Below, piece by piece: positions 1-64,000 of a stretch of DNA of 64,000 bases. The stretch is from a virus: IMG/VR virus record IMGVR_UViG_3300045988_095842; one strand, 5' to 3'. A program made the translations under genes and the position numbers. Each line of letters opens with the position of its first letter. Within the stretch, counting starts at the first letter, position 1. The notes beneath the pieces are model-generated. The model saw only the letters and a program-made list of their open reading frames with translations. It made no database searches and had not been told where the DNA came from.

Positions 1-1
1 C

Positions 2-514
2 TACGCCACACTCCGTATGCTCCCAAAACCTATCAACGGTAATAAAGTAGTCTGCATCTGCTATCAACTTTATGGAGTCACCCATACTGCGGATGCGATC
101 CGCATCGCTTTCAAAAGTCTTTGGCTCATAGGAATTGACTACTTCCAAATTTTCTCCAGAATATGCTTCCGCCGTTCTCTTCAGAACTTCAAAACTATTT
201 TTAATATCCTCTTCTGTTCTTCCTTTTGTAGGACAGGAGATAAAGAGCTTGTGTTTTGGAGCTGAATCTTTCTTTTCATTCTTTTTCTCTGATGCTAGTT
301 CATCTGTGGTTGCTTCGGATTCAAGCCACTTTATCTTTTCCTTATGGCAGTTCCAGTATCCATTGCAAAATATGCAGTCGACACACGGCGTTTGTATACA
401 CAGACCCACATCCCCGTTTTCCATTACTGCAATGCGATGTGCAATTGTAAAGTCTGAAGAATCTCCAAGCCCAAGTTCATCAAATCTTTCCTTGTTTTTC
501 TCCTTATTTGTCAT
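2..514 (-). CDS. Cys-rich N-terminus plus nucleoside 2-deoxyribosyltransferase-like (DUF4406-like) C-terminal region; the 3-prime end runs off the window
   Basis: My own translation: MTNKEKNKERFDELGLGD...CIQTPCVDCIFCNGYWNCHKEKIKWLESE...LFISCPTKGRTEEDIKNSFEVLKRTAEA...IKLIADADYFITVD. It is absent from the ORF track because there is no stop inside the window. The frame stays open upstream to 736. Confidence 0.55.
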   Translation of the reverse strand, partial: MTNKEKNKERFDELGLGDSSDFTIAHRIAVMENGDVGLCIQTPCVDCIFCNGYWNCHKEKIKWLESEATTDELASEKKNEKKDSAPKHKLFISCPTKGRTEEDIKNSFEVLKRTAEAYSGENLEVVNSYEPKTFESDADRIRSMGDSIKLIADADYFITVDRFWEHTECGV

Positions 515-798
515 CCCTTTCTTCTCCGTCTCCACTTCTGAGTTGAGCCACTCTCTCACCTTCCGAACACAGGTAATATTTTCTGTTGAGTAAAAAATAC
601 AATCGGCGCAATTATCACAGAAACCGCGGCACATTCTCAGCGTCCCATCTTTTCCAACTGCAATAAGGTTCGCCGCCTGATTTATGTCTTTTGGTTTCTT
701 TCCATTCCATTCCACACCGATATTTTCAATTTCTACTCACCATTTTTCCCAATATGTCATTCCTTCTCCTTTTTCCCATCATTTCCTCGACATACTCT

Positions 799-1365
799 TC
801 AATCTATGCGCTGTCTGCTTCTTAACATGCAGAACAGCAATTCTGTAGTTGACCTGTTCCTTGGGCCTAATCTACAATTTTTAACAACTCTTAATTCCCA
901 ATCATCAAACTCTCCTTCGAATGGTGTTGGCTGAATAAATTCATCATCCATAGTCCTTCCGCAAGGGACTGCAACCAAAAACCCGTAATATTGTGAGGAT
1001 TCCGGATGATGCTCAAACAAATATTTGCTGATTTTCCCGTTAAGTTGATCATCGAGAATACTCTTGTAACATTCCATAGTTGTCACAATGTAGTTTTTTT
1101 CTCCAAAGAAGTTAAGTCCATGTCCACTGTATAGATCTTCTTTGCAACTTTTCACTTCGTAGCAGACAAAGATTCCTTTTTCAATTCCGGATATGGACAT
1201 CTGATTTTCAGGAATGAACTGCATAAAATCGACACGTTTTCCATGATCTGTCCATGGATCAATACTGACTTCGCGTGCATAATACTTCCCTGCCCCGGAA
1301 AGTCTATTTGCAACAAGGATATCGCCCAATAACTTTGTGGTATCTGCTCTGTTCATTCCTCCCAT
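799..1365 (-). CDS. PD-(D/E)XK-fold nuclease-like protein (MmcB/DUF1052-like, tentative)
   Basis: 188 aa ORF. The pattern RVDFMQF ... VCYEVKSCKED resembles the D...E-x-K restriction-endonuclease-like motif. Confidence 0.45.
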   Translation of the reverse strand: MGGMNRADTTKLLGDILVANRLSGAGKYYAREVSIDPWTDHGKRVDFMQFIPENQMSISGIEKGIFVCYEVKSCKEDLYSGHGLNFFGEKNYIVTTMECYKSILDDQLNGKISKYLFEHHPESSQYYGFLVAVPCGRTMDDEFIQPTPFEGEFDDWELRVVKNCRLGPRNRSTTELLFCMLRSRQRID

Positions 1366-1370
1366 TTCAT

Positions 1371-1637
1371 CTATATCCTCTCATACACTTGTTCTTCTCC
1401 TCCATCCTGGAAAAGTTCATTGACAATGCTATCCACCTTGATCGCTGCGAGGAACGTTATCGCTGAGTGAGGCTTTTCTCCAGACGTAATATGAATTATT
1501 TCTGACGCAAGATCTCCCATGGCGCAAAGTACTTCTTCCTTGCTGAGTAACTTCTTCGTGGATTCATTTTTCTTGCACCACTCCTTATATTCTTCAGACT
1601 CCTCAATTGCATCGAACATTTCATCAAGCTTACTCAT
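1371..1637 (-). CDS. hypothetical small early protein
   Basis: 88 aa ORF packed in the minus-strand array. Confidence 0.6.
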   Translation of the reverse strand: MSKLDEMFDAIEESEEYKEWCKKNESTKKLLSKEEVLCAMGDLASEIIHITSGEKPHSAITFLAAIKVDSIVNELFQDGGEEQVYERI

Positions 1638-1664
1638 TTAAATTTTCTCCTTTTTGCGCTGTGC

Positions 1665-2111
1665 TTATTCATAGCCTTTTTCCCTCAGCCAGTCGTGATA
1701 CTCCTCAGACAGTCCTGCGTCTGAAATCAGTAAAAGAAGTGCCGTATATTTCGCGGATCGTCTTATTTCCGCTGCGCGGATGCTCTCTACTGTTGGTGCT
1801 ATTGGAGACATGTAGTCAGCAGCGTGATTGAAAATCTGATTTTTCAAATCATCGAACTTCGCATCTTTCTCCGTATCTGGAACATCCTCCGTTTTCTTCT
1901 CCGTTTCCCCTGCGAGGAAGAAATCATCAAGAACTCTCTTTGTTTCCGCAGCCGCAATTGCGCAAGCTTGGATTGATGTCCCGATGGGTACGGTTGCAAC
2001 CAACGTCGTAGTAACTACGTCGGAAATTGCGCTTGCAAGCTGCGCTTTAGAGATCATCGTCTTTTCATTTCCGAGCTTCTCCTCTAATTTTTCAAAACTG
2101 TGTTTATTCAT
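1665..2111 (-). CDS. hypothetical protein, tandem paralog of 2104..2526
   Basis: 148 aa. It has the same layout as its neighbour: an N-terminal KLxxK...ISK segment, an acidic middle and a C-terminal ...W.....GYE. Confidence 0.65.
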   Translation of the reverse strand: MNKHSFEKLEEKLGNEKTMISKAQLASAISDVVTTTLVATVPIGTSIQACAIAAAETKRVLDDFFLAGETEKKTEDVPDTEKDAKFDDLKNQIFNHAADYMSPIAPTVESIRAAEIRRSAKYTALLLLISDAGLSEEYHDWLREKGYE

Positions 2112-2526
2112 ATCCGTTCACCGCCTTCCAAAAGTTGTATTTTTCTTTCAGATCCGCATCTATAATCAAATTGTATAGACTGGAATACCGGCCAAACAAT
2201 ACACGTGAATAGGTTCTGTGGTACTGCACATCTCGCAGATGTGTCCGCTCAAAGAGCAGCTCCTCCAGCGCACTCAGCTCTGTCTTTTCTGCAGGCTTCT
2301 CAGCATCCTTCTCCTCTTTCTTTTCCTCTTCTTCCGGGAAGAATTCATCAAGGACCTTTAACATCTCCATTGACGCATTAAGTATTCCTGTGGTCTCGTC
2401 TTCCAGCTCCGCAGCAGCGTTTGCGATTCTGCAGCAGACCTTGATGAGGTCCGTTTTGGAAATCTCTGCCTTCTCCTTGTGGGCCTTCTTCTTCAACTTC
2501 TCATAGCCTTTCATGTTAATTTTCAT
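2104..2526 (-). CDS. hypothetical protein, tandem paralog of 1665..2111
   Basis: 140 aa. It ends FWKAVNGYE, compared with WLREKGYE in the neighbour. Start and stop overlap the adjacent genes. Confidence 0.65.
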   Translation of the reverse strand: MKINMKGYEKLKKKAHKEKAEISKTDLIKVCCRIANAAAELEDETTGILNASMEMLKVLDEFFPEEEEKKEEKDAEKPAEKTELSALEELLFERTHLRDVQYHRTYSRVLFGRYSSLYNLIIDADLKEKYNFWKAVNGYE

Positions 2527-3107
2527 TTCTGCTCCTCCTTGTCCGGGTGACCGTCTGCATAGCCACTACAGACCTTTTCTGGCTCTTGTGGCACTTGGTA
2601 ATCTGCCATTGCATTGAGCTTTACATACTCTTCATCAGTCAGTTTAATCATCTTCGCTTTCCTCATTCCTTTTTCTCCCCAGTGCATCGGAGTTTTGCTC
2701 TCAATGCAATCCTGGACGATCTGCTTAAAGTCCGACCACCTCATACAGTCCGATCGCCCCGCGTAGCCGTAGCAATAATTATCGTCATAGTCCTTAATCA
2801 CTTCCCAGATTGCGCGGCACGTCCATACGCCAACTTTCCCTTCACAGTCCGACTGGTACAGGAAATCAAGAATGCGGAGCTTTTTCGGCTCCTTTTTTAA
2901 TTTGTTATTGAGAACGAGAAAATCCTTGTCGTATTGCACGAAAAACTTTGTACTTTCCGGTTCGGATAGCGGTTCATCGTCGAAAAGTTTGCGGTAAAAA
3001 GCTCCGATTTCCGGCGATGTAAGATCTGCGACTTTCTGCCGAAGACGCATGAACCCACCATAGCCACAGTCCGCCTCACAGTTCTTACTCCAAATTGTTA
3101 TTCCCAT
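2523..3107 (-). CDS. hypothetical protein
   Basis: 194 aa ORF with a 4-nt overlap with the downstream gene. Confidence 0.65.
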   Translation of the reverse strand: MGITIWSKNCEADCGYGGFMRLRQKVADLTSPEIGAFYRKLFDDEPLSEPESTKFFVQYDKDFLVLNNKLKKEPKKLRILDFLYQSDCEGKVGVWTCRAIWEVIKDYDDNYCYGYAGRSDCMRWSDFKQIVQDCIESKTPMHWGEKGMRKAKMIKLTDEEYVKLNAMADYQVPQEPEKVCSGYADGHPDKEEQK

Positions 3108-3145
3108 TTTTCCCCTTTCTGCTAAGCATTTCCCTTACGTACTCC

Positions 3146-3373
3146 TCAATCGTCTGCCTTTTCATCTTCACTTTCCTCCTTGTACGGATCCGGAAACGGC
3201 ATCCACGCGGTTACCACTGCCTTAAAACAACGTTCTGTGACTTCAAGGTATCTCCATTTTTGATCATCATTCATAAATGCAGTCGTCACCGCATTCGCGG
3301 ATGTAGTGACGATGACTGTTTCATACAGTTTTGGTAATCTCACCTCTACCGGAATCCATCTAAAATCACTCAT
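3146..3373 (-). CDS. DUF551-like small phage protein
   Basis: Contains WIPVEVRLP ... VTAWMPFPDPYKEE, the typical DUF551 pattern. Confidence 0.6.
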   Translation of the reverse strand: MSDFRWIPVEVRLPKLYETVIVTTSANAVTTAFMNDDQKWRYLEVTERCFKAVVTAWMPFPDPYKEESEDEKADD

Positions 3374-3507
3374 TGTTTTCCTCCTTGTACGGCTCTGGTA
3401 AAGGCATCCACGCGGTGATTTCTATCCCTCTTATACGTTCTCCTTCGCATTCTCCGTATTCTGCTAGGATGTCTTGTGTAGTGCTTGAGTACCAATACCA
3501 ATCTTCG

Positions 3508-3777
3508 TTATAAAAAACAGCCGCTCCAGTAAACTGCTAACCTCCTGGCAGCTTCACGCATAAGATTCTCGAAGTTAGTGACGGGCATACCCATCACGCT
3601 ATCCCCAATTCGATAGTCATAAGCAATCAGACTTAAACGATCTAATTCTTTTGCGATGTCCTTATTTGATGATTCAGAATAATCCTTGATGTGAGTTTCT
3701 TCGTGCTCCTTGCAGTCAGCTTCATTATCAAATTCAAGCCCACAATACTCGCAGGCAAATACCGTTTTCTTATTCAT
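3508..3777 (-). CDS. C2H2-type zinc-finger-like small protein; a frame change continues it into a DUF551-like tail (see finding)
   Basis: Contains CEYCGLEFDNEADCKEHEETH. The stop lies directly after a T6 run, and the +1 frame continues to 3366 with ...ITAWMPLPEPYKEENNE. Confidence 0.65.
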   Translation of the reverse strand: MNKKTVFACEYCGLEFDNEADCKEHEETHIKDYSESSNKDIAKELDRLSLIAYDYRIGDSVMGMPVTNFENLMREAARRLAVYWSGCFL

Positions 3778-3800
3778 CTTCTACCTCCGGTTTGATCCCC

Positions 3801-4190
3801 CTATTCATCCTTTACCTGTTCCATCTCTACAGCATCTTCAACGGTAGTAATGATGGTCTCAGACAGCTTTACATCAACTGTGCCGCTTTTCGAAACCTTC
3901 AGAATCGCTTTTGCCCCGTTCTGAAGGGTGATCCTGAGCCCGGTAATCATTTCCCTTGCCGCAAAAGGAACAGCTTCGGTCATAATCGCTGCAGCCTGTG
4001 GAAATCCCGGCTGAATCAATTTGCCAACTGCCGTTCGGGCTTTGCTCTCTTCGTACAGGGCATTCCGTTCCCTCTGTGCCCCATCGCAGTCACACTCACT
4101 GGTCGCGATCCGGTCAAGGTCTTCCTGTGTCTTCCCCTCTGCGTACCGTACCATCCGTACCTGCCCGCAGTACTTACATGTTCCCGTCAT
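3801..4190 (-). CDS. hypothetical protein with N-terminal CxxC / CDCD cluster
   Basis: 129 aa ORF. Confidence 0.6.
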   Translation of the reverse strand: MTGTCKYCGQVRMVRYAEGKTQEDLDRIATSECDCDGAQRERNALYEESKARTAVGKLIQPGFPQAAAIMTEAVPFAAREMITGLRITLQNGAKAILKVSKSGTVDVKLSETIITTVEDAVEMEQVKDE

Positions 4191-4624
4191 TTCTCCGCCT
4201 CCTTTTTTCTGTACTTTTCTACGTCTTCCGGACGGTATAGTTTACAGTGAGTCCAAAAGCAAATATTACCAGTAGTCGAGCTCCATGATGTGCGACCGTC
4301 TGCATACGCACCAAAACATCCATTCTTTATTCCAGAAAAATATCTATTATACGAGCAATTGTCTGAGCAATTGTCTGAATTCCAGACTATAACTGGCGTA
4401 TCTACCGGAACCTTCTCCCAGTCGATATCTTTGTCCCAATCAAACGCAAGCTGATCAAGCCACTTCTTTTTTGCTATTTCACAAGAACCCTGACCATAGA
4501 ACAAACATTGTGCACAAGATACCTTTCTACAAGTATTGATTTCATTTGTGTTTTTATTAACCGAAAAATATTCTTCAAATACTGTTCTTATATCCTTCGG
4601 ATCAATTGATTCGTAATTTATCAT
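4187..4624 (-). CDS. hypothetical protein carrying the recurrent Cys-rich mini-domain
   Basis: Contains CRKVSCAQCLFYGQGSCEIAKKKWLDQ, the same motif seen in the ORFs at 2..736 and 61457..62170. Confidence 0.6.
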   Translation of the reverse strand: MINYESIDPKDIRTVFEEYFSVNKNTNEINTCRKVSCAQCLFYGQGSCEIAKKKWLDQLAFDWDKDIDWEKVPVDTPVIVWNSDNCSDNCSYNRYFSGIKNGCFGAYADGRTSWSSTTGNICFWTHCKLYRPEDVEKYRKKEAEK

Positions 4625-4893
4625 TTCTCCTCCTCATGAAGCTTTCCAATTTTCTCGTACATGATCTTAAAAACAATTGCACTGTCTTCTATGAGTTTCT
4701 CTACCGGGATTCCGGTTGAAACAGCAACGTTCACTACAGCAAACAACGAAATCGTAAGCAAGTTACCGGCATCTCCTACAGTAACCAGGTTGCTAGGCGT
4801 TCCTGAAATGAATGGAATGTTTTTTTCCTTGGCAATTTCTGCTATCCTTTCAATAAGACGCCAAATTTCTTCTTCAACGCTCTGCTTTTTCAT
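4621..4893 (-). CDS. hypothetical protein
   Basis: 90 aa ORF with overlapping start/stop codons with its neighbours. Confidence 0.6.
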   Translation of the reverse strand: MKKQSVEEEIWRLIERIAEIAKEKNIPFISGTPSNLVTVGDAGNLLTISLFAVVNVAVSTGIPVEKLIEDSAIVFKIMYEKIGKLHEEEK

Positions 4894-5114
4894 ATCCGGT
4901 CTCCTTCCTTCAACCTGATTCCAACACTTGAAAAATATCCGATTTCTTTTAACTCCTGCTGAATCTTTAAAAGTGTTTTTACGGTGTAGTTTCTCTTTGA
5001 AACGCTCACCATTACAACGCCTTTTTCAGCGAATGCGTTCTCTCCTTTATCTTTTAAAAATTCAACCGCTTTATCTGCTCCTACTTTCATCTTTTCCTCC
5101 AGGTTTCCGCCCAC
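4890..5114 (-). CDS. hypothetical protein
   Basis: 74 aa ORF in the operon array. Confidence 0.55.
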   Translation of the reverse strand: MGGNLEEKMKVGADKAVEFLKDKGENAFAEKGVVMVSVSKRNYTVKTLLKIQQELKEIGYFSSVGIRLKEGDRI

Positions 5115-5138
5115 ACAATGCAGACGGAGACCATTTGT

Positions 5139-5786
5139 TTAAATCACAATTTCCAGCCGGCCATCTTTTGCCGTATAGATGTGATTACTGAGAATATCCT
5201 CCTCATCCATCACCTCTCTATTTCCATTGATTTCACACAATGCGTCAGAGAGGTATTCTACATCTATGCTGTTAGGAACAATGATCACCTCATGTGTTGA
5301 TGATGGAATCACGTAATATCCACCCTTGAACTGCTTGATTTCACGGATTCTATGATCAATTTCCTTATCCAGAAGAAGCGCAGGCGTATCGATATCCTCC
5401 GAATACAGGACGTATGCGCCAATCGTTTCTGTCGAAGAATCAGATATTCCAAACACTTTTAGAACCATTTCATCAAGTGGGACAATCTCAAAATTTTTGG
5501 CTTTCATATTCCAGAAGGCAATAGCCCGTAAAAGCATTTTTGCAGTGAAGTCAAACTGCTCAAAGTCAAACTGCTCAAAAAGCATTTCCACGAGTGCTTC
5601 TGTCACGGGAGCCTTTCCGCAATCCAGATCTGTGAGATCCAGCATGTAAACCAGTTCCAGATCTGCTACCTTTGTAGACACCTCAGCATTAGTCCCCTCT
5701 GGCTTTAAAACGGCGATTACCCGTGACAGCAGATCATTTTTCGATAATTCAAACGACTTTTTCTCCACTTTGAACGTCTTGTCCAT
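5139..5786 (-). CDS. DUF5688-like protein
   Basis: The C-terminal YYVIPSSTHEVIIVP motif resembles a family I recall from Firmicutes mobile elements. Confidence 0.5.
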   Translation of the reverse strand: MDKTFKVEKKSFELSKNDLLSRVIAVLKPEGTNAEVSTKVADLELVYMLDLTDLDCGKAPVTEALVEMLFEQFDFEQFDFTAKMLLRAIAFWNMKAKNFEIVPLDEMVLKVFGISDSSTETIGAYVLYSEDIDTPALLLDKEIDHRIREIKQFKGGYYVIPSSTHEVIIVPNSIDVEYLSDALCEINGNREVMDEEDILSNHIYTAKDGRLEIVI

Positions 5787-5862
5787 TTTGATTCCTCCAT
5801 AAAAGTTAATATATTTACAACTACTATCACCGTAGTGATCATTTCCGGTATTAAAAATACGC

Positions 5863-6213
5863 CTACGTAGTTTCTGACGGATGTAGAATCAGCTCTTTCC
5901 GGTTTTCCGCGTTGTGCAGCTCATACGAACCTTCGTATTCCTCTGCAACAAAAACGCCAGTCGGTTTTTTATGCCTCATCAAATAATCGATATACTCTTT
6001 GCTCACCTTAATAGATAAGGTGTCTTCAAATATGATGCGATATCCAAGAGCCTCCATGATCTTTGACACTTTTTCAAATTTCATGTCAGATCCTTTTTTG
6101 TGTCCCAGGAGTCTTGTGTAATTTTGCCTTGACTCTCCCATGATCCGAGAAAGCTGATAAACGGACATTCCTCGCGTTTTGAGTGCAGACCTTACCAAAT
6201 CCTCACCAGTCAT
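5863..6213 (-). CDS. helix-turn-helix DNA-binding protein
   Basis: The N-terminal MSVYQLSRIMGESRQNYTRLL segment is HTH-like. Confidence 0.6.
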   Translation of the reverse strand: MTGEDLVRSALKTRGMSVYQLSRIMGESRQNYTRLLGHKKGSDMKFEKVSKIMEALGYRIIFEDTLSIKVSKEYIDYLMRHKKPTGVFVAEEYEGSYELHNAENRKELILHPSETT

Positions 6214-6225
6214 CTTCCACCTCCT

Positions 6226-7230
6226 TTACGCCAATCTCAGGCCGTCTGACGGGTCATTTCTGAACACAAACCCATGTACAAACCTGGAATAATAACCTCC
6301 AATGTCTTTCATCTTCTGCTTTTTGTTTAAATACTCATCTCTGGACAGCTTTTCCGTGAACTTGACAACATAGATGGTCTCTCCGGTCTTTGTATGCTTT
6401 GTCTTCTCGACCGTATAACCCGTATCCTCGATCTCAACAGAGGCATCCTTTGTTTCAGCCTCCGCAACCTCATTCTTCTGCTGAGGAATTCTTGCTTTCT
6501 TCTCTACAACCTTAAATTTTCTGTGATCAACAGAGACACCGAAATAGTAGAAATTATTATCGGAGTAATCGATCATCCCGTCAGAATCATCGTAGTTGTA
6601 GGATTCAACAATACTGTCAATGTCATCAAACATCGCCTGCACATCCTCTCTCAGGATCACGTAAAGCTTTCCGTTTGCATAAGCATCGGCAATTTCCCGG
6701 TTTGTGGGATCCGACGGATCATTAGGCATTCTTGAATTAATATTCGTAAAGCTCCACTTTACTCCGTATCTCGCGATGTATCTCCAAAGATCATGAAGAT
6801 CATCATCACTCAGCTCACTCGCCTTCTTTTCAACTTCGAACGGTGCCTGTGTCAAGCTGATCGTAAGCTCCCGGCACATGGACGCATAATGCGTCCGAAT
6901 TGAAAAGCGGAAGGTCGGATACTTTTCCTTTACATACTCACGGATGATTGCAGCGATCTCTTTAAGAGACAAAGAGGAATCATAATTGCTTCCTTCCCAA
7001 CCGTTCTGCGTATAGAAATGCCTGCGTGTACTGCTTGCCGTCTCGGAAACCTTATCTCCAGTTTTCTTTTCCTGACGATCCTTCCAGATAGGGAACAATG
7101 CGTCATACTCAACATTGATCTCTTTCATTGTTTCCGGATCTCCTCCGACATCAGGATGATTGGCCATTGCAAGAGCCCTGAACTGGGCTTTAAGATCTGC
7201 AAAAGACTTGATGTTTCTGAAGTACTTCAT
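6226..7230 (-). CDS. J-domain (DnaJ-like) protein
   Basis: Contains the HPD motif in LKAQFRALAMANHPDVGGDPETMKEINVEYDALF. An AAGGAGG RBS precedes the ATG at 7230. Confidence 0.75.
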   Translation of the reverse strand: MKYFRNIKSFADLKAQFRALAMANHPDVGGDPETMKEINVEYDALFPIWKDRQEKKTGDKVSETASSTRRHFYTQNGWEGSNYDSSLSLKEIAAIIREYVKEKYPTFRFSIRTHYASMCRELTISLTQAPFEVEKKASELSDDDLHDLWRYIARYGVKWSFTNINSRMPNDPSDPTNREIADAYANGKLYVILREDVQAMFDDIDSIVESYNYDDSDGMIDYSDNNFYYFGVSVDHRKFKVVEKKARIPQQKNEVAEAETKDASVEIEDTGYTVEKTKHTKTGETIYVVKFTEKLSRDEYLNKKQKMKDIGGYYSRFVHGFVFRNDPSDGLRLA

Positions 7231-7308
7231 GAGCTCCTCCTTTAATAAAATGCCTTTTTCTCTCCCCACAAACAATATACCGCAGTGACAATTATATGTC
7301 AGCTATTT

Positions 7309-7593
7309 TTACGCTATTAAACCTTTTTTCTTCAAAAAATCCAGGTCAACATCGCAGAACTCCTCGCCCTCTGATCCACAGACGAACACAGTCCCAGCAA
7401 AATACATTCCAAATACCGAATGGAAAGGAAGACCGCGTATCATACCTTCTTCATTGCAGATAAGGCACTGGTTCCCAGGAAGCTCAACCACCTCAATATA
7501 TCCACCAACTACTTCCTGCAACGACTTTAAGGAGCCGTCAATTTCTTTCAACTCCCAATAATTGTTCTCCGGACGCTTTACAATAATTACCAT
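7309..7593 (-). CDS. DUF3846-like protein
   Basis: 94 aa. Contains LQEVVGGYIEVVELPGN...ICNEEG...GLPFH. Confidence 0.5.
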   Translation of the reverse strand: MVIIVKRPENNYWELKEIDGSLKSLQEVVGGYIEVVELPGNQCLICNEEGMIRGLPFHSVFGMYFAGTVFVCGSEGEEFCDVDLDFLKKKGLIA

Positions 7594-7772
7594 TTTTTAT
7601 TCTCCTTTTTGCAGTTAAGGCATCTTGACGGGATATTGGTCCAATCTTCTGACACCATGTAATTTCCAGGGAATGCATACATGCATGTTCCACAGGAAGC
7701 CCCAATGCATTTTCCGCTTTCCTTAGCCTCTGCGGTAGTTGCATATCTTTCTGTGGCTGTTTTCATGTTCAT
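7587..7772 (-). CDS. small Cys-rich protein
   Basis: 61 aa with CIGASCGTC ... CLNC. Confidence 0.5.
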   Translation of the reverse strand: MNMKTATERYATTAEAKESGKCIGASCGTCMYAFPGNYMVSEDWTNIPSRCLNCKKENKKW

Positions 7773-7912
7773 AATCTTAATTCCTCCTTTATGTAAGCAC
7801 CTCTTACATCATCTATATTGCCGCAGTTGCACAAATATGTCAGCGCTTTTGCACCAAAATAATTAAACAGATATGGCCACAAATCTGTTTAATTTCCTGT
7901 GCGCTTTTAAAT

Positions 7913-7942
7913 AAAAAAAGAACGGATGCATTTCATCCGTTC
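7913..7942 (-). terminator. Rho-independent terminator ending the 10.3->7.9 kb accessory operon
   Basis: Hairpin GAACGGATG-CATTT-CATCCGTTC, followed on the minus strand by T7. Confidence 0.6.
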
Positions 7943-8109
7943 CGTGCCTCATTAACAATATCGGAATATTGACCATCTATTATTCCCTGGAGAAATCCTT
8001 CTATCATAGGATAGTATTTGGTAGGGATTTTTCTGAGAAGAACTTTTACTCTCATCTCATCAATTTGACTCTTCCCAACACCCTTTGAAAAATTCATAAC
8101 CACGCACAT
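7933..8109 (-). CDS. small hypothetical protein (58 aa, below the track cutoff)
   Basis: My own translation: MCVVMNFSKGVGKSQIDEMRVKVLLRK... A GAGGGG RBS lies upstream. Confidence 0.4.
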   Translation of the reverse strand: MCVVMNFSKGVGKSQIDEMRVKVLLRKIPTKYYPMIEGFLQGIIDGQYSDIVNEARNG

Positions 8110-8125
8110 ATCTGCCCCTCTCGAA

Positions 8126-8446
8126 TCACATCTCTTTATACATGTCCTGCCATTCTTTCGCCTTGGAGTACTTATCCATCTCGCGATCTCTCAGGAACTC
8201 ATAGATGGACTGCTCCTCGGCAGTCATGCCGGTGCCGTCATCGGCTGCATACTTGATCAGCTTCACAACCATATCGTGCAGGGATTGATAATGCGATGCC
8301 TCCTGCTTGCTCAGGTTTGCAAAGCCTTCTGCGATATCGGACCGGACATCCTTCCATTTGATCGCCTGCTTGGCATACTTCTCTATGTCCTCCAGCTCAT
8401 CTTCGATAAAGCCGGAAAAATTCTTCAGCATTTCTAAGTTGTCCAC
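8126..8446 (-). CDS. hypothetical helical protein (four-helix-bundle-like)
   Basis: 106 aa ORF with a 2-nt gap to the upstream gene. Confidence 0.55.
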   Translation of the reverse strand: MDNLEMLKNFSGFIEDELEDIEKYAKQAIKWKDVRSDIAEGFANLSKQEASHYQSLHDMVVKLIKYAADDGTGMTAEEQSIYEFLRDREMDKYSKAKEWQDMYKEM

Positions 8447-8447
8447 T

Positions 8448-8900
8448 TCATGCCTCCTTCAGTGCATTTCCGGATACAAAGGTCACGCTTCCTGCCGCCG
8501 TTCCGTCCGTCATGATCATGAACTGGATTCTCTGCGGATTCTGTCCACAACTTGTCCGGAAGCCGCGAATTGTCTCCAGCTCAATCAGGTTATTTCCTAC
8601 TGCGACTGTCTTGATGCGCAGCGTTTCTGGAAGCGGCAGGCCGTTAAGATACATCTGGACTGTCACTGCTCCGGCAGTGGTAGCATTAAAACTGATCGTT
8701 CCACGGATCCTGTACAATCCGGAATGCTGAATCACAATGCTGTTCTGCTCCAGATCCAGGGAAACGCCAGTATCTGTGATCTCTGTCCCCTGCAGGTTCA
8801 TCGGTGCCATCGCAGTCCCGACGGCCTGCGTTGCGTTGTTGTAAAACTCCGTCGAACTCTTATAGTGACGGTCTTTCAGGTTGCAATTACAATTTCCCAT
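8448..8900 (-). CDS. C1q/TNF-like (BclA C-terminal-domain-like) jelly-roll protein
   Basis: The pattern GLYRIRGTISFNATTAGAVTVQMYLNGLPLP...IQFMIMTDG resembles the BclA C-terminal domain. A GAGGTGG RBS precedes the ATG at 8900. Confidence 0.45.
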   Translation of the reverse strand: MGNCNCNLKDRHYKSSTEFYNNATQAVGTAMAPMNLQGTEITDTGVSLDLEQNSIVIQHSGLYRIRGTISFNATTAGAVTVQMYLNGLPLPETLRIKTVAVGNNLIELETIRGFRTSCGQNPQRIQFMIMTDGTAAGSVTFVSGNALKEA

Positions 8901-8977
8901 TACTTCCACCTCTTGAAATCAAAATACCCCTGCAGCAACACACCGCAGGGGCAAAAACTCACTGTTACAGTGTGACA

Positions 8978-9604
8978 CTATGCATAGTAACCGCCGTTAC
9001 ATCCGGAAGGCATTGCATAAGGGTATGTCCCCCATGCAGCCATGTTCACCTTCGGAATGCCGCAGAGCTGCTGACTGGTGTAAAGCTCATTTACACGGGC
9101 CTGCAGAGCATCGATTTTATTCTGCTGCATCATGGCTCTGGTCTTCTCGCCTTCCTCATGAACAGCCGTCTGCGTTGCATTGGCGAAGTTCGCCATGTCG
9201 TAGCGAACCGCGTCGATGTTGCGGTTTGTGTCGCAGCAGCATTTCTGCATTCCAGCGAAACCGTTGTTCGTAGCTGCTTCGAGATCACGAATTTCACCAA
9301 GTACGTTGTAATTCGCATCCTTGACAGCTCCGGTTGTGTCGTAAGCGCTCTGTCTTACTGCATCAACGATTTCATTGTTCTGGCGCTCAAGTGCCGCAAA
9401 GTCTGTAGACCTCTGGATGTCTCCAACTGTTGCCTGGCGGTCAGCTCCGCCATTTCCAAACAGTCCACCGCCTCTTCCCATAAACATGAGTACAAGCAGT
9501 GCAAAGATCCACATCCCACCGCCACAATCGCCGAACATGCCGTTTTTGCTGCCGGTTACTGCGGAGATATCCGCAAGACTAGGAATATAAGCATTTCCGT
9601 CCAT
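8978..9604 (-). CDS. membrane-anchored hypothetical protein
   Basis: One hydrophobic segment (MWIFALLVLMFMG) flanked by G-rich stretches, plus a CCCD cluster. Confidence 0.55.
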   Translation of the reverse strand: MDGNAYIPSLADISAVTGSKNGMFGDCGGGMWIFALLVLMFMGRGGGLFGNGGADRQATVGDIQRSTDFAALERQNNEIVDAVRQSAYDTTGAVKDANYNVLGEIRDLEAATNNGFAGMQKCCCDTNRNIDAVRYDMANFANATQTAVHEEGEKTRAMMQQNKIDALQARVNELYTSQQLCGIPKVNMAAWGTYPYAMPSGCNGGYYA

Positions 9605-9687
9605 TTTTAATACCTCTCATCAGGTATAGTGGGTGGGGACGATTGTCCCCTATCTGTATCTATGATCTGCGCAAAATCATATCTTTT

Positions 9688-9924
9688 TCAGCGGCGGAAA
9701 AGTCCGCCGAACTGTGCCATCATCTGAGCCTGCTGCATAGCCGCATCAGGATCTATTCCCTTAATCTGGCATACCCTCCGGAATACTTTTTCCGGATTTG
9801 TTTTCTGCATAAGTGATCCAAGCCGGAACAAATCCTGCGGACTACTGATCCCCTGCATCGCTGCCTGCACTGCCTGATCCAGCTTTACGCTTTCCTGATC
9901 CGGCTGTTGAAACACGTTCGCCAT
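9688..9924 (-). CDS. hypothetical protein
   Basis: ATG at 9924 preceded by AAAGGAG. It overlaps the tail of the upstream ORF. Confidence 0.5.
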   Translation of the reverse strand: MANVFQQPDQESVKLDQAVQAAMQGISSPQDLFRLGSLMQKTNPEKVFRRVCQIKGIDPDAAMQQAQMMAQFGGLFRR

Positions 9925-10342
9925 ACTGCTCCTTTTTCCAGGCTTCAAATTCTGCCCTGGTTAAATACTCCTGGGGCTGAGCGACATCCGTGTTTTGTGC
10001 CGGAATAGCTGGAACACTGTCCACAATTTCGGTATAATCAAAAACACGGATGGACCCATATCCACCTCCATCTGTTGTCTTCAAGTAAAATCTCTGCCTG
10101 TTTTTATCAAACAGCGGAACAACCTTATTTGGAGGCAGCGGATAGGCTCTTGCCCCTTCCTCTCCGTTCACCATGATCAGTGGCTGCTGATCTGGTGGTG
10201 GAAGCTGAGGAGACGGCTGAGCATACGGGGAATATGGATTCATCCCATTCCCATAGCTATTCATTCCATTCATTCCAAATCCACCGTAGTAGCCCATATC
10301 GTCAGTCCTCCTTGCTTCTGAGTAAATGGTACTATCTGACAT
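9842..10342 (-). CDS. low-complexity G/N/Y/P-rich protein
   Basis: N-terminus MGYYGGFGMNGMNSYGNGMNPYSPYAQPSPQLPPPDQQ, followed by a globular part. Confidence 0.55.
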   Translation of the reverse strand: MSDSTIYSEARRTDDMGYYGGFGMNGMNSYGNGMNPYSPYAQPSPQLPPPDQQPLIMVNGEEGARAYPLPPNKVVPLFDKNRQRFYLKTTDGGGYGSIRVFDYTEIVDSVPAIPAQNTDVAQPQEYLTRAEFEAWKKEQYGERVSTAGSGKRKAGSGSAGSDAGDQ

Positions 10343-10418
10343 CTAAAATTTCTTGTGTAATTTTAGCGGATTTTTACCTAATTTTTTGGGTATACTCAGA
10401 AACATCGAGGAAAAACTA

Positions 10419-11000
10419 ATGGAATATCGACTAGAAAAGCTAACTTCTGACATGCTCGCCGACTCGCGAATTTGCAAGCAGAAAAGCCAACAATATATGG
10501 CTAAAGAGCTTGGAAAATCGCTTTCGACAATCCAAAACTGGGAGACTGGCGCGACTGTGCCAAAAATGACTGACATGCTCAGGTGGTTTAATGTGCTCGG
10601 AATCAATCCACTTCGGGCTTGTCTGGAATATGTCCATCCAGTCATCTACAAAGGAATCCATGACGGCGATGACATTGAAAAAATCGATAAAGCCCTCCTA
10701 CACTATATCCAGAATGTCGCTCCGGAACGAGAACGCCGTGAACTTGCTTTCTGCATTTTCGGAGAGACAGGATCTTCATGGTCTGCACAGCTTGATGAGC
10801 TGACCGCACGGAATCATCTGCCAATCCAAGACAGAATCAGCATATCTAAGATGACTGTCGATACCTATGAACTGGACTCTGCGATAGGAAAGCTGCGATG
10901 CGATGACAAAATTCTTCCAGATATCCAGAATGTGAAGGGCGCAATTTCAAAGTGCACAGAGTGTGCAAAAGACGGAAAAGATGCCTACCAAAACACATGA
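10419..11000 (+). CDS. XRE-family helix-turn-helix protein with an uncharacterised C-terminal domain
   Basis: Contains QQYMAKELGKSLSTIQNWETGATVP. A GAGGA RBS precedes the ATG at 10419. It is a plus-strand gene in an otherwise minus-strand region. Confidence 0.7.
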   Translation: MEYRLEKLTSDMLADSRICKQKSQQYMAKELGKSLSTIQNWETGATVPKMTDMLRWFNVLGINPLRACLEYVHPVIYKGIHDGDDIEKIDKALLHYIQNVAPERERRELAFCIFGETGSSWSAQLDELTARNHLPIQDRISISKMTVDTYELDSAIGKLRCDDKILPDIQNVKGAISKCTECAKDGKDAYQNT

Positions 11001-11117
11001 CATAAGAAAAGGCAGCCTCATCCGAGAGGCCGCCAAACAGGAAAAGAAATGACGAAGAAACGATACTGATATTATACGATTCTCCCTTCGTCTTTTCAAT
11101 TTTGTGCAGGAAGAGCC

Positions 11118-11146
11118 TTGACTGATTGAAAAGTGCGGTGTATATA
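11118..11146 (+). promoter_or_regulatory. sigma-70/sigA-type promoter directly upstream of the CRISPR-like repeats
   Basis: TTGACT, a 17-nt spacer, then TATATA (within gtgTATATATATAAAT). Confidence 0.5.
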
Positions 11147-11153
11147 TATAAAT

Positions 11154-11289
11154 ATGTTCCCTGCGTTAGCGCGGGTGACCCGTCCGGTTAGGTTGCAGCC
11201 TCCGGACTTTTTTAATGTTTCCCGCGTTAGCGGGGGTGACCCTTTAAAAATGATGGGCCAAGTGTTTCCTGCGTTAGCGGGGTATAAGA
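11154..11289 (+). CRISPR. Stand-alone type I-E-like repeat cluster: 2 full repeats plus 1 degenerate repeat, with spacers of 33 and 19 nt
   Basis: R1 ATGTTCCCTGCGTTAGCGCGGGTGACCC (11154-11181). R2 ATGTTTCCCGCGTTAGCGGGGGTGACCC (11215-11242). R3 GTGTTTCCTGCGTTAGCGGGGTATAAGA (11262-11289). All three carry a CCYGC-GTTA-GCGGG hairpin. Confidence 0.55.
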
Positions 11290-11291
11290 AA

Positions 11292-11321
11292 AGGAACCGG
11301 ATTTTTCCGGTTCCTTTTTTC
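11292..11321. terminator. bidirectional Rho-independent terminator
   Basis: Hairpin AGGAACCGG-ATTTTT-CCGGTTCCT, flanked by an A-run and a T-run. Confidence 0.65.
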
Positions 11322-11330
11322 TCTTTTCTG

Positions 11331-11549
11331 TCATTCCGGTCGCCACCATGCGGCCAGATCCGTTTCTTTTTCATGTGATCTTGCGAAATCTACCAGGTCA
11401 TCCCACATCTTGTCCGGATCATCATATTTATGGTAATCCAGCCCTGCGAACTCACAAAGGCCTTCATAAACCTCTGTGTCGAAGTCGTTCCAGCACTCTG
11501 CTTTTTCGATTGCTTTCATCGTTTCTTTAAATTCTTTCAAAGTTGTCAT
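11331..11549 (-). CDS. small acidic hypothetical protein
   Basis: 72 aa ORF. Confidence 0.55.
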   Translation of the reverse strand: MTTLKEFKETMKAIEKAECWNDFDTEVYEGLCEFAGLDYHKYDDPDKMWDDLVDFARSHEKETDLAAWWRPE

Positions 11550-11620
11550 ATCGTTCCATCCCTTCCGGCCTGTCGGCCTTGTTTGACTAAATCTTTGACT
11601 AAATCTTGGACTATCTTGAA

Positions 11621-11890
11621 CTAAATTTTTCTTCCCATCTTCTCAGATACCGCAGCCAAAATGTACTCACTCATACTTACCCCTTCCTTCCTGGCAGCTT
11701 CCCTGATGGCAGCTTTCTCTCCTTTTGGAAAGGCAAGGCTTATCCGATCATAATTTTCTCTTATATAGTCATTCTTGTACTTGACCTGATCAAACGGTTC
11801 TCCTTTTTTCTTCACGCTTCCTCCTTGATCTTGCCATGAAAACCTCTTATACTGCTGATAAGAGATTTGGGCGGCTTCTGGCAAGTCCAC
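11621..11890 (-). CDS. ribbon-helix-helix (Arc/CopG-like) DNA-binding protein
   Basis: The C-terminal RISLAFPKGEKAAIREAARKEGVSMSEYILAAV segment is typical of RHH proteins. Confidence 0.5.
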   Translation of the reverse strand: MDLPEAAQISYQQYKRFSWQDQGGSVKKKGEPFDQVKYKNDYIRENYDRISLAFPKGEKAAIREAARKEGVSMSEYILAAVSEKMGRKI

Positions 11891-11914
11891 CGCCCTTTTC
11901 TCTGCCCGTTGTCC

Positions 11915-12052
11915 TTACTTATCCAGTAAGGACTTTACTTTTGCCTTGGCTTCTTCCAGATCCTTGCTCTCATTGAGCAGTTCCAAAATCTTTCTGGTCT
12001 GGTTTTCCTCAGCTACTTCCTTCAGGATTTCTCCCAGGTTCATATCGTCCAT
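11915..12052 (-). CDS. small hypothetical protein (45 aa)
   Basis: My own translation: MDDMNLGEILKEVAEENQTRKILELLNESKDLEEAKAKVKSLLDK. An AAAGGAG RBS lies upstream. Confidence 0.4.
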   Translation of the reverse strand: MDDMNLGEILKEVAEENQTRKILELLNESKDLEEAKAKVKSLLDK

Positions 12053-12114
12053 AAAGACTCCTTTCTTCGCTTGCCCGATACTAGGTAAAAGGCCTATCCC
12101 TTACCCGCAACTAT

Positions 12115-12143
12115 ATAATAGCATATCTTACGTAATATGTAAA
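12115..12143 (-). promoter_or_regulatory. candidate sigA-type promoter for the 12.05->11.33 kb moron genes
   Basis: On the minus strand: TTTACA, a 17-nt spacer, then TATTAT. Confidence 0.4.
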
Positions 12144-12144
12144 T

Positions 12145-12195
12145 AGTAAAATAAAAATAGGGACAGGTAGCTGTACGCACTACTCTGCCCCTATT
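12145..12195 (-). terminator. Rho-independent terminator closing the lysis operon
   Basis: An 11-bp stem (AATAGGGGCAG / CTGTCCCTATT) followed by a T-rich tract on the minus strand. Confidence 0.5.
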
Positions 12196-12322
12196 GCCGG
12201 CCTTATGCTACCCACCTCTGCATAAGATATGCATCCGGACTAACGCACAGACGCCCCCAGTGGTCGCGATCCACTTCTCTATTTTTTCGCTACTGCTATT
12301 ATAGCATTCTCTCAATACTTAA

Positions 12323-12433
12323 TCACTCATCCCACCACATCATTATTCCAGCAGCCGTGACAGCCGCAAGTGCAGCCAGATAAGCAGCTCCAAGACCAAC
12401 GCCGACGCACGCCAGCAATATCAGTGCTCCCAT
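12323..12433 (-). CDS. 36-aa hydrophobic peptide downstream of the endolysin
   Basis: My own translation: MGALILLACVGVGLGAAYLAALAAVTAAGIMMWWDE. A GGAGGG RBS lies 4 nt upstream. Confidence 0.4.
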   Translation of the reverse strand: MGALILLACVGVGLGAAYLAALAAVTAAGIMMWWDE

Positions 12434-12446
12434 TTGACCCTCCGCA

Positions 12447-13217
12447 TTACTTTTGCAAATACTGGAGTGAGATCCAGTACCCGGTTCCTGTCAGTCTGCC
12501 CCATCCTTCTGTTTCTTTGTCGATACTGACTACCATGTTGGGAGGCAGGCGCATCTCCTGCCCTCCAAGCTTGACCGTGCCAAATCGCGTGCCAGGTCCA
12601 AGTCTGACATTAAGATACGATGATACTTTGACGATTCCTGCATATTGCCGCACTGCGTCTCCCCTCCCGTTTCCGTTCGCCGTGGTCACTTTTGATCCGG
12701 TCGAAATATTGATAACTACATGATGTGCTTCAGCCAGGACAATATCTCCAGGAATCAGATATGCATCCGAGGTCAGATACTTGCTTTCCGTCATGCACTC
12801 AAAACCCACTGCGATCAAAGCCTGCTTCAATGTCCATGTGGTATTGGACGGCGATACCTGTTGAAGTCTTGTCAGCCCAAGCTGATGACCAGCCGCGATG
12901 ACTGCCGCTGCTGTGCTTGCTGAGCAATCCGACTCGCAAGCTGAAGTGATCCGCTCCGGATGCCAGCCGGAAAGCTTCAATTGATTGTAGTAGGTCAGTC
13001 TTTCGTTCTGGTCATATCCAATCTTGCTGTTTTTTGCAGCCTGTGTGGCGATTTCAGCAATCTTTTTGCCAACCTTGATATCTGGATGCCTCAGCACGCA
13101 ATCCCACCCGTAAGACGGACGGTAGAAGGATCTCAGATAGTACTCTGTGCCGGTCTGATCTCCGGCCTTGCCGCCTCGGTACCGTCCATTTTCATCATGA
13201 CCGCAAGAACTAACCAT
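12447..13217 (-). CDS. endolysin: Cys/His peptidoglycan hydrolase (Amidase_5 or NlpC/P60-like) with a C-terminal SH3 domain
   Basis: Contains DCSASTAAAVIAAG ... GDIVLAEAHHVVI, then the SH3-like VSSYLNVRLGPGTRFG...GWGRL. The likely start is MVSSCGHDENG at 13217. Confidence 0.7.
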   Translation of the reverse strand: MVSSCGHDENGRYRGGKAGDQTGTEYYLRSFYRPSYGWDCVLRHPDIKVGKKIAEIATQAAKNSKIGYDQNERLTYYNQLKLSGWHPERITSACESDCSASTAAAVIAAGHQLGLTRLQQVSPSNTTWTLKQALIAVGFECMTESKYLTSDAYLIPGDIVLAEAHHVVINISTGSKVTTANGNGRGDAVRQYAGIVKVSSYLNVRLGPGTRFGTVKLGGQEMRLPPNMVVSIDKETEGWGRLTGTGYWISLQYLQK

Positions 13218-13569
13218 TTGCTTTTGCCTCCGCGCTCTTCTGCGAGTTTTCTTTTTTACTCTTTGTATTTGTACTCGCACTATGGAGCTGATATACTGCC
13301 GCCTCAATAAGGTTTGATAATTGGTCATCGCTCATGCTGATATGGAGATCATCAAGTGCCTCTCGTGCCACAGTCATAGCAAGTTCTTTCCGCTCAGCAC
13401 CAGATTTCTGCCAGAGCGTCTGCTGTGCCGCAAGGACCGCCTTGCCAACCTCATTCTGCGCAAGCTTCTGCTTCAGGGCTCTCGAAATCACCGGTACCAC
13501 ATACACAGCCAAAAGGCCGAAAATAAGCTTTACTGCAAGCTCTACAAGCTCATACGTCTGATTATTCAT
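13210..13569 (-). CDS. holin (LL-H family-like)
   Basis: An N-terminal TM segment (LAVKLIFGLLAVYVVPVI) plus an amphipathic tail. It sits directly upstream of the endolysin. Confidence 0.55.
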   Translation of the reverse strand: MNNQTYELVELAVKLIFGLLAVYVVPVISRALKQKLAQNEVGKAVLAAQQTLWQKSGAERKELAMTVAREALDDLHISMSDDQLSNLIEAAVYQLHSASTNTKSKKENSQKSAEAKANG

Positions 13570-13853
13570 CCTTCACCTCCAATTGAATCTTCCGCCTCGT
13601 TCGGGTCTGCCTCAATATCAAGATCCGCCTCGTCCGGCATTGTCTCTTCTTTTCTTTTTCTCTTATGCTTGCTCTCGTAAATCCTCCAGAGGATGCCGGC
13701 TTCCGCAGTCGCAAATGCAAAGTATCCTGTGACCAGGGCAGACGGTTCCGCGCCGACAAGAGCAAAAACTTTGAACGTCTCTACTACAAAAAGAATCGTC
13801 CCGATCCCCAGGAGGATCAGGACGACATCCGTAAACTTTATTCTGTTTTTCAT
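13566..13853 (-). CDS. small membrane protein (holin-like, 2-3 TM segments)
   Basis: Hydrophobic segments VVLILLGIGTILFVV and GYFAFATAEAGILW, with a charged tail. Confidence 0.5.
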   Translation of the reverse strand: MKNRIKFTDVVLILLGIGTILFVVETFKVFALVGAEPSALVTGYFAFATAEAGILWRIYESKHKRKRKEETMPDEADLDIEADPNEAEDSIGGEG

Positions 13854-14254
13854 TACACCACTCCAAGCTCCTTGCGCTTCCGTTCCCTGTCAAGATGCTT
13901 GGCCTCTTCGTCCGTTACTACCTCGAGCTTTCCACACTCGTTGTAACCTGTTTCGCAGTCGCCGTTTCCTCCAAGCTCTCTATACGGGGCATACAGGTAA
14001 TTCAGGTTGGTCTTTTCTCTCGTGGTGATTGCTCCGCGCTCAAGGATCTTGTCCGTAAGATACAGGATCTTGTCGTGCTCAAGGCCAAGGATCGCACGGC
14101 TCTGCGCACTCTGATTGGCCTCTTTCTTTTCATTTTTCTTGTCATGCCGCTGGATCAGGTATACGATCAGCCCGGTTCCACCGGAACCGACTATTCCTGT
14201 TACTACGGCTGTTGCTAGTGCTAGCACTTCTGGAGTCATCGTCCCTCCCCCCAT
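13853..14254 (-). CDS. membrane-anchored lysis-module protein
   Basis: N-terminal TM segment ALATAVVTGIVGSGGTGLIVYLI. Confidence 0.5.
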   Translation of the reverse strand: MGGGTMTPEVLALATAVVTGIVGSGGTGLIVYLIQRHDKKNEKKEANQSAQSRAILGLEHDKILYLTDKILERGAITTREKTNLNYLYAPYRELGGNGDCETGYNECGKLEVVTDEEAKHLDRERKRKELGVV

Positions 14255-14430
14255 TACTTTTCAAGTACAAAAAAGAGCGATGCAGGATCTGCAATTCTTT
14301 CCTGTAACGCTCCAACTGTCATCGTTTTGCAATCATAGTATGCTTCTATTCCAAAATCTACACATACTATTTTCTTTCCATTTTGGACGTTCGTAAGAAC
14401 GTCCGTTGATTTAATCTGTGTGACTTTCAA
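14254..14430 (-). CDS. small hypothetical protein (TTG start, 58 aa)
   Basis: A GGAGG RBS lies 7 nt before the TTG. The stop overlaps the next ATG (TAATG). Confidence 0.35.
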   Translation of the reverse strand: MKVTQIKSTDVLTNVQNGKKIVCVDFGIEAYYDCKTMTVGALQERIADPASLFFVLEK

Positions 14431-14475
14431 AGTACTGCCTCCTTTCTGGTCACAACTTTATAGTTTACAGTAATG

Positions 14476-15321
14476 TCATGCCGCATAGTAGCAGTAGAAC
14501 GTGCCAGTGACGGAGCCTTCCCCTCCAGATTCGCCAATGTTATTGGTGCACCTCAGATTCGTGACAGTCAATACTCCATTTGAGGAGTTATATGACATTG
14601 AGCATTCCACAGAGCTGTCTACTTTTGTACCTTTCATATATGTTTCCTGGTTCCCCCAATGGTTATCTGTTCTTTTGACGGATGTTGGAACAAAAGCAAA
14701 GTTTTCAATTGTGAAATCATGGAATCCAGGAATAGCTGCAGCTGAATATGTACCGTCCCCACCAGTTCCGATAGCAACTCTGTACAGCTTTTTGCTCGCA
14801 TACCCAGACTTATACGAAGCACTCTCTTCATTTACTCTTGCGTCCGCATCAGACATGCCTGCGTTATATGCCCCGTCTCCGGACACGTAGCCCTGCCCGC
14901 TGTGATAACCGGCCGGAATTGTGACATTTCCTTTTCCAGTCGTCTTGCCGGTCCACGCTCCATTATTCGGCATACTGCCAGCCACATTTTCAGCCGTCGC
15001 GGACGAAAACGTCTTCCCACTCAGGACGTCCGCTTCTGCTGCGTTCCCGGTGGGATTTCTAAAAGGGGTTACTGCTCCATTCTTGCCGTTCTTGTATCCC
15101 CATCTGCCGGAAGAATCCGTATCAAAGTACAGATCTCCAACCTTGAGCTCCAGCTTCTCCGCACGGTCTCCGAGAGTCTTCCCCATACGTGCATCAAGCA
15201 CATACCCGGCATCCGTTGTGGTTGCGTCATTCCGGACTCCATTTGCATCAAGCTTGCGCTTGAGTGCTGCCGCAATCGAATCATTGATCTTACTCAGCAT
15301 TGATATCGGTACTAAAGCCAT
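14476..15321 (-). CDS. tail fibre / receptor-binding protein
   Basis: 281 aa, G/S/T/N-rich, positioned after the baseplate J and XkdU-like genes. Confidence 0.55.
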   Translation of the reverse strand: MALVPISMLSKINDSIAAALKRKLDANGVRNDATTTDAGYVLDARMGKTLGDRAEKLELKVGDLYFDTDSSGRWGYKNGKNGAVTPFRNPTGNAAEADVLSGKTFSSATAENVAGSMPNNGAWTGKTTGKGNVTIPAGYHSGQGYVSGDGAYNAGMSDADARVNEESASYKSGYASKKLYRVAIGTGGDGTYSAAAIPGFHDFTIENFAFVPTSVKRTDNHWGNQETYMKGTKVDSSVECSMSYNSSNGVLTVTNLRCTNNIGESGGEGSVTGTFYCYYAA

Positions 15322-15324
15322 TGA

Positions 15325-15582
15325 TTACACCTTCCCTTCTGCAAATTTCGCAATCTCTGCATTCATTTCCGCCTCTGTCATCTCTACCGGCTTTGCGTTC
15401 TTAATCTTTTCATCTGTAGACTTTTCCAGATCCTGTACCTGGTTCAGCAGGTACCGGTCATTCTGGAGAAACGTCTGATAGTACCCATTTACAAAAGATG
15501 CCTCAACGTAGTCAGACTGCTTTACCTGTTCCACATGCGATACATTAAAATCCGGTTCTGCCGGGACACTAAATGCCGCCAT
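15325..15582 (-). CDS. hypothetical tail-associated protein
   Basis: 85 aa ORF between baseplate and fibre genes. Confidence 0.5.
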   Translation of the reverse strand: MAAFSVPAEPDFNVSHVEQVKQSDYVEASFVNGYYQTFLQNDRYLLNQVQDLEKSTDEKIKNAKPVEMTEAEMNAEIAKFAEGKV

Positions 15583-15596
15583 GCTTGCCCTCCTTT

Positions 15597-16802
15597 TCAG
15601 TAAACAATGTCAACAATGTCATCAATCTTGAACACCATCGGTGTTCCTGTTCTCTTCAGCTTTTTATCAAAGGTCTTAATGCAGACCAGATCACCATCAC
15701 TGTCCGCAAGGCCCATTTCTGTGATGTACAGGCCATTTGCAGTATCTTCCGGAATTTCTCCAAGATACTGATAGGTTTGCTCATCCAGCTTTGTTGCTGA
15801 AATTACTTCCGTGCGTGCTACTTCTTTTTTCAAAGCTGTCTCTTTCCCAGTCGGAATGTACTTCTTCCCATCATCTCCAAGCCCTGTGCCAAACACAAAG
15901 TACTTGATCTGCCAGGAATCGCTGCCAATCGCACGCATCTTCAGCATCTTCAGTTTTGCCTGATTCAGTAATACTGCATCCACTTCGTCCGGTGCCTCCG
16001 TTCCTTCTATCGGTCCCCACTGTATCGTGCCGTCAAATTTATACTTGCCGTCCCAAATGTTGTAGTGCTTATCCAGCGCGTCAAACCGATACCTTCCGTT
16101 GTACTGGATCCGCCCATTATGAAGGATATAAACATCCTTCTCCTGCGCCGCATACCGGATCGTTCCGTCATACTTGAAAAGGCCAGTGTACCGGTTATAG
16201 ATGTCATAAGAAATTTGCAGATTCCGGAAGTGCTCCCAGGGCTTTAACTCAATCCGGTCTCTGTAATTTGTCTCAAAAAACATCTTTACGCCACCAGGAC
16301 GGATTACCATTGGTTTGATCACGGTCGGATCAGGTATATCCGAAGGGATATCCTTGATATCAATCCGGAGAGATGCAGGACCGGCCTTCCCCCATGGCTC
16401 GCCGTTGTATATGGCTGTGATAGGATTTTCCTCGTAAGTGATGATTGACTCATCACCCCACAGAAGATGAAGACCCTTCATGATGTCCTCATACGTCCCG
16501 TATGCATTATTTTTCAGGATTTGAAAATAAAGGACATTCCGATAGGCCTCATCATCCAGCGCATCAATGTCCGTAATCTCAAGAAGCTTATAAGCCTCCA
16601 GACGAGTGATCCCTACGATATCGCCGATCATGTCCAGATTCTTTCCGGCTGCATACCGGATATCTGTTTTCTCCTTCAGATCAGCAAACACCGTTTCAAG
16701 GCCGGTAATCTGTTTTCCAACCGCATCTATGATCGCTGAAAGATTCGCCTTTCCCTGAAACTGGCACGGGAGCTCTTTTTTCCACTCTTCTACCAGCTTC
16801 AT
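15597..16802 (-). CDS. baseplate/tail protein (XkdU / DUF2313-like N-terminus)
   Basis: 401 aa. It overlaps the stop of the baseplate J-like gene. Confidence 0.5.
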   Translation of the reverse strand: MKLVEEWKKELPCQFQGKANLSAIIDAVGKQITGLETVFADLKEKTDIRYAAGKNLDMIGDIVGITRLEAYKLLEITDIDALDDEAYRNVLYFQILKNNAYGTYEDIMKGLHLLWGDESIITYEENPITAIYNGEPWGKAGPASLRIDIKDIPSDIPDPTVIKPMVIRPGGVKMFFETNYRDRIELKPWEHFRNLQISYDIYNRYTGLFKYDGTIRYAAQEKDVYILHNGRIQYNGRYRFDALDKHYNIWDGKYKFDGTIQWGPIEGTEAPDEVDAVLLNQAKLKMLKMRAIGSDSWQIKYFVFGTGLGDDGKKYIPTGKETALKKEVARTEVISATKLDEQTYQYLGEIPEDTANGLYITEMGLADSDGDLVCIKTFDKKLKRTGTPMVFKIDDIVDIVY

Positions 16803-18247
16803 TTCAGACTCACCTCAATCCTTGCTGCGCTCAGGTCGATAACCTGTCTCTGAGAAATATCAACATTTCCCGCCGTGTAAGTGCCAGTCTTCTGCGTCTC
16901 CGTACCAGTCGCTACTTTGATATCGCAGAATTTGATTCCAGGAAGGGCTGCATATATCGGCTGAATATAGCTTTGACTGAGGAAACTGTCTCCAATCGTC
17001 AGCTCTTTGGTGTTCAGGATGATACTTTTGATAATCTCCTCGTACTCGGCCTCGACCGATACACCGCCTTGCGTGATCTCGACTTTCACCCAGACATACA
17101 CCTTTTCCGGCCGGTTGAATCCTATGCTGATCGTGTCTCCATACTTCCCAAGGACGCTTGTGCGGATCTCTCCGAAGGTGTAAATCCCTCCGCTCTTTTT
17201 CTGCAGGATTGCTTTGGCAATCTCATCGGTATTCCCGCCGTCCACCACGACTTCTATGCTGTGCGGAGGTCTTCCCTCGGAGTCTTCTACGTCGGTCGCG
17301 TTCTCGTAGACCCTGACCGCCTTCGTATTCTCCACATCGCTCAGAATATAGGATTCGATTGCTTCGGCCTGCGCAGACGCGGAATTGTACTTTTTTCCGA
17401 CATACGAGAGCCTGAGCTGTGCATCCGACTCCTGCGTCTGACCAAGCGTTGGCTCCACTGCATTGATAATTGACTTCAGACCGGTCACGTTCGAGACAAC
17501 CTCCGTGATACTGCCTTCCGGAAGCACGATTTCTCCATAGTCGTTTGTCAGGTATGGCACGCATCCAGTCACAAAAACGGTAGTCAAATTCGCGGACAAT
17601 ACAACTTCGTTTTCACGGGTCTGCAATGAGTCCGTAATGACCAGATTTTCGTTTTTGCTGTCATAGGTAACCGTATATCCACTGACATCTTTAAGTGCGT
17701 TTCCCAGCCCACGCAGGACTGTTTCCGCGGTATCTGTCGTCTTCGAGGTATATTCATACATCTTGCCGTTCAACTGTATCTGGTAAGCTCCCTCCCTGAC
17801 TGTCACAGCGCGAATCTGGATTGCATGGCACTTCAGTCTTGTGATCTGCGTTGTTGCAGCACACTGCAGGCTGACCGTGGGATTGGTATTGGATGCAATC
17901 AAAGATCCCTTCGGAATTTCCGTTCCGTCCACTGCGGTTACATGGATGATATACTCAGATTTCCGGTTTCCTTCCCGGTAAACATTCCCGTACTGACATG
18001 CATTATCAAGGCTAATTCCGGATGCCGTTGACGGATACTTTGCATAGTACTCATCCTGTGCAGTCTCCCAGAGCGAAGCAATCTTGTCCGCAAAGGGAAC
18101 CAGAAGTGCTGCATTGATAAGGCTCTGCGGATTCTGCGATACATCGAAACCGACCACATCAGACACGTCATTCTGGATCTCTTCCAGAATCTCGTCATAC
18201 CGCTTCAGCACAAATCCCTTGTCTGTAACTCCATATGCTTCAGCCAT
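16799..18247 (-). CDS. baseplate J-like protein (XkdT-like)
   Basis: 482 aa. The N-terminus (KGFVLKRYDEILEEIQNDV...) and gene position fit the Baseplate_J family. Confidence 0.65.
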   Translation of the reverse strand: MAEAYGVTDKGFVLKRYDEILEEIQNDVSDVVGFDVSQNPQSLINAALLVPFADKIASLWETAQDEYYAKYPSTASGISLDNACQYGNVYREGNRKSEYIIHVTAVDGTEIPKGSLIASNTNPTVSLQCAATTQITRLKCHAIQIRAVTVREGAYQIQLNGKMYEYTSKTTDTAETVLRGLGNALKDVSGYTVTYDSKNENLVITDSLQTRENEVVLSANLTTVFVTGCVPYLTNDYGEIVLPEGSITEVVSNVTGLKSIINAVEPTLGQTQESDAQLRLSYVGKKYNSASAQAEAIESYILSDVENTKAVRVYENATDVEDSEGRPPHSIEVVVDGGNTDEIAKAILQKKSGGIYTFGEIRTSVLGKYGDTISIGFNRPEKVYVWVKVEITQGGVSVEAEYEEIIKSIILNTKELTIGDSFLSQSYIQPIYAALPGIKFCDIKVATGTETQKTGTYTAGNVDISQRQVIDLSAARIEVSLK

Positions 18248-18268
18248 CTTCCCTCCTTTCTTTCCATC

Positions 18269-18294
18269 AAAAAAGAGGCCCTTGTGAGGCCTCT
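18269..18294 (-). terminator. terminator immediately after the T5orf172 gene
   Basis: Hairpin AGAGGCC-CTTGTGA-GGCCTCT followed by T6 on the minus strand. Confidence 0.55.
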
Positions 18295-18305
18295 GGTTAC
18301 CTGTT

Positions 18306-19592
18306 TCAATTTTTTTGTTGCTCTCGCATTTTCAGCGATTGCCGGTACTGCTCAGCCGGTGCAATGTACGTAAAATCTGGTGTACCATCAAAATTCTCGT
18401 GCACCACCTTCTCGATCTCTTTAAGAGATACCCGGAAAAACTCTCGTCGCTGATTCACGAGATTCAGCTTTCTGTCCGCAAATGCATTGTGCAGCGCCGC
18501 CTCCAGCTTCGGTGCGTCCTTCGAAAAAATCATTGCATGGATATCGAAATCGAACGGAACAGATGCATCTCCGAGCTCATCCACACGATCTTCCGGAACA
18601 AGGCGTCTCGTCATACCAATCTTATAGACATTCTCACCGAACGCCCCAATATTGGAAATCACATATACATACCCGGCTTTCTGATTCGCCTCGCGGTAGT
18701 CCACATCCTTGAACTCCTTGTCAATCTTTTTAAGCTGATTTTCAAGTTCTTCCTTCTTTGCTGCCAAGGCTGCCTGTTCTTCCTGCGGTGCTTCTTTGAT
18801 TTGCATCTTGAGTTGCTTCAGAGCGTTTTGATAATGCTTCTGTTCTTTCTCCAGTTTCTTACGCTCTTCCTCAATTTCCCTGGCAAGCTTCTGCTCTTCA
18901 CGCAGTCTCGCTCTGGCCTCTTTCTGCTCTTCCTTCTCTTCTTGCTTCTTTTCCTGGTACTCAAAAGCAAGATACAGCTCTTCAAGCTTTAGCTGATAGT
19001 AATCGGAAGTAATGCGAATCGACATGATTTCTCCAAGCTTCGAGATAGCATCTCTGGATCTCTCAATTTTCTTTTCGCTTGCTTCCAGATTACTGTACCG
19101 CACATGCTCTATAGCATCGTCACACTCTGCATTGAAGGCACGAAGAAGCAACTTTTGCGTGTCGGCGACCATCTTCTTTCCTTTTCGCACATCACCATTG
19201 ACCGACCACGAAGCGATCCCGGTAACAGCAGACCCATCTCGTATCATGTCTTTCTGCTCAGCACGTATGCCAAGGAGTTTTGCTTTATACTCTTCAGAAT
19301 GCATAAACGGATAGTGCGGAGTATACAAGCCAAAACTCTGGAGAAGTACTTCGTCACGAGTTTCTACAAGCTCATCCTTGACTCCTTCCAGTTCTGCATT
19401 TTTAGCATCAATTTCGCTTTGTATTGCATTGCATGCATCCTTGAGCTTGTTGTACTGCGCAGTAGCCTTTTCAACTTCGCCATTTACTCTGGCAAGCTCT
19501 TCCTCAAGAGCAATAACCTTTTTGCCATCATCTGGCAAAAGCTCGCGCAAACGCTCAATTTCCTTCTTTTCTTTAAATCCGAACAGTGACAT
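18306..19592 (-). CDS. DUF4041 coiled-coil plus T5orf172 (MUG113, GIY-YIG-like) domain protein
   Basis: The C-terminus GYVYVISNIGAFGENVYKIGMTRRLVPEDRVDELGDASVPFDFDIHAMIF...EFF matches the T5orf172 pattern. The middle region is long and KE-rich. Confidence 0.75.
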   Translation of the reverse strand: MSLFGFKEKKEIERLRELLPDDGKKVIALEEELARVNGEVEKATAQYNKLKDACNAIQSEIDAKNAELEGVKDELVETRDEVLLQSFGLYTPHYPFMHSEEYKAKLLGIRAEQKDMIRDGSAVTGIASWSVNGDVRKGKKMVADTQKLLLRAFNAECDDAIEHVRYSNLEASEKKIERSRDAISKLGEIMSIRITSDYYQLKLEELYLAFEYQEKKQEEKEEQKEARARLREEQKLAREIEEERKKLEKEQKHYQNALKQLKMQIKEAPQEEQAALAAKKEELENQLKKIDKEFKDVDYREANQKAGYVYVISNIGAFGENVYKIGMTRRLVPEDRVDELGDASVPFDFDIHAMIFSKDAPKLEAALHNAFADRKLNLVNQRREFFRVSLKEIEKVVHENFDGTPDFTYIAPAEQYRQSLKMREQQKN

Positions 19593-19703
19593 GATTTTAT
19601 CTCCCCCATAGTGATGTCATATATCAATGTACAATATAATATCACCACTTGGCAGATTTATCAGAGCTATTGCCGGGAATCTTATTAGTAGCAAATTATA
19701 TAC

Positions 19704-19997
19704 TTATACCGGATGCGGATTCTGATAGTAAACTCTTACAATAATGTGGTATTTCTGTGAGCATGACGTGTTGAGATGAATATGATTATTCTGAGTTCTA
19801 TTAATAATGCACACCATAGCATTTTCCCATGTAGTTACTGGATAAGCTAAGACAAGTTCTATCCCAGTAGCTTGAATAAAAACATTATTGTCATAACTTA
19901 GTGCAATATCATTATCCTTATCTTTGGTCAAATATACTTGACCAAGATCTAGATCAATGTGCTTTACCCCCCCCGGTTGGCAATTATAAAATGGCAT
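19704..19997 (-). CDS. hypothetical small protein (MPF family, copy 3)
   Basis: 97 aa. AT-rich DNA. A GAAGGAG RBS lies upstream. Confidence 0.5.
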   Translation of the reverse strand: MPFYNCQPGGVKHIDLDLGQVYLTKDKDNDIALSYDNNVFIQATGIELVLAYPVTTWENAMVCIINRTQNNHIHLNTSCSQKYHIIVRVYYQNPHPV

Positions 19998-20000
19998 AAT

Positions 20001-20309
20001 TTACTCCTTCGGAAAACAAACAAAGTTTCCCTTACTGTCATATAAAAAGTCATTGCTTGTTGATACATAAAGATACGTATTATCATGAGAAACGCTCAAG
20101 TTTGATGTCTTAACATTTCCGTTCGGCCATCCCATTCCACAGTGTGACCCGTTGGCCATGTTAATTCCCCACGTAGCTTTCTTTGCAAATTCCTCGTATT
20201 AATCTTTATAGTTGAATTTGCCACTATGACCATTGTTGTACATGCTAAAACTTTTAACAATTATTTCTGTTTCTTTCTTTCCTCCACCATTTGCTGAAAA
20301 GAACGGCAT
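20001..20309 (-). pseudogene. MPF-family copy 2 with an in-frame TAA
   Basis: My own translation: MPFFSANGGGKKETEIIVKSFSMYNNGHSGKFNYKD*YEEFAKKATWGINMANG...CFPKE. The in-frame TAA is at 20199-20201. An AAAGGAGG RBS lies upstream. Confidence 0.45.
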
Positions 20310-20319
20310 AATACCTCCT

Positions 20320-20598
20320 TTAAGAAGGAATATATGCAACACAAAAGCTCACTGTATAGAATGGGGCTGAGTTCGTCCAAGATCCTCCGCAGGAAATAGT
20401 GACACTGTTGCCACTGAGAGAACAAGAACAATTCATCTGTTGCCCGTTTCCAGTATTGTCTTGCTTAAAACTCGTAATGCCCGCTGCGATTGGCGTATAT
20501 CCTTCAAGTGATACATCTATCTGTTTTGTATATGGCTTATAGGTGCGACCAATATCAAAGGTCTTTGTTACATGCTTTATTTTACCCCCCCACGGCAC
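20320..20598 (-). CDS. hypothetical small protein (MPW..., copy 1; GTG start, weak RBS)
   Basis: 92 aa ORF. Confidence 0.4.
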   Translation of the reverse strand: MPWGGKIKHVTKTFDIGRTYKPYTKQIDVSLEGYTPIAAGITSFKQDNTGNGQQMNCSCSLSGNSVTISCGGSWTNSAPFYTVSFCVAYIPS

Positions 20599-20611
20599 GG
20601 ATAGAAGCTCA

Positions 20612-20746
20612 TTATGCCAGCTCCTCTCCGAACAGCAGAAGGTACTGCTCTCTCACAGCATTACGATACTGCTCATCTACATCCTCGATAGTCTTGCTTC
20701 CTCTGTAAATACACCTTACTAAAATCCTTGCTTTTGCTTTGGTCAT
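20612..20746 (-). CDS. XkdX-like small tail-module protein (44 aa)
   Basis: My own translation: MTKAKARILVRCIYRGSKTIEDVDEQYRNAVREQYLLLFGEELA. A GGAGGG RBS lies upstream. Confidence 0.4.
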   Translation of the reverse strand: MTKAKARILVRCIYRGSKTIEDVDEQYRNAVREQYLLLFGEELA

Positions 20747-20759
20747 TTCGATACCCTCC

Positions 20760-21077
20760 TTATGCGATCAGATCAGCCACAGCGTCCTCAAGGTCGCTTA
20801 CTCTCTGCTCCAGAACTTCCTTCTCTGTCAGGTTTCTGACTGTAAAGCGCGCCACGATCTTACCGTCCGTACCAAGCTCTACCTGCGCTCCGGTATATAC
20901 AGCTTCGGTGATGGGCTCACCATCAAATGTGCCACCGATGAGGTTGTCTGCTACTTCGAACTGGGCTTTGATCGCGTCCAGTGCCGCAAATGTGGTTGCA
21001 TCAAAAACCAAAGTGTTGATGGTGGACGTGTCTCTGAAATCGAATGTCTTCCCGTTCTTGAACTTGAGTGTCTTCAT
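20760..21077 (-). CDS. hypothetical tail-module protein (in the XkdW position)
   Basis: 105 aa ORF. Confidence 0.5.
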   Translation of the reverse strand: MKTLKFKNGKTFDFRDTSTINTLVFDATTFAALDAIKAQFEVADNLIGGTFDGEPITEAVYTGAQVELGTDGKIVARFTVRNLTEKEVLEQRVSDLEDAVADLIA

Positions 21078-21090
21078 GTTTTTTCTCCTT

Positions 21091-21456
21091 TTAATTTCTT
21101 ACTGTGATGCACGCATCAAATGCACTTTTCTGCGCATCAAATGTCACTGTGCAAGTTCCTGCTGTTGCTGTTACGTTTGTTGGCGAAATTCCGTAAACCG
21201 TCGTCCACGGAGTTATCAGGGAATTTTCCGTAATGCTCGCATCTTTGAAAGTCAGTGTCCCGCCGGCCGCGGTGAGAGACTGCGCAGGAAGAAGTTTTTC
21301 CGTTTTTGCGTCTACACTCTTTAGTGCATCCGCGCTTGGCAGCTTTCTCACGAGACTCGTTGCACTTTTGATCTGGTCTAATGCAAGCACATTTTTAAAT
21401 ACGCAGTCCAAGATATTGCCGATTTTTACTTTTGCCAAGGTTACCTCCTTTCTCAA
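21091..21456 (-). CDS. hypothetical tail-module protein
   Basis: 121 aa ORF. Confidence 0.5.
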   Translation of the reverse strand: MRKEVTLAKVKIGNILDCVFKNVLALDQIKSATSLVRKLPSADALKSVDAKTEKLLPAQSLTAAGGTLTFKDASITENSLITPWTTVYGISPTNVTATAGTCTVTFDAQKSAFDACITVRN

Positions 21457-21641
21457 AAAGTAATGTTTATGTCTCCATCATCTGTCAACTCAAAAGAAAA
21501 AGTTCTTCCATCCGGAGTTTCTGCATATAGATTTCCGTCATCATCTGCCGTCAGCGTAAATACTCCGTATGGGATCTCTGCCCGAATTTTATCTATTGCA
21601 TGTTGCAGACCTTGTTTGTTGGTATATCTGTTTTCAGCCAT
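21453..21641 (-). CDS. hypothetical small protein
   Basis: 62 aa ORF with overlapping stop/start. Confidence 0.45.
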   Translation of the reverse strand: MAENRYTNKQGLQHAIDKIRAEIPYGVFTLTADDDGNLYAETPDGRTFSFELTDDGDINITF

Positions 21642-21656
21642 AACGGAGTACCTCCG

Positions 21657-22310
21657 TTACGTAAACATTGCATCGATTTCTTCGTTGCTGATGGGAACAA
21701 GCTCAGACTTTTTTACGTATCCGGACATATCCACATCGGTACTACCGATCTTCTCAAAAGTCTTTAGTTCTTTAAGCCAGATGTACTCATCGTGAGAGTC
21801 TCCAGCTCCATGAGCGTGAGGAATGAGATAAATCACGCCCTCTTTTCCGGTTTCCGGGAGGCTTTCCACTAGCGAGAAAGAGATCCCTGTGAATCCCGCA
21901 ATAGCAGCCGCAATTGCAGCCGCCATTTCTGTTTTTGTCGGCGCGTCAGTGATTCCGTAGCCAGACAAGGTGTTTGACTTGTTAGCTTTTCCAGCGATGG
22001 CAGAAGCGACCGCCTTTCCATTTACCGGAGCCGTCCCGTCTGCTGCGTATGAGCTTGTAGTATTCGAGGCAGGGAGGGAAGTCGGCTTATTCTTTATCAC
22101 GGCCCCGCCGCTCGTAGCATTCCAGTCCGCTTGTACATTGACCTGTGCACCGGCAGCAATTCCAGACAGCTTTGTTTTCTCGGCTGTTGTGTAGTCATTG
22201 GTGGAAAGTCCTTTTCCATCAGCCTTGTCCACCTTTCCGCCAAGGAACTCCTTGATCTTTCCTACCACATAAGTTATGCCTGCCTTATCAACAAAGTTTG
22301 TATTTGCCAT
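21657..22310 (-). CDS. tail fibre protein with a phage fibre repeat
   Basis: Contains the motif GKGLSTNDYTTAEKTKLSGI, common in phage tail fibres. Confidence 0.6.
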   Translation of the reverse strand: MANTNFVDKAGITYVVGKIKEFLGGKVDKADGKGLSTNDYTTAEKTKLSGIAAGAQVNVQADWNATSGGAVIKNKPTSLPASNTTSSYAADGTAPVNGKAVASAIAGKANKSNTLSGYGITDAPTKTEMAAAIAAAIAGFTGISFSLVESLPETGKEGVIYLIPHAHGAGDSHDEYIWLKELKTFEKIGSTDVDMSGYVKKSELVPISNEEIDAMFT

Positions 22311-22323
22311 TCTTTATCCTTTC

Positions 22324-22626
22324 TTAAAAAAGCTGAGCCAGCCACTCTATCGGTATGGCATCATCTTTACTTACAGCGTCAACCTCATCTGGTGTGTACG
22401 TGGGCTTCTTGGCCTCTTTCGCCCAGTCGCTTACGGTCGGATCCGTTTCCTGCATGTCTCCCTGGATGATTTTTCCATTAAGAGTCGGTTTATTGGACAA
22501 TGCATTATAGTCGCTTGTTCCTCCTGCATCGTCTACGTCCATCGTAAATCCAGGAGTAGGAGACACATCTCCGTATAGCTCTATATGCTGTGTGTCTCCA
22601 CGAATTTCAAAATCAAATTTATCCAT
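22324..22626 (-). CDS. hypothetical tail-module protein
   Basis: 100 aa ORF. Confidence 0.5.
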   Translation of the reverse strand: MDKFDFEIRGDTQHIELYGDVSPTPGFTMDVDDAGGTSDYNALSNKPTLNGKIIQGDMQETDPTVSDWAKEAKKPTYTPDEVDAVSKDDAIPIEWLAQLF

Positions 22627-22945
22627 TTAAGCTTTCCTCATTAAGTATGTCTCCATTGACATAATCCCTTACAATGGATGTTCCTTTGACCTCTCCATGC
22701 TCCGTCCCATCATCAATCAGCACCTTGACTTGTACTCTCACCTCTCCCAGCGAAAGCTTCACTGTTTGTTCTGGCGTAAAAACCACCGTGCCGACACCGT
22801 TCTGATCGAACGTAATTTCCTGATCAATTTGTACTACTCGCGGATACTCCTGCTTGATCGTGATGACAGCCTTTTTGATCTTTGTCATGTCAAGACCGTC
22901 ACTATGCAGCGTAACCGTCTTTTTTTCTGTCGTTCCTCTTCTCAT
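22619..22945 (-). CDS. hypothetical tail-module protein
   Basis: 108 aa ORF. Confidence 0.5.
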   Translation of the reverse strand: MRRGTTEKKTVTLHSDGLDMTKIKKAVITIKQEYPRVVQIDQEITFDQNGVGTVVFTPEQTVKLSLGEVRVQVKVLIDDGTEHGEVKGTSIVRDYVNGDILNEESLNG

Positions 22946-22951
22946 TACTTA

Positions 22952-23668
22952 TCAAAGCTCCGTGTACAGATCTCCGGTCACCTCGTCAAAAGTGACGGAT
23001 GCAGCCTTTATAGTTCCATCTTCTGCTACCGAAATCGTGCTTCCGTCTGGCTTTACAATTCCGACCTTACTTCCCGTTGCAATGCCAACATCAGTGACAT
23101 TCTCAACCTTTTTTACGGCATCTTCGGCCTTCTTATCGGTTGATGCCAGATTCTTCACAACCTCATTCACAGCCTTAACAAGATCCGTCTTTTCAGCGGT
23201 TGTCAGTTCCGTAAGCGTTCCGACGTTTTCCAAGCCTTTATCAGCCTTAGTCAGCACCCAGTTGATCGCAGTAACAAGGTTGTCTTTCGGAGTTGTCGCA
23301 AGCTGATCCAAATGGCCTTCTACATCTTTTGCACGCTGCACTTCCTCCGTAATTTTATGAGTATTATCACCAACAACTTTGGAGAGCGCATTGAACTTGC
23401 TTACAGCAGAATCAGCAGTCTCATTTGCTGTGGTTATTCTTCCATCATGTTCACTCAGCGTTTGATCTATTTCCGTATCCTTTTGGGAGATCTTTTTAAT
23501 TGCTTCATGAATACTTACAATGTTTTCGTCCTGTGCTGCATCATTTTTAGCAAGGACAATAATCTTGGCAGTCGCATCTACAAGAGATTGCGCCGTCTCT
23601 TTGTCCATGATCAGAAATTCAGTTTTTACACCATTTACTTCGATCTGGATGGTGTCAATTTTTGCCAT
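22952..23668 (-). CDS. fibre-like coiled-coil protein
   Basis: Repeated segments of the form ..KDNLVTAINWV.. and ..KTDLVKAVNEV.. are typical of phage fibre shafts. Confidence 0.5.
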   Translation of the reverse strand: MAKIDTIQIEVNGVKTEFLIMDKETAQSLVDATAKIIVLAKNDAAQDENIVSIHEAIKKISQKDTEIDQTLSEHDGRITTANETADSAVSKFNALSKVVGDNTHKITEEVQRAKDVEGHLDQLATTPKDNLVTAINWVLTKADKGLENVGTLTELTTAEKTDLVKAVNEVVKNLASTDKKAEDAVKKVENVTDVGIATGSKVGIVKPDGSTISVAEDGTIKAASVTFDEVTGDLYTEL

Positions 23669-24179
23669 TCATGCCTCCTATTACCAATGTCGTTCCATTT
23701 ACAGAAACCGGAGCTTTTTCCGTAAATATGAGCGAAGATCCCTGAACATAACAAAGAGTGTCATCCATTTTCAGAATGAGATTTCTTCCTCTGACGGTAG
23801 CGATAATGCCTGTTCCATCCGCATCCGCTCCGAGAGGCACAAACTCCATCATGTCGATCTTCCCCTGATTGGTGATCGCTTTAAAAGAGATCCGCGCCAC
23901 TCTCTGCCTGCTATGGATGGATAGCGTCATGTCCTGCACCGAGACCACACCATCGACCGACAGAATAGCGTCTTCCAGCATTCTTCTTACGATCAGCTTG
24001 CTCGGATTCTTAATCAGGACTTTCTCGAACCACTTGACCCCGTAGGACCAGTTGTAAACCCATTCAGCAAAAAACCACCGGAGCTTGATCAGGATTGCCT
24101 GCTCAATGCTGTCGGTGGTATGCACATCAAAGCCGAAGATCGCAAGATCCCCGTTTTTTGTCATCTGTAAGTCATTCAA
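23655..24179 (-). CDS. baseplate wedge protein (gp25/W / XkdS-like)
   Basis: 174 aa. Contains IEQAILIKL...ML.DAILSVDGVVSV... Confidence 0.5.
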   Translation of the reverse strand: MNDLQMTKNGDLAIFGFDVHTTDSIEQAILIKLRWFFAEWVYNWSYGVKWFEKVLIKNPSKLIVRRMLEDAILSVDGVVSVQDMTLSIHSRQRVARISFKAITNQGKIDMMEFVPLGADADGTGIIATVRGRNLILKMDDTLCYVQGSSLIFTEKAPVSVNGTTLVIGGMNGKN

Positions 24180-24757
24180 GATCCGTTACCTCCTCCCGGA
24201 AAGCTTCCGGTGCATGTAATGTCTCCATTGACATGCAGATTTCCGTGAATCGTTACGGAGTTCTCTTCGATCACAATCTTGCATCCGGACGTGACTTCAA
24301 TTTTGTCCTTCCAGATTTTGACCTTTGCATTGCTGTTCTTGACTACGATAGCATCATCCTTGTTGGCTTCCTTCTGTGCTTCCACAGCACCCTTCTGGAG
24401 CCCAGGAACAGCCATCGCGTTCTGCAATTCAAATCTTTCATCCATCTGGTCATTTGACGTATCTGTGAGCCACGAAGACACAGACTGCTCTGCACAGGTC
24501 ATCATGACGGTATCACCCTTTTTGATCGGTGATACGCAAGCACATTCCTTGCCAGCATTCAGCACCAGCGGAACAGCCGGAACAATCGGATACTCAAGCT
24601 CAATACCACTCACGTAGTAAGATCCAAGCGGCTGCAGATCAACAAGCCCCTTCTTCTCATCAATGCTGACGATTTTGGCCGGCATCGAAGTATGCAGACT
24701 GGAATTCATAACATCCTTGATCGTATTTTCAATCTGCTCTACAAGCTCCTGTATCAT
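24176..24757 (-). CDS. baseplate spike / gpV-like protein
   Basis: Contains MPAKIVSIDEKKGLVDLQPL... The likely start MIQELV overlaps the upstream stop (ATGA). Confidence 0.5.
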   Translation of the reverse strand: MIQELVEQIENTIKDVMNSSLHTSMPAKIVSIDEKKGLVDLQPLGSYYVSGIELEYPIVPAVPLVLNAGKECACVSPIKKGDTVMMTCAEQSVSSWLTDTSNDQMDERFELQNAMAVPGLQKGAVEAQKEANKDDAIVVKNSNAKVKIWKDKIEVTSGCKIVIEENSVTIHGNLHVNGDITCTGSFPGGGNGS

Positions 24758-25677
24758 TTCTTCACCTCTATAAGCTGTGCGGTACATTTCCAGTCACCGC
24801 CGTAGTTATCTCCGTCCATAGACAGCTTATGTACCCGGAAATATCCGCTCACCGTCTTGCTCTTTAAGGAAATCAGGTCATTGACGCCAATTGCAGGATT
24901 CAGCAGATAGCTGACCTCATACCCCGGAATTCCCTTATCTGCCGTACTGGCAGTGCCTTCCTTCTTGGACTTCGAAGTGGATTTTGACTTCCCGCTGTTC
25001 ACATTACTGTCACTGATCGTGATCTTCTTCGGAATACTGATCAGACCAGATTCTGCCGATAACTGATAAGCCTTCGGAACGATTGCTTCCCCGGACTCAT
25101 AGACCTGCAGGATTCCGTTCTGGATCGAAAAGGTAAGGCCTGCCTTGCGTAAAACAGCCTGCAATGCTGCCCGGAACTTACCTACATAGCAATATCCGTT
25201 ATCATATTTTGCAGATTGCAGCTTTTCTCTGGCCTTTTCCGTGATGATTGCCGAGTCAATCTCCATCTTCTTGACAATCTTGTCCAGCACTTCTGCGCAC
25301 GTAACCACTCCGTTCATGGAGAGCCACCCTACCAGATCGGTATTCGCAAAGCCATCCACCACATCAATTTCCAGATCTCGGTCTGCATTGGAAAGCGTCT
25401 CGGACGTGGTGGAAACTGTTCCGCAGAAAATCATTCCCATTCCGCTTTCATAGCCTGCCGAAAGCTCCACGTAGCAATCCTTTTTATTGAGTATCGCCTT
25501 ATGCTCATCACTCAGGTTGCTCAGTGTGATCGTGCCTGTATTACTGGCCTGCGTATCTGCTTTTTCCAGCTTAAATGAAATGTGCAGAGGTCTTGAAACC
25601 CCTGCACTCTCAATCTTGAAGCCTTCCTTACCTTTTGGCCCGGCAACAAATCGGTATTCTCTTATCCATTGTTTCAT
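24754..25677 (-). CDS. baseplate hub protein (XkdQ / gpD-like)
   Basis: About 307 aa, positioned after the tape measure and small tail proteins. Confidence 0.5.
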   Translation of the reverse strand: MKQWIREYRFVAGPKGKEGFKIESAGVSRPLHISFKLEKADTQASNTGTITLSNLSDEHKAILNKKDCYVELSAGYESGMGMIFCGTVSTTSETLSNADRDLEIDVVDGFANTDLVGWLSMNGVVTCAEVLDKIVKKMEIDSAIITEKAREKLQSAKYDNGYCYVGKFRAALQAVLRKAGLTFSIQNGILQVYESGEAIVPKAYQLSAESGLISIPKKITISDSNVNSGKSKSTSKSKKEGTASTADKGIPGYEVSYLLNPAIGVNDLISLKSKTVSGYFRVHKLSMDGDNYGGDWKCTAQLIEVKK

Positions 25678-25678
25678 G

Positions 25679-25990
25679 TTACAGCTCCCCCGCCTCCGCA
25701 TAGACCATATGAGCCGTTTTATCACGGAAGTCCGACTCTCCTACCGTATCTTTCCTGCAAGCACAGAAAAGAGATCCAGACGGAAGATCCGTCCCGGTAT
25801 AAACCGAAAACAAATCAAAGTACGGAACAATTTTCGTCATCGGGATAATCGGTTCCTTCATGCTGTCGTAGATCCCAACCGACCAGAAATCAAACCGGCT
25901 GTTATAGGTGAATCGGAGATAATATTCTGTCTCTCCAAGCGTAATGCTGCTCATGCTGTCATGCTCATCCGGAACAAATATTTCGAACAT
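25679..25990 (-). CDS. small tail/baseplate protein
   Basis: 103 aa ORF. Confidence 0.5.
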   Translation of the reverse strand: MFEIFVPDEHDSMSSITLGETEYYLRFTYNSRFDFWSVGIYDSMKEPIIPMTKIVPYFDLFSVYTGTDLPSGSLFCACRKDTVGESDFRDKTAHMVYAEAGEL

Positions 25991-25993
25991 TCA

Positions 25994-26635
25994 TCAACCT
26001 CCAAACGACAGGTTTTTCAGTCCAGATGCAAGCTCATGCAGAATTGATCCATTGCTTCCGGAACCAGAACTGCCAGAACCAGAATTGCCAGAACCAGTGT
26101 TCGACGATCCGGAAGATCCGGAACCACTGCTTCCGGACGATTGTGTGACGGATGCGCTTCCTGTCCCGGTTCTTCCGGTGTCCTTCTTTGTAGTACCGCC
26201 CTTTCCAAGTCCTGCAGGGATATCTACCTTTTCCGAGGATGTCGTAGTGACCTGTGTAAGAGTGATCGGGATTTCCATTGCCATCCCGATATCCTCTGAC
26301 TTCTTGAACTGCATCTGTTTGATAACCATGTTTGAGTAAGTCCGGTTGCTCGTGACCACCTCAAGCGGTTCTCTGGATGCATACTGCTTTCTCAGCTTTT
26401 CACAGGTCGCGTCGATATGCTCCTCACCGGTCCCGTGTCTGCTCGCCCATGTGATAGGCGTGGCAGTGAGATAAAGCGTCATTGTGAGCTCCATGGCATC
26501 CAGGGCCACGTTGTCACTGATACTCACGCCGTTCTCCGTCGGATACTGAGGTACAGTTGCAGACATTTGCTCCTGTCTTTCGATTACCGCATCAAACTCT
26601 GCTCCATTGATGCTGACAGGCTCTCTTGCTTTCAT
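25994..26635 (-). CDS. tail protein with a G/S-rich C-terminal linker (in the XkdP position)
   Basis: 213 aa, directly downstream of the tape measure. Contains SGSSGSGSSGSSNTGSGNSGSGSSGSGSNGS. Confidence 0.5.
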   Translation of the reverse strand: MKAREPVSINGAEFDAVIERQEQMSATVPQYPTENGVSISDNVALDAMELTMTLYLTATPITWASRHGTGEEHIDATCEKLRKQYASREPLEVVTSNRTYSNMVIKQMQFKKSEDIGMAMEIPITLTQVTTTSSEKVDIPAGLGKGGTTKKDTGRTGTGSASVTQSSGSSGSGSSGSSNTGSGNSGSGSSGSGSNGSILHELASGLKNLSFGG

Positions 26636-26638
26636 ACT

Positions 26639-28858
26639 TTACCTCCCTGCCGCCAATCCTCCGGACATCTTTGCGGTTGCGTCCTTCGAATCCTTCGTAA
26701 GCTGTTTGCTTGCCGCAACCTGGTTATCTCTCGTATCGCCATAGAACGAGTTACTGAAGCTGTTTGTCTGATAAATAGTCGCTCCGCTCTTTCCGGCAGC
26801 ACTCCGAACCGGCATGTTGGCTCCTACTCCGGAAAGTGCATATCCTGCCGCATTCAGACCGGAAAAGTCAATGTTTGACAGCCCGGCCATCGCTCCGGAA
26901 ATGATATCCACGATTTTCATCATTGCACTTTGTGTCGCAGACAGCATCCCGTCCTGTGCTTTGAATGTGCTGTTTCTGGTGTCCTTGTTGGCATTCTTGG
27001 TATCTTCCGATGCCTCAGAAACAGGAGGAAACAGCTCATCATGGAAGATATTCATTGTGCTGTCATCCACGAAATGCTTAAAGGAATTCCAGGACGCAGC
27101 CATCTTGTCACTGAATGTCGAATTGGATTGATGCTCACCATTTCCAAATACTCGGTCAACGGAATTCCATGTACGGTTGTACCCGTTCGACATCATCTTC
27201 TGACCTGCAGTCGTTGTATCGGTTCCCTGGTACTTTGACTCAAGAGCATCAATCCGGCTTTGAATTTGGTCTCTTTTCTGCCCCTTTGTGCCCTTGATAT
27301 CATGGGTAAGCTGCTTATACTCCTTTGCATCCGCATTGGACATGCGCTCCGTTCCTTTTGACGTAGCTATATTCTTTTCTCCGGACAGAGCATCGTCCGC
27401 ACCGGTGATGAAAGCAATAAATCCTGCAGCAGTCTCCGCAAGCCCTGCAATTGTTTTGAGGGCTTCTTTGATTCCAGTCAGAGTATCAAGAAGCATGTCT
27501 CCAGCATCTTTTTCTCCGAAGAACTCCGCAAGTCCGTCCGCAGCATCTCTGATATCATCGCCGAAATCAGCAAGCTTCTCCTTGGCTCCATCAAAAAATC
27601 CTTCAACAGAATCCTTGATCCCGTTCAGCGTATCCCTGACCTTCTGCTGATCACCTCCGGTAGAATCGATGATGTCTCCAAGAAGCGAATCTCTGCCTTG
27701 CATGAATGCTATAAGATCATCAAAGATAAGGAAAACCGCCGTGACCAGAAGCACCATGCCGGCAAGTTTCAGATTGACTCCTCCAAGAACCGCAGACAGA
27801 CCTCCTATTTTCGAGATCAGGCCTCCCACTTTTCCAATCAGTCCATATCCTACGATTGTCCCAATGGCGACAGACAGAAGCTTTAAGGCGTTCTCATATC
27901 CTCCGACCATATCTACGGCGCGTTTTCCTGCATCGTAGACCTTTTTCAGAAGATCCCATCCTTTTTCAAGGCCCTTGTTGATCAGGTCGTAAACCTTGGC
28001 CAGCTTTCCACCATTCGTTGCAGAATCCATCATTTTCTCTGTCAGAATTCTGATTTTGTCAGCGCCTCGCGCCAGATACGAGTTGAACGTGTAGTAAAGC
28101 GGTAGGAGTGCAGAACCGATATTCTCCTTGATGTCCTTCTGAATCGCAGAAAGATTCCTCGCCTTGGACTCATATGTGCCCATGGACAGGGCCGCATCGC
28201 CGATGACTCCATTCTCTTCACGGAACGCATCCGGAGACTGCATGACAATCGAGTGATACCTGACCTGCATCTTTGTGGCTTCGTCAAGATCCTTGAATTT
28301 CTGCTTGTATCCAAGATCCTCCATTGCCATCGCAATGGTATTATCGTTCAGAACTGCTCCAAGCCTTTTCGCACACTCAGTCTCACCCATCATAGCTTTC
28401 GATAGTGCATTAACCGCTTCGTCGTCACTAATGTTGTTGAACGATGCGATATTGATAGCCGCAGAGACCATTTCTTCCGACATACTGGCAGCCTGGTCTC
28501 TTGCCATTCCAAAACCGACCAAAAGGTTCTGCTGATCTGCAAGGTACGTTTTGATGGAATTCTTGGATCGTCCAATGGCCTCAGCAAGCTTTCCAGCCCA
28601 CCGATCCGCTTCGTCACTCAGGTCAAGGAAAACTGCGTGGAACTTCTCTTCCATCTGCTCAACCGTGGACGCTGCATTCACGGCATCCTTGGCAAAATTC
28701 GCAACTCCTGCAATGGTCAGAGTGATCCCAACTGCGCCAAGAGCCTTTTTCAATAATCCCTTTAGGGCGCTTGCTTCTGATGTGACTTTTTGTCTGGACG
28801 CTTCATCCGTCTGGAAGCCGACTGCTATCATCAGCTTTTCGATTATGTTTTCGCTCAA
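26639..28858 (-). CDS. tail tape measure protein
   Basis: 739 aa, the longest tail ORF, with internal hydrophobic/Gly-rich segments, located downstream of the chaperone pair. TTG start. Confidence 0.8.
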   Translation of the reverse strand: MSENIIEKLMIAVGFQTDEASRQKVTSEASALKGLLKKALGAVGITLTIAGVANFAKDAVNAASTVEQMEEKFHAVFLDLSDEADRWAGKLAEAIGRSKNSIKTYLADQQNLLVGFGMARDQAASMSEEMVSAAINIASFNNISDDEAVNALSKAMMGETECAKRLGAVLNDNTIAMAMEDLGYKQKFKDLDEATKMQVRYHSIVMQSPDAFREENGVIGDAALSMGTYESKARNLSAIQKDIKENIGSALLPLYYTFNSYLARGADKIRILTEKMMDSATNGGKLAKVYDLINKGLEKGWDLLKKVYDAGKRAVDMVGGYENALKLLSVAIGTIVGYGLIGKVGGLISKIGGLSAVLGGVNLKLAGMVLLVTAVFLIFDDLIAFMQGRDSLLGDIIDSTGGDQQKVRDTLNGIKDSVEGFFDGAKEKLADFGDDIRDAADGLAEFFGEKDAGDMLLDTLTGIKEALKTIAGLAETAAGFIAFITGADDALSGEKNIATSKGTERMSNADAKEYKQLTHDIKGTKGQKRDQIQSRIDALESKYQGTDTTTAGQKMMSNGYNRTWNSVDRVFGNGEHQSNSTFSDKMAASWNSFKHFVDDSTMNIFHDELFPPVSEASEDTKNANKDTRNSTFKAQDGMLSATQSAMMKIVDIISGAMAGLSNIDFSGLNAAGYALSGVGANMPVRSAAGKSGATIYQTNSFSNSFYGDTRDNQVAASKQLTKDSKDATAKMSGGLAAGR

Positions 28859-29127
28859 TGGCGTTCACTCCTTTCCCTGAACTTCGTTGCGTCAATTGCT
28901 TCGATGTCCTGCCTCATGGACATTAGCGCATAAAGCTTCAACGCCTCGCTCAGCGTATAGTATTCCTTCAGTTCCTGCATGCTTGCATAGCCGTTCTGAA
29001 TAAGCTGGTACATTCTAAGCTCTAAAGGATAGAAACAGTCTCCTCGGAATCTCCCATACTGTTCGAGATCCGGTTCTTCGATGCGGCCTGTCGGCTCCCA
29101 AATTGGCTCAGAATTCCAGTAAAAAAA
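28855..29127 (-). CDS. -1 frame extension of the tail assembly chaperone (gpT-like part of a G/GT pair)
   Basis: The -1 frame is open from the T7 slippery run (A7 on the plus strand, 29121-29127) down to the stop at 28855. Confidence 0.5.
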   Translation of the reverse strand, partial: FFYWNSEPIWEPTGRIEEPDLEQYGRFRGDCFYPLELRMYQLIQNGYASMQELKEYYTLSEALKLYALMSMRQDIEAIDATKFRERSERH

Positions 29128-29579
29128 TCTGCGAAATTCAGCTTCACCACATCGAGTGCAAGCATCAGCATGCTGTCAAGTCTTCCGATAAAAAGTTCAT
29201 CCAGAAGGCTTCTTGTAAGCTTTTCCTGCTTGCGAACGCCGGTTACTTCGTCGCTGTATTCGCAATTTATATTTCCATACTTGATCAGGAGCTCCGTGAG
29301 GATCTTCTGTACATTCTCTCCGCTAAGGGTTGATAATGCCACATTCAAAGACGGAAGAAGCTCTTCATTTGACATGGACAGCATCCTGTCAATGGAATTC
29401 TCTCCGATCTCTTCTACGCTATCCCCTCCTCCGATAATCGGAATAACCCCGGCAATGATCGGCCCAACAAACTGGGCCAAATCGCCGGAAATCATTGCCG
29501 CTGTCATCGCAGGAAAAGGAAAGATTGCAAAATCAATACCGTCATATGTCACCGTTGTAGGTGTGATGGATTTCAGCAT
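29022..29579 (-). CDS. tail assembly chaperone (gpG-like)
   Basis: 185 aa, located between the tube and tape measure genes. Confidence 0.6.
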   Translation of the reverse strand: MLKSITPTTVTYDGIDFAIFPFPAMTAAMISGDLAQFVGPIIAGVIPIIGGGDSVEEIGENSIDRMLSMSNEELLPSLNVALSTLSGENVQKILTELLIKYGNINCEYSDEVTGVRKQEKLTRSLLDELFIGRLDSMLMLALDVVKLNFADFFTGILSQFGSRQAASKNRISNSMGDSEETVSIL

Positions 29580-29602
29580 ATCTGCTCCTCTCTGTTATAG
29601 CT

Positions 29603-30022
29603 TTACTCGTTATCGAACTTCGCCTCTGCCACAGAGAGCGTCCATTCGCGGTTAGTTGTCTCTTTTCCTCTTCCCCAGGTTCCCATTTTCTGTACCCAGC
29701 AGAAATCAGAGGAAAACTTCTCCTTTCCCATCAGATCCTTGATAAGAATCGGAAAATGACCGGATCCGTCTTCCTTGTCTTTCTTCCGCATGGCTTCGAG
29801 GAACGCACTGGTCGGGGAATTCTGCAGAAGAGCAAGCGTGATGGTGTATCCATCATCGACGGAGATTGCACGATTAACCTCTCCATCACATCCGGTCTTC
29901 TTTGATACGTCATCTCCATCGGCATCAATCTTGATGAAAGAGTCATCCGCATATCCGGAAACAATGTGGTTCCCCAGCGCAATAATGCACTGCTTTGGAT
30001 TATATGTATAAGGTGCAGCCAT
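29603..30022 (-). CDS. tail tube protein (DUF3277-like)
   Basis: Contains KQCIIALGNHIVSGYADDSFIKI...DGEV...GYTITLALLQNSPTSAFL. Confidence 0.6.
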   Translation of the reverse strand: MAAPYTYNPKQCIIALGNHIVSGYADDSFIKIDADGDDVSKKTGCDGEVNRAISVDDGYTITLALLQNSPTSAFLEAMRKKDKEDGSGHFPILIKDLMGKEKFSSDFCWVQKMGTWGRGKETTNREWTLSVAEAKFDNE

Positions 30023-30034
30023 AATTCAACCTCC

Positions 30035-31105
30035 TTAGTAAGTCAGTGTTCCCTTGATGTAGGCCAGGTTAATTGCTCCAGTAAGTCGCGCTGTAAATGT
30101 CACGTTGCGAAGTGTTCTTGACTTCTTTTCAGCTTTCGAGATTGAAGATGCTCTTGGGACAACAACTTCGTATCCTTTCGTTTTATTTCCGTTTTCATCG
30201 GTGATATCGTTGTCGATTGCCCCGTTTTTCTGTGCTGTTCTAAGCACTTCCTCAATCCTGTTCTGTATTCCGGTGATTCCCTTGTCCGTATACGGAACCT
30301 TTTTACTGGCCACCAGGTACGAAAAAACATTGTCTCTGATTTCGGATACCAGCCAATCACGAAGTCGGATAATATCGATCCATTCACCGGTACCGACCTT
30401 TGCCCCCATTACAATGTCCTTCCCGCCAACTGTTACGTAGTATCCGGAAGGTATCTTGTTAAGCTCTGCAATCTTTGCATTTGTCAGGTTGGACGCAGAG
30501 ATGCCTGACAGAGTTCTGTAATACCAATTCACAGATCCAGGATCATACCCGAAGCACTTTGCCATCAGAGCAAGAGCACTGTATTCGGCATCCGTATTCT
30601 CTTCCTTGCCTGTGTAATACATGGCGAAAGTGCGATTGTAGGATGTGATGTCCACCGGAATCTCCGAGCCGGTCCAGCTAAAGCCAAACAGCTTGTTGTT
30701 GGCTTCGGCCCATGTTGCTGCCGCCTTCGTGTCTGTTCCTTCATTGAACCCCACAAGAGCAAATCCGTACCATCCAGTTTCAGAAGTCGCTCTCTCCAGA
30801 GTTGTTGCAATCGGCTCATTCGTTGCATCACTGTCACCAGCCTGCCGTACGGTCACATAGACCTTCTCCGGTCTTGGATCCTGTGCAAAGGCAATCAGCG
30901 CAGCCTTATATGCCTCAGACTCTTCCGTGTATCCGTAGTCCGCAAGATCTGATGCACTGGAGATCTCTGCGACAGTCGGGATTGTTATACTTCCGGCATT
31001 TTCAGCCTTCGGCACAACAAGCAGAAGTGCAGAAAAAGAAGCACTCGGATTCATCGGCGCTTCAATCGAAATCTGCACATTTACAATGCTGTCAATATTG
31101 CTCAT
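30035..31105 (-). CDS. tail sheath protein (DUF3383-like)
   Basis: 356 aa, immediately upstream of the tube gene. Confidence 0.65.
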   Translation of the reverse strand: MSNIDSIVNVQISIEAPMNPSASFSALLLVVPKAENAGSITIPTVAEISSASDLADYGYTEESEAYKAALIAFAQDPRPEKVYVTVRQAGDSDATNEPIATTLERATSETGWYGFALVGFNEGTDTKAAATWAEANNKLFGFSWTGSEIPVDITSYNRTFAMYYTGKEENTDAEYSALALMAKCFGYDPGSVNWYYRTLSGISASNLTNAKIAELNKIPSGYYVTVGGKDIVMGAKVGTGEWIDIIRLRDWLVSEIRDNVFSYLVASKKVPYTDKGITGIQNRIEEVLRTAQKNGAIDNDITDENGNKTKGYEVVVPRASSISKAEKKSRTLRNVTFTARLTGAINLAYIKGTLTY

Positions 31106-31123
31106 TCAATTCCTCCTTATTTA

Positions 31124-31708
31124 TCATTCAGACCCCGCGTCTGTTACATCCACGTACTCAATCGTGTAGGGATCTGTGTACATGTCCTTATTTCCGCCCC
31201 CGCTTGCGTTAGGAAGCGTTTTGCCGTTCTGACCATAATCTCCATAGGCTGTGTCTGTAATGCGCACAGAGAGCCCTACCATGGCCCTGTACTGGTACTG
31301 TGCTTCACGGATCAGCGCAGACAGATCTCTTGGGGCCGAAGTGACGGTGATAGCCATTCTGTGCTCCATCTGATATCCCTGTCCTTCTTCCGAATCCAGA
31401 TAGTCCAGGAAGTCCGTCAAATCGCTCAGCGAGGTATTCTCGCAGACAATCGCGCTTCCTCCGATGCTTCTTCCCTTCGTGTACAAATTCAGATCAACGC
31501 TCAGAACGATGTCTCTGTATGCCACGCAGTACCCGTCATCATCCATCGTGATGTTTTCATTGGCCTGTCTGGTCATTCCGGTGAACTGGAGTGTCACATA
31601 CGGCTCCGGAAGCTTTGCCATTTTTTGTCCGGCATAAAAAACGTGGCCCTTACCGAAGTAGAAGGCCACCATTTCTCTCAGCTTGTGCTGTGCATCTTCA
31701 ATTTTCAT
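31124..31708 (-). CDS. tail completion / terminator-like protein
   Basis: The likely start MKIEDAQHK overlaps the upstream stop. Confidence 0.5.
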   Translation of the reverse strand: MKIEDAQHKLREMVAFYFGKGHVFYAGQKMAKLPEPYVTLQFTGMTRQANENITMDDDGYCVAYRDIVLSVDLNLYTKGRSIGGSAIVCENTSLSDLTDFLDYLDSEEGQGYQMEHRMAITVTSAPRDLSALIREAQYQYRAMVGLSVRITDTAYGDYGQNGKTLPNASGGGNKDMYTDPYTIEYVDVTDAGSE

Positions 31709-32067
31709 ATTCCCTCCGGAGGATCGCCAGCATTCGTGCATTCCACGAACGTGCTTGTCCAATGCTTCAGGAAAGTATTTTCGCTCAGTCTGGACGATCT
31801 GCACTCGAACCACTTCCCCTGAAACCAGATCCGGTCTCCAAGGTTTCCATTCTCTGATGCAACCTTCATCTCACAGTCTGTGAACACCTTGATCTTCTGC
31901 AGCCCAATATCACCATCCAGTCCGGTTGACACCGAATTGTCCATTGTCTGCACATCCGCAAGCATGTAAAGATCCTCAAAGGCCGGCACGTTGTAGCCAT
32001 CCGCCTCTACGGTTCCTGTGCATCGCCTGATCAGCCTTTTCTTTTTCCAAAGTGGTAAACCCATCAT
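31705..32067 (-). CDS. head-tail joining protein (hypothetical)
   Basis: 120 aa ORF. Confidence 0.5.
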   Translation of the reverse strand: MMGLPLWKKKRLIRRCTGTVEADGYNVPAFEDLYMLADVQTMDNSVSTGLDGDIGLQKIKVFTDCEMKVASENGNLGDRIWFQGKWFECRSSRLSENTFLKHWTSTFVECTNAGDPPEGI

Positions 32068-32555
32068 TCCTCCTTCGGCGTGATCTCGTAAACGATGCTC
32101 TGTCTCATGTGTCCGGTATCAATCAGGGGCTTGCTTGATCCTTTATGTGCCACTGTAGACGGCGCATTCGGCTCAAATTCGCCATCTCGGATCTCTGCCT
32201 GCATTCTTCCCTTCACGTATGATCCGATGCCATTCAGGGCCATCTGAGCGCTCATGGAGCCAGTCACAACGCCTTTCGCCCGGTTCTGCACAAACTTTGT
32301 AATCTTTTCGCGCTGGTTTGTAAGTGTCTGCCGCATAAAAGGTCTGGACGGAGAATGCTCTGTACCGAACTCGTTCCATGCAGCAACCTGAGCAACCGAT
32401 ACGCCATCAACCTTCTTCCGCTTACCCTTCACCTTGACTTTATATGGCTTAGAACTGTCATTAAAGCCAACATTGACCTGAAGTGCTGCAAGCTCTTCCA
32501 GGTTCCTTTTCAGTGCTGCGCCGGCAGCCGTTTCTTTCCCGCCAAACATTGTCAA
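32064..32555 (-). CDS. HK97 gp10-like head-tail protein
   Basis: Contains VAQVAAWNEFGTEHSPSRPFMRQTL. Confidence 0.55.
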   Translation of the reverse strand: MTMFGGKETAAGAALKRNLEELAALQVNVGFNDSSKPYKVKVKGKRKKVDGVSVAQVAAWNEFGTEHSPSRPFMRQTLTNQREKITKFVQNRAKGVVTGSMSAQMALNGIGSYVKGRMQAEIRDGEFEPNAPSTVAHKGSSKPLIDTGHMRQSIVYEITPKEE

Positions 32556-32560
32556 TCACC

Positions 32561-32998
32561 TCAATATCCAGGAATCGGTTCCCCTGCAGAAACAATCGGG
32601 ATGATTGCATTCCGCTTCAGTGTCAGAAACTCAATTCCGTAGATCGTAAGACCATACTCAGACTCGGCATCTGCGGTAGAAACCACACTTCCAAATGAAA
32701 CAGAAGTCTCACCCTCTGATGCAGAAGAAACGCGGAGGGCAGCTCCCATGGACCCAAAGCCATCATCCTCGCCCTTATCCATCATCTTCAGCTTGTGTGC
32801 TGTCAGATAGGCAAGAGCCTTCGTATAGGACTTTCCGAAGCGTTTCTCAGATATCTGATCGTGGAATAAGTCGATGTAGGTCTTTACTCCGTACTCGGTT
32901 CTGTCATCCTGCGGAGTGTCTTCATCTGGGATGTGAGCAAACTCACCGGCAACGATCCGAAAAATTTTAAGCGTTTCGTTCAAAGTCTTTTCGTCCAC
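32561..32998 (-). CDS. head-tail connector (DUF4054-like)
   Basis: Contains ...ALAYLTAHKLKMM... Confidence 0.5.
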   Translation of the reverse strand: MDEKTLNETLKIFRIVAGEFAHIPDEDTPQDDRTEYGVKTYIDLFHDQISEKRFGKSYTKALAYLTAHKLKMMDKGEDDGFGSMGAALRVSSASEGETSVSFGSVVSTADAESEYGLTIYGIEFLTLKRNAIIPIVSAGEPIPGY

Positions 32999-33058
32999 TG
33001 TTTCCTCCCATCAATACAAATGGGCCTGCCGGCATTCCAGCAGACCCTATCGTTTGTG

Positions 33059-33325
33059 TCAGAGAACTTCCTTCGGCTTTCTGCCGCGGGGCTTCTTAAC
33101 CTCTTCGACGCTCTCCGCTGTCTCTACAGTGCTCTCCGCAGCCTCTTCAACACTATCAGTATCGGTCTCCTCGATCTCTGCCAGACCGCAGTCTTCAAGC
33201 GTCTTCACGACAGTCTTCATATCATTTTCAACCATAACGGACTCATCAGGAAGGATGGAGACGTTCTCCCCATCCTCCCCTCTGAATCCAACCACCTTGT
33301 TACTTGTGTTCGTTACCTTCAGCAT
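33059..33325 (-). CDS. small acidic head-module protein
   Basis: 88 aa ORF. Confidence 0.5.
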   Translation of the reverse strand: MLKVTNTSNKVVGFRGEDGENVSILPDESVMVENDMKTVVKTLEDCGLAEIEETDTDSVEEAAESTVETAESVEEVKKPRGRKPKEVL

Positions 33326-33347
33326 AGGGTCTACTCCTTTTCTGTAA

Positions 33348-34376
33348 TCAGATACCAGGGATGATCATCAGGGACATCGGATAGTAAATCACCGCTCCTG
33401 CATGTCTCTCCTCGCAGGGAACCTCGATCTCAAGTCCCTTCGGCTGTGCAGTGTACTGATAGAACTGCATCGGAACCTCGATTGTGAACTTCCTGGGATC
33501 CTTCTTGTACAGAAGACCAACGTTCTTCTTGTACGGATTCGTTGTAACCGATCCAGCTTCCAGCTCATTTGCCTTGTCGAAGGTAAGATCCGGGAAAGCA
33601 TCCTTGATGTACTGCCAGAGCGTGGTAGCCGTGCCTTCAATTCTCTTCGAAGAGAGATTGATAATGACGGACGGAGGAAGGAGCAGTGTGTCCGGAACCT
33701 CAACATTCTGCGTGGTCGTTGCCATCAGGCTGAGTGCACCGCTGATATCTGCTACGATCTCGTCTGCGGTCTTCTTGTTCCATGCAGTCGAAGATCCATC
33801 TGCAGCAGCCTTTCCTGCGGTGAATACCGGAATGTTGTTCGTATCCGTAAGGACGCCCATCAGTCCAGCATCCTTATCTCCAGCCCATGCGATTTCGTTT
33901 GCCTTACGGTCAATCGCATACTTGGCAGCCTCGCCTCTTCTGGTATCCAGAGACTTGCCTGCCATTCTGGATGCTCGCATGTCCTGCATGGAGTAGCCGT
34001 AAGAGTCACCAATGGACTTGATATTCGAAGTGGTGGGCTTGCCCTTTACATCAGCTCTCGGAAGATCGGTTGCGTAGTTCGAAATAATCTTTGCAAAGCC
34101 GGTCTTCTCGAAGCTGTAGTAGGTGATCGACTCTGCACCAGGATTAACCTCGTGAGAAATCGGGAAGTGCTTTTCAGCAGTGAACTCCGGATGCAGAACG
34201 TCATAGGTCTCTGCCTTTACAAAATCCAGTTCTCTTGCGAAGAAGATAGATGCGTCCTCCGCAGAATCAAAGCGGAGAGAATCACCGACAAGTCCTTTCG
34301 GGATGCTGGAATTCATAATTGCCTTTGCATCAGCCTCATCGTAAGACTGAGACGGCATGTTCGGGTTATATTTCAT
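33348..34376 (-). CDS. major capsid protein (DUF2184-like, HK97 fold)
   Basis: 342 aa. Contains ITYYSFEKTGFAKIISNYATDLPRADV...SYGYSMQDMRAS... Confidence 0.75.
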   Translation of the reverse strand: MKYNPNMPSQSYDEADAKAIMNSSIPKGLVGDSLRFDSAEDASIFFARELDFVKAETYDVLHPEFTAEKHFPISHEVNPGAESITYYSFEKTGFAKIISNYATDLPRADVKGKPTTSNIKSIGDSYGYSMQDMRASRMAGKSLDTRRGEAAKYAIDRKANEIAWAGDKDAGLMGVLTDTNNIPVFTAGKAAADGSSTAWNKKTADEIVADISGALSLMATTTQNVEVPDTLLLPPSVIINLSSKRIEGTATTLWQYIKDAFPDLTFDKANELEAGSVTTNPYKKNVGLLYKKDPRKFTIEVPMQFYQYTAQPKGLEIEVPCEERHAGAVIYYPMSLMIIPGI

Positions 34377-34399
34377 TTCGTATTACCTCCTCTATTACC

Positions 34400-34909
34400 T
34401 TAGTTTTCTCCGGATGCCTTTGCCGCAGCCGCTGCCGCTTCTGCGTTGTACAGAAGGACAGGAGCAATGCCATCCTCGGAAACACCAATAAATCTTCCTG
34501 CAATGGCGATATTGCCCGATTCTGCGTTCGTGAGCAGTCCTGCCTTATCTCCCGTTGCAATGACGTAGGGCTTGTCGTTGACGGCAATGGTTACAGTATC
34601 ATCTACTCTCGCCCATACCTTGCCGGTACGAAGAACAGAGAATGCCTCGCCCTTGTCAATCACAACGGCGCCCTTGTTGTCCATCTCGTGAGCCTTGCTT
34701 ACTACAATGCCCTCGATGAAGTCGGATGCCGCCGCTGGAACCTTCACACCGGTTCCAGCAGAAGTGCCGGCCGCAACTGCCATGCCGAACTTGATCTTTC
34801 CAGACTCAGCCTCAGAGACCCTGGTGTTGCACTCATAAGGGCTGATATCAAAAAGGCCGCCCGGAACTCCGGACGGCGTAGCGTAACCATATTTCATCTG
34901 TGCTGCCAT
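34400..34909 (-). CDS. capsid decoration/cement protein (DUF2190-like)
   Basis: 169 aa, located between the scaffold/protease and capsid genes. Confidence 0.5.
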   Translation of the reverse strand: MAAQMKYGYATPSGVPGGLFDISPYECNTRVSEAESGKIKFGMAVAAGTSAGTGVKVPAAASDFIEGIVVSKAHEMDNKGAVVIDKGEAFSVLRTGKVWARVDDTVTIAVNDKPYVIATGDKAGLLTNAESGNIAIAGRFIGVSEDGIAPVLLYNAEAAAAAAKASGEN

Positions 34910-36186
34910 TACTGATTACCTCCTTCTCTTGCAATCATTCTTTCTCTCGCTGCCTGTGCAGCAGTAAGTCCAATGGGGCGAGAATCTGCTGAATCGTGAT
35001 TCAGCTTTCCAGCCATCTGCATGCGCTGGTAGTTCACGTCCTTCTTTCCAGGAACCGAGTTTTCAACTGCATACTGGAATGCATAGTTGATATATCCCTT
35101 GGACTTTCCATCAAGACGAACGTTCGGATTAACCTTTTTGATAACTCTCTTCTTGATCTCAAGGTTTGAAAGATTATCAACATCGTCCAGATTCAGACGA
35201 TCCGCAATTCTGAGGATAGATACTCTCTCTCGGATTCTCTTATCTACAGAGTCCGCATTCATTGCCTCCTTGTCATCGGTGTCGTCATCTCCATCCTTGT
35301 TTTCCTTGGAAAGATCATTCTTTGCCTGGATCTCATCAATGGAATCCAGAAGTGTCTGAATATCCTTATCCTGCTCGTCAAGCTTCTTGGTTGCCTCTTC
35401 CAGAGTCTTCGGATCTTCATCCGCATCTTTCCTGTCTCTGCGATCTCTGACCATCTTGATCTTGTCTTCCGGAGTCTCAGGATTATCTCCATCCTTGTTT
35501 TCCTTCTGATCATCAAGGCCAGTCTGATCATCTCCGTCCTGCTCCTGCAGCCCCTTGATACCCTTTGCATACTCATCAGGGCTGATCGGCTCACCATCTT
35601 TTCGGGTGTGTCTCATTGCATGTCCTCCTTTTGCTAATGTGTTTGCGTCTCTATCTTTACCGTCGATGTTCAGACGGGCACTGTCTCCCGCCCTCGCTTC
35701 GGCGACTAAAGCCAAGTGATTGATGCGGATATTTCTCTGTATCGCATCGTAGTGTTCTCCCTGGTATTCTCCGGGCGTATTATCAATGTCGAGGTTGTAT
35801 CCAAGTGACAGTTCTTTCAGGCCGCTTTCCTTCATGCTGTCGACATCATGGATAACAATCTTTGCCCTCACTGACTCACCATCCTGATATCCAGGTTCCA
35901 GGATGGTTCCGATTTCCTCGTCCGTTACATTTTCCGTATTCACATATCCGGCATCGTGCGTCACAATCACAGGTTTTCCTGCATAGGAAGCCAGGGAATC
36001 CGGATTAAATACCTCATCCGGCGGTCTGAACTCTCTTCTGACGGATCCATCTGGATTGTGATACTCAAATATGCCAATCCTGGTCACGATCGGATGATCA
36101 ATCAGATATCCCTCTTTCGTGAAATAGGTCAGATCATTGGCATCCAACCGGATCACGTCCGTTCGGCGTAAATTCTTGATTTTCAT
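34909..36186 (-). CDS. prohead protease/scaffold protein (DUF2213-like) with an acidic coiled C-terminal half
   Basis: Contains LSLGYNLDIDNTPGEYQGEHYDAIQRNIRINHLALVAEARAG. A GGAGGAAAG RBS precedes the ATG at 36186. Confidence 0.6.
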   Translation of the reverse strand: MKIKNLRRTDVIRLDANDLTYFTKEGYLIDHPIVTRIGIFEYHNPDGSVRREFRPPDEVFNPDSLASYAGKPVIVTHDAGYVNTENVTDEEIGTILEPGYQDGESVRAKIVIHDVDSMKESGLKELSLGYNLDIDNTPGEYQGEHYDAIQRNIRINHLALVAEARAGDSARLNIDGKDRDANTLAKGGHAMRHTRKDGEPISPDEYAKGIKGLQEQDGDDQTGLDDQKENKDGDNPETPEDKIKMVRDRRDRKDADEDPKTLEEATKKLDEQDKDIQTLLDSIDEIQAKNDLSKENKDGDDDTDDKEAMNADSVDKRIRERVSILRIADRLNLDDVDNLSNLEIKKRVIKKVNPNVRLDGKSKGYINYAFQYAVENSVPGKKDVNYQRMQMAGKLNHDSADSRPIGLTAAQAARERMIAREGGNQ

Positions 36187-36210
36187 CTTTCCTCCATCAA
36201 AAATTGCAAC

Positions 36211-36252
36211 AAAAAAAGAGCCTGAACACATTTCTGTGTCTAAGCTCTTTTT
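36211..36252. terminator. hairpin terminator between the effector island and the scaffold gene
   Basis: Hairpin AGAGCCTGAACACA-TTTC-TGTGTCTAAGCTCT, flanked by A7 and T5. Confidence 0.45.
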
Positions 36253-36383
36253 CGAATGCCCTATGTACTCGTGGTACATGGGCGATAGCAGAAAACGCCA
36301 CTGACCACAAAGATCAGTGACGTTCCAGAACATCAACCTGCAACCTGGCAGGCGATTACCATATTAATTATCTCGGAATCTCG

Positions 36384-36698
36384 TTATTCGTCATCTTCGT
36401 CATCTTCATCTTCCATAGCTTCTCTTGCCGGCCAATTCGGATGCTCCTTCTCCAGCTTCTCCAGTTCTTCATCTGATGCTCGGAATTTCGCCCAGAAAGG
36501 ATTCTCATCGTCAAAAATCCATTTCTGTTCAGGAGATAATTTTTCCGGATAATCCGGCCAGTAATTAAAAATGGTCTTTTTGTCAAAGCTGAACAACATC
36601 GGGCCTAATTCCCGGTTAATATTTCCATCTTCGTCAATTTCAAATTCGTCTACCCACCAAACTTTATCTCCGTCGTGCTCTTTATAAAAATCTAACAT
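36384..36698 (-). CDS. small acidic protein (candidate immunity/neutraliser)
   Basis: 104 aa ending EDEDDEDDE, directly downstream of the 513-aa toxin-like ORF. Confidence 0.55.
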   Translation of the reverse strand: MLDFYKEHDGDKVWWVDEFEIDEDGNINRELGPMLFSFDKKTIFNYWPDYPEKLSPEQKWIFDDENPFWAKFRASDEELEKLEKEHPNWPAREAMEDEDDEDDE

Positions 36699-36758
36699 CT
36701 TCGTTCCCTCATCTCCCCTTGTCGCAGTACCAAAATGACAGATCTTTTTAGAGAATAA

Positions 36759-38300
36759 CTAAGCAATATGACCTTCTCCACTCTTCCTTTCTTGCCCTTC
36801 GGCAGTATTCAAGTATCCAAGCAATTTCCGAAACTCATCGCTTTTCCCTAAAGACTCAATATCTACCATTCTTACAGTTTCTTTGTGGTCCATCACTTTA
36901 TTTATTCTTTTGCTTTCACATTTGAAGCGCTCTCCTAATGTTTTCTTGATTGTGCCAAACTCTTTCATGGAATGCCATCCATTTTTATAAACTTTATGTT
37001 TATAAGTACCAGGTGACTGTAGCTCCAAATACATAGGCACTCCATTTTCTTTCTTAACGATCGCCGCATGTCTTCCTGCTGCTAATACATATTGCTTGCC
37101 TTCCTGCATTTTACCGAGCAATCGAATTGTTGCATCTTTTTCATTCCAATCCGACTCTTCTTGATACCCTTTTCCAAGTTTAAGGATAGCTTTGTTGTTA
37201 TCCACCATTGCAAAAATATATCTGGATGTTCCACCTCTGAAATCTCGAACTTCAAATCCTGCTTTATTTCCAACATAGGCAAATGCTGTAGATGCGCAAC
37301 TTCCTCCAGTTTTATCTCCTCCAGATATAAAATCTATGATTCCTTTCTCAGATATTGCGGACTCTCGCTTTTTTACCGGCCTGTTTTCAACCCCGTTCTC
37401 TTCCAGGTAGTGTCTAGCTATATTTTTCTGTTCCCAACCTTTACTCTCAGCATAACTGTTTGCAATCCCAAACGCCGCAGAATGATCGTTTCCGTGTGCC
37501 AGTTGTCCATCTTCATTTTTATATGCCCAATATCCATTTTCAAGTTTGACATAAGCATGTCCTTTATCGTCTGTATAGATTGAACCAACGGGTAGACCGC
37601 CTATATTCTGGCTTGCACTTGCATGAACATCATCAACATCTTTGCTTGAAGAAAACGCAGAATTCAGCTTTTCATTCTGATTGAGACCACTGTATTTACT
37701 TTCTGTAAAATCACTCTCGTGTCCGTTCTCGATTCGCGTCTGAACATCCTTGTTTGTGAACATGGACCCATTTTCAATACTCACCCATGTATCATCGTCC
37801 AATTTGATGAGATTCATCGGCTTGGCGCCACCACTCCATGCTACTGTATCGCCTTTTTCTGCCTTTTCGACATCCTCCGGAGTAATTTTCCCGCTTTTCA
37901 GCGATTTTGTAAATGCAGATACCTTCGCTTCCTGCTTCTTTTCAGGCTCTTCCTTCTTTGCCGGTTCACTTCCGCCTACAACCGTCTTGTTCTTGTCTCT
38001 CTGTTTGTTCTCTTTATATGCACCAACAAGGCCTGTGTATCCACCAGTTGGAGTTGTAAGACGATAGGCAGCACCTCCGCCCGCTCCAGAACCTCCTTTG
38101 ATCCCAGGTCTCCCAGAATACCCCCAGTTGCCGGATCCAGGGCCTCCGTCCAGACGTTCCATGTACCACTTCTGTGCAGCCACAAGATCAGATGAATCCC
38201 CTTTGAATTCATTTTCTGCATATACTGCATTCAGATCCAACGGCCATCCGTTCCGGTCATACCATTGTTTCTGCGCATCGACTAAATTCATTTCCATCAT
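36759..38300 (-). CDS. MuF-associated effector-like protein: GSGNWGYSGRPG linker motif plus a C-terminal Cys/His (papain-like?) domain
   Basis: 513 aa. The start overlaps the MuF stop (ATGA). The C-terminus contains GGSCASTAFAYVGN ... AAGRHAAIV ... YLELQS. Confidence 0.65.
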   Translation of the reverse strand: MMEMNLVDAQKQWYDRNGWPLDLNAVYAENEFKGDSSDLVAAQKWYMERLDGGPGSGNWGYSGRPGIKGGSGAGGGAAYRLTTPTGGYTGLVGAYKENKQRDKNKTVVGGSEPAKKEEPEKKQEAKVSAFTKSLKSGKITPEDVEKAEKGDTVAWSGGAKPMNLIKLDDDTWVSIENGSMFTNKDVQTRIENGHESDFTESKYSGLNQNEKLNSAFSSSKDVDDVHASASQNIGGLPVGSIYTDDKGHAYVKLENGYWAYKNEDGQLAHGNDHSAAFGIANSYAESKGWEQKNIARHYLEENGVENRPVKKRESAISEKGIIDFISGGDKTGGSCASTAFAYVGNKAGFEVRDFRGGTSRYIFAMVDNNKAILKLGKGYQEESDWNEKDATIRLLGKMQEGKQYVLAAGRHAAIVKKENGVPMYLELQSPGTYKHKVYKNGWHSMKEFGTIKKTLGERFKCESKRINKVMDHKETVRMVDIESLGKSDEFRKLLGYLNTAEGQERKSGEGHIA

Positions 38301-39241
38301 TTGCTCCTATCATCGTCCTCAAGCGGAAGATTAAGCGTGTCTTTATCAAAAACAGGGATTCCCACACATCTGCAATTAAAGTCTTCCCCAGGATTGCATC
38401 GTCTTCCGGTATTTACCCAATACCCTCCGTGCTTACTCTGCCTCCACTCCATAATCTCCGGAGGATTGTTGTATTCAAAAATCTTTCCGTCTAAGATCGA
38501 GTGCCCAGGTCGAACTCTCTCATCATCAGATGTGCTCCACTTATATCTTGAAACGCCGGCATCCTCATGTTCTTTTCTTGTTATGTTCGCGCTCAGCTTT
38601 GCCATCTGATCCCTTGCTATGAATTTGGCGTGCCGCTTGCTCATACTGTAGTTCTGCTGAATTAAAGAACCGATATCCGATGCTGAAAGTCCTTTGCTGT
38701 ATCCGTATTCAATGGTTTCCTTCATCTTTCCCAGCATGTCGTTCGGCACAGTTTTTATCAGATCGACATTATCGGAAACCCATTGTCTAAGTTCTTCCTC
38801 AAAGAAATCTCCGTTGTAATAGTCCTTTGAGAGATCCACGTTCAGGGTTTTCCTGACCATCCTTCTCCACTCTGAGATTTCTGTTTTCTTGGTGATCGCA
38901 CCAATTTTAAAAAGCTGAGTCAACAGGCGTTGTGTGGCGCCCATCGTGCTCAGCTTCTCATTGATTCTGTCAAAAAAATCCGTAATAAAGGCATGCAGAT
39001 CAAAAATGCCATCCATCCGGATCTCGTCATTTAACTGTCTCCGGTATTCCTCTTTCAGTCCAGGCATTTCTTTTTCAATCACAAGCTTCACGGCCTTCAT
39101 GTACTGATTGACTGCTCTGATATATTCTCTTTCAGCCGATTCCGGAAACCTGTGAGTGCTTTTTCCTACGATGCTTGAATTTGTGCCAAATTTGGCCTCC
39201 AGTTGACTTTTAACGCTTTCAGAGTAGAAATACTTCTGCAT
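38297..39241 (-). CDS. head morphogenesis protein, MuF / SPP1 gp7 family
   Basis: Contains ERVRPGHSILDGKIF...CNPGEDFNCRCVGIPV. Confidence 0.8.
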   Translation of the reverse strand: MQKYFYSESVKSQLEAKFGTNSSIVGKSTHRFPESAEREYIRAVNQYMKAVKLVIEKEMPGLKEEYRRQLNDEIRMDGIFDLHAFITDFFDRINEKLSTMGATQRLLTQLFKIGAITKKTEISEWRRMVRKTLNVDLSKDYYNGDFFEEELRQWVSDNVDLIKTVPNDMLGKMKETIEYGYSKGLSASDIGSLIQQNYSMSKRHAKFIARDQMAKLSANITRKEHEDAGVSRYKWSTSDDERVRPGHSILDGKIFEYNNPPEIMEWRQSKHGGYWVNTGRRCNPGEDFNCRCVGIPVFDKDTLNLPLEDDDRSK

Positions 39242-39332
39242 CAGCATACCCCCTCTAAATGAGCCAATTTGGAACAAAATAAAGGAGCCTTCATATCAAG
39301 GCTCCTGGACTCTATCTTTCAATAGCTGTTTT

Positions 39333-39770
39333 TTACTTGTTTTTGCAGCGGAGAAGTCTTGCTTCTACTCTTTTATACTTCTCCACTCGTGCCAGATCCT
39401 TATCTGTCGGATTCTGGATTCTGGAAAGATCCATGTTGTTATGAAGATCAGCCAGCTTCACATCGATTGCCAAAGGATTTGTGCAAACACGATCAATGTA
39501 GGAATCGTAGCTCTCACCTTTCCTGTGAGTCAGGCAATCAAGTGCATCCGCAATAGTGTTCCCGAACTCATTTCTGATGTCGTCATTGGTTACATTCGTA
39601 TCCTCAACCGTGTCGTGTAACAACGCAAGGATTTTTTCCTTTTCGTCCGTCACTTGCTTTGCGACCGCAATGGGATGCAGAATATAAGGACTTCCACCCT
39701 TGTCGTACTGTCCATCATGTGCTCTAACTGCCAACTGAAGTGCTTCATACTCTTTGTCGCCCATGGACAC
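39333..39770 (-). CDS. HD-domain small alarmone hydrolase (RelA/SpoT hydrolase-like, SAH)
   Basis: Contains AHDGQYDKGGSPYILHPIAVA ... LLHDTVEDTNVT ... FG..IADALDCLT. Confidence 0.75.
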   Translation of the reverse strand: MSMGDKEYEALQLAVRAHDGQYDKGGSPYILHPIAVAKQVTDEKEKILALLHDTVEDTNVTNDDIRNEFGNTIADALDCLTHRKGESYDSYIDRVCTNPLAIDVKLADLHNNMDLSRIQNPTDKDLARVEKYKRVEARLLRCKNK

Positions 39771-39782
39771 CTCCCTAGAAGA

Positions 39783-40019
39783 TTAAGAATTTGACGCCCG
39801 CTTCTCATCCAGCTCTTTCATGATTTTCTTGGCTTCACTCTCAGAAATATCCTGTGATGTGCACCACCCATTCATAACATCCTCTGCAAACCGGCTTTTT
39901 TGCCATTTCCCATTTCTACAATAAACTTCGCACACATCTACAAAGTCAAATTCCGGATCAATAGATGCTCTGTACAGATCAAACCCACAATCATCACATG
40001 TCTTGTAAATGTATTTCAT
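39783..40019 (-). CDS. small Cys-containing protein between the RSH and SAH genes
   Basis: 78 aa from MKYIYKTCDDCGF. A GGAGGTG RBS lies upstream. Confidence 0.5.
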   Translation of the reverse strand: MKYIYKTCDDCGFDLYRASIDPEFDFVDVCEVYCRNGKWQKSRFAEDVMNGWCTSQDISESEAKKIMKELDEKRASNS

Positions 40020-40078
40020 GCCATCACCTCCCTGCAGCACTATAATATCGCGCCATTTCTAACATGTCAGCTTATTTG

Positions 40079-40702
40079 TTACTTCTTCCATGTCTTTACA
40101 GAAGAAATATCTTTTGGCATATCAAGTGTTGCGGAGATATCCTTCATTTCCAATTTGAGTGCATTCTTCAGCCGTCCGCTACTTTCTCTTGACACATCAT
40201 ACATAGGATGGATCGTCTCCTTTACCTTCATCGACTGTTTGGAATGAATCTGAAGCTCAATCTGCTGTCCGGAAGGCGATACAGCACCAATGTGAACTCC
40301 TTTGTAATCTGAGCTCGGATTATTGTACTTATTATCAACCTCATTGACGGTGTATCCTTTCTTTTTAAGCTGATCCACCGTGCTTTTCGTTGCAGCCGCG
40401 ATATTGTTATGATCTGTGAGCTGTGTGTATCTGACCAGATCACCCATGCTCTTTACTATCTGTTCATCAGATTCATTCGCATGTTCAGGATCAGCTTTCT
40501 TTCTCGCAATCTTGCTTGCTATAGATTTTCCTGTCTTCACAGAAAAGTCAAGTCCATACATCTCTGAGCCGCTCTGTCCTGCAATTTCAATCATGTCCTT
40601 TGAAATCTGCGGTTCCTTTGCTCTGATTGCATCATATGCCGCCTGTGCTTCTTTGGATGCTCCAGGAATTGTATGATCCTTGGCTGCTGCGGTTGCTGTC
40701 AC
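40079..40702 (-). CDS. RelA/SpoT-homolog (RSH) synthetase-domain protein, toxSAS-like
   Basis: Contains FSVKTGKSIASKIARK ... GDLVRYT ... DYKGVHIGAV..GQQIELQIHS, which are the nucleotidyltransferase motifs of small alarmone synthetases. GTG start overlapping the Nudix stop. Confidence 0.65.
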   Translation of the reverse strand: MTATAAAKDHTIPGASKEAQAAYDAIRAKEPQISKDMIEIAGQSGSEMYGLDFSVKTGKSIASKIARKKADPEHANESDEQIVKSMGDLVRYTQLTDHNNIAAATKSTVDQLKKKGYTVNEVDNKYNNPSSDYKGVHIGAVSPSGQQIELQIHSKQSMKVKETIHPMYDVSRESSGRLKNALKLEMKDISATLDMPKDISSVKTWKK

Positions 40703-41199
40703 CGGCTGTTTTCCTTCTGCAACTGCTTTAGAAGCCTTGTCCCAGGTCTCCCAGAATGCCCCCAGTTACCGGAACCGGCTCCTCCATCCGCTCTTCCTTT
40801 GATGCAATCTTCCAGAAGGGAAATCGAATCATCAAATGCCGGATACAGAAGACCACCTCTCTGCTCCAGATCAGAAATATCGTTGAATCCGAAATACTCA
40901 TCCACCATTTCAGTTCCGTCTGCCTTTGGCTCTCCCTCAAAATCTGTGCAGAGAAAGACCATGGTAGGAAGATATTCTCCCTCAGGACTCTTCAAACATC
41001 CGATCATCTTCAGATCTTTTGGAGTAACACCAAATTCCTCTCTGGTCTCTCTGATCGCTGCATCCATTGGATCCTCATCTTTTTCAACATGTCCACCAGG
41101 ACCGCAGATCTCTCCGGTATCTGAACGAAGTCCGCACAGAAACTTCCCGTCTTTAACCACTAAAACTCCAACTCCATACGGAATATCGTTTTTGTTCAT
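40699..41199 (-). CDS. Nudix hydrolase with a C-terminal GSGNWGHSGRPG motif
   Basis: Perfect Nudix box G-HVEKD-E-DPMDAAI-RETREEFGV. Confidence 0.8.
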   Translation of the reverse strand: MNKNDIPYGVGVLVVKDGKFLCGLRSDTGEICGPGGHVEKDEDPMDAAIRETREEFGVTPKDLKMIGCLKSPEGEYLPTMVFLCTDFEGEPKADGTEMVDEYFGFNDISDLEQRGGLLYPAFDDSISLLEDCIKGRADGGAGSGNWGHSGRPGTRLLKQLQKENSR

Positions 41200-41272
41200 G
41201 CTCTGCCCTTTCTTTTTTGCATCAAAAAAGGACTCAGGCTTTCGCCCAAGTCCTCTCAAAATCTAAATATCT

Positions 41273-41509
41273 TTATACTCCCATCAATTCGGAGTACTTC
41301 ATATCTGCAATGCTTTCTGCAATTTTGCATTTCTCAGAAATATCATCGATAGCATTTCCGGATTCGTCCACCAGCTCATCAGCAGAAATCATGAAGCTTT
41401 CCTCACGAATATGGAACCAATCCACCTTACTGACATCCTTCAGGTCTTCTTTTGTCTTGTGAAAATTGTCCCATATAAACTTTAACTGCTTTTCCGACAG
41501 GTCTTTCAT
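41273..41509 (-). CDS. small acidic protein downstream of the portal (candidate immunity/antitoxin)
   Basis: 78 aa. The start overlaps the portal stop. Confidence 0.5.
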   Translation of the reverse strand: MKDLSEKQLKFIWDNFHKTKEDLKDVSKVDWFHIREESFMISADELVDESGNAIDDISEKCKIAESIADMKYSELMGV

Positions 41510-43356
41510 TACTCATCCTCCGCCCATAAGTCAATCGTAGTCACGATATTTCCTGCATTGCTTAGAACAATGCGGTTTTTGCCTTTCTGGAAGCATGTAA
41601 CATCTTTATGCTTACTATTTCCTGGATACATGGAATCCGGATTTTCGAGTGAATCTTTCAGATCTTCCGGTGTTATATTCCTTGATTTCATCCGGTAGCC
41701 GGCATGTGCACTTACTTCCTTCACCGTAACGCCATTCTGTGCTACCGTTCCCTTTACTGCTTTTGTGAACTCCCTTGCCGCTTTGTAATCTTTTTGTGAT
41801 GACTGTCCGTTATGAGGGCCAGCAGCGTTCTGATTTCCATATGGCGCCCCGTCCACATTCATCATACCATCTTGCTGTAAATTGTCAGCGCTTTCCTGCG
41901 CATTTTCTTCACCCTGCAGATCACTGATCTTGTTCAGCTCAGCCTGTTGCTTGCGAAGATCAAAGGCTTCATCCGGAATTTCGAGATTATCATTTTCAAC
42001 AATCCCCTGGATCTGATACTCGTTGGAATCAGCAAGACCCTTACGGACTTCGGACGGATCCAACGCCTGCATATCCACATAAATCTGTGCCGTAGAAGCC
42101 TTTGTCTGCTCTGTTCCAGCTTTAATGCTGTCCACATTCGCCTGTTCTTCCTCGGAAAGCTGTTTCAGCGGTTTGAATTTCACCTCATAATCAGGAATAT
42201 CTACCTTCTTTTTGGCCTCTATCTCTTTTAAAACAGCCCTGATGACCTTTTCGGCTGCACCATGGTACGAATTCGCCTGAATTCTGTTCAATAACTGGAA
42301 ATAATTATCTCTGTCATTGTCGCCGGTTGAATCTTCTCCAGCCGGATCCTTTCCAAAGAGAATTGTCTGAGGAATGTCCGTGACAGCGGAAAGCATATTG
42401 CAAGTACGGTCGATCAGGTCGGATGCTCCGGACATCGATGCATTGATATACTGGTAATCCTCTCCATCATTATCAATCGCCATGGAATTGATGATATTCC
42501 GTGCCATATCGATTACCTGTAATCTCTGGATTACCTTGTCTTCTCCTTCCTCAGTTGCGAGAAGCTGAGAAAGGTTTTTCATCTTATATACGCCGAGAAC
42601 AGAACGCTCCAATAGTTTTGTGCCGTCATGATGTGACGTAACGGTCTCTCTAAGGGCCTCTCTGATCTTCATATAGACAGGAATACCCCAATGCTTGTAA
42701 ATCACGCTGTTGGCGCTCTCAGGCACTCTTCCGTTGCGGAATACAAGACACCTTGAGTAGTGAACGCGGAAAGATCCATACTGCGAATACACGTCATAAA
42801 ACTCAGGATCTCCAAATTTCCGTTCTCTGTCTTCGCGGTCGATATCATGAAAGTAGCTAAAGTCCAATGTATCTGCCTGAACAATCGGTCTTTCGAACGT
42901 AATCAACTCTTCGATGCTTTTTACATTTTTCCAATTCAAAGGCTCATCAAGGCCTCTTCCATCATCCACAAGCATGACCACCAGAGCCCCGCCGTAAAGT
43001 CTGCTCCACTTTTCCGCAGTAGCCAGTGTATCCGTAAAATCCAGCTTACTAAGCTTCTTCAGAACTTCTTTTTCAAGCTCATCACCCAGGTCAGAAAGAT
43101 CCAGGCCTTTTGCGATAGCATCCTCTGCCGGCCGATCAATGATTTTTGCGAACAGACCATTTCCGATATACAGTGACGATAGCTTCGCATCCGAAGAAAT
43201 TGCATCTGCACTATATTCCCATGCGGTAGAATTATCCTTCATGGTTCCGACTTTGGTCAGCATGTTCATGTATCCGTCACTGCGATACTCGCTGACAGCC
43301 TGATTATATCGGCTGATTTCCTCTATCCGCTGAAGCGGATTGATTTGTACGCCCAT
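41509..43356 (-). CDS. portal protein (DUF1073-like) with a C-terminal DUF4258-like toxin-type extension
   Basis: The N-terminus YMNMLTKVGTMKDNS...LYIGNGLFAKIIDRPAEDA is portal-like. The last ~110 aa contain SAHAGYRMKSRNITPEDLKDSL...NRIVLSNAGNIVTTI. Confidence 0.7.
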   Translation of the reverse strand: MGVQINPLQRIEEISRYNQAVSEYRSDGYMNMLTKVGTMKDNSTAWEYSADAISSDAKLSSLYIGNGLFAKIIDRPAEDAIAKGLDLSDLGDELEKEVLKKLSKLDFTDTLATAEKWSRLYGGALVVMLVDDGRGLDEPLNWKNVKSIEELITFERPIVQADTLDFSYFHDIDREDRERKFGDPEFYDVYSQYGSFRVHYSRCLVFRNGRVPESANSVIYKHWGIPVYMKIREALRETVTSHHDGTKLLERSVLGVYKMKNLSQLLATEEGEDKVIQRLQVIDMARNIINSMAIDNDGEDYQYINASMSGASDLIDRTCNMLSAVTDIPQTILFGKDPAGEDSTGDNDRDNYFQLLNRIQANSYHGAAEKVIRAVLKEIEAKKKVDIPDYEVKFKPLKQLSEEEQANVDSIKAGTEQTKASTAQIYVDMQALDPSEVRKGLADSNEYQIQGIVENDNLEIPDEAFDLRKQQAELNKISDLQGEENAQESADNLQQDGMMNVDGAPYGNQNAAGPHNGQSSQKDYKAAREFTKAVKGTVAQNGVTVKEVSAHAGYRMKSRNITPEDLKDSLENPDSMYPGNSKHKDVTCFQKGKNRIVLSNAGNIVTTIDLWAEDE

Positions 43357-43706
43357 TACAGATAACTCCTTCCATATCTTTTCATAAATGCTTCTCTGGC
43401 CGGATCTGAGTCTCCGTGTTCGCCTGATCTATCTTTGTAATACTGCTTTTCCCAGGCGAGTTGCCCGATCATCTTTGACATTGCCTCAGCCATGCTGTTT
43501 CCGTGAATGATCAGTGTGCCGTTCTTTTTATTTCCATTCTTTGGAATATAACCCATGTTGTGACAGGCATTTGTCACAGGGATCACCAGACCATCCTCAT
43601 CTGCTTTCTCGCGATTGATTCCAAAAATTAAATGATGTACTGCCTCAGAAGGACGGCCCGTAAAAGCACACACGTCCATATAATCTGTCACTATGCTCTT
43701 TTTCAT
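43356..43706 (-). CDS. conserved phage protein, possible His-Me/HNH-type nuclease
   Basis: Contains CAFTGRPSEAVHHLIFGINREKADEDGLVIPVTNACHN. It lies between terL and the portal. Confidence 0.4.
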   Translation of the reverse strand: MKKSIVTDYMDVCAFTGRPSEAVHHLIFGINREKADEDGLVIPVTNACHNMGYIPKNGNKKNGTLIIHGNSMAEAMSKMIGQLAWEKQYYKDRSGEHGDSDPAREAFMKRYGRSYL

Positions 43707-43720
43707 TCCGTCCCTCTTTC

Positions 43721-45132
43721 CTATAGCATCGAATCTATGTTGAACATTCCATAGTTTGCCAGCTCATCAAATGCGGATGACGTAGCATCCACCATGTCCT
43801 TAAACTTTGAATCCGGAAAACTCTCAAGCTGTGAGAAGTAATCGTCATTCCATTCTCCCTGCACAACATCAAAGAACCCATGCTGCCATTGCGCAGCTAC
43901 AGGCGTTGCCCGGAACGTCTTATCTCCTGTCTCTGTCCGTGCAGAAACATCAAATCCGGCAAGTTCAGACACAAAAAAAGCCGCCTGACTCTTTCCGGCT
44001 TGTCCGGGGTCCTGCGGAATTCTGACTTTCACATATCCATATGATGCTCTATCCGAAATTGCTGTGTTTTTAATCAGCGATAATACTTCTCCTGCAGCAA
44101 GCCTCATGTTTATTACATCAAGGATTGCGTATCTGTTATTTTTCAACACCGCCATGAGAACGCCTGCTGTATATGCAGGATCTCCGTTCTCATCCTCTGA
44201 AGTAGCCGCCAGATCCCATCCACGACACATCGCAATAATGTCGTCCTTGCGGATCTGTTCCTTTTGAATCAGCTTGACCTGTCCCCTCTGGAACATTAAC
44301 CCTGCATGGTTCCGGATCTTCCAGTTTCCATTCAGAAGGCGTTCTCTCTCTACCATCGGAAGGTTGAGAAGGTTCGTCATATACTGAGGATTCGTCCTCA
44401 GCAGTTCTTTATTGTCCTGGACAGAAGAAGGTATGAATGTAACTGATTTTGCGACAAACGGAAGAAGATCCTCTGTCACTCCATCTTCCCTTGCATACAG
44501 GATTGCATCGTCTTTATTATCAAACCAGTGAATTACGCCCTTTAACCGGACCATCCACCGGATTACTCCAGCTCTTTCTTTAATCGGATATCCGGAATCC
44601 TGATCTATCCACCATGAAATAAATTTCGCCACCCAGGAATCAGAATCCGGATTGCATGTTGCCCTGATATACGGCTGAACACCACATATAGAACGGTTTC
44701 TGGACAGCATATAGAAGAACTGATACTCGCTGAAGTGACATAACTCATCAAACTCGATCAGACATATCTGAGATCCCTGCCATTGCTCACAATCTTCATT
44801 CCTGGACAGATGAGCGAATGTAATCGATGCTCCAGACTGAAATGACCAATGCATCTTCGGTGTCTTTCCGGAATGCGCTCCCTTAACAAAGGGATATATT
44901 TCTCTTGCAGAGTCCCAAAGACCTCCAGGAGCCGTAATCTGTGTATAGGCGTGACGCAGGATCAGCACATTGAATTTTGGATTATCAATATGCCTTAACG
45001 GTTCAAGAAGCTCTGCGAACGTCTTCCCGCCGGTCAGCCGCCCGCGGCGCCGCCATATACCACAATGTCTGCACTGGAAGACAAAAACGCTTCCTGCGGA
45101 CCTGGCTGCGGAGCAAATACCGTGGACATTTG
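43721..45132 (-). CDS. terL: terminase large subunit, interrupted by an apparent -1 frame change in the Walker A region
   Basis: Frame A (45132->45034): MSTVFAPQPGPQEAFLSSSADIVVYGGAAGG*. Frame B continues LTGGKTFAELLEPLRHIDNPKFNVLILRH... into ORF 43721..44968. Confidence 0.7.
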
Positions 45133-45157
45133 ATCACCCCCTTCCGTCACCACATAC

Positions 45158-45508
45158 TCATTCTGCGTCCGGTCTTCCGTTATCAGGGATATAGATCTGT
45201 ACTCCCTGCTCTGCTGTAACGCCAAGCCTTACATCGTCTTTCTGTCCCAGGTACTGCTTTCCGAGGAATATTGCCATGGATGCTGACTTGTCTGCCAGCT
45301 TCCACTGCTTTCTTCTCAGTGAGATTTTGCCAGCCGCCCGGTATTCCGCAAAAACATCCGCAAAACTCCTGTGATATGTTCTCTTGCACCATCGCTCAAT
45401 TGTGTCTGTCGAACATTTGAACCAGCATGCTATTTCTTCCAATGTGCACTGTAAACTACATAGGTTTTCGAACACTCCTTTGTCTATTTTTGTTCTCGGT
45501 CTTGCCAT
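45158..45508 (-). CDS. terS: terminase small subunit
   Basis: Contains MARPRTKIDKGVFENLCSLQCTLEEIACWFKCSTDTIERW (HTH) and lies directly upstream of terL. Confidence 0.6.
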   Translation of the reverse strand: MARPRTKIDKGVFENLCSLQCTLEEIACWFKCSTDTIERWCKRTYHRSFADVFAEYRAAGKISLRRKQWKLADKSASMAIFLGKQYLGQKDDVRLGVTAEQGVQIYIPDNGRPDAE

Positions 45509-45510
45509 AT

Positions 45511-45954
45511 CTACCACTCATATCCGCATTTTGGACACTTGTGTGTCTTGCGGAGCTCCTTTTCTATGTTCTCCTTCTCCGACTTGAACCCAAAATCAGC
45601 CATATTAAATATGTCTTTCAGTTCCATTAACTCCTGATGGAGCTTGTCCTTATCCCAAACCGCAATTTCAGCAACCTTGTTATCTGCCAGTCGGAATGCT
45701 GTTACCTGTTCCTCTGTAAGGTCATCTGCAATAATTGTCGGTACATTTTCAATCCCAAGCTGCTGTGCTGCAAGGAACCTCGTATGACCACAGATGATTA
45801 CATTTTCCTTATCCAGGATGATGGGATTCAGGAATCCAAATTCCTTAATGGAATTGCGGACTGACTTCACCGCTTTTTCATTCCGTCTTGGGTTATTCTC
45901 GTAGTAATAAATACTATCCAGCGGTTTATATACGATCTTTAATTCTTTAGCCAT
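45511..45954 (-). CDS. ParB-like nuclease domain protein with a C-terminal zinc ribbon
   Basis: Contains YYENNPRRNEKAVKSVRNSIKEFGF...CGHTRFLAAQQLG and ends HKCPKCGYEW. Confidence 0.7.
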   Translation of the reverse strand: MAKELKIVYKPLDSIYYYENNPRRNEKAVKSVRNSIKEFGFLNPIILDKENVIICGHTRFLAAQQLGIENVPTIIADDLTEEQVTAFRLADNKVAEIAVWDKDKLHQELMELKDIFNMADFGFKSEKENIEKELRKTHKCPKCGYEW

Positions 45955-46964
45955 TGCTCATACACCTCCACCGCTATATTTGCCTCCATATTCGGAGGAA
46001 CGCTCATTCCGCATACATACTGAGGATCGTTCCCGCAGAAGTCATAATCCTGTGGGAAGGTCTGTACATTTCTAAAGTCATTTCCGCAGAACAACTCCTT
46101 GTCGCAAAACCTCCAGAAATCCCCACTTGATGTAATTGCCTGGACGACTTCATTATCTCCGGTAATTCTCGTACTGAAATACTGGTTTTTCTTTCCGGTC
46201 AATCTCTTATAAACCTCTTCTCCAGAAGTTTCTCCGGGAAGTGCTCTATCCACCAATTGTTTTGTCACACTATTTGGAGTTCCCTTTATTCCGTGCTCTG
46301 CTCGCACCTCTTTGAATGGAATCCTGTCATAATGGAAGTCCAGTTTCAGTTTCGGATATCCCATCCGGTTTGCTATGAAGAACACTCTGTGTCTTGCGGT
46401 CGGACAATCCATCCTTGCAGCATTCAGCTTAAATATCTGCACATCATATCCAAGTTCCTTGAACCGCTTCAGGATCTGATTGACATAGCCCTTTGCATTA
46501 CCGGTCAGAAGACCAGGAACATTTTCTGCAATTACAACCTTCGGCTTCAGTTTTTCAACTGTATCCAGAAAAAACAAAAAGAGGTCATCAAGCACTTGCG
46601 GTGCCTGACCCTCTCTGAATTTCTTTTTAACGCCCCATCCTTCTTCTCGCTTTCCAACCATGGAAAATGTCGAACATGGAGGCGATCCGTCCAGAATATC
46701 CAGATGATAGAGTTCTTCCGGAATATCAGTCAGTTCATTGAACTTCCGCAGATCCATGTTGAAGTTGTACTTCGGATGGTGGTTTTGGACATACATAGCA
46801 TTGATTTTAGGATCAATTTCAACATTTCCGATCACATGGAAGCCGGCTCTTTTGTATCCCATGGAGGATCCACCGCCACAGCTAAAAGTGGTCAGAACTT
46901 TGACGTCCTTATCCGGATTCAAATCTTTCAGATTCCATTTCCAGTCAAATCTGTGCCCGCTCAT
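45939..46964 (-). CDS. dcm: DNA (cytosine-5)-methyltransferase
   Basis: Motif I FSCGGGSSMGY, motif IV GSPPCSTFS, motif VI ENVPGL. Confidence 0.9.
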   Translation of the reverse strand: MSGHRFDWKWNLKDLNPDKDVKVLTTFSCGGGSSMGYKRAGFHVIGNVEIDPKINAMYVQNHHPKYNFNMDLRKFNELTDIPEELYHLDILDGSPPCSTFSMVGKREEGWGVKKKFREGQAPQVLDDLFLFFLDTVEKLKPKVVIAENVPGLLTGNAKGYVNQILKRFKELGYDVQIFKLNAARMDCPTARHRVFFIANRMGYPKLKLDFHYDRIPFKEVRAEHGIKGTPNSVTKQLVDRALPGETSGEEVYKRLTGKKNQYFSTRITGDNEVVQAITSSGDFWRFCDKELFCGNDFRNVQTFPQDYDFCGNDPQYVCGMSVPPNMEANIAVEVYEQWLKN

Positions 46965-47479
46965 TCCTCTTCCCCCTTTTTATCGTTGAATCGGAATCCG
47001 CAGATCGGACACTCGCAGTTAAACATTTCGTCCTCAAAGTCATCCAGACTGACTTCCTCAGAATCATCGATGTTCTGCTCTTTGACATTTTCATTTAAAG
47101 CTTCATCGAGGGAATCAAATCCAAACTGTCCCATGTCGATCTCTTCAATCTTGTCCAGTTCTTCGTCCAGTTTGTTGTATTCCCACTTGGCCTCTTCCTG
47201 CGTTTTATTATCAACAAGTCGATACGCCTGTACCTGCTCAGAAGACAGATCCTCCGTACAAATAGTCGGAACCTCATCCATGCCAAGCTCTTTTGCAGCA
47301 AGATATCTTGTGTGACCGGCAACGATCGTCCCTGCCAGATCTACGATAATAGGAACCTTGAATCCGAATTCTTTGATTGAAGCCGCCACTCTCGGAACCG
47401 CTGCTGCATTTTCTCTCGGGTTGTTTTCATACGGATGAAGGTCATCCAGCTTCATCATCGTAATTTTCAGCTCTTTCAT
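46961..47479 (-). CDS. ParB-like nuclease domain protein with a C-terminal zinc ribbon (second copy)
   Basis: Contains LHPYENNPRENAAAVPRVAASIKEFGF...AGHTRYLAAKELG and ends CECPICGFRF. Confidence 0.7.
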   Translation of the reverse strand: MKELKITMMKLDDLHPYENNPRENAAAVPRVAASIKEFGFKVPIIVDLAGTIVAGHTRYLAAKELGMDEVPTICTEDLSSEQVQAYRLVDNKTQEEAKWEYNKLDEELDKIEEIDMGQFGFDSLDEALNENVKEQNIDDSEEVSLDDFEDEMFNCECPICGFRFNDKKGEEE

Positions 47480-47513
47480 GCTTTCTCGTCCTTTCATCTT
47501 CGCCAGAAGGAAA

Positions 47514-47546
47514 TAAAAAAAGGACTCATACCGAAGTATGAATCCT
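47514..47546 (-). terminator. strong Rho-independent terminator
   Basis: Hairpin AGGATTCATAC-TTCG-GTATGAGTCCT followed by T7 on the minus strand. Confidence 0.6.
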
Positions 47547-47799
47547 CGCGCTCTTTATTATGCCAGTGGAACAGGTGCTGTAGATTTGTCTTAACAGGGT
47601 GTTTGGGAGAAATCAAAATGGCACTCATTTTCTGGAAATAAGGCGGCTCGGACCCCAAGCCGCCTTATTGATCCGAAAGGAGCAGCGTATGCGTGGCCTC
47701 TTCCTACTGGCACTTTACATGATAGCATCGTCCAAACGACAACGTAAACGACATATTTACGACATTGATAATTTTCGTCCATTCCAGTTAATGCATTGA

Positions 47800-48222
47800 T
47801 CATTTACCCGTCGAACCAAAGCCATTGCTTCCACGCTCAGAATCCTCAAGGTTTTTGACCTCTCTTACTCCATCGAGAAGCACCGGAATAATGACAATCT
47901 GGGAGATCTTATCCCCTCTCTTAACCTCATAGTCCTGATCACTGTCGTTATATAATTTAACAACGATGCTCCCTGTATATCCGCTGTCAATAACGCCTTC
48001 TCCTCTAAGCCCATGATTAACGTTCAGCCCGCTCTTTGACTTCAGGAAGCCAACGTATCCTTCCGGAATAGCCATGTGCACGCCTGTATCAAATGTCGCT
48101 GAATTATGCTTGTATATGACCTTATCTTCCCTGGAGCGGAGATCCATGCCGGCATCCAGTATATGTGCTCTCTCCGGAAGATATGCTCCCTCATCCAACA
48201 TTACATCAATCTTGTATTTCAT
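47800..48222 (-). CDS. dut: dUTP diphosphatase
   Basis: Contains AGMDLRS ... GLRGEGVIDSGYTGSIVVKLYN ... RGSNGFGSTGK. Confidence 0.9.
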   Translation of the reverse strand: MKYKIDVMLDEGAYLPERAHILDAGMDLRSREDKVIYKHNSATFDTGVHMAIPEGYVGFLKSKSGLNVNHGLRGEGVIDSGYTGSIVVKLYNDSDQDYEVKRGDKISQIVIIPVLLDGVREVKNLEDSERGSNGFGSTGK

Positions 48223-48231
48223 CTGGTCTCC

Positions 48232-48768
48232 TTAGTCAAAATACTCTGAATCCGGCCTCAAAAAGTACGCTACGCTGTCCACAGCCATATACAGATCTCT
48301 CTGCGTCGTTCTTTCAACAACGCCTTCCTTCTCCGCAATCTGAGGAATCGTCCATTCCTGGTCATCAAGGAATCTCATTTTGAGCGACCGGCATTGCCGC
48401 TTCTTTTCATCGCTCGAAGATCTATTGCAAGACGCACAGTACATATCGATAGCATTATCAATATCTCGAAGCTGCACATAATTTCTGACACGTCTCGCCT
48501 GGTCTTCATCCAAAACTCTTTGAATGTTGTCCTCACGGTCTTCCATAAGCCCACGCAAATAGTCATCACGATACTGTTCCACCTCTTCCAGTGTTGGTGG
48601 CGTATTGTCATTCTCGACCACCATCTTGAGATCCTTGTACTTTGTCAGAATCTTCAACATCTTGGCATGAATCGCTTTATGGGTCTTCTTGCTTGCTTTT
48701 TCTTCCTCTTCCTTGCAGATAGTCCGGAGCTTTCTGCAAATTTCGTCCAGCGTAAACTCTTCACTCAA
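48232..48768 (-). CDS. late-gene transcriptional regulator (ArpU/RinA-like, sigma-70 region-4-like HTH)
   Basis: The C-terminus LKMRFLDDQEWTIPQIAEKEGVVERTTQRDL is region-4-like. It is positioned upstream of the packaging genes. Confidence 0.45.
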   Translation of the reverse strand: MSEEFTLDEICRKLRTICKEEEEKASKKTHKAIHAKMLKILTKYKDLKMVVENDNTPPTLEEVEQYRDDYLRGLMEDREDNIQRVLDEDQARRVRNYVQLRDIDNAIDMYCASCNRSSSDEKKRQCRSLKMRFLDDQEWTIPQIAEKEGVVERTTQRDLYMAVDSVAYFLRPDSEYFD

Positions 48769-48965
48769 AGTCCAGTCCCTCTCATCAAATCAAACCACTG
48801 ATAGCACCTCCCATCTGCCGCTCTGACAAAATGAGGATAAATCCCTACTACTGTGATTTCCTTCGGCTTGCAGTCCCCTTCTCTTACCATGACCTGATCT
48901 CCAATATGGATCTGAGCCATGGCATTCTGTATTCTTTCGGGTGTAATAACATTAGTTCTGCGCAT
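48765..48965 (-). CDS. small hypothetical protein
   Basis: A GGAGG RBS precedes MRRTNVITPER. Confidence 0.45.
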   Translation of the reverse strand: MRRTNVITPERIQNAMAQIHIGDQVMVREGDCKPKEITVVGIYPHFVRAADGRCYQWFDLMRGTGL

Positions 48966-49998
48966 TCTTGGTACCTCCGATACGGATTCCTGCATCTTTC
49001 AAATTCTGCACAAGCTCCATAAGCTCTGCCTTTGTTCCAAGAAGCTGCATGTTTACCACACCTCTGAATGCAACATTGTTTTTTCTGATCAGGTCAAGAA
49101 GCATTCCTGCGGTTTCTCCGTTGATGACGACGCTGATTGATGTCATCACCTTCGGATCATCACTCTCCGGAGTTTTTTCGTTCCGGCTTTCCGCACAGGC
49201 TGCTTCCAGTCTGTCTTTCTTTTCTTCCGGCTCTTCTTCGCTTCTCAACGGCTCTTCCTGCTGTTTTTCCTCCGCAGGCATGCCATTTACCACATCTTTG
49301 CCTTCCAGCTTGTTTATGAGCCGTTCTGCCGCCTTCTCGTGGCCTTCTCTTGCTTTTTCCTCTTCCAGTCTCTTCTGCACTGTGCGATGACGGTTCACTT
49401 CCGCAATCGCCATGCCGATGTCATAGGATTTTTCGTACTCGGCAATTGCAATCACCTTTTCGTCATCTGCCAAATTGGAGATGTACTCATACCCGGATCT
49501 GATCGTCTGCACCTTGGCATCGATTTCTTCCTTCACGCGTTTCATGGACACGGATGCATTCAACCAGGAAGCATTGAAAAGCTTTGTAGAATCAACTTTT
49601 TCACTCAGGTCTCCCAGTGCCTCGGAAAACAGGCTCAGAATTTCGGCTTTTTTCCGCTCTTTCTCTTTTTCTTCAAATCCCTTGATCTGCTGATCAATAC
49701 CGGAAATTGCTTCCGTCAACGCCGTAGATACTTCAGCCACCTCTTTTTCAAAAAGGTCATACGGGAGGTTGACAATCTTCTTGACCTGCTTTCTCCGATC
49801 TTCGATCTCCTTCTTCAGCTTGTTCAACTTCGCACGGTCTTTCTTTGCTTCCTGAAGCTGATCTTCGCTATAAGCCAGGTTCTGATAGTCCGCAACAATC
49901 GCATTGATTCCCTCTGCGATCTGCTCCTTGTTCCAGTCGATGTGCTTGAGCCACTGTCCATCCACAGGATTGCTGATTACGAGTGCCAGTTCTTCCAT
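48952..49998 (-). CDS. DUF1351-like recombination-module protein
   Basis: Contains MEELALVISNPVDGQWLKHIDWNKEQIAEGINAIVADYQNLAYSEDQLQEAKKDRAKLNKLKK. Confidence 0.45.
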   Translation of the reverse strand: MEELALVISNPVDGQWLKHIDWNKEQIAEGINAIVADYQNLAYSEDQLQEAKKDRAKLNKLKKEIEDRRKQVKKIVNLPYDLFEKEVAEVSTALTEAISGIDQQIKGFEEKEKERKKAEILSLFSEALGDLSEKVDSTKLFNASWLNASVSMKRVKEEIDAKVQTIRSGYEYISNLADDEKVIAIAEYEKSYDIGMAIAEVNRHRTVQKRLEEEKAREGHEKAAERLINKLEGKDVVNGMPAEEKQQEEPLRSEEEPEEKKDRLEAACAESRNEKTPESDDPKVMTSISVVINGETAGMLLDLIRKNNVAFRGVVNMQLLGTKAELMELVQNLKDAGIRIGGTKNAQN

Positions 49999-50011
49999 CT
50001 TTTCTCCCTTC

Positions 50012-50491
50012 TCAGTCCCAAAGGACCGACAAATCATACCTGTTGTGTACCTGGAGCCGTCTGGAGGGGATCCTCCTTCCGTAATTCTCCGCATCATCCA
50101 CGCTTATGCTTTTCTTCGTGGTGACTCTCTGAAATTCTTCAAACACCCCAATGTCCATCCAAAATGTCTTTTCGTGAGCCCTGAAATTTAATATCAACCC
50201 GGCAGTAGCTCCCCCGATCGCCGAAGCATTATGCAGTGCAATAAGCTGCTCCGGTTTTATCATTGGGCTTACTCCATCGAAGGAAATCGATCTCTCCTTC
50301 GTGCTCTTGAGCTCCATGCAGATCATCTGACCATTCCTGCAAAGGACCGCATCATAAGGACTCTTCAGCGCAAATCTCTGTGTGCTGTGCTCCTTGTCGA
50401 AACCGATTGCGCTGTCATGAAGCCTCAGGTAGTAAACGCTCTTCGGGACGGAATCCTTGATGTCTTTTTCAAACTGCTTTCCCGGATTCAC
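50012..50491 (-). CDS. recU: RecU-like Holliday junction resolvase
   Basis: Contains GKQFEKDIKDSV...PYDAVLCRNGQMICMELKSTK...PEQLIALH...GLILNF. The likely start is a GTG at 50491 preceded by GAGAGGGA. Confidence 0.55.
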   Translation of the reverse strand: MNPGKQFEKDIKDSVPKSVYYLRLHDSAIGFDKEHSTQRFALKSPYDAVLCRNGQMICMELKSTKERSISFDGVSPMIKPEQLIALHNASAIGGATAGLILNFRAHEKTFWMDIGVFEEFQRVTTKKSISVDDAENYGRRIPSRRLQVHNRYDLSVLWD

Positions 50492-51119
50492 GTTCGTCCC
50501 TCTCTTTCCACATGCTCTCAACACGCTGCTCAATCCTTGCGATATCTGCCGGTGTATGATGTTCCTTGCGTCCAACGCTATCTATCCCCTTCACCTTCTC
50601 CGCTTCAAGAAGCCTTGCCGCCTCCTGCTTTTTCCGCTCAATCGCCATGCGAATATCTGTCTGGCCGGCCTTTTCCTGTCGATCTACAACGGACCGGAAA
50701 ATCTTCACAAAATGCGACTGCTCTACGCTTTCAACTGTCTCGGCATCCATCAGGGCAAGCTCTCTGAGATTGGCTGCACTTCCGACCGCCCTCTGACACG
50801 CTTCCGGAAGCTTTGCAAACTCTGTTTCCGCGTTATATCCGCTGTTACGGATCGCAACTCTTACGTGGCTCCACGCTTCCGTTTCCGTCATCTCATTCCC
50901 TGCAATGCGTCGGTACACCCTGCCTGTAATATCGGCAACCGTAGGCGGATAAGGAGAGGTCTTCAGGATTTCCATTACCGCCCTGTTGGCATCCGGATAA
51001 GGGATATCCTTGAGCAGCGCATACCAGACATCCCTTGCATAGTCATCCGGTAAGAAATTTTGAGTCGGATACACAGCTTTCATTCCCTTGACCAAAATCG
51101 AAAATTCCTGCTTCGTCAC
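50469..51119 (-). CDS. helicase loader-like protein (phage G39P family-like)
   Basis: Contains TKQEFSILVKGMKAVYPTQNF...WYALLKDIPYPDANRAVMEILKTSPYPPTVADI. Confidence 0.45.
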   Translation of the reverse strand: MTKQEFSILVKGMKAVYPTQNFLPDDYARDVWYALLKDIPYPDANRAVMEILKTSPYPPTVADITGRVYRRIAGNEMTETEAWSHVRVAIRNSGYNAETEFAKLPEACQRAVGSAANLRELALMDAETVESVEQSHFVKIFRSVVDRQEKAGQTDIRMAIERKKQEAARLLEAEKVKGIDSVGRKEHHTPADIARIEQRVESMWKERDERESGKAV

Positions 51120-51972
51120 TTTGCGCCTCACTTCTTGCCAGCCAATCGTCAACATCGCTTATGCGATTATCAATCCGCTCCAGATACTCGCTCTTTCCTG
51201 TCGTACCTGACCTCGCCCTCTCAAGACGATCCCAGGTAATGCCTTTGTATCCTGACGCCATACACTCCGTAATCAGCTTGACCACAGCATCCTCACCATG
51301 TTTGGCAGTCTTGTCTTTGGCGATGCTGACAAGACTCTTTAAACCGGTTTCCGTAATCGGTGTTCCCTGCTCTCGCCTTGAAACAATCCAGTCAGCAAGC
51401 TTCTCAGCAACACTTTGAACCACTCCAAGCTCCTCAAGTCCTTCAGCCGGAAAATCGCAGATCGTAAGGGGGACTATAGGGGGATTATCCCCATTATTAC
51501 TTTCTTTACCTTCTTCCCTTCTTTTACTTTCTTTACTTTCTTTTGCTTCTTTTCTTTCGTTTCTTTGAGATTGTGTCGGTATCGTGTCACCATCGTGTCG
51601 GTATCGTGTCACCATCGTGTCATCTTCTTGTCGTTCATCGTGTCGGTCTTGATACTTCTCATACTCACAAACCTTGTAAATACAGTGTTTTCCGACCTTT
51701 CTGATTGTGACGCTGTTCGTGTCGATTAAATGCGAAATTGCTGTCCTTACCATGCGCACAGTTAATCCGTTGTTTTCTGCAATAGATGTCAGCGATTCCA
51801 ACACCTCACCGCGCTTCAACTCGATTCCGTGCCAGCTTCCGTCTTGCCATCTCGCCGTAAAAAGAAGGTGGAGAAAAACAATCTTGGTGGCCGGATCGTC
51901 ATACCACTCCCAGGACAGCATCTTCCTGTTCAACTTTATCCAGTTCCCTTCACACATTTCTTTTCTCCACAA
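51043..51972 (-). CDS. replisome organiser / replication initiator (winged-helix N-terminus, DnaD-like C-terminus)
   Basis: Contains WIKLNRKMLSWEWYDDPATKIVFLHLLFTARWQDGSWHG... Iterons are embedded in the central linker coding region. Confidence 0.65.
   Translation of the reverse strand: MWRKEMCEGNWIKLNRKMLSWEWYDDPATKIVFLHLLFTARWQDGSWHGIELKRGEVLESLTSIAENNGLTVRMVRTAISHLIDTNSVTIRKVGKHCIYKVCEYEKYQDRHDERQEDDTMVTRYRHDGDTIPTQSQRNERKEAKESKESKRREEGKESNNGDNPPIVPLTICDFPAEGLEELGVVQSVAEKLADWIVSRREQGTPITETGLKSLVSIAKDKTAKHGEDAVVKLITECMASGYKGITWDRLERARSGTTGKSEYLERIDNRISDVDDWLARSEAQSDEAGIFDFGQGNESCVSDSKFLTG
51573..51644. repeat. phased iterons (candidate phage origin) inside the replisome organiser gene
   Basis: GTGTC cores start at 51573, 51584, 51595, 51606 and 51617 (exact 11-bp spacing), with another at 51640. 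The 22-bp unit GTGTCGGTATCGTGTCACCATC is duplicated. A 70-nt CT-rich tract lies adjacent. Confidence 0.6.
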
Positions 51973-52150
51973 AAATGGAATGAATACGCCGTTTCAAGCG
52001 AAAATTTATGAAACTTTAATACACAAATTGAAACATTCATCCCATAATCACCCCGTTTGTCACTGCATTTATAGAGCAGAAACACTATTTATTAGCCTAA
52101 TTTTATATCGTGTTTACCGCATTGTCAGCATAAAACTATTATTATTTTTT

Positions 52151-52199
52151 ATGTAAACCAAAATGTACCTAAACAATTTAGTACGCATTTGGTTTACAT
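52151..52199. promoter_or_regulatory. 49-bp imperfect palindrome in an AT-rich 240-bp intergenic region (operator or origin-like)
   Basis: ATGTAAACCAAAATG...CATTTGGTTTACAT, with an inner GTAC..TAAA/TTTA..GTAC symmetry. Confidence 0.45.
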
Positions 52200-52210
52200 A
52201 AATAGAATAA

Positions 52211-53020
52211 TTAGAATGACAATACAAGTTCCTCAGAGTTAATAGGGTGATCAGGATTGAACAGATCCCTGCAGCAGTCACATCCTCCGCACCTTGAAGG
52301 AAGCTCCTCTCCGTTCTTCACGCGAACCAGATGAGGCATGTTTGCCTCCACCTTGGCAAGTGCATCATCCAGGATGTACTGCTCCACCCATGTAGGAGGA
52401 GTAACTGTCGGATGCTTTTGCTTGTCCACTGCTACAATGCAGAAGGGAAGCTTTTCTCCGGTATTCTGCCGGACGATCTCCTGATAAATTGCCCCTTGAA
52501 TGTCATAGCCCCAATACTGGATAAAATTAACCGGATACCCAAGGTCTTTAATCCAGAACGCTTTATCAATCTGCCTCGTTGTCTTCAGATCGCAGATACA
52601 CTTCCCAGGGAAATATGAATCCATTTTGATCTTCCATTTCTGACCAAAAAGCTCACCGGTCATAATGGTCTGATGATCTCCGGATAAATACTTCACAAGA
52701 AGATCACACTTCTTTATCCGCTCAATCAGTACATCTCCAACGGCATACTTTGCATATAACGTCCCGTCATTCCGGAACATTTCAGGGTGCCCGGCACGGA
52801 AAATATGGAATGCATTGATGCCTTCAAAATAGGCGTCAACATAAGAGCCTATAAGAAGAGCATCTGTCGTGTCCTCTTTCCATCGTCCGCTCAGCTTCAT
52901 CATGGCACGGAATTCACATCCAGGTCTTCCGTATGTCCCAACAAAATCCTTGTATTGAGACGCCGACCAGTATTCCATATCCGCTTCTGTAGAATAGTAG
53001 TTAGAATCATTCAATTTCAT
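52211..53020 (-). CDS. PD-(D/E)XK exonuclease (DUF3799 / exonuclease VIII-like) with a C-terminal Cys cluster
   Basis: Contains KIKMDSYFPGKCICDLKTTR and ends RCGGCDCC. It is adjacent to recT. Confidence 0.65.
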   Translation of the reverse strand: MKLNDSNYYSTEADMEYWSASQYKDFVGTYGRPGCEFRAMMKLSGRWKEDTTDALLIGSYVDAYFEGINAFHIFRAGHPEMFRNDGTLYAKYAVGDVLIERIKKCDLLVKYLSGDHQTIMTGELFGQKWKIKMDSYFPGKCICDLKTTRQIDKAFWIKDLGYPVNFIQYWGYDIQGAIYQEIVRQNTGEKLPFCIVAVDKQKHPTVTPPTWVEQYILDDALAKVEANMPHLVRVKNGEELPSRCGGCDCCRDLFNPDHPINSEELVLSF

Positions 53021-53255
53021 CAAAGACCAGCTCCGTTCCATCAGCCGTTGTATCGCTCGGCGTATTTGCTCTCATGAGATACTCTGCAAGAGAATCCTGA
53101 TTTACATAAACCTTTTTTCTCCCTGCCCGCAGAAAGGCAATTTTCTTTTCCTTCACAAGCTGTCTGATCAGATAATCAGGAATGTGAAACAACTCTGCTG
53201 TTTCCTGCACCGATCCAACATGAGGAATCCAGTTGGGATTATTTATAGCATTCAT
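53007..53255 (-). CDS. excisionase-family/MerR-like HTH DNA-binding protein
   Basis: Contains VQETAELFHIPDYLIRQLVKEKKIAFLRAGRKKVYVNQDSLAEYL. Confidence 0.55.
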   Translation of the reverse strand: MNAINNPNWIPHVGSVQETAELFHIPDYLIRQLVKEKKIAFLRAGRKKVYVNQDSLAEYLMRANTPSDTTADGTELVFDEIE

Positions 53256-53989
53256 CTCAGATCCTCCAGTTCTACCTGTTCGTAATTATCAAACGGCTGC
53301 TCCTCAGGCTCCTTCTGCTCCAGAACGTGCTGCTCTTTCTTCTCAACGGCGTTAATCGGATCAATAACCTGTCTGGATGCCTCTTCCTGCTTCGCAGTAG
53401 CCTCAATATCAGCACTTTCCTCTTCAGAGTAGGTATTCCCAAAGTCATTCGGAAAAGCCTCTCTAAGGGCCCTTGCAAGCGCCGTCTTGCGGATCATCAT
53501 CCCAGGTCTCTTCTGCCACTGAGAATTCGGATTCCCATTCTTCGAAGTCACAACCGCATCCTCATAATCGACAACCGACTCATAAGGATGCGTCCGGTCA
53601 TTTCTGTAGACCTCAGCCCATCCAGCCAAGAGCTTCTCTCCCTCGTAGACAGCAGATCCACGGCGCTTTTCTACTGCATTCGTTTCCTCGTTTCTGACAA
53701 TCACGCCGGCAGAAAATCCGTCATAAGTCTCAAATGTATCCGCTCTCTTCATAAGGGCATTGATACTCATGACCATTGCCGCAGGGAAATCACCATACTT
53801 GATGAGATAGGCATCGTTCGCAAACGGATTAAGCTTATTCGCTTTGCAAAGTCCCATGAACATCATGACTTCCTGGTCAGATACCGCCCCGTTTCCTCTG
53901 ACAAGATAGGACTTCACTGTTGCCGGCGTAAGACGCACCTCCTCAGATCCGGACATATAGCACAACTCACTTCTCTTTACTTCTGCCAT
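53252..53989 (-). CDS. recT: RecT/Bet-family single-strand annealing recombinase
   Basis: Contains CKANKLNPFANDAYLIKYG...YDGFSAGVIV...WQKRPGMMIRKTALARALREAFPNDFG. Confidence 0.8.
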   Translation of the reverse strand: MAEVKRSELCYMSGSEEVRLTPATVKSYLVRGNGAVSDQEVMMFMGLCKANKLNPFANDAYLIKYGDFPAAMVMSINALMKRADTFETYDGFSAGVIVRNEETNAVEKRRGSAVYEGEKLLAGWAEVYRNDRTHPYESVVDYEDAVVTSKNGNPNSQWQKRPGMMIRKTALARALREAFPNDFGNTYSEEESADIEATAKQEEASRQVIDPINAVEKKEQHVLEQKEPEEQPFDNYEQVELEDLR

Positions 53990-54001
53990 TTCTTTTTCCT
54001 C

Positions 54002-54187
54002 CTATATCGCTTCTTTTCCCGCCGTTTCCAAGTGATCACCCTCCATGTAGATGAACTCCTCTACATCCATCTGGGAAAGACAATCCTTGTGATACTCATT
54101 GACTCCGGAATAGATCTCATCACCAGGAAGAATTTCTTCCTCGCAATACGCACAATATCTTTTCGGCGGATCATAACGCATTTTCAT
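54002..54187 (-). CDS. small zinc-ribbon-like protein
   Basis: Contains MKMRYDPPKRYCAYCEEEI...HKDC. A GAGAGG RBS lies upstream. This call replaces the long overlapping track ORF 54002..54412. Confidence 0.5.
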   Translation of the reverse strand: MKMRYDPPKRYCAYCEEEILPGDEIYSGVNEYHKDCLSQMDVEEFIYMEGDHLETAGKEAI

Positions 54188-54197
54188 TTCGCGCCTC

Positions 54198-54434
54198 TCA
54201 AGCAAGAACAATGTTGTACTTCTGACCAAACTCAAAATCGCTGATTTTCTCATCAAACGTTTCAAGTGCTGCCTTGCGGATCTTCCGGTTTTTCCATTCC
54301 TTCGGGCTGAGGTCCATATAATCCGACACAACCCATTCGCCCAAAATGTCCTTCTCAACATGCTCAAGGATCTGCTCTCTGCGGTTATAGCGATATACCC
54401 GCGTTCCGACACGTTTCTTAAAGCTGTATCTCAT
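54198..54434 (-). CDS. small hypothetical protein
   Basis: A GGAAGGAGG RBS precedes MRYSFKKRVG. Confidence 0.5.
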   Translation of the reverse strand: MRYSFKKRVGTRVYRYNRREQILEHVEKDILGEWVVSDYMDLSPKEWKNRKIRKAALETFDEKISDFEFGQKYNIVLA

Positions 54435-54460
54435 CTTTGTCCTCCTTCCGAAACATTGTT

Positions 54461-54955
54461 TCATTTCTTTGTTTTTGCTTTTTCCGCAAAAAGTTTCATC
54501 TCACTGATTACTTCCGAAAGATGATCAAGCTGAGCCAGAATTCCATCCAGACTTTCTTCCTCATCCGGAGAAACCTTTCCGTCTTCAGAAATCTGAATGA
54601 TCTCTTTTTGCAGTTCTTCGACTCTTGCAAGACTGCTGACCAATCTGAGGGCGATTCCCTCCAACCCCTTCTGTTCTGTTGCAAGCGGAAGATTTTTTCC
54701 GATCGGGCATTCACTCTTGCAATACTGAGTCTTTAATTCGGGCGCATGATAGAAATCTGCCATCAGCACTACCTTGTCAACCGGAACAACTTTGGTATTG
54801 CCATTCTCGTAATCAGCAAGTGTATAAAGTGATACTCCTAAGATATCCGCCGCCATTTCACGGCTTGCAAAACGTTCATCACGCTTTGCCGCCTCTTTTC
54901 TAGCCCTGTAATACACATTTTCGTTCGATAACACGGTTGATTTCCCACCTTCCAT
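54461..54955 (-). CDS. XRE-family HTH protein with a coiled C-terminal domain
   Basis: Contains SREMAADILGVSLYTLADYENGNTKVVPVDKVVLMADF. Confidence 0.6.
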   Translation of the reverse strand: MEGGKSTVLSNENVYYRARKEAAKRDERFASREMAADILGVSLYTLADYENGNTKVVPVDKVVLMADFYHAPELKTQYCKSECPIGKNLPLATEQKGLEGIALRLVSSLARVEELQKEIIQISEDGKVSPDEEESLDGILAQLDHLSEVISEMKLFAEKAKTKK

Positions 54956-54971
54956 ACTGCCAATACATGAT

Positions 54972-55166
54972 TTAATACTCATTGGAGATGCCAAGATGCT
55001 CAGAAATAGCATCAATAAGCGGCCTGGAAATCCTTGTTCCGTTAATCACGGAAGAAACATTTGAACGGCTTCTCTTTACAGCTTTTGCAAGCTCTCCAAC
55101 TGAGATTTCCTGGTCAGACATTGCTCTTTTGGCTCTGTAACACCAGTCAGACGCATTTTTTACCAT
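54972..55166 (-). CDS. Cro-like XRE HTH protein
   Basis: 64 aa. It is the first gene of the minus-strand early operon, divergent from the repressor genes. Confidence 0.65.
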   Translation of the reverse strand: MVKNASDWCYRAKRAMSDQEISVGELAKAVKRSRSNVSSVINGTRISRPLIDAISEHLGISNEY

Positions 55167-55301
55167 AGTGCTCCTTTCACTGATTTTGTGTTAAAATCTG
55201 ATAACATGAATACTTAATTGTGTACATCAACTAGTACATAAATATATTACAACGCATTTGTATTTTTGTAAACCGATATGTTTTATTTTATGGAGGTTTT
55301 T
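55167..55301. promoter_or_regulatory. lysis-lysogeny switch region (divergent promoters/operators)
   Basis: A 135-bp AT-rich divergent intergenic region. It contains GTACAT direct repeats and the words TAGTAC, CGCATTTG and TGTAAACC, which are shared with the palindrome at 52151-52199. Confidence 0.5.
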
Positions 55302-55676
55302 ATGACTGTAGGGCAACGTGTTCTTTATCTTATCGAAAAGCAAGGGCGCAAACGCATTGATTTAGCCGATCATCTCGGCACTTCCAGTAGCACAATCAAT
55401 GGATGGAAAGAAGAAAACAGATCCCCATCTGCGACATATATTTTACCGATATGCGAATTTTTGGGTGTCACTCCTGAATTTCTACTGAGCGGAAAAGACG
55501 CAGTAAAATCAGATTTTCCATTATCTGCACCAGAAAAGAAATTGATCAGTAGTTACAGACAGCTTCCAACCAACTTGCAAGAAAGACTATTTGGGTATGC
55601 CAACGGCATGCTGGAAGCTTATCTTACTTCTCAAGAAGAAAAAATGAACGCATCATCAATATCCAAGATATCTTAA
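55302..55676 (+). CDS. XRE-family repressor (CI-like), paralog 1
   Basis: Contains RIDLADHLGTSSSTINGWKEENRSPS and a C-terminal YRQLPTNLQERLFGYANG. A GGAGG RBS lies upstream. Confidence 0.7.
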   Translation: MTVGQRVLYLIEKQGRKRIDLADHLGTSSSTINGWKEENRSPSATYILPICEFLGVTPEFLLSGKDAVKSDFPLSAPEKKLISSYRQLPTNLQERLFGYANGMLEAYLTSQEEKMNASSISKIS

Positions 55677-55690
55677 AGAGGAGGTAGGAA

Positions 55691-56059
55691 ATGGAATACA
55701 ACCAGAAAGAATTTATGGAGCGCCTGCATGCCCTCATGTATGCTCATGGAATGAATAACAGAACACTCGCCAGAACGCTCGGAATGGCAGAAAGCATTGT
55801 ATCCCATTGGGATGCAGGAACAGAACCCAAAATTACAACACTTGCAAAAATCTGCAAGCTGTTCCATGTCAACGCCGACTTCATGCTGTTCGGAAAAAGA
55901 AAAGAGCCGGCATCCACACTTATGATCGAAGACGTGAAGGAAAAAAATCTCGTTGAAGAATTCCGCCGGCTTACTCCAGATCAGCAGCTCATGGTTTACG
56001 GCTACACAAGTGCCTTGAATTACGGAAATCAAACTAAAAAGGCCAGAAAGGAATCATAA
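55691..56059 (+). CDS. XRE-family repressor, paralog 2
   Basis: Contains NNRTLARTLGMAESIVSHWDAGTEP and a C-terminal FRRLTPDQQLMVYGYTSAL. Confidence 0.7.
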   Translation: MEYNQKEFMERLHALMYAHGMNNRTLARTLGMAESIVSHWDAGTEPKITTLAKICKLFHVNADFMLFGKRKEPASTLMIEDVKEKNLVEEFRRLTPDQQLMVYGYTSALNYGNQTKKARKES

Positions 56060-57417
56060 TGGCTTCCGTTGTTAAAAGGGGAGAGAACTACCGAATTGAA
56101 GTCTACTGCGGAATACAGGACGGAAAGAAAATTCACAAGTACGCCACTTTCCGTCCGGACCCGGCAAAGTCAGAAAAGAAGAACCAGAAAGCTCTGGAAG
56201 AATTTATTTTCAAATTTGAGCAAAGGTGTAGAACCGGAGAAGTAGCATCCGACTCCACAACCTTTAAGGAGTATGCTCAGGAATGGATGAACAAATACCG
56301 TTCTGAACTTGAAAGCACAACGGTCTCCACATATATTGGTTGCCTGAACAAAGCCATTATCCCCTATATCGGATATATGAAGCTATCCTCCATTAAGCCG
56401 GCCACGATCCAAGACTTTGTAAACAGTCTCAGAAAGAAGACATACTCCTATAACAAGGGGCAGCGTAAGGGCCACTACTCGGAAGAATATATTCGGAATT
56501 GTAAAGCAGTCATCTCTTCCATCTTATCAACTGCACAGGAAAACGGCCTTATAACATCTAATCCATGCTCCGTCAGAATCCGAAGAAATAAGAGTCAAAA
56601 AGAAATCGAAAGACAGGCGCACAAAATCCAGTGCTTTACTCCGGAAGAAGCTGCGCTCTTTTTGGATGTCATATCAAACCCGATCCCAATCACCGTACAA
56701 GAGCATACGCAAATACGAAAAGGTAAAAAGGTAATTATCAAAGCCCACGCACAAGGAACAATGAATGTGTCTCCTCAGCTCCAGACATTCTTTTGGCTTG
56801 CAATCTACTCAGGCTGCCGGCGCGGAGAACTGATTGGCCTTACGTGGAAATATGTGAACTTTGAAAAAAACTGTATCACAATAGAAAGATCCCTTGCCTA
56901 TACATCAAAATCTGGCGCCTATGTTAAAGCTCCAAAAACCAGCGCCGGATATAGGGACATTGATATGGTGCCATCAGTAATGGCAATGCTAAAGACTCAG
57001 AAAGAATCAGCAGAAGCATGGATGCAAAACATGGGAACAGCATGGAAGGGAAAACGGAATATTGAAGACTGCCCTGTGTTCATGCAGGAAGATGGAACGC
57101 CAATGTCCTTATGTACTCCAAGAAGAACCATGCAGCGTGCAATTAACTGCTACAACGAATCCAGGAAGGAAGGTCAGCCAGAGCTCCCTTTAATCCGTCT
57201 ACACGATTTGAGACACACTACAGCATCCATCTTGATCTCCAGCAAGCTTGATCCTCCATCTGTGGCAAGCAGACTCGGCCACGCAGACCCGTCCGTGACC
57301 ATGCGAATCTACAGCCACGCTTTTAAAAACAGAGATCATCTAGCAAGCATGGCAATCCAGGAAAGTCTATCCAATGCCAGGAATGAAAATAATCAACCAT
57401 CAGATCAGGGAAAATAA
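56059..57417 (+). CDS. int: tyrosine recombinase, phage integrase
   Basis: 452 aa. Contains LHDLRHTTASILIS ... GHADPSVTMRIYSH. The N-terminus MASVVKRGENYRIEVY has an AP2/SAM-like fold pattern. Confidence 0.9.
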   Translation: MASVVKRGENYRIEVYCGIQDGKKIHKYATFRPDPAKSEKKNQKALEEFIFKFEQRCRTGEVASDSTTFKEYAQEWMNKYRSELESTTVSTYIGCLNKAIIPYIGYMKLSSIKPATIQDFVNSLRKKTYSYNKGQRKGHYSEEYIRNCKAVISSILSTAQENGLITSNPCSVRIRRNKSQKEIERQAHKIQCFTPEEAALFLDVISNPIPITVQEHTQIRKGKKVIIKAHAQGTMNVSPQLQTFFWLAIYSGCRRGELIGLTWKYVNFEKNCITIERSLAYTSKSGAYVKAPKTSAGYRDIDMVPSVMAMLKTQKESAEAWMQNMGTAWKGKRNIEDCPVFMQEDGTPMSLCTPRRTMQRAINCYNESRKEGQPELPLIRLHDLRHTTASILISSKLDPPSVASRLGHADPSVTMRIYSHAFKNRDHLASMAIQESLSNARNENNQPSDQGK

Positions 57418-57426
57418 CACTGATTT

Positions 57427-57467
57427 TGTATGCCAAAATGCCACATGGCATACAAATGACATACAAA
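57427..57467. repeat. arm-type repeat cluster, left of the att core
   Basis: TGTATGCC (inverted copy), then GGCATACAAATGACATACA. Confidence 0.5.
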
Positions 57468-57513
57468 CTCTATTTTTTCCGCACTTTTCGTGCAAATCAA
57501 AGACAAAACAAAA

Positions 57514-57546
57514 GCCGGAAAACCTTGTGTTTTCAAGGTTTCCGGC
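57514..57546 (-). terminator. hairpin abutting the tRNA-like fragment (probably the copied tRNA terminator)
   Basis: A 13-14 bp stem (GCCGGAAAACCTTG / CAAGGTTTCCGGC) followed by TTTTGTTTTG on the minus strand. Confidence 0.5.
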
Positions 57547-57549
57547 TAA

Positions 57550-57594
57550 TGGAGATGACGGGGATCGAACCCGCGACCTCCAGATTGCGAATCT
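57550..57594 (-). other. att core: 3-prime fragment of a tRNA-Ala(CGC)-like gene (anticodon loop to acceptor end), not a complete tRNA
   Basis: Minus strand: AGATTCGCAATCTGG AGGTC GCGGGTTCGATCCCCGT CATCTCCA. This shows the T-arm, a 3-prime acceptor strand with U70 and A73, and the loop TTCGCAA. The sequence 5-prime of it cannot form D or acceptor arms. Confidence 0.6.
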
Positions 57595-57698
57595 TATATA
57601 TATACATTACGCGCTTTCTCGCACGTCCAAAAAACGTTGATTTTAAAGCATTTCCTATGTTCTCTCTTTTTCTGTCTTTCTGTATCTTTCCCACAGGT

Positions 57699-57718
57699 GG
57701 CATACAAATGGCATACAT
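57699..57718. repeat. arm-type repeat cluster, right of the att core
   Basis: GGCATACAAATGGCATACA, nearly identical to the left-arm copy. Confidence 0.5.
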
Positions 57719-57791
57719 TTTATATCAAAGACATCATCCTCAGCTCACACGTTTATTATCTCCCTATAAAATACACTATCCGGAAAGACAG

Positions 57792-57821
57792 TAAAAGACC
57801 TGGACATTTCTGTCCAGGTCT
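57792..57821 (-). terminator. Rho-independent terminator ending the 64->57.8 kb early operon
   Basis: Hairpin AGACCTGGACA-GAAA-TGTCCAGGTCT followed by TTTTACTGTCTTT on the minus strand. Confidence 0.6.
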
Positions 57822-57825
57822 CTTA

Positions 57826-58368
57826 TTAGGAAGCTTTTCGTGTACTGTCGAATATACTGATACCAACCTCAGCTTCCGCAGTTTCAAGCAGCTTCACCGG
57901 ATTCCAATTAAACTCACTTTCTATCTCATCTTTATACTGCAACAACCTGGCATCCCTCTCACCGCTCCATCCGTACTTCCGGTGCAATGCCAATAAAAGT
58001 GCTGCCGCAATCTGAGGATTAAGCCATGGCTTCTGACGCTTCCTCATATAGATTATTTCTGCCGAAGTCATAGGTCTGGCTTTTGCAGGATTACCATTGA
58101 GGAAATCAAACTCATGGTAGCTTCTCTCGACTCCTCTTGCTCTAATTTCTATGCCAGTTTCATCCTCTAGCATCTTCAGCATGGAGGTGTTTGGATCCTT
58201 GGCGCATTCATTCCATGCATCCTGCGTCATTTTCAATAGATCAAGAATACGTTTTCCTCTCCATCCATAGTATCTATATAATGCAATGGCTGCCGCACTA
58301 TATACGATATTGACCTGTTTTTCCATTTCCCTTTGAAGTTCCATGCTAGCTCTTCTTACAGGATCCAT
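57826..58368 (-). CDS. hypothetical protein with an internal duplication
   Basis: Two repeats, AAAIALYRYYGWRGKRILDLL... and AAALLLALHRKYGWSGERDARLL... An AAAGGAG RBS precedes MDPVRRA at 58368. Confidence 0.6.
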   Translation of the reverse strand: MDPVRRASMELQREMEKQVNIVYSAAAIALYRYYGWRGKRILDLLKMTQDAWNECAKDPNTSMLKMLEDETGIEIRARGVERSYHEFDFLNGNPAKARPMTSAEIIYMRKRQKPWLNPQIAAALLLALHRKYGWSGERDARLLQYKDEIESEFNWNPVKLLETAEAEVGISIFDSTRKAS

Positions 58369-58381
58369 TCGCTTCTCCTTT

Positions 58382-58561
58382 TTATTTCTTATGCGCTTGT
58401 CTCTCCCGGAACTTTGCTTTGATCTTCTCCTTATGAAGCTGATAGTAATTGTCACTTCGTCCAAAGCTTCTTTTCTGATCCTGAATTCGGTCATATTCTT
58501 CAACCGGCAGAGGACAATCAAAGCAGGATACCCGGCATCTAAAACAAGGATTATCGCTCAT
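58382..58561 (-). CDS. small Cys-rich protein (59 aa, below the track cutoff)
   Basis: My own translation: MSDNPCFRCRVSCFDCPLPVEEYDRIQDQKRSF... A GGAGGAAC RBS lies upstream. Confidence 0.5.
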   Translation of the reverse strand: MSDNPCFRCRVSCFDCPLPVEEYDRIQDQKRSFGRSDNYYQLHKEKIKAKFRERQAHKK

Positions 58562-58576
58562 TTGTGTTCCTCCAGA

Positions 58577-58885
58577 TCAAAAAATATACCTCCATTCCTC
58601 CACATCATAAGGACCGATCATATAACCTTCCTTCGTAACCACAAAGTATCCAGGCCCAGCTACTTTAGAATCAACCCAATGCAGGATCGCAAAATAACAG
58701 CACTCTCCTGCAACTTTTGCAATAACAGGATTTGCATCTGGGTGAATGTCGGCACGGATCCAGCCGTTTTTCTCCTGTTCCAGGGCTTTTATGCCTTTCT
58801 GGATTGCCTCGTACAGCCGTTTATTTGTGATTGAAAATATTCTTCCTTCCTCTTTAAGGACAGAAATTGCTTCTTTCGTAGTCAT
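58577..58885 (-). CDS. hypothetical protein
   Basis: 102 aa ORF. Confidence 0.55.
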   Translation of the reverse strand: MTTKEAISVLKEEGRIFSITNKRLYEAIQKGIKALEQEKNGWIRADIHPDANPVIAKVAGECCYFAILHWVDSKVAGPGYFVVTKEGYMIGPYDVEEWRYIF

Positions 58886-58892
58886 ACACGCC

Positions 58893-58982
58893 TCACTTTG
58901 TAGCTTCGTGAATCAAAAAGCAGAAAATCACTGTCGCGCAAATAAGGCCAACAATCGTCACTACAGTATCTCCAGTGCTCAT
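58893..58982 (-). CDS. 29-aa hydrophobic peptide
   Basis: My own translation: MSTGDTVVTIVGLICATVIFCFLIHEATK. A GGGAGGTGA RBS lies upstream. Confidence 0.35.
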   Translation of the reverse strand: MSTGDTVVTIVGLICATVIFCFLIHEATK

Positions 58983-58985
58983 GAC

Positions 58986-59369
58986 TCACCTCCCAAAAAA
59001 TACATTTCTCACATCAATAACTGTCATCTTCTTATATCCCTTTATATCGGCCGGCTTCTTGCAGCATAAAAAGGTTCTGCAAATCAGTGGTCTGGCAGGG
59101 TAGATCGTACACTTCTTGTCTTTCTTCGAGTAATCCAAAAACGGGCATGTGGCATCCAACCAGGAGTCTTCAGCAAGAACGTTGTCAACGTGTTTGCATT
59201 CGTGGATATCATTATCTGCCATATACTTTCTGATTCTGCCAATCTCTGCATCCGTCATCGGCAAGAAGTTTGAACAGCAGTTTCCACAGCCGGAACAATG
59301 ACCATTTTTCGTAAAGTCATAATTTCCATGCTTTGCATCATCCATTATGTTCTGAAGCGTACTGATCAT
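58986..59369 (-). CDS. YkgJ-family CxxCxxCC cysteine-cluster protein
   Basis: Contains CSGCGNCCSNFLPMT ... CPFLD...KKCTIYPARPLICRTFLC. Confidence 0.65.
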   Translation of the reverse strand: MISTLQNIMDDAKHGNYDFTKNGHCSGCGNCCSNFLPMTDAEIGRIRKYMADNDIHECKHVDNVLAEDSWLDATCPFLDYSKKDKKCTIYPARPLICRTFLCCKKPADIKGYKKMTVIDVRNVFFGR

Positions 59370-59731
59370 CTTTTTACTTCCTCAATGCAAGACTGGATTA
59401 GCCGATTGCGATCATCAATGTACTCGTTCGCAAAAATTTTTCGGCAATTATTTCCGAACGCCTCGATCATAAACGGGAGATTGTCATTTACAGCATCAAA
59501 TACAAGTCCATGTTCCTTACACCATTCAACTGCTTCTTCGACCTGTTTATCGCTCCGCGATGTCCAGAGAATCAACTTGTCTCCACCAGCCCGCTTTCTC
59601 TTCAAATAATTGATCAGGGCCACATTTGGTGCACCGATTCCAGGCCATGCATTTTCACACAGTGTTCCATCAAAATCTACTGCGATAATGTACGGATTCT
59701 TCTTCCTTTTCTCTTCAATCATTGTTCCCAT
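59366..59731 (-). CDS. HAD-superfamily phosphatase-like protein
   Basis: DxDGT motif IIAVDFDGTLCEN, plus LILWTSR and YIDDRN. Confidence 0.6.
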   Translation of the reverse strand: MGTMIEEKRKKNPYIIAVDFDGTLCENAWPGIGAPNVALINYLKRKRAGGDKLILWTSRSDKQVEEAVEWCKEHGLVFDAVNDNLPFMIEAFGNNCRKIFANEYIDDRNRLIQSCIEEVKR

Positions 59732-59904
59732 TATTCCTTCTTTCTCCAGTTGCTACAGGCTTTCTCTCCAATGGGCTTCCATGTGGAATAATATTCGCAC
59801 TCCACATGATTTACCGGACCGTAACTCGGCTGCATTGAACAGCGAAACCTCTTGGAATAATCACCATAGAAGCAATTCCCGCATACTTTTTCCGAATCAC
59901 TCAT
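59731..59904 (-). CDS. small Cys-rich protein (57 aa)
   Basis: My own translation: MSDSEKVCGNCFYGDYSKRFRCSMQPSYGPVNHVECEYYSTWKPIGEKACSNWRKKE. Start and stop overlap both neighbouring genes. Confidence 0.45.
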   Translation of the reverse strand: MSDSEKVCGNCFYGDYSKRFRCSMQPSYGPVNHVECEYYSTWKPIGEKACSNWRKKE

Positions 59905-60265
59905 GACTTTCTTTATTCTCTTTCTTTACTCTCAAAATTGCCTCGTACATCATGGCCTTATAAACAACAAGCCCATAGACAATAGCAACGATTCCCTCCA
60001 TTTCTTCCGGTCCATATTGGAGCCATTCACGCAATAGATCGTCTAACCCCTCGTCTGGAATCCCTTCTACTTCACTTTCTAAGCCACACGTTTTACACAA
60101 CCTTCTTACGAGGTCATAAGCTGACATATCGCTGTCATAATCGCGATATCTAGCCCAATTGTCTTTTACGTAGCAATTATTCGTAAGCAACTCATTCATA
60201 TTCATTTCTTTTACATCTTTTTCAGTAAAAAGATCTTCAAAATATGTGTTCTTTTTCTCGCTCAT
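59897..60265 (-). CDS. hypothetical protein
   Basis: 122 aa ORF. Confidence 0.55.
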   Translation of the reverse strand: MSEKKNTYFEDLFTEKDVKEMNMNELLTNNCYVKDNWARYRDYDSDMSAYDLVRRLCKTCGLESEVEGIPDEGLDDLLREWLQYGPEEMEGIVAIVYGLVVYKAMMYEAILRVKKENKESHE

Positions 60266-60286
60266 AGCTTTCTCTCTTCATTTTCA

Positions 60287-60745
60287 TCAGTTGAACGGCA
60301 GCTCTTCGTCAATGCCATCAGGAATATTCATAAACCCATCTAATGCTGCGCTTGTCCCTGAACTCTGCGGTGTAGCCTGCGGTGTGGGTGTACTGTAGTT
60401 CTGGGCCGTGTCATTCGCCGCCCTGCTCTCACAGAACTCCTGCTCTTCCACCACTACGTCTGTCGTATAAACCTTGGTGCCATCCTGTTTGGTGTAGCTT
60501 CCAGTCTGGATCCGGCCGGCCACGCAGATCTTCATACCCTTATGCAAGTACTTCTCCACAAACTCTCCTGCCTTACCAAATGCAACACAGGAAATAAAAT
60601 CTGCCGTCTGCTGGTCACTGTCGCTGCGTCCGCGTCTTCTGTCCACCGCGAGTGTATATCTTGCGATTGCCATAGGCTGACCGCCCTGCGAATAGCGCAC
60701 ATCGGGATCTCGTGTCAGCCTGCCCATCAGAGTTACTTTATTCAT
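60287..60745 (-). CDS. ssb: single-stranded DNA-binding protein
   Basis: Contains MNKVTLMGRLTRDPDVRYSQGGQPMAIARYTLAVDR..., with the acidic tip DGIDEELPFN. Confidence 0.85.
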   Translation of the reverse strand: MNKVTLMGRLTRDPDVRYSQGGQPMAIARYTLAVDRRRGRSDSDQQTADFISCVAFGKAGEFVEKYLHKGMKICVAGRIQTGSYTKQDGTKVYTTDVVVEEQEFCESRAANDTAQNYSTPTPQATPQSSGTSAALDGFMNIPDGIDEELPFN

Positions 60746-61106
60746 TCCCACTTCCCTCGCTTTCATATTCTTTCGGCCACATTTCCTTAAATGGAGCCCC
60801 CGGTTTTTCCATCCAAAATACTGTTTCTCTGTACTTATTCCTGGCCCATTTACTGCGCTCTCCTGGAGAAGCTTTCCCTCCGCGATAATGGTCGAGGCCA
60901 ACCTCCATTTTGCTACGGTCAACAGCGCTCCAGAGTGCCGGATGATACGCCACCAGATATTCTCCGGCTTCCGGTGGTGCCTCTCTCATGTAATTGTGCC
61001 AATAAGCGCTTTCTTTCATTCTTCTCAGATCTTCAGCAAGCATTACAGCCGCTCGCTTCTCGATCTTTTCTGTCAGCTCGTTAATATTAAGAAGCACTTT
61101 TCTCAT
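60738..61106 (-). CDS. hypothetical protein
   Basis: 122 aa ORF. Confidence 0.55.
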   Translation of the reverse strand: MRKVLLNINELTEKIEKRAAVMLAEDLRRMKESAYWHNYMREAPPEAGEYLVAYHPALWSAVDRSKMEVGLDHYRGGKASPGERSKWARNKYRETVFWMEKPGAPFKEMWPKEYESEGSGNE

Positions 61107-61460
61107 TTAATTTTCCTCAGAATCTGTGATATCTTCAAAATATCTGACCTTATATCCGTCAAGAAGGCTTATGCTGCGTCCATCTATGATCACAACGTTG
61201 TTCCCATCTTCATCCTGGATTTCGATCCGGCATACCCCGGGGAAACAAATCTCTTCTTTCATTCTTTCACTTTCCTCCATAAGTAACGTATCGAACCCTT
61301 CAGTTGCATAGATGCGTATTCCGTCCCGTTCCAACTTGCAGCCGCCGCACATCTTTGTTACTTCAAATACATCACCGGTTCTTAGTGTTATAGACCCTTG
61401 AACGCCAAGATAACTCTCACGAATTCCCAGTTCTACGTTTTCTTTCATCCGCATTTTCAT
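61107..61460 (-). CDS. hypothetical protein
   Basis: 117 aa ORF. Confidence 0.55.
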   Translation of the reverse strand: MKMRMKENVELGIRESYLGVQGSITLRTGDVFEVTKMCGGCKLERDGIRIYATEGFDTLLMEESERMKEEICFPGVCRIEIQDEDGNNVVIIDGRSISLLDGYKVRYFEDITDSEEN

Positions 61461-62170
61461 TTTGCCTTTTCCTCCTCATCAAAATCTGGGTACTTATACC
61501 CCTCTCCCATCAGCGCACCAAATCCCATCTTGATGTCTGATATACAGCTATCAAGATGCTCCATCTTAAGCCGCATCAGCCTTATGTCTGTATCGAAATG
61601 TGTTAGCCTCGACATTGCAATAAAGGCTCCGGTATGGAGGTCAAAAGTATCATTCTTGCTGCATACCGCGCTTGCTGTTTCTCCAGTCTCCAGATCCCTT
61701 GCTGTGACGGTATCTCCGTTCTGATAGATCACAATACGGGGAGGCGTCTTCTTTGATTTAGCCTTTTTAATTTCACTTTCTAAAAATACCCAATAGGGAC
61801 TGTCATCATCAAAGTGCACCCCGTAGACATTCATTCCATTTTTTCTATCGTACTTACACCTCACGATTCCCGTTACGCCCTTTTTCTCGCATTTTTTTAT
61901 AACCTTTACGATGTCACCAACCTTAATTTCGTCTTTCTCCATCTTTTCTTTCTCCTCTGGTGCTGTTTTATCTGGCTCAGCTTCGGATTTAAGCCAATCT
62001 CTATAGTAGGCTGAACAGCCGGCGTCTGAGTTCGGCTTGTGCAAATCGCATTTGTAGCAGTCTAAGCCAATGCACGACACCGGTTTTCCGTTGTATATAG
62101 CTGGATGATGCGTGTTATCCTTTTTCGCTATCTTTTCGGCTTCATCTTTATACAGTTCTTCGTTTGTCAT
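61457..62170 (-). CDS. hypothetical protein with the N-terminal recurrent Cys-rich mini-domain
   Basis: Contains CIGLDCYKCDLHKPNSDAGCSAYYRDWLKSE. Confidence 0.55.
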   Translation of the reverse strand: MTNEELYKDEAEKIAKKDNTHHPAIYNGKPVSCIGLDCYKCDLHKPNSDAGCSAYYRDWLKSEAEPDKTAPEEKEKMEKDEIKVGDIVKVIKKCEKKGVTGIVRCKYDRKNGMNVYGVHFDDDSPYWVFLESEIKKAKSKKTPPRIVIYQNGDTVTARDLETGETASAVCSKNDTFDLHTGAFIAMSRLTHFDTDIRLMRLKMEHLDSCISDIKMGFGALMGEGYKYPDFDEEEKAK

Positions 62171-62185
62171 CAGTTCCCCTTTCCC

Positions 62186-62842
62186 TTATAAACATCCGCC
62201 GCAGCAGCCCTGTGGGACCTCACTGTTGACAAGCTCTTCGATTTCTTGCCGATAAGGTTCAAGATCTTCCGGCAGATCCACAGACCACGGTCCGGATGTG
62301 ACAAATTCGTTCCAGTTTCCATCGAAACCGGCACTGCCACCAGAGCAAAGCGCATGTGCAAGCTCCCGCTTCTTTCCGTCCACCTCCAGAACCAGTGTGC
62401 CGCTGCAAAGATTCGGATACCTTCCATCATAAGAAACAAACTTGACCATTCTGACTGGCCCTTTCCATCCAGAAGAAAAGGAATAAACGTTCATCTTTCG
62501 TCGGTTCTTGTTTTTCTCCAAAACAGTTATGAATCCGTTATCCTCAAGTTCATGGAACCATTTAACGGCGTTACTGCGATCTATGCCGTACTCTTTTAGG
62601 TGGGATGCAGGGAAAACAAAATCTCTTCCTTCCGTGTACATTGTCCCTGTTTCTTGTCCGTGCATATACAGGCAGCATTTGCCTTCGTCTGAATTGGCCT
62701 CTGCCCTGCAGCATAGATATAGCTGCTTTGCCCCAATGCTAAGGTTTTGGTATCTCTTCGATTTCAGCATAGATACATACATCATTCCGAACTTGTCATT
62801 TTTTCCGCTGCTTGCATACTCGTCAATCGCCTTCCGCTTCAT
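62186..62842 (-). CDS. winged-helix DNA-binding protein with a Cys-rich C-terminal domain
   Basis: Contains FVFPASHLKEYGIDRSNAVKWFHELEDNGFITVLEKNKN and ends QGCCGGCL. A GGGGAGG RBS lies upstream. Confidence 0.55.
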   Translation of the reverse strand: MKRKAIDEYASSGKNDKFGMMYVSMLKSKRYQNLSIGAKQLYLCCRAEANSDEGKCCLYMHGQETGTMYTEGRDFVFPASHLKEYGIDRSNAVKWFHELEDNGFITVLEKNKNRRKMNVYSFSSGWKGPVRMVKFVSYDGRYPNLCSGTLVLEVDGKKRELAHALCSGGSAGFDGNWNEFVTSGPWSVDLPEDLEPYRQEIEELVNSEVPQGCCGGCL

Positions 62843-63116
62843 TTCGCCTCCCCAATTCTTCAAATGCCCTATAAGCGATTTCTATACCACGCGTGACATT
62901 CCTTATCAGATCCTCGATTGGAAGCTTTATTTCTTTGGCGATTTGAACTTCCTGGTATACAGAAAGGGCAAGCAGTTCCTTGGGTGTACCTCCTGTAAGA
63001 ATCGAACGTCTTTTTGTGGCCGCAATGTACGGAATGCTATTTTCATTTGCGATCTCCATTGCTTCAAGCATCAGACGATCAACTTTTTCTTCTGGTTTTT
63101 CTTCAGTTCTATTCAT
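62823..63116 (-). CDS. hypothetical protein
   Basis: 97 aa ORF. Confidence 0.5.
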   Translation of the reverse strand: MNRTEEKPEEKVDRLMLEAMEIANENSIPYIAATKRRSILTGGTPKELLALSVYQEVQIAKEIKLPIEDLIRNVTRGIEIAYRAFEELGRRNEAEGD

Positions 63117-63152
63117 CTTCCACCTCCAGTTTAATGCTGCTCGAATAACTCA

Positions 63153-63827
63153 TTAATTCTCCCCTCTGACAATTGCACCAAGAGCCTCACACCTTTCTTT
63201 CCACGCTTTCTTGAACTCCTCTGTTTCCTCCAGCTTCTTCGATGCTATGAATCCCGTGCGACAGTACGGATGTCCTTCTTTTGTCTCCCCTGCATCTTTG
63301 TAAGAGACGATCCACCCTTCCTCCAAGAGCTTATTAATCGCCCAGTCCATTTTCTTTCTTGTGAGGAGGCAGTCTCTTTTCACATCTCCTTTCGTTACCA
63401 AACACAAGCACCCATAGGAGTAATAAACTCTACGAAAAATAAAATAAGCCCTTACTTCTCTGAGGAGCTGGTCTCCTTCATTTGGGTTGTAGATGTATGC
63501 CCCTGTTTGCTGTTCTAAAAGATGAAGACCGCCGACCGTAAGGTGATACTCATTTTCCTTTTTCCATGCAAAACCTTTTTCTACAAGTGCTTCCCACATC
63601 GGTTCATCTACTGGTTCTGCCTCGTAGAAATTTCTGTGCGGTTGGTGGAAGTACATCACAGCTCCCACGCATGTCCCTTTATAGTCCAGTCCGATGCAGT
63701 GTTTCATCTCTGAAAACAGCACGTCCGGAAGTTTTCCTTTTACCGGAATTTCTGTTGGAATTCCGGAATAAACTTTATACTTTATATCGTCAATCACATC
63801 CATCCACTGCTCTTTGGTAAGTCCCAT
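63153..63827 (-). CDS. hypothetical protein
   Basis: 224 aa ORF. Confidence 0.55.
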   Translation of the reverse strand: MGLTKEQWMDVIDDIKYKVYSGIPTEIPVKGKLPDVLFSEMKHCIGLDYKGTCVGAVMYFHQPHRNFYEAEPVDEPMWEALVEKGFAWKKENEYHLTVGGLHLLEQQTGAYIYNPNEGDQLLREVRAYFIFRRVYYSYGCLCLVTKGDVKRDCLLTRKKMDWAINKLLEEGWIVSYKDAGETKEGHPYCRTGFIASKKLEETEEFKKAWKERCEALGAIVRGEN

Positions 63828-64000
63828 CACTTTTCCTCTTCTGATTTATCTGATTTCTGCTTGTCAAAGATTTCTCCAGCAACTATCGCTCCAACAACCG
63901 CAAGAAGATGCGTCGTCTCTTCCGGATTTGGCCCAACGATTGCCATTGCACTGGAAAAGGCATCCAGGAATTCAAGCTTTGAGATTGTTACATAATTTTC
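63827..64000 (-). CDS. hypothetical protein, C-terminal 57 codons only (the 5-prime end lies beyond the window)
   Basis: My own translation: ...ENYVTISKLEFLDAFSSAMAIVGPNPEETTHLLAVVGAIVAGEIFDKQKSDKSEEEK*. The stop overlaps the next ATG. Confidence 0.5.
   Translation of the reverse strand, partial: ENYVTISKLEFLDAFSSAMAIVGPNPEETTHLLAVVGAIVAGEIFDKQKSDKSEEEK

Follow-up and report, generated by a model that had tools for sequence, protein, structure and literature searches.

Between the portal and MuF head-morphogenesis genes of the phage studied here lie genes resembling a Nudix hydrolase, a RelA/SpoT-type (RSH) synthetase and an HD-domain hydrolase, and the question raised by this locus is what such enzymes would do inside an operon for phage head assembly. 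An initial annotation of the window (the whole analysed stretch of DNA, 64,000 nucleotides) took them for an unusual, unfused three-enzyme set of alarmone metabolism. Our analysis favours, with a probability of roughly 0.8, the explanation that the region is a toxin–immunity cassette in the head-morphogenesis operon whose native Nudix–RSH toxin was split by a deletion. The functional unit is the toxin, a small ORF and an Aph1-type hydrolase.

Gene order and phage context

Five ORFs, all on the minus strand, are flanked by the portal and MuF genes, at the positions given in the initial annotation (Table 1). The insertion is not peculiar to this genome and is kept across the phage lineage. The Nudix ORF likely starts at the ATG at 41199. 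No toxin is fused to the MuF protein encoded downstream. The next gene, which overlaps MuF by 4 nt (ATGA), encodes a second cargo protein with a leader of ~55 aa, then GGPGSGNWGYSGRPGIKGGSG, then a C-terminal domain seen on MuF toxins elsewhere; this protein also matches the C-terminal part of phrog_4728 ('head morphogenesis').

Table 1. Features of the portal–MuF region and its surroundings (positions in the window).
Feature	Coordinates	Strand	Evidence or remark
Portal protein, 615 aa	41509..43356	-	Phage_portal_3 E 3e-72
Acidic 78-aa ORF	41273..41509	-	no family match
Nudix ORF	40699..41199 (ATG) or ..41259 (TTG)	-	NUDIX 53 bits
5' fragment of broken toxin gene	40699..41259	-	Nudix domain and junction motif
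Junction motif GSGNWGHSGRPG	40741..40776	-	consensus (D/E)GGxGSGNWGHxGRPGxxGGS
Deletion junction	40740..40750	-	single GAGACCTGGGA copy; two in relatives, 178 nt apart
3' fragment of broken toxin gene	40079..40765	-	Apk/Tas1/SaEAS-type RSH pyrophosphokinase domain
RSH ORF	40079..40702; frame open from 40765	-	PDB 8vx3 E 1e-11
Promoter-like site CTGACA-17-TATTAT	40042..40070	-	gap between RSH stop and small ORF
Cys-containing small ORF	39783..40019 (78 aa) or ..40040 (85 aa, GTG)	-	
HD protein, Aph1-type	39333..39770	-	7smg E 2e-33
Terminator-like hairpin	39283..39306	-	9-bp stem then TTATTTTGTT; between HD gene and MuF
MuF head-morphogenesis protein	38297..39277	-	Phage_Mu_F E 1e-18; phrog_324 E 2e-53
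Second cargo protein, 513 aa	36759..38300	-	phrog_7104 E 3e-34
DUF7675 ORF	36384..36698		next after the 513-aa cargo gene

Genes for a tyrosine integrase, a major capsid protein and a sheath-like protein are present, and the phage is a temperate gut phage, likely with a contractile tail. Its relatives occur in Lachnospiraceae metagenome-assembled genomes (MAGs). Searching positions 36000–44000 against 50,697 phage records by megablast gave no match, and a scan of genome contigs for further close relatives returned two MAG contigs only.

The portal protein itself appears to carry a swappable cargo domain at its C-terminus. Its last ~110 aa show a weak DUF4258/BECR-like match that falls below the cut-off (E 1e-3 to 5e-3). 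The window matches one near-identical contig (L006) at 96% down to position 41849, and the remainder of the portal gene and the small ORF that follows find no match there; the L006 portal instead reads ...LDGGKGSGNFNHVGRPGKRGGS and continues into a different domain. The acidic ORF covaries with this domain, standing beside the same domain in L017 and being replaced together with it in L006. We therefore take it as a candidate immunity partner for that domain, one that would lie outside the alarmone module.

The Nudix–RSH fusion and the 178-nt deletion in the window

We compared the window with three near-identical phage contigs (L001, L005 and L006), of which L006 is 91-98% identical to the window flanks by blastn. 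In both L005 and L006 a single 456-aa ORF (at 4617-5987 in L006, with both NUDIX and RelA_SpoT matches) encodes in succession the Nudix domain, a GSGNWGHSGRPG…GGS linker, a helical spacer and the RSH domain, and in L001 one open frame runs across linker, spacer and RSH. The Nudix ORF of the window shares 95% identity with the N-terminal part of the 456-aa ORF, and the RSH protein of the window is 99-100% identical to the counterpart in the same two contigs. At 60–68% identity, L016 (528 codons), L017 (623 aa) and P0024 (433 aa, 60% identity) likewise have Nudix, linker and RSH fused. The enzymes described as unfused in the initial annotation are thus, with regard to Nudix and RSH, the product of one gene in L005/L006, L016, L017 and P0024.

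The two ORFs are separate in the window because 178 nt of the relatives are missing; as 178 mod 3 = 1, the two parts of the gene are now out of frame with each other and appear as ORFs that overlap by 4 nt. The missing segment is bounded in the relatives by a direct repeat of 9–11 nt, GAGACCTGG(GA), whose copies in L001 lie at positions 47 and 225, and the blastn segments of L006 overlap on the window exactly at the junction. Read in the Nudix frame, the bases of this junction encode GRPG; read in that of RSH, they encode ETWD. Upstream of its GTG the RSH frame still gives ETWDKASKAVAEGKQPVT, the same as in intact genes, and the Nudix ORF ends in 13 out-of-frame residues (TRLLKQLQKENSR). The deletion between the repeats removed the end of the junction motif together with the spacer and shifted the frame. 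The first possible RSH start is the GTG at 40702, which would yield 207 aa and has AAGGA 9 nt upstream. Two outcomes can be envisaged: the RSH domain may be translated from this GTG, coupled to the stop of the Nudix stub, and act as a cytoplasmic toxSAS-like toxin–antitoxin, or the RSH ORF may be silent, so that the phage would retain the immunity genes only. Under both outcomes the toxin is uncoupled from its carrier.

It is unlikely, in our view, that the 178-nt gap was introduced in assembly or sequencing and that the sampled phage has an intact fusion. The deletion allele is known from metagenome assembly only (one contig, ERZ27229686 k119_9331), the three independent near-identical contigs are intact, and a search of metagenome and viral contigs with an exact 23-nt pattern, for other copies of the allele or additional close relatives, matched L005/L006 only. 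However, the contig name implies a final k-mer of 119, so far above the 9-11-nt repeat that a de Bruijn collapse at the repeat would not be expected. Moreover, the shortened product is on record on two contigs, and deletion between short direct repeats is ordinary replication slippage. We also considered whether a programmed -1 ribosomal frameshift rejoins the two parts, such that the fusion is still made, given that, with respect to Nudix, RSH occupies the -1 frame and that the frames overlap by 67 nt (40765-40699). This overlap was made by the deletion and is not conserved, it contains no X XXY YYZ slippery heptamer, the relatives encode the fusion in a single frame, and a rejoined product would be without the GGS tail and the ~59-aa spacer. 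We therefore rejected the frameshift as highly improbable.

The same RSH domain is found on a range of carriers. Portal–RSH fusions occur in P0026, P0029, P0032 and P0057, and on a different portal family in P0054; P0073 is a portal–Nudix–RSH fusion; and P0002-4 and P0025 consist of a leader, the motif and RSH. The link drawn earlier to MuF-fused RelA_SpoT toxins was borne out by a MuF–RSH fusion among the more distant family members (P0072).

The Nudix domain scores 53.4 bits against PF00293 (cut-off 21.1), and its box is as intact as the initial annotation had it (G-HVEKD-E-DPMDAAI-RETREEFGV, fitting GX5EX7REUXEEXGU). Searches of NCBIfam and PDB returned generic similarity at the level of MutT/MTH1/RppH and reached no equivalog-level family. 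Degradation of (p)ppGpp is known for some Nudix enzymes. This, the separate ORFs of the window and the recurrence of Nudix–RSH linkage in several lineages would suit the view that the Nudix, RSH and HD proteins act as three independent, unfused enzymes to tune a nucleotide signal of the host, be it (p)ppGpp/(p)ppApp or a different one, with Nudix as a second enzyme of alarmone breakdown. We nonetheless regard that view as quite unlikely, considering that near-identical and more distant relatives have Nudix and RSH in a single ORF, that their separation in the window is a frame-shifting deletion, and that the Nudix domain matches no specific subfamily. Each domain also occurs without the other: RSH without Nudix in P0002-4, P0026 and P0072, and Nudix without RSH on the portals of Faecalibacterium phage FP_Brigit, L002 and L008. 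Since Nudix also rides on RSH-less portals (PMC9503650), there is no specific evidence for the alarmone-cleaving role first proposed for it, and it is a general head-cargo domain.

The toxin domain and its putative immunity genes

The RSH ORF scores 20.4 bits in Pfam, under the cut-off of 27, and is placed instead by its matches to a solved structure of SaEAS (8vx3, by phmmer; Table 1), to the C-terminal domain of XopAD (E 2e-20) and to a PHROG 'head morphogenesis' family at the C-terminal end of the latter (E 3e-22). Its AlphaFold model (pLDDT 93.6) was searched with Foldseek, as had been suggested with the initial annotation, and the top matches were all RSH synthetases, including 8vx3 (E 1e-12, TM 0.76-0.81) and Tas1 (6ox6_A, E 2e-5). 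We are confident in predicting, from sequence and model together, that the ORF has the RelA/SpoT-synthetase fold of the Apk1/Tas1/SaEAS toxin clade. Placement among the toxSAS subfamilies had been proposed as a check; the domain falls in the Apk1/EAS clade and not with FaRel, CapRel (7ztb) is a distant fold match (E 2e-4, TM about 0.5), and the PADLOC defence models gave no match.

The catalytic motifs are invariant across 17 homologues, with D88/E149/Q151/H153 kept. Apk-type enzymes are marked by RYT in syn2, GxN in syn3 and YH in syn4 (PMC12226406). The window has GDLVRYT in syn2, with RYT as in Apk2; its syn3, YKGVH, is G-x-H, compared with GxN in Apk2 and SxH in (p)ppGpp synthetases; and its syn4, ELQIHS, has I-H in place of YH, the His being common to both. 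By homology, the domain would move pyrophosphate from ATP onto the 3'-OH of ATP/ADP, yielding (p)ppApp, and this synthesis would drain ATP and halt growth. A different product is somewhat unlikely, although it deserves consideration: the domain could be a tRNA 3'-CCA pyrophosphokinase of the FaRel2/CapRel type, or a (p)ppGpp or dual synthetase of the SaEAS/VpEAS type. Its syn3 retains the His of guanosine-type enzymes, SaEAS as the closest solved structure makes both alarmones, certain members of the clade produce (p)ppGpp alone, and CapRel is present in the list of fold matches. That match is, however, far weaker than the one to the Apk1/EAS clade, PADLOC recognised nothing, and syn2 RYT and the syn4 His are as in Apk2. 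The neighbouring hydrolase, moreover, bears every residue of the Aph1 signature, a set that confers (p)ppApp specificity in the enzymes tested so far.

This hydrolase matches HD_4 in Pfam (E 5.8e-10) as well as the solved Aph1 structure annotated as '(p)ppApp hydrolase' (Table 1). Its catalytic pair H52-D53 aligns with H53-D54 of Aph1. The residues that define the (p)ppApp specificity of Aph1, namely D24, R96, D116, R119, K133 and Y134 (PMC10083569), are all kept, as D23, R94, D114, R117, K131 and Y132. Strong homology therefore points to an Aph1-type (p)ppApp 3'-pyrophosphohydrolase, an enzymatic immunity protein that would return (p)ppApp to ATP/ADP. The HD hydrolase fold assigned at first to 39333..39770 stands, and the proposed link to neutralisation by small alarmone hydrolases is upheld in the form of an Aph1-type enzyme. 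With the RSH synthetase fold of 40079..40702 likewise confirmed, the initial reading does not fail on a wrong fold for either protein.

An ORF of 72-83 aa separates the toxin and HD genes in the window as in all the relatives examined (L001, L002-L004, L006, L017 and L020), and the order toxin, small ORF, HD_4 and MuF is kept in L002-L004, L006, L017 and L020. These small ORFs diverge fast, and that of the window has no similarity to its L002 counterpart. The 78-aa protein found no match among PDB sequences. Its AlphaFold model, built from 4 sequences, reached pLDDT 72, and the best Foldseek match in PDB had E 1.1, with 6ox6 chain B not among the listed matches. No sequence or fold similarity to Tis1/IapK was detectable. 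Judging by its position, which is that of IapK/Tis1, this fast-evolving protein is nonetheless a candidate immunity protein that probably binds the toxin. A Zn-ribbon reading of its Cys residues was set aside, as the cysteines are not all kept in P0023. The promoter-like site upstream may drive the two immunity genes independently; it is a consensus match only, in a region where the count of such sites is not above that of shuffled sequence, and its -35 hexamer is kept in L001, the rest of the intergenic region having diverged.

The junction motif and known toxin systems

The initial annotation had noted a packaging-linker-like motif, and this proved to be a real and widely conserved junction motif. 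Across the fetched loci we counted 34 distinct instances, following short leaders, Nudix, MuF or portal domains, and the window has a second copy, near position 38138, in the ORF that follows MuF. The copy on the Nudix stub is the sole one of the 34 without the xxGGS tail. No paper in the literature searched contains the motif. Because in relatives one and the same motif joins this toxin domain to portal, portal–Nudix, MuF or a short leader, the native toxin of ~456 aa (Nudix, junction motif, helical spacer and Apk1/Tas1/SaEAS-clade RSH pyrophosphokinase) is most likely virion-internal cargo, which would be expressed late, enter the capsid and reach the infected cell along with the DNA. In that case the Nudix domain would be a second, co-delivered enzyme. 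Packaging, and whatever part the junction motif may have in it, is suggested by the fusion partners and the gene position.

A broader reading, which we offer tentatively, is that the motif is a general address and processing tag of an undescribed class of phage 'cargo islands'. The tag would act alone or after a short helical leader, in gene arrays that lie between portal and prohead protease and hold as many as six toxins or enzymes; the products would enter the capsid and be cleaved at the tag; and the tag DNA would serve as a recombination joint by which cassettes are swapped among portal, MuF, Nudix and free-standing carriers. If so, Nudix-tag-Apk would be a two-enzyme polyprotein, and the window would show a cargo toxin becoming a cytoplasmic toxin–antitoxin module or orphan immunity genes by way of a deletion at this joint.

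The core of the cassette is known already. A toxin with a binding immunity protein and Aph1 has been described in prophage head modules, and Apk2-IapK(Tis1)-Aph1 modules occur as MuF polymorphic toxins in prophages of Bacteroides caccae, Streptococcus pneumoniae, Mannheimia and Pasteurella (PMC10083569, PMC12226406). The arrangement in the window matches this published one in gene order, and the core is therefore not unusual, contrary to what had first been thought. The locus resembles the Apk2 modules in its Tas1/Apk-clade RSH domain, in the order of toxin, small ORF and Aph1-type HD gene, and in lying within a temperate phage's portal/MuF head module. It differs in that no MuF domain is on the toxin polypeptide: the native toxin of the window lineage is joined to Nudix via GSGNWGHxGRPG, upstream of a toxin-less MuF, and the RSH ORF of the window, its fusion broken by the deletion, has no N-terminal domain. 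The syn3 and syn4 motifs differ from those of Apk2 as well, and the small ORF has no detectable similarity to Tis1/IapK.

By sequence and fold, the domain belongs to the same RSH sub-clade as Tas1/Apk1, a T6SS effector of Pseudomonas aeruginosa, and as SaEAS, VpEAS and the XopAD-fused EAS (PMC12691689; 6ox6, 8vx3). As with the exported alarmone synthetases of that study, a toxin domain is set on an interchangeable N-terminal delivery module; the carrier here is, however, a phage head component or leader and not PAAR/Rhs, a Sec signal, T3SS, T7SS or DUF4157, and portal and Nudix carriers were not found among the N-terminal modules in the searched text of PMC12691689. Virion-packaged effectors, or 'polyvalent proteins', include MuF and portal fusions with NudE-like Nudix among them (Iyer et al. 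2017, PMC5512222; 2022, PMC9503650), and RelA/SpoT, Nudix, ART and BECR RNase domains are MuF/portal-fused or encoded among head genes, with injection predicted (PMC5512222, PMC9503650). Our cassette is alike in that RSH is fused to portal or MuF elsewhere and encoded among head genes with predicted virion delivery, whereas Nudix-RSH fusion, the junction motif and arrays of separate leader-plus-motif cargo genes are not described in these two surveys. With toxSAS–SAH type II modules (FaRel-ATfaRel; PMC7229694), the deletion allele would share a free-standing small RSH adjoining a product-degrading HD hydrolase, provided that the 207-aa ORF is translated. Unlike FaRel-ATfaRel, it derives from a phage cargo gene by truncation, is located within a late structural operon, includes an additional small ORF, belongs to the Apk1/EAS clade, and gave no PADLOC or toxin–antitoxin family match. 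New here are the Nudix carrier, the placement upstream of MuF, the conserved undescribed junction motif and the natural carrier-uncoupling deletion.

Published work on phage-borne (p)ppApp synthetase toxins has dealt with MuF fusions only. Our results show that the toxin and its two immunity genes form a mobile cassette whose carrier may be a portal, a portal–Nudix protein, Nudix, MuF or a bare leader, the join being made in every case by the highly conserved junction motif. This motif offers a testable handle on how cargo proteins enter the capsid and are processed. As a warning for the annotation of phage head modules, what look like neighbouring 'Nudix' and 'RelA/SpoT' genes may in fact be a single gene. 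Finally, the 178-nt deletion and the intact near-identical relatives provide a natural comparison of a carrier-linked with a carrier-less toxin, and would illustrate a simple route by which a polymorphic-toxin domain may turn into a toxSAS-like toxin–antitoxin pair or leave orphan immunity genes behind.

Phage type and head module

Re-derivation of the ORFs reproduced the coordinates and motifs proposed for this region in the initial annotation, all on the minus strand. The window is nearly the whole of metagenome contig k119_9331 (ENA ERZ27229686; 64,684 bp), and its genes for a tyrosine integrase, a major capsid protein, and a sheath-like DUF3383 protein show that it comes from a temperate tailed phage. 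The nearest hosts seen for relatives of the phage were Lachnospiraceae MAGs; for the Nudix domain, Faecalibacterium phage FP_Brigit was the closest among cultured phages. One contig closely syntenic with both the window and the Lachnospiraceae MAG contig L016, namely L017 (CAVAUJ010000008.1), is binned as a Succinivibrio sp. MAG (Proteobacteria); this label probably reflects faulty binning and not a real host. Among the tail genes of the window, a gene for a DUF4041/T5orf172 protein looks like an inserted accessory gene.

Coordinates of features in the window
Feature	Position	Strand	Evidence
Large terminase	43721–44968	minus	
116-aa ORF	43356–43706	minus	
Portal, 615 aa	41509–43356	minus	Phage_portal_3, E 3e-72
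Acidic 78-aa ORF	41273–41509	minus	
Nudix ORF	40699–41199 (or –41259)	minus	PF00293, 53 bits vs cut-off 21
Junction-motif copy	within 40741–40790		
Remaining deletion repeat	40740–40750		
RSH-like ORF, 207 aa	40079–40702	minus	
Promoter-like site	40070–40042	minus	Pattern match only
78-aa ORF	39783–40019	minus	
HD-domain ORF	39333–39770	minus	HD_4, E 6e-10
Hairpin and T-run	39306–39283	minus	Pattern match only
MuF	38297–39277	minus	E 1e-18
513-aa ORF	36759–38300	minus	
Junction-motif copy	within 38100–38150		
DUF7675 ORF	36384–36698	minus	
DUF2213 head protease/scaffold	34909–36336	minus	
428-aa ORF	18306–19592	minus	DUF4041 and T5orf172/MUG113 (GIY-YIG-like)
349-aa ORF	6226–7275	minus	LPD29

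A Nudix–RSH fusion and its interruption in the window

The Nudix, RelA/SpoT-like (RSH), and HD proteins had been described as three unfused enzymes. This description was not upheld, as Nudix and RSH form one ORF in two near-identical IMG/VR contigs (L005 and L006) and are split by a deletion in the window. The ORF in these contigs reads Nudix, GGPGSGNWGHSGRPGMRGGSGGGGGS, a helical spacer, and RSH (456 aa at 4617–5987 in L006). In the window, the Nudix ORF ends in ...GGAGSGNWGHSGRPG-TRLLKQLQKENSR*, and the RSH ORF starts in the −1 frame, 4 nt ahead of the Nudix stop. The RSH frame remains open 5' of its GTG and reads ETWDKASKAVAEGKQPVT, a stretch carried exactly by the closest homologue (P0001; 86% identical), where it is preceded by ~59 additional residues (MRGGSGGGGGSKMTNQ...YASNK); the contig of P0001 (L001) has the single open frame ...RADGGAGSGNWGHSGRPG-MRGGSGGGGGS...NK-ETWDKASK...

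Compared with L005 and L006, the RSH protein of the window was 99–100% identical and the DNA flanks 91–98% identical, and 178 nt were absent that are bounded in relatives by two copies of GAGACCTGG(GA), one of which is left in the window. Because 178 mod 3 = 1, the two halves are out of frame, and the remaining repeat is read as GRPG in the Nudix frame and as ETWD in the RSH frame. The junction motif (D/E)GGxGSGNWGHxGRPGxxGGS occurs in 34 distinct instances in the collected loci, and all but the window's Nudix copy have the ...xxGGS tail. By homology, the relatives have a single-ORF fusion and the window a frame-shifting deletion, which leaves the putative toxin domain without its carrier. The RSH protein is 100% identical to that of L005, which points to a recent deletion. 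On general grounds, it is unlikely that the 178-nt gap is an assembly artefact, considering that the repeat is only 9–11 nt against a final k-mer of 119 (inferred from the contig name) and that the shortened product is recorded on two contigs. A programmed frameshift rejoining Nudix and RSH is also unlikely, with no slippery heptamer in their 67-nt overlap.

The fusion is not confined to one strain. In L016 and L017 (RSH 66–68% identical), frames of 528 and 623 residues run Nudix–linker(–linker)–small domain–spacer–RSH, and P0024 (60% identical) is a Nudix–linker–RSH protein of 433 aa. The L017 fusion (4759–6630) looks like a polyprotein, with two junction motifs (GSGFFGHEGRPG and GSGNWGHVGRPG) marking off a segment rich in Lys and Asn and a small beta-rich domain. 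With regard to the Nudix domain in the window, its catalytic box is, by homology, complete and intact; similarity to other Nudix proteins was only generic (MutT/MTH1/RppH level), and the domain would be a second, independent effector.

The putative toxin domain and its candidate antidotes

The RSH ORF scored 20.4 bits against Pfam RelA_SpoT, under the cut-off of 27, and matched PDB 8vx3 (E 1e-11), the structure of SaEAS, an exported alarmone synthetase from the Apk1 clade (PMC12691689), as well as the C-terminal domain of XopAD effectors (E 2e-20) and, at their C-terminal end, 180 residues of a family annotated 'head morphogenesis' in PHROG (E 3e-22). The proposed RSH nucleotidyltransferase fold was borne out by an AlphaFold model (mean pLDDT 93.6; 17 homologues as input), for which the best 50 Foldseek matches in the PDB were all RSH synthetase domains, with SaEAS at the top (TM 0.76–0.81, E ~1e-12) and Tas1 (6ox6_A) among them. 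The catalytic motifs did not vary across homologues. Syn2 is RYT as in Apk2 (AVR in (p)ppGpp enzymes), syn3 is G-x-H (GxN in Apk2, SxH in (p)ppGpp enzymes), and syn4 is I-H (YH and IR, respectively; Apk2 signatures from PMC12226406). Homology thus identifies the ORF as a predicted Apk-clade pyrophosphokinase, and (p)ppApp is its most likely product, mainly on account of the adjoining Aph1-type gene. A dual or other nucleotide specificity is conceivable, given that the related SaEAS makes both alarmones.

For the HD protein, the hydrolase fold assigned in the initial annotation was confirmed by its best match among solved structures, the '(p)ppApp hydrolase' Aph1 (7smg; E 2e-33, full length). 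Six residues that tell (p)ppApp from (p)ppGpp hydrolases (D24, R96, D116, R119, K133, and Y134; Ahmad et al. 2023, PMC10083569) were all found, as D23, R94, D114, R117, K131, and Y132, and the catalytic H-D pair is kept; by homology, the protein is predicted to be a hydrolase of the Aph1 type that bears the (p)ppApp signature.

Behind the toxin gene, every relative examined has a 72–83-aa ORF, then the HD_4 gene, and then MuF. This is the published Apk2 order of (p)ppApp synthetase toxin, binding immunity protein IapK/Tis1, and (p)ppApp hydrolase Aph1, in which each immunity gene alone gives partial protection and both give full protection (PMC10083569; PMC12226406). Unlike Apk2, the toxin here has no MuF fusion, and since that fusion is the defining feature, it lies outside Apk2 in the strict sense. 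The small ORF of the window had no similarity to that of the related locus L002, while the toxins are 56% identical; by position and fast divergence the 78-aa ORF fits IapK/Tis1, although a PDB sequence search and a fold search (model pLDDT 72) found no Tis1/IapK homology. The promoter-like site ahead of this ORF and the hairpin with T-run after the HD gene would suit an immunity pair that is expressed on its own, e.g., in a lysogen.

Carriers, junction motif, and proposed role

When 1.84 billion representatives were scanned in full with HMMER, 2,640 proved to be related to the RSH domain (1,212 at E ≤ 1e-10). In Pfam scans of the top long matches, this domain sat C-terminally on several carriers: portal (Phage_portal_3 in P0026, P0029, P0032, and P0057; Phage_portal in P0054), portal–Nudix (P0073), MuF (P0072; P0049 is MuF-like by sequence motif only), Nudix (P0024), and a short leader (P0002–4, P0025, and P0027). 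The joint is almost always the junction motif; a second, rarer motif is DDxDW(I/F)TxxGxH(V/I)x(I/L). In its fuller form, DDxDW(I/F)T(I/S)xGxH(V/I)x(I/L)....GG, the latter replaces GSGNWGHxGRPG in some cargo proteins, portal–RSH fusions among them (L002 7973–9055 and 14131–15375; P0026, P0027, P0079; P0006/7/11/14/15).

In free-standing cargo proteins, the junction motif lies at residues ~20–58. It lies at ~150–180 where it follows Nudix, also after portal domains, and at ~337 in frames of loci L010 and L011, a position consistent with a place after the MuF domain. Head modules can hold arrays of cargo genes, with up to six motif-bearing frames per locus (L010, 5097–14400; one frame with two copies) and, in L002 (12690–16631), three ADP-ribosyltransferase (ADPrib_exo_Tox) cargo genes after MuF with small ORFs between. 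In the window, the 513-aa ORF is a second cargo gene directly after MuF (ATGA overlap), encoding a ~55-aa leader, GGPGSGNWGYSGRPGIKGGSG, and a C-terminal domain (phrog_7104; C-terminal part of a MuF-toxin PHROG); the neighbouring DUF7675 ORF may encode its immunity protein. Elsewhere in the phage, the LPD29 ('large polyvalent protein-associated domain 29') protein is another tie to the polyvalent-effector repertoire.

Between the window and L006, the portal C-terminal domain and the next small ORF differ (window 41509–41848, the final ~110 portal residues, plus 41273–41509; L006 3629–4660), although the sequence to either side of this segment is 96–97% identical. The L006 replacement begins at a junction-motif copy. 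The window portal ends in ...DGAPYGNQNAAGPHNG and a weak DUF4258/BECR-like domain before the acidic ORF, and that of L006 in ...LDGGKGSGNFNHVGRPGKRGGS and another domain of ~230 aa before an 81-aa ORF; together, portal end and small ORF look like a swapped toxin/immunity-like cassette. The motif thus behaves as polymorphic-toxin junction motifs do in other families (e.g., VENN in CdiA), marking sites of cassette exchange; it may also be a site of protein loading or cutting. At the DNA level, the window's two motif copies agree at 44/73 positions of the compared stretch, mostly in the motif, and have an exact 18-nt run (ATTCTGGGAGACCTGGGA) in common. This run contains the deletion microhomology, and cargo genes might recombine through it.

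Comparative genomics has established the general view that fusions of RelA/SpoT, Nudix, ART, and BECR domains to MuF or portal are packaged in the head and injected (PMC5512222, PMC9503650). We infer that the intact fusion would be made late and enter the capsid via the junction motif and carrier context, that the toxin would convert ATP to (p)ppApp in the next host, or in competitors after lysis, and that the small binding protein and Aph1 would shield the lysogen and its kin. In the window, translation may restart at GTG 40702 (AAGGA 9 nt upstream; the start overlaps the stub's stop), giving a cytoplasmic toxin that two antidotes curb, which would amount to a toxSAS-like toxin–antitoxin module. 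Otherwise the RSH domain would be silent and the phage would keep immunity without the weapon.

The core of toxin, small ORF, Aph1, and phage head module is already described. New relative to the searched literature, where we found no mention of the junction motif, are the Nudix and portal(–Nudix) carriers, the location upstream of a separate MuF, the conserved motif with multi-gene cargo arrays, and a natural allele whose toxin has been cut loose from its carrier by a deletion between short repeats. Tentatively, with a probability of about 0.3, the motif would be a general capsid-loading/processing tag and recombination joint, and the locus would have been caught turning a cargo toxin into a toxin–antitoxin-like module.
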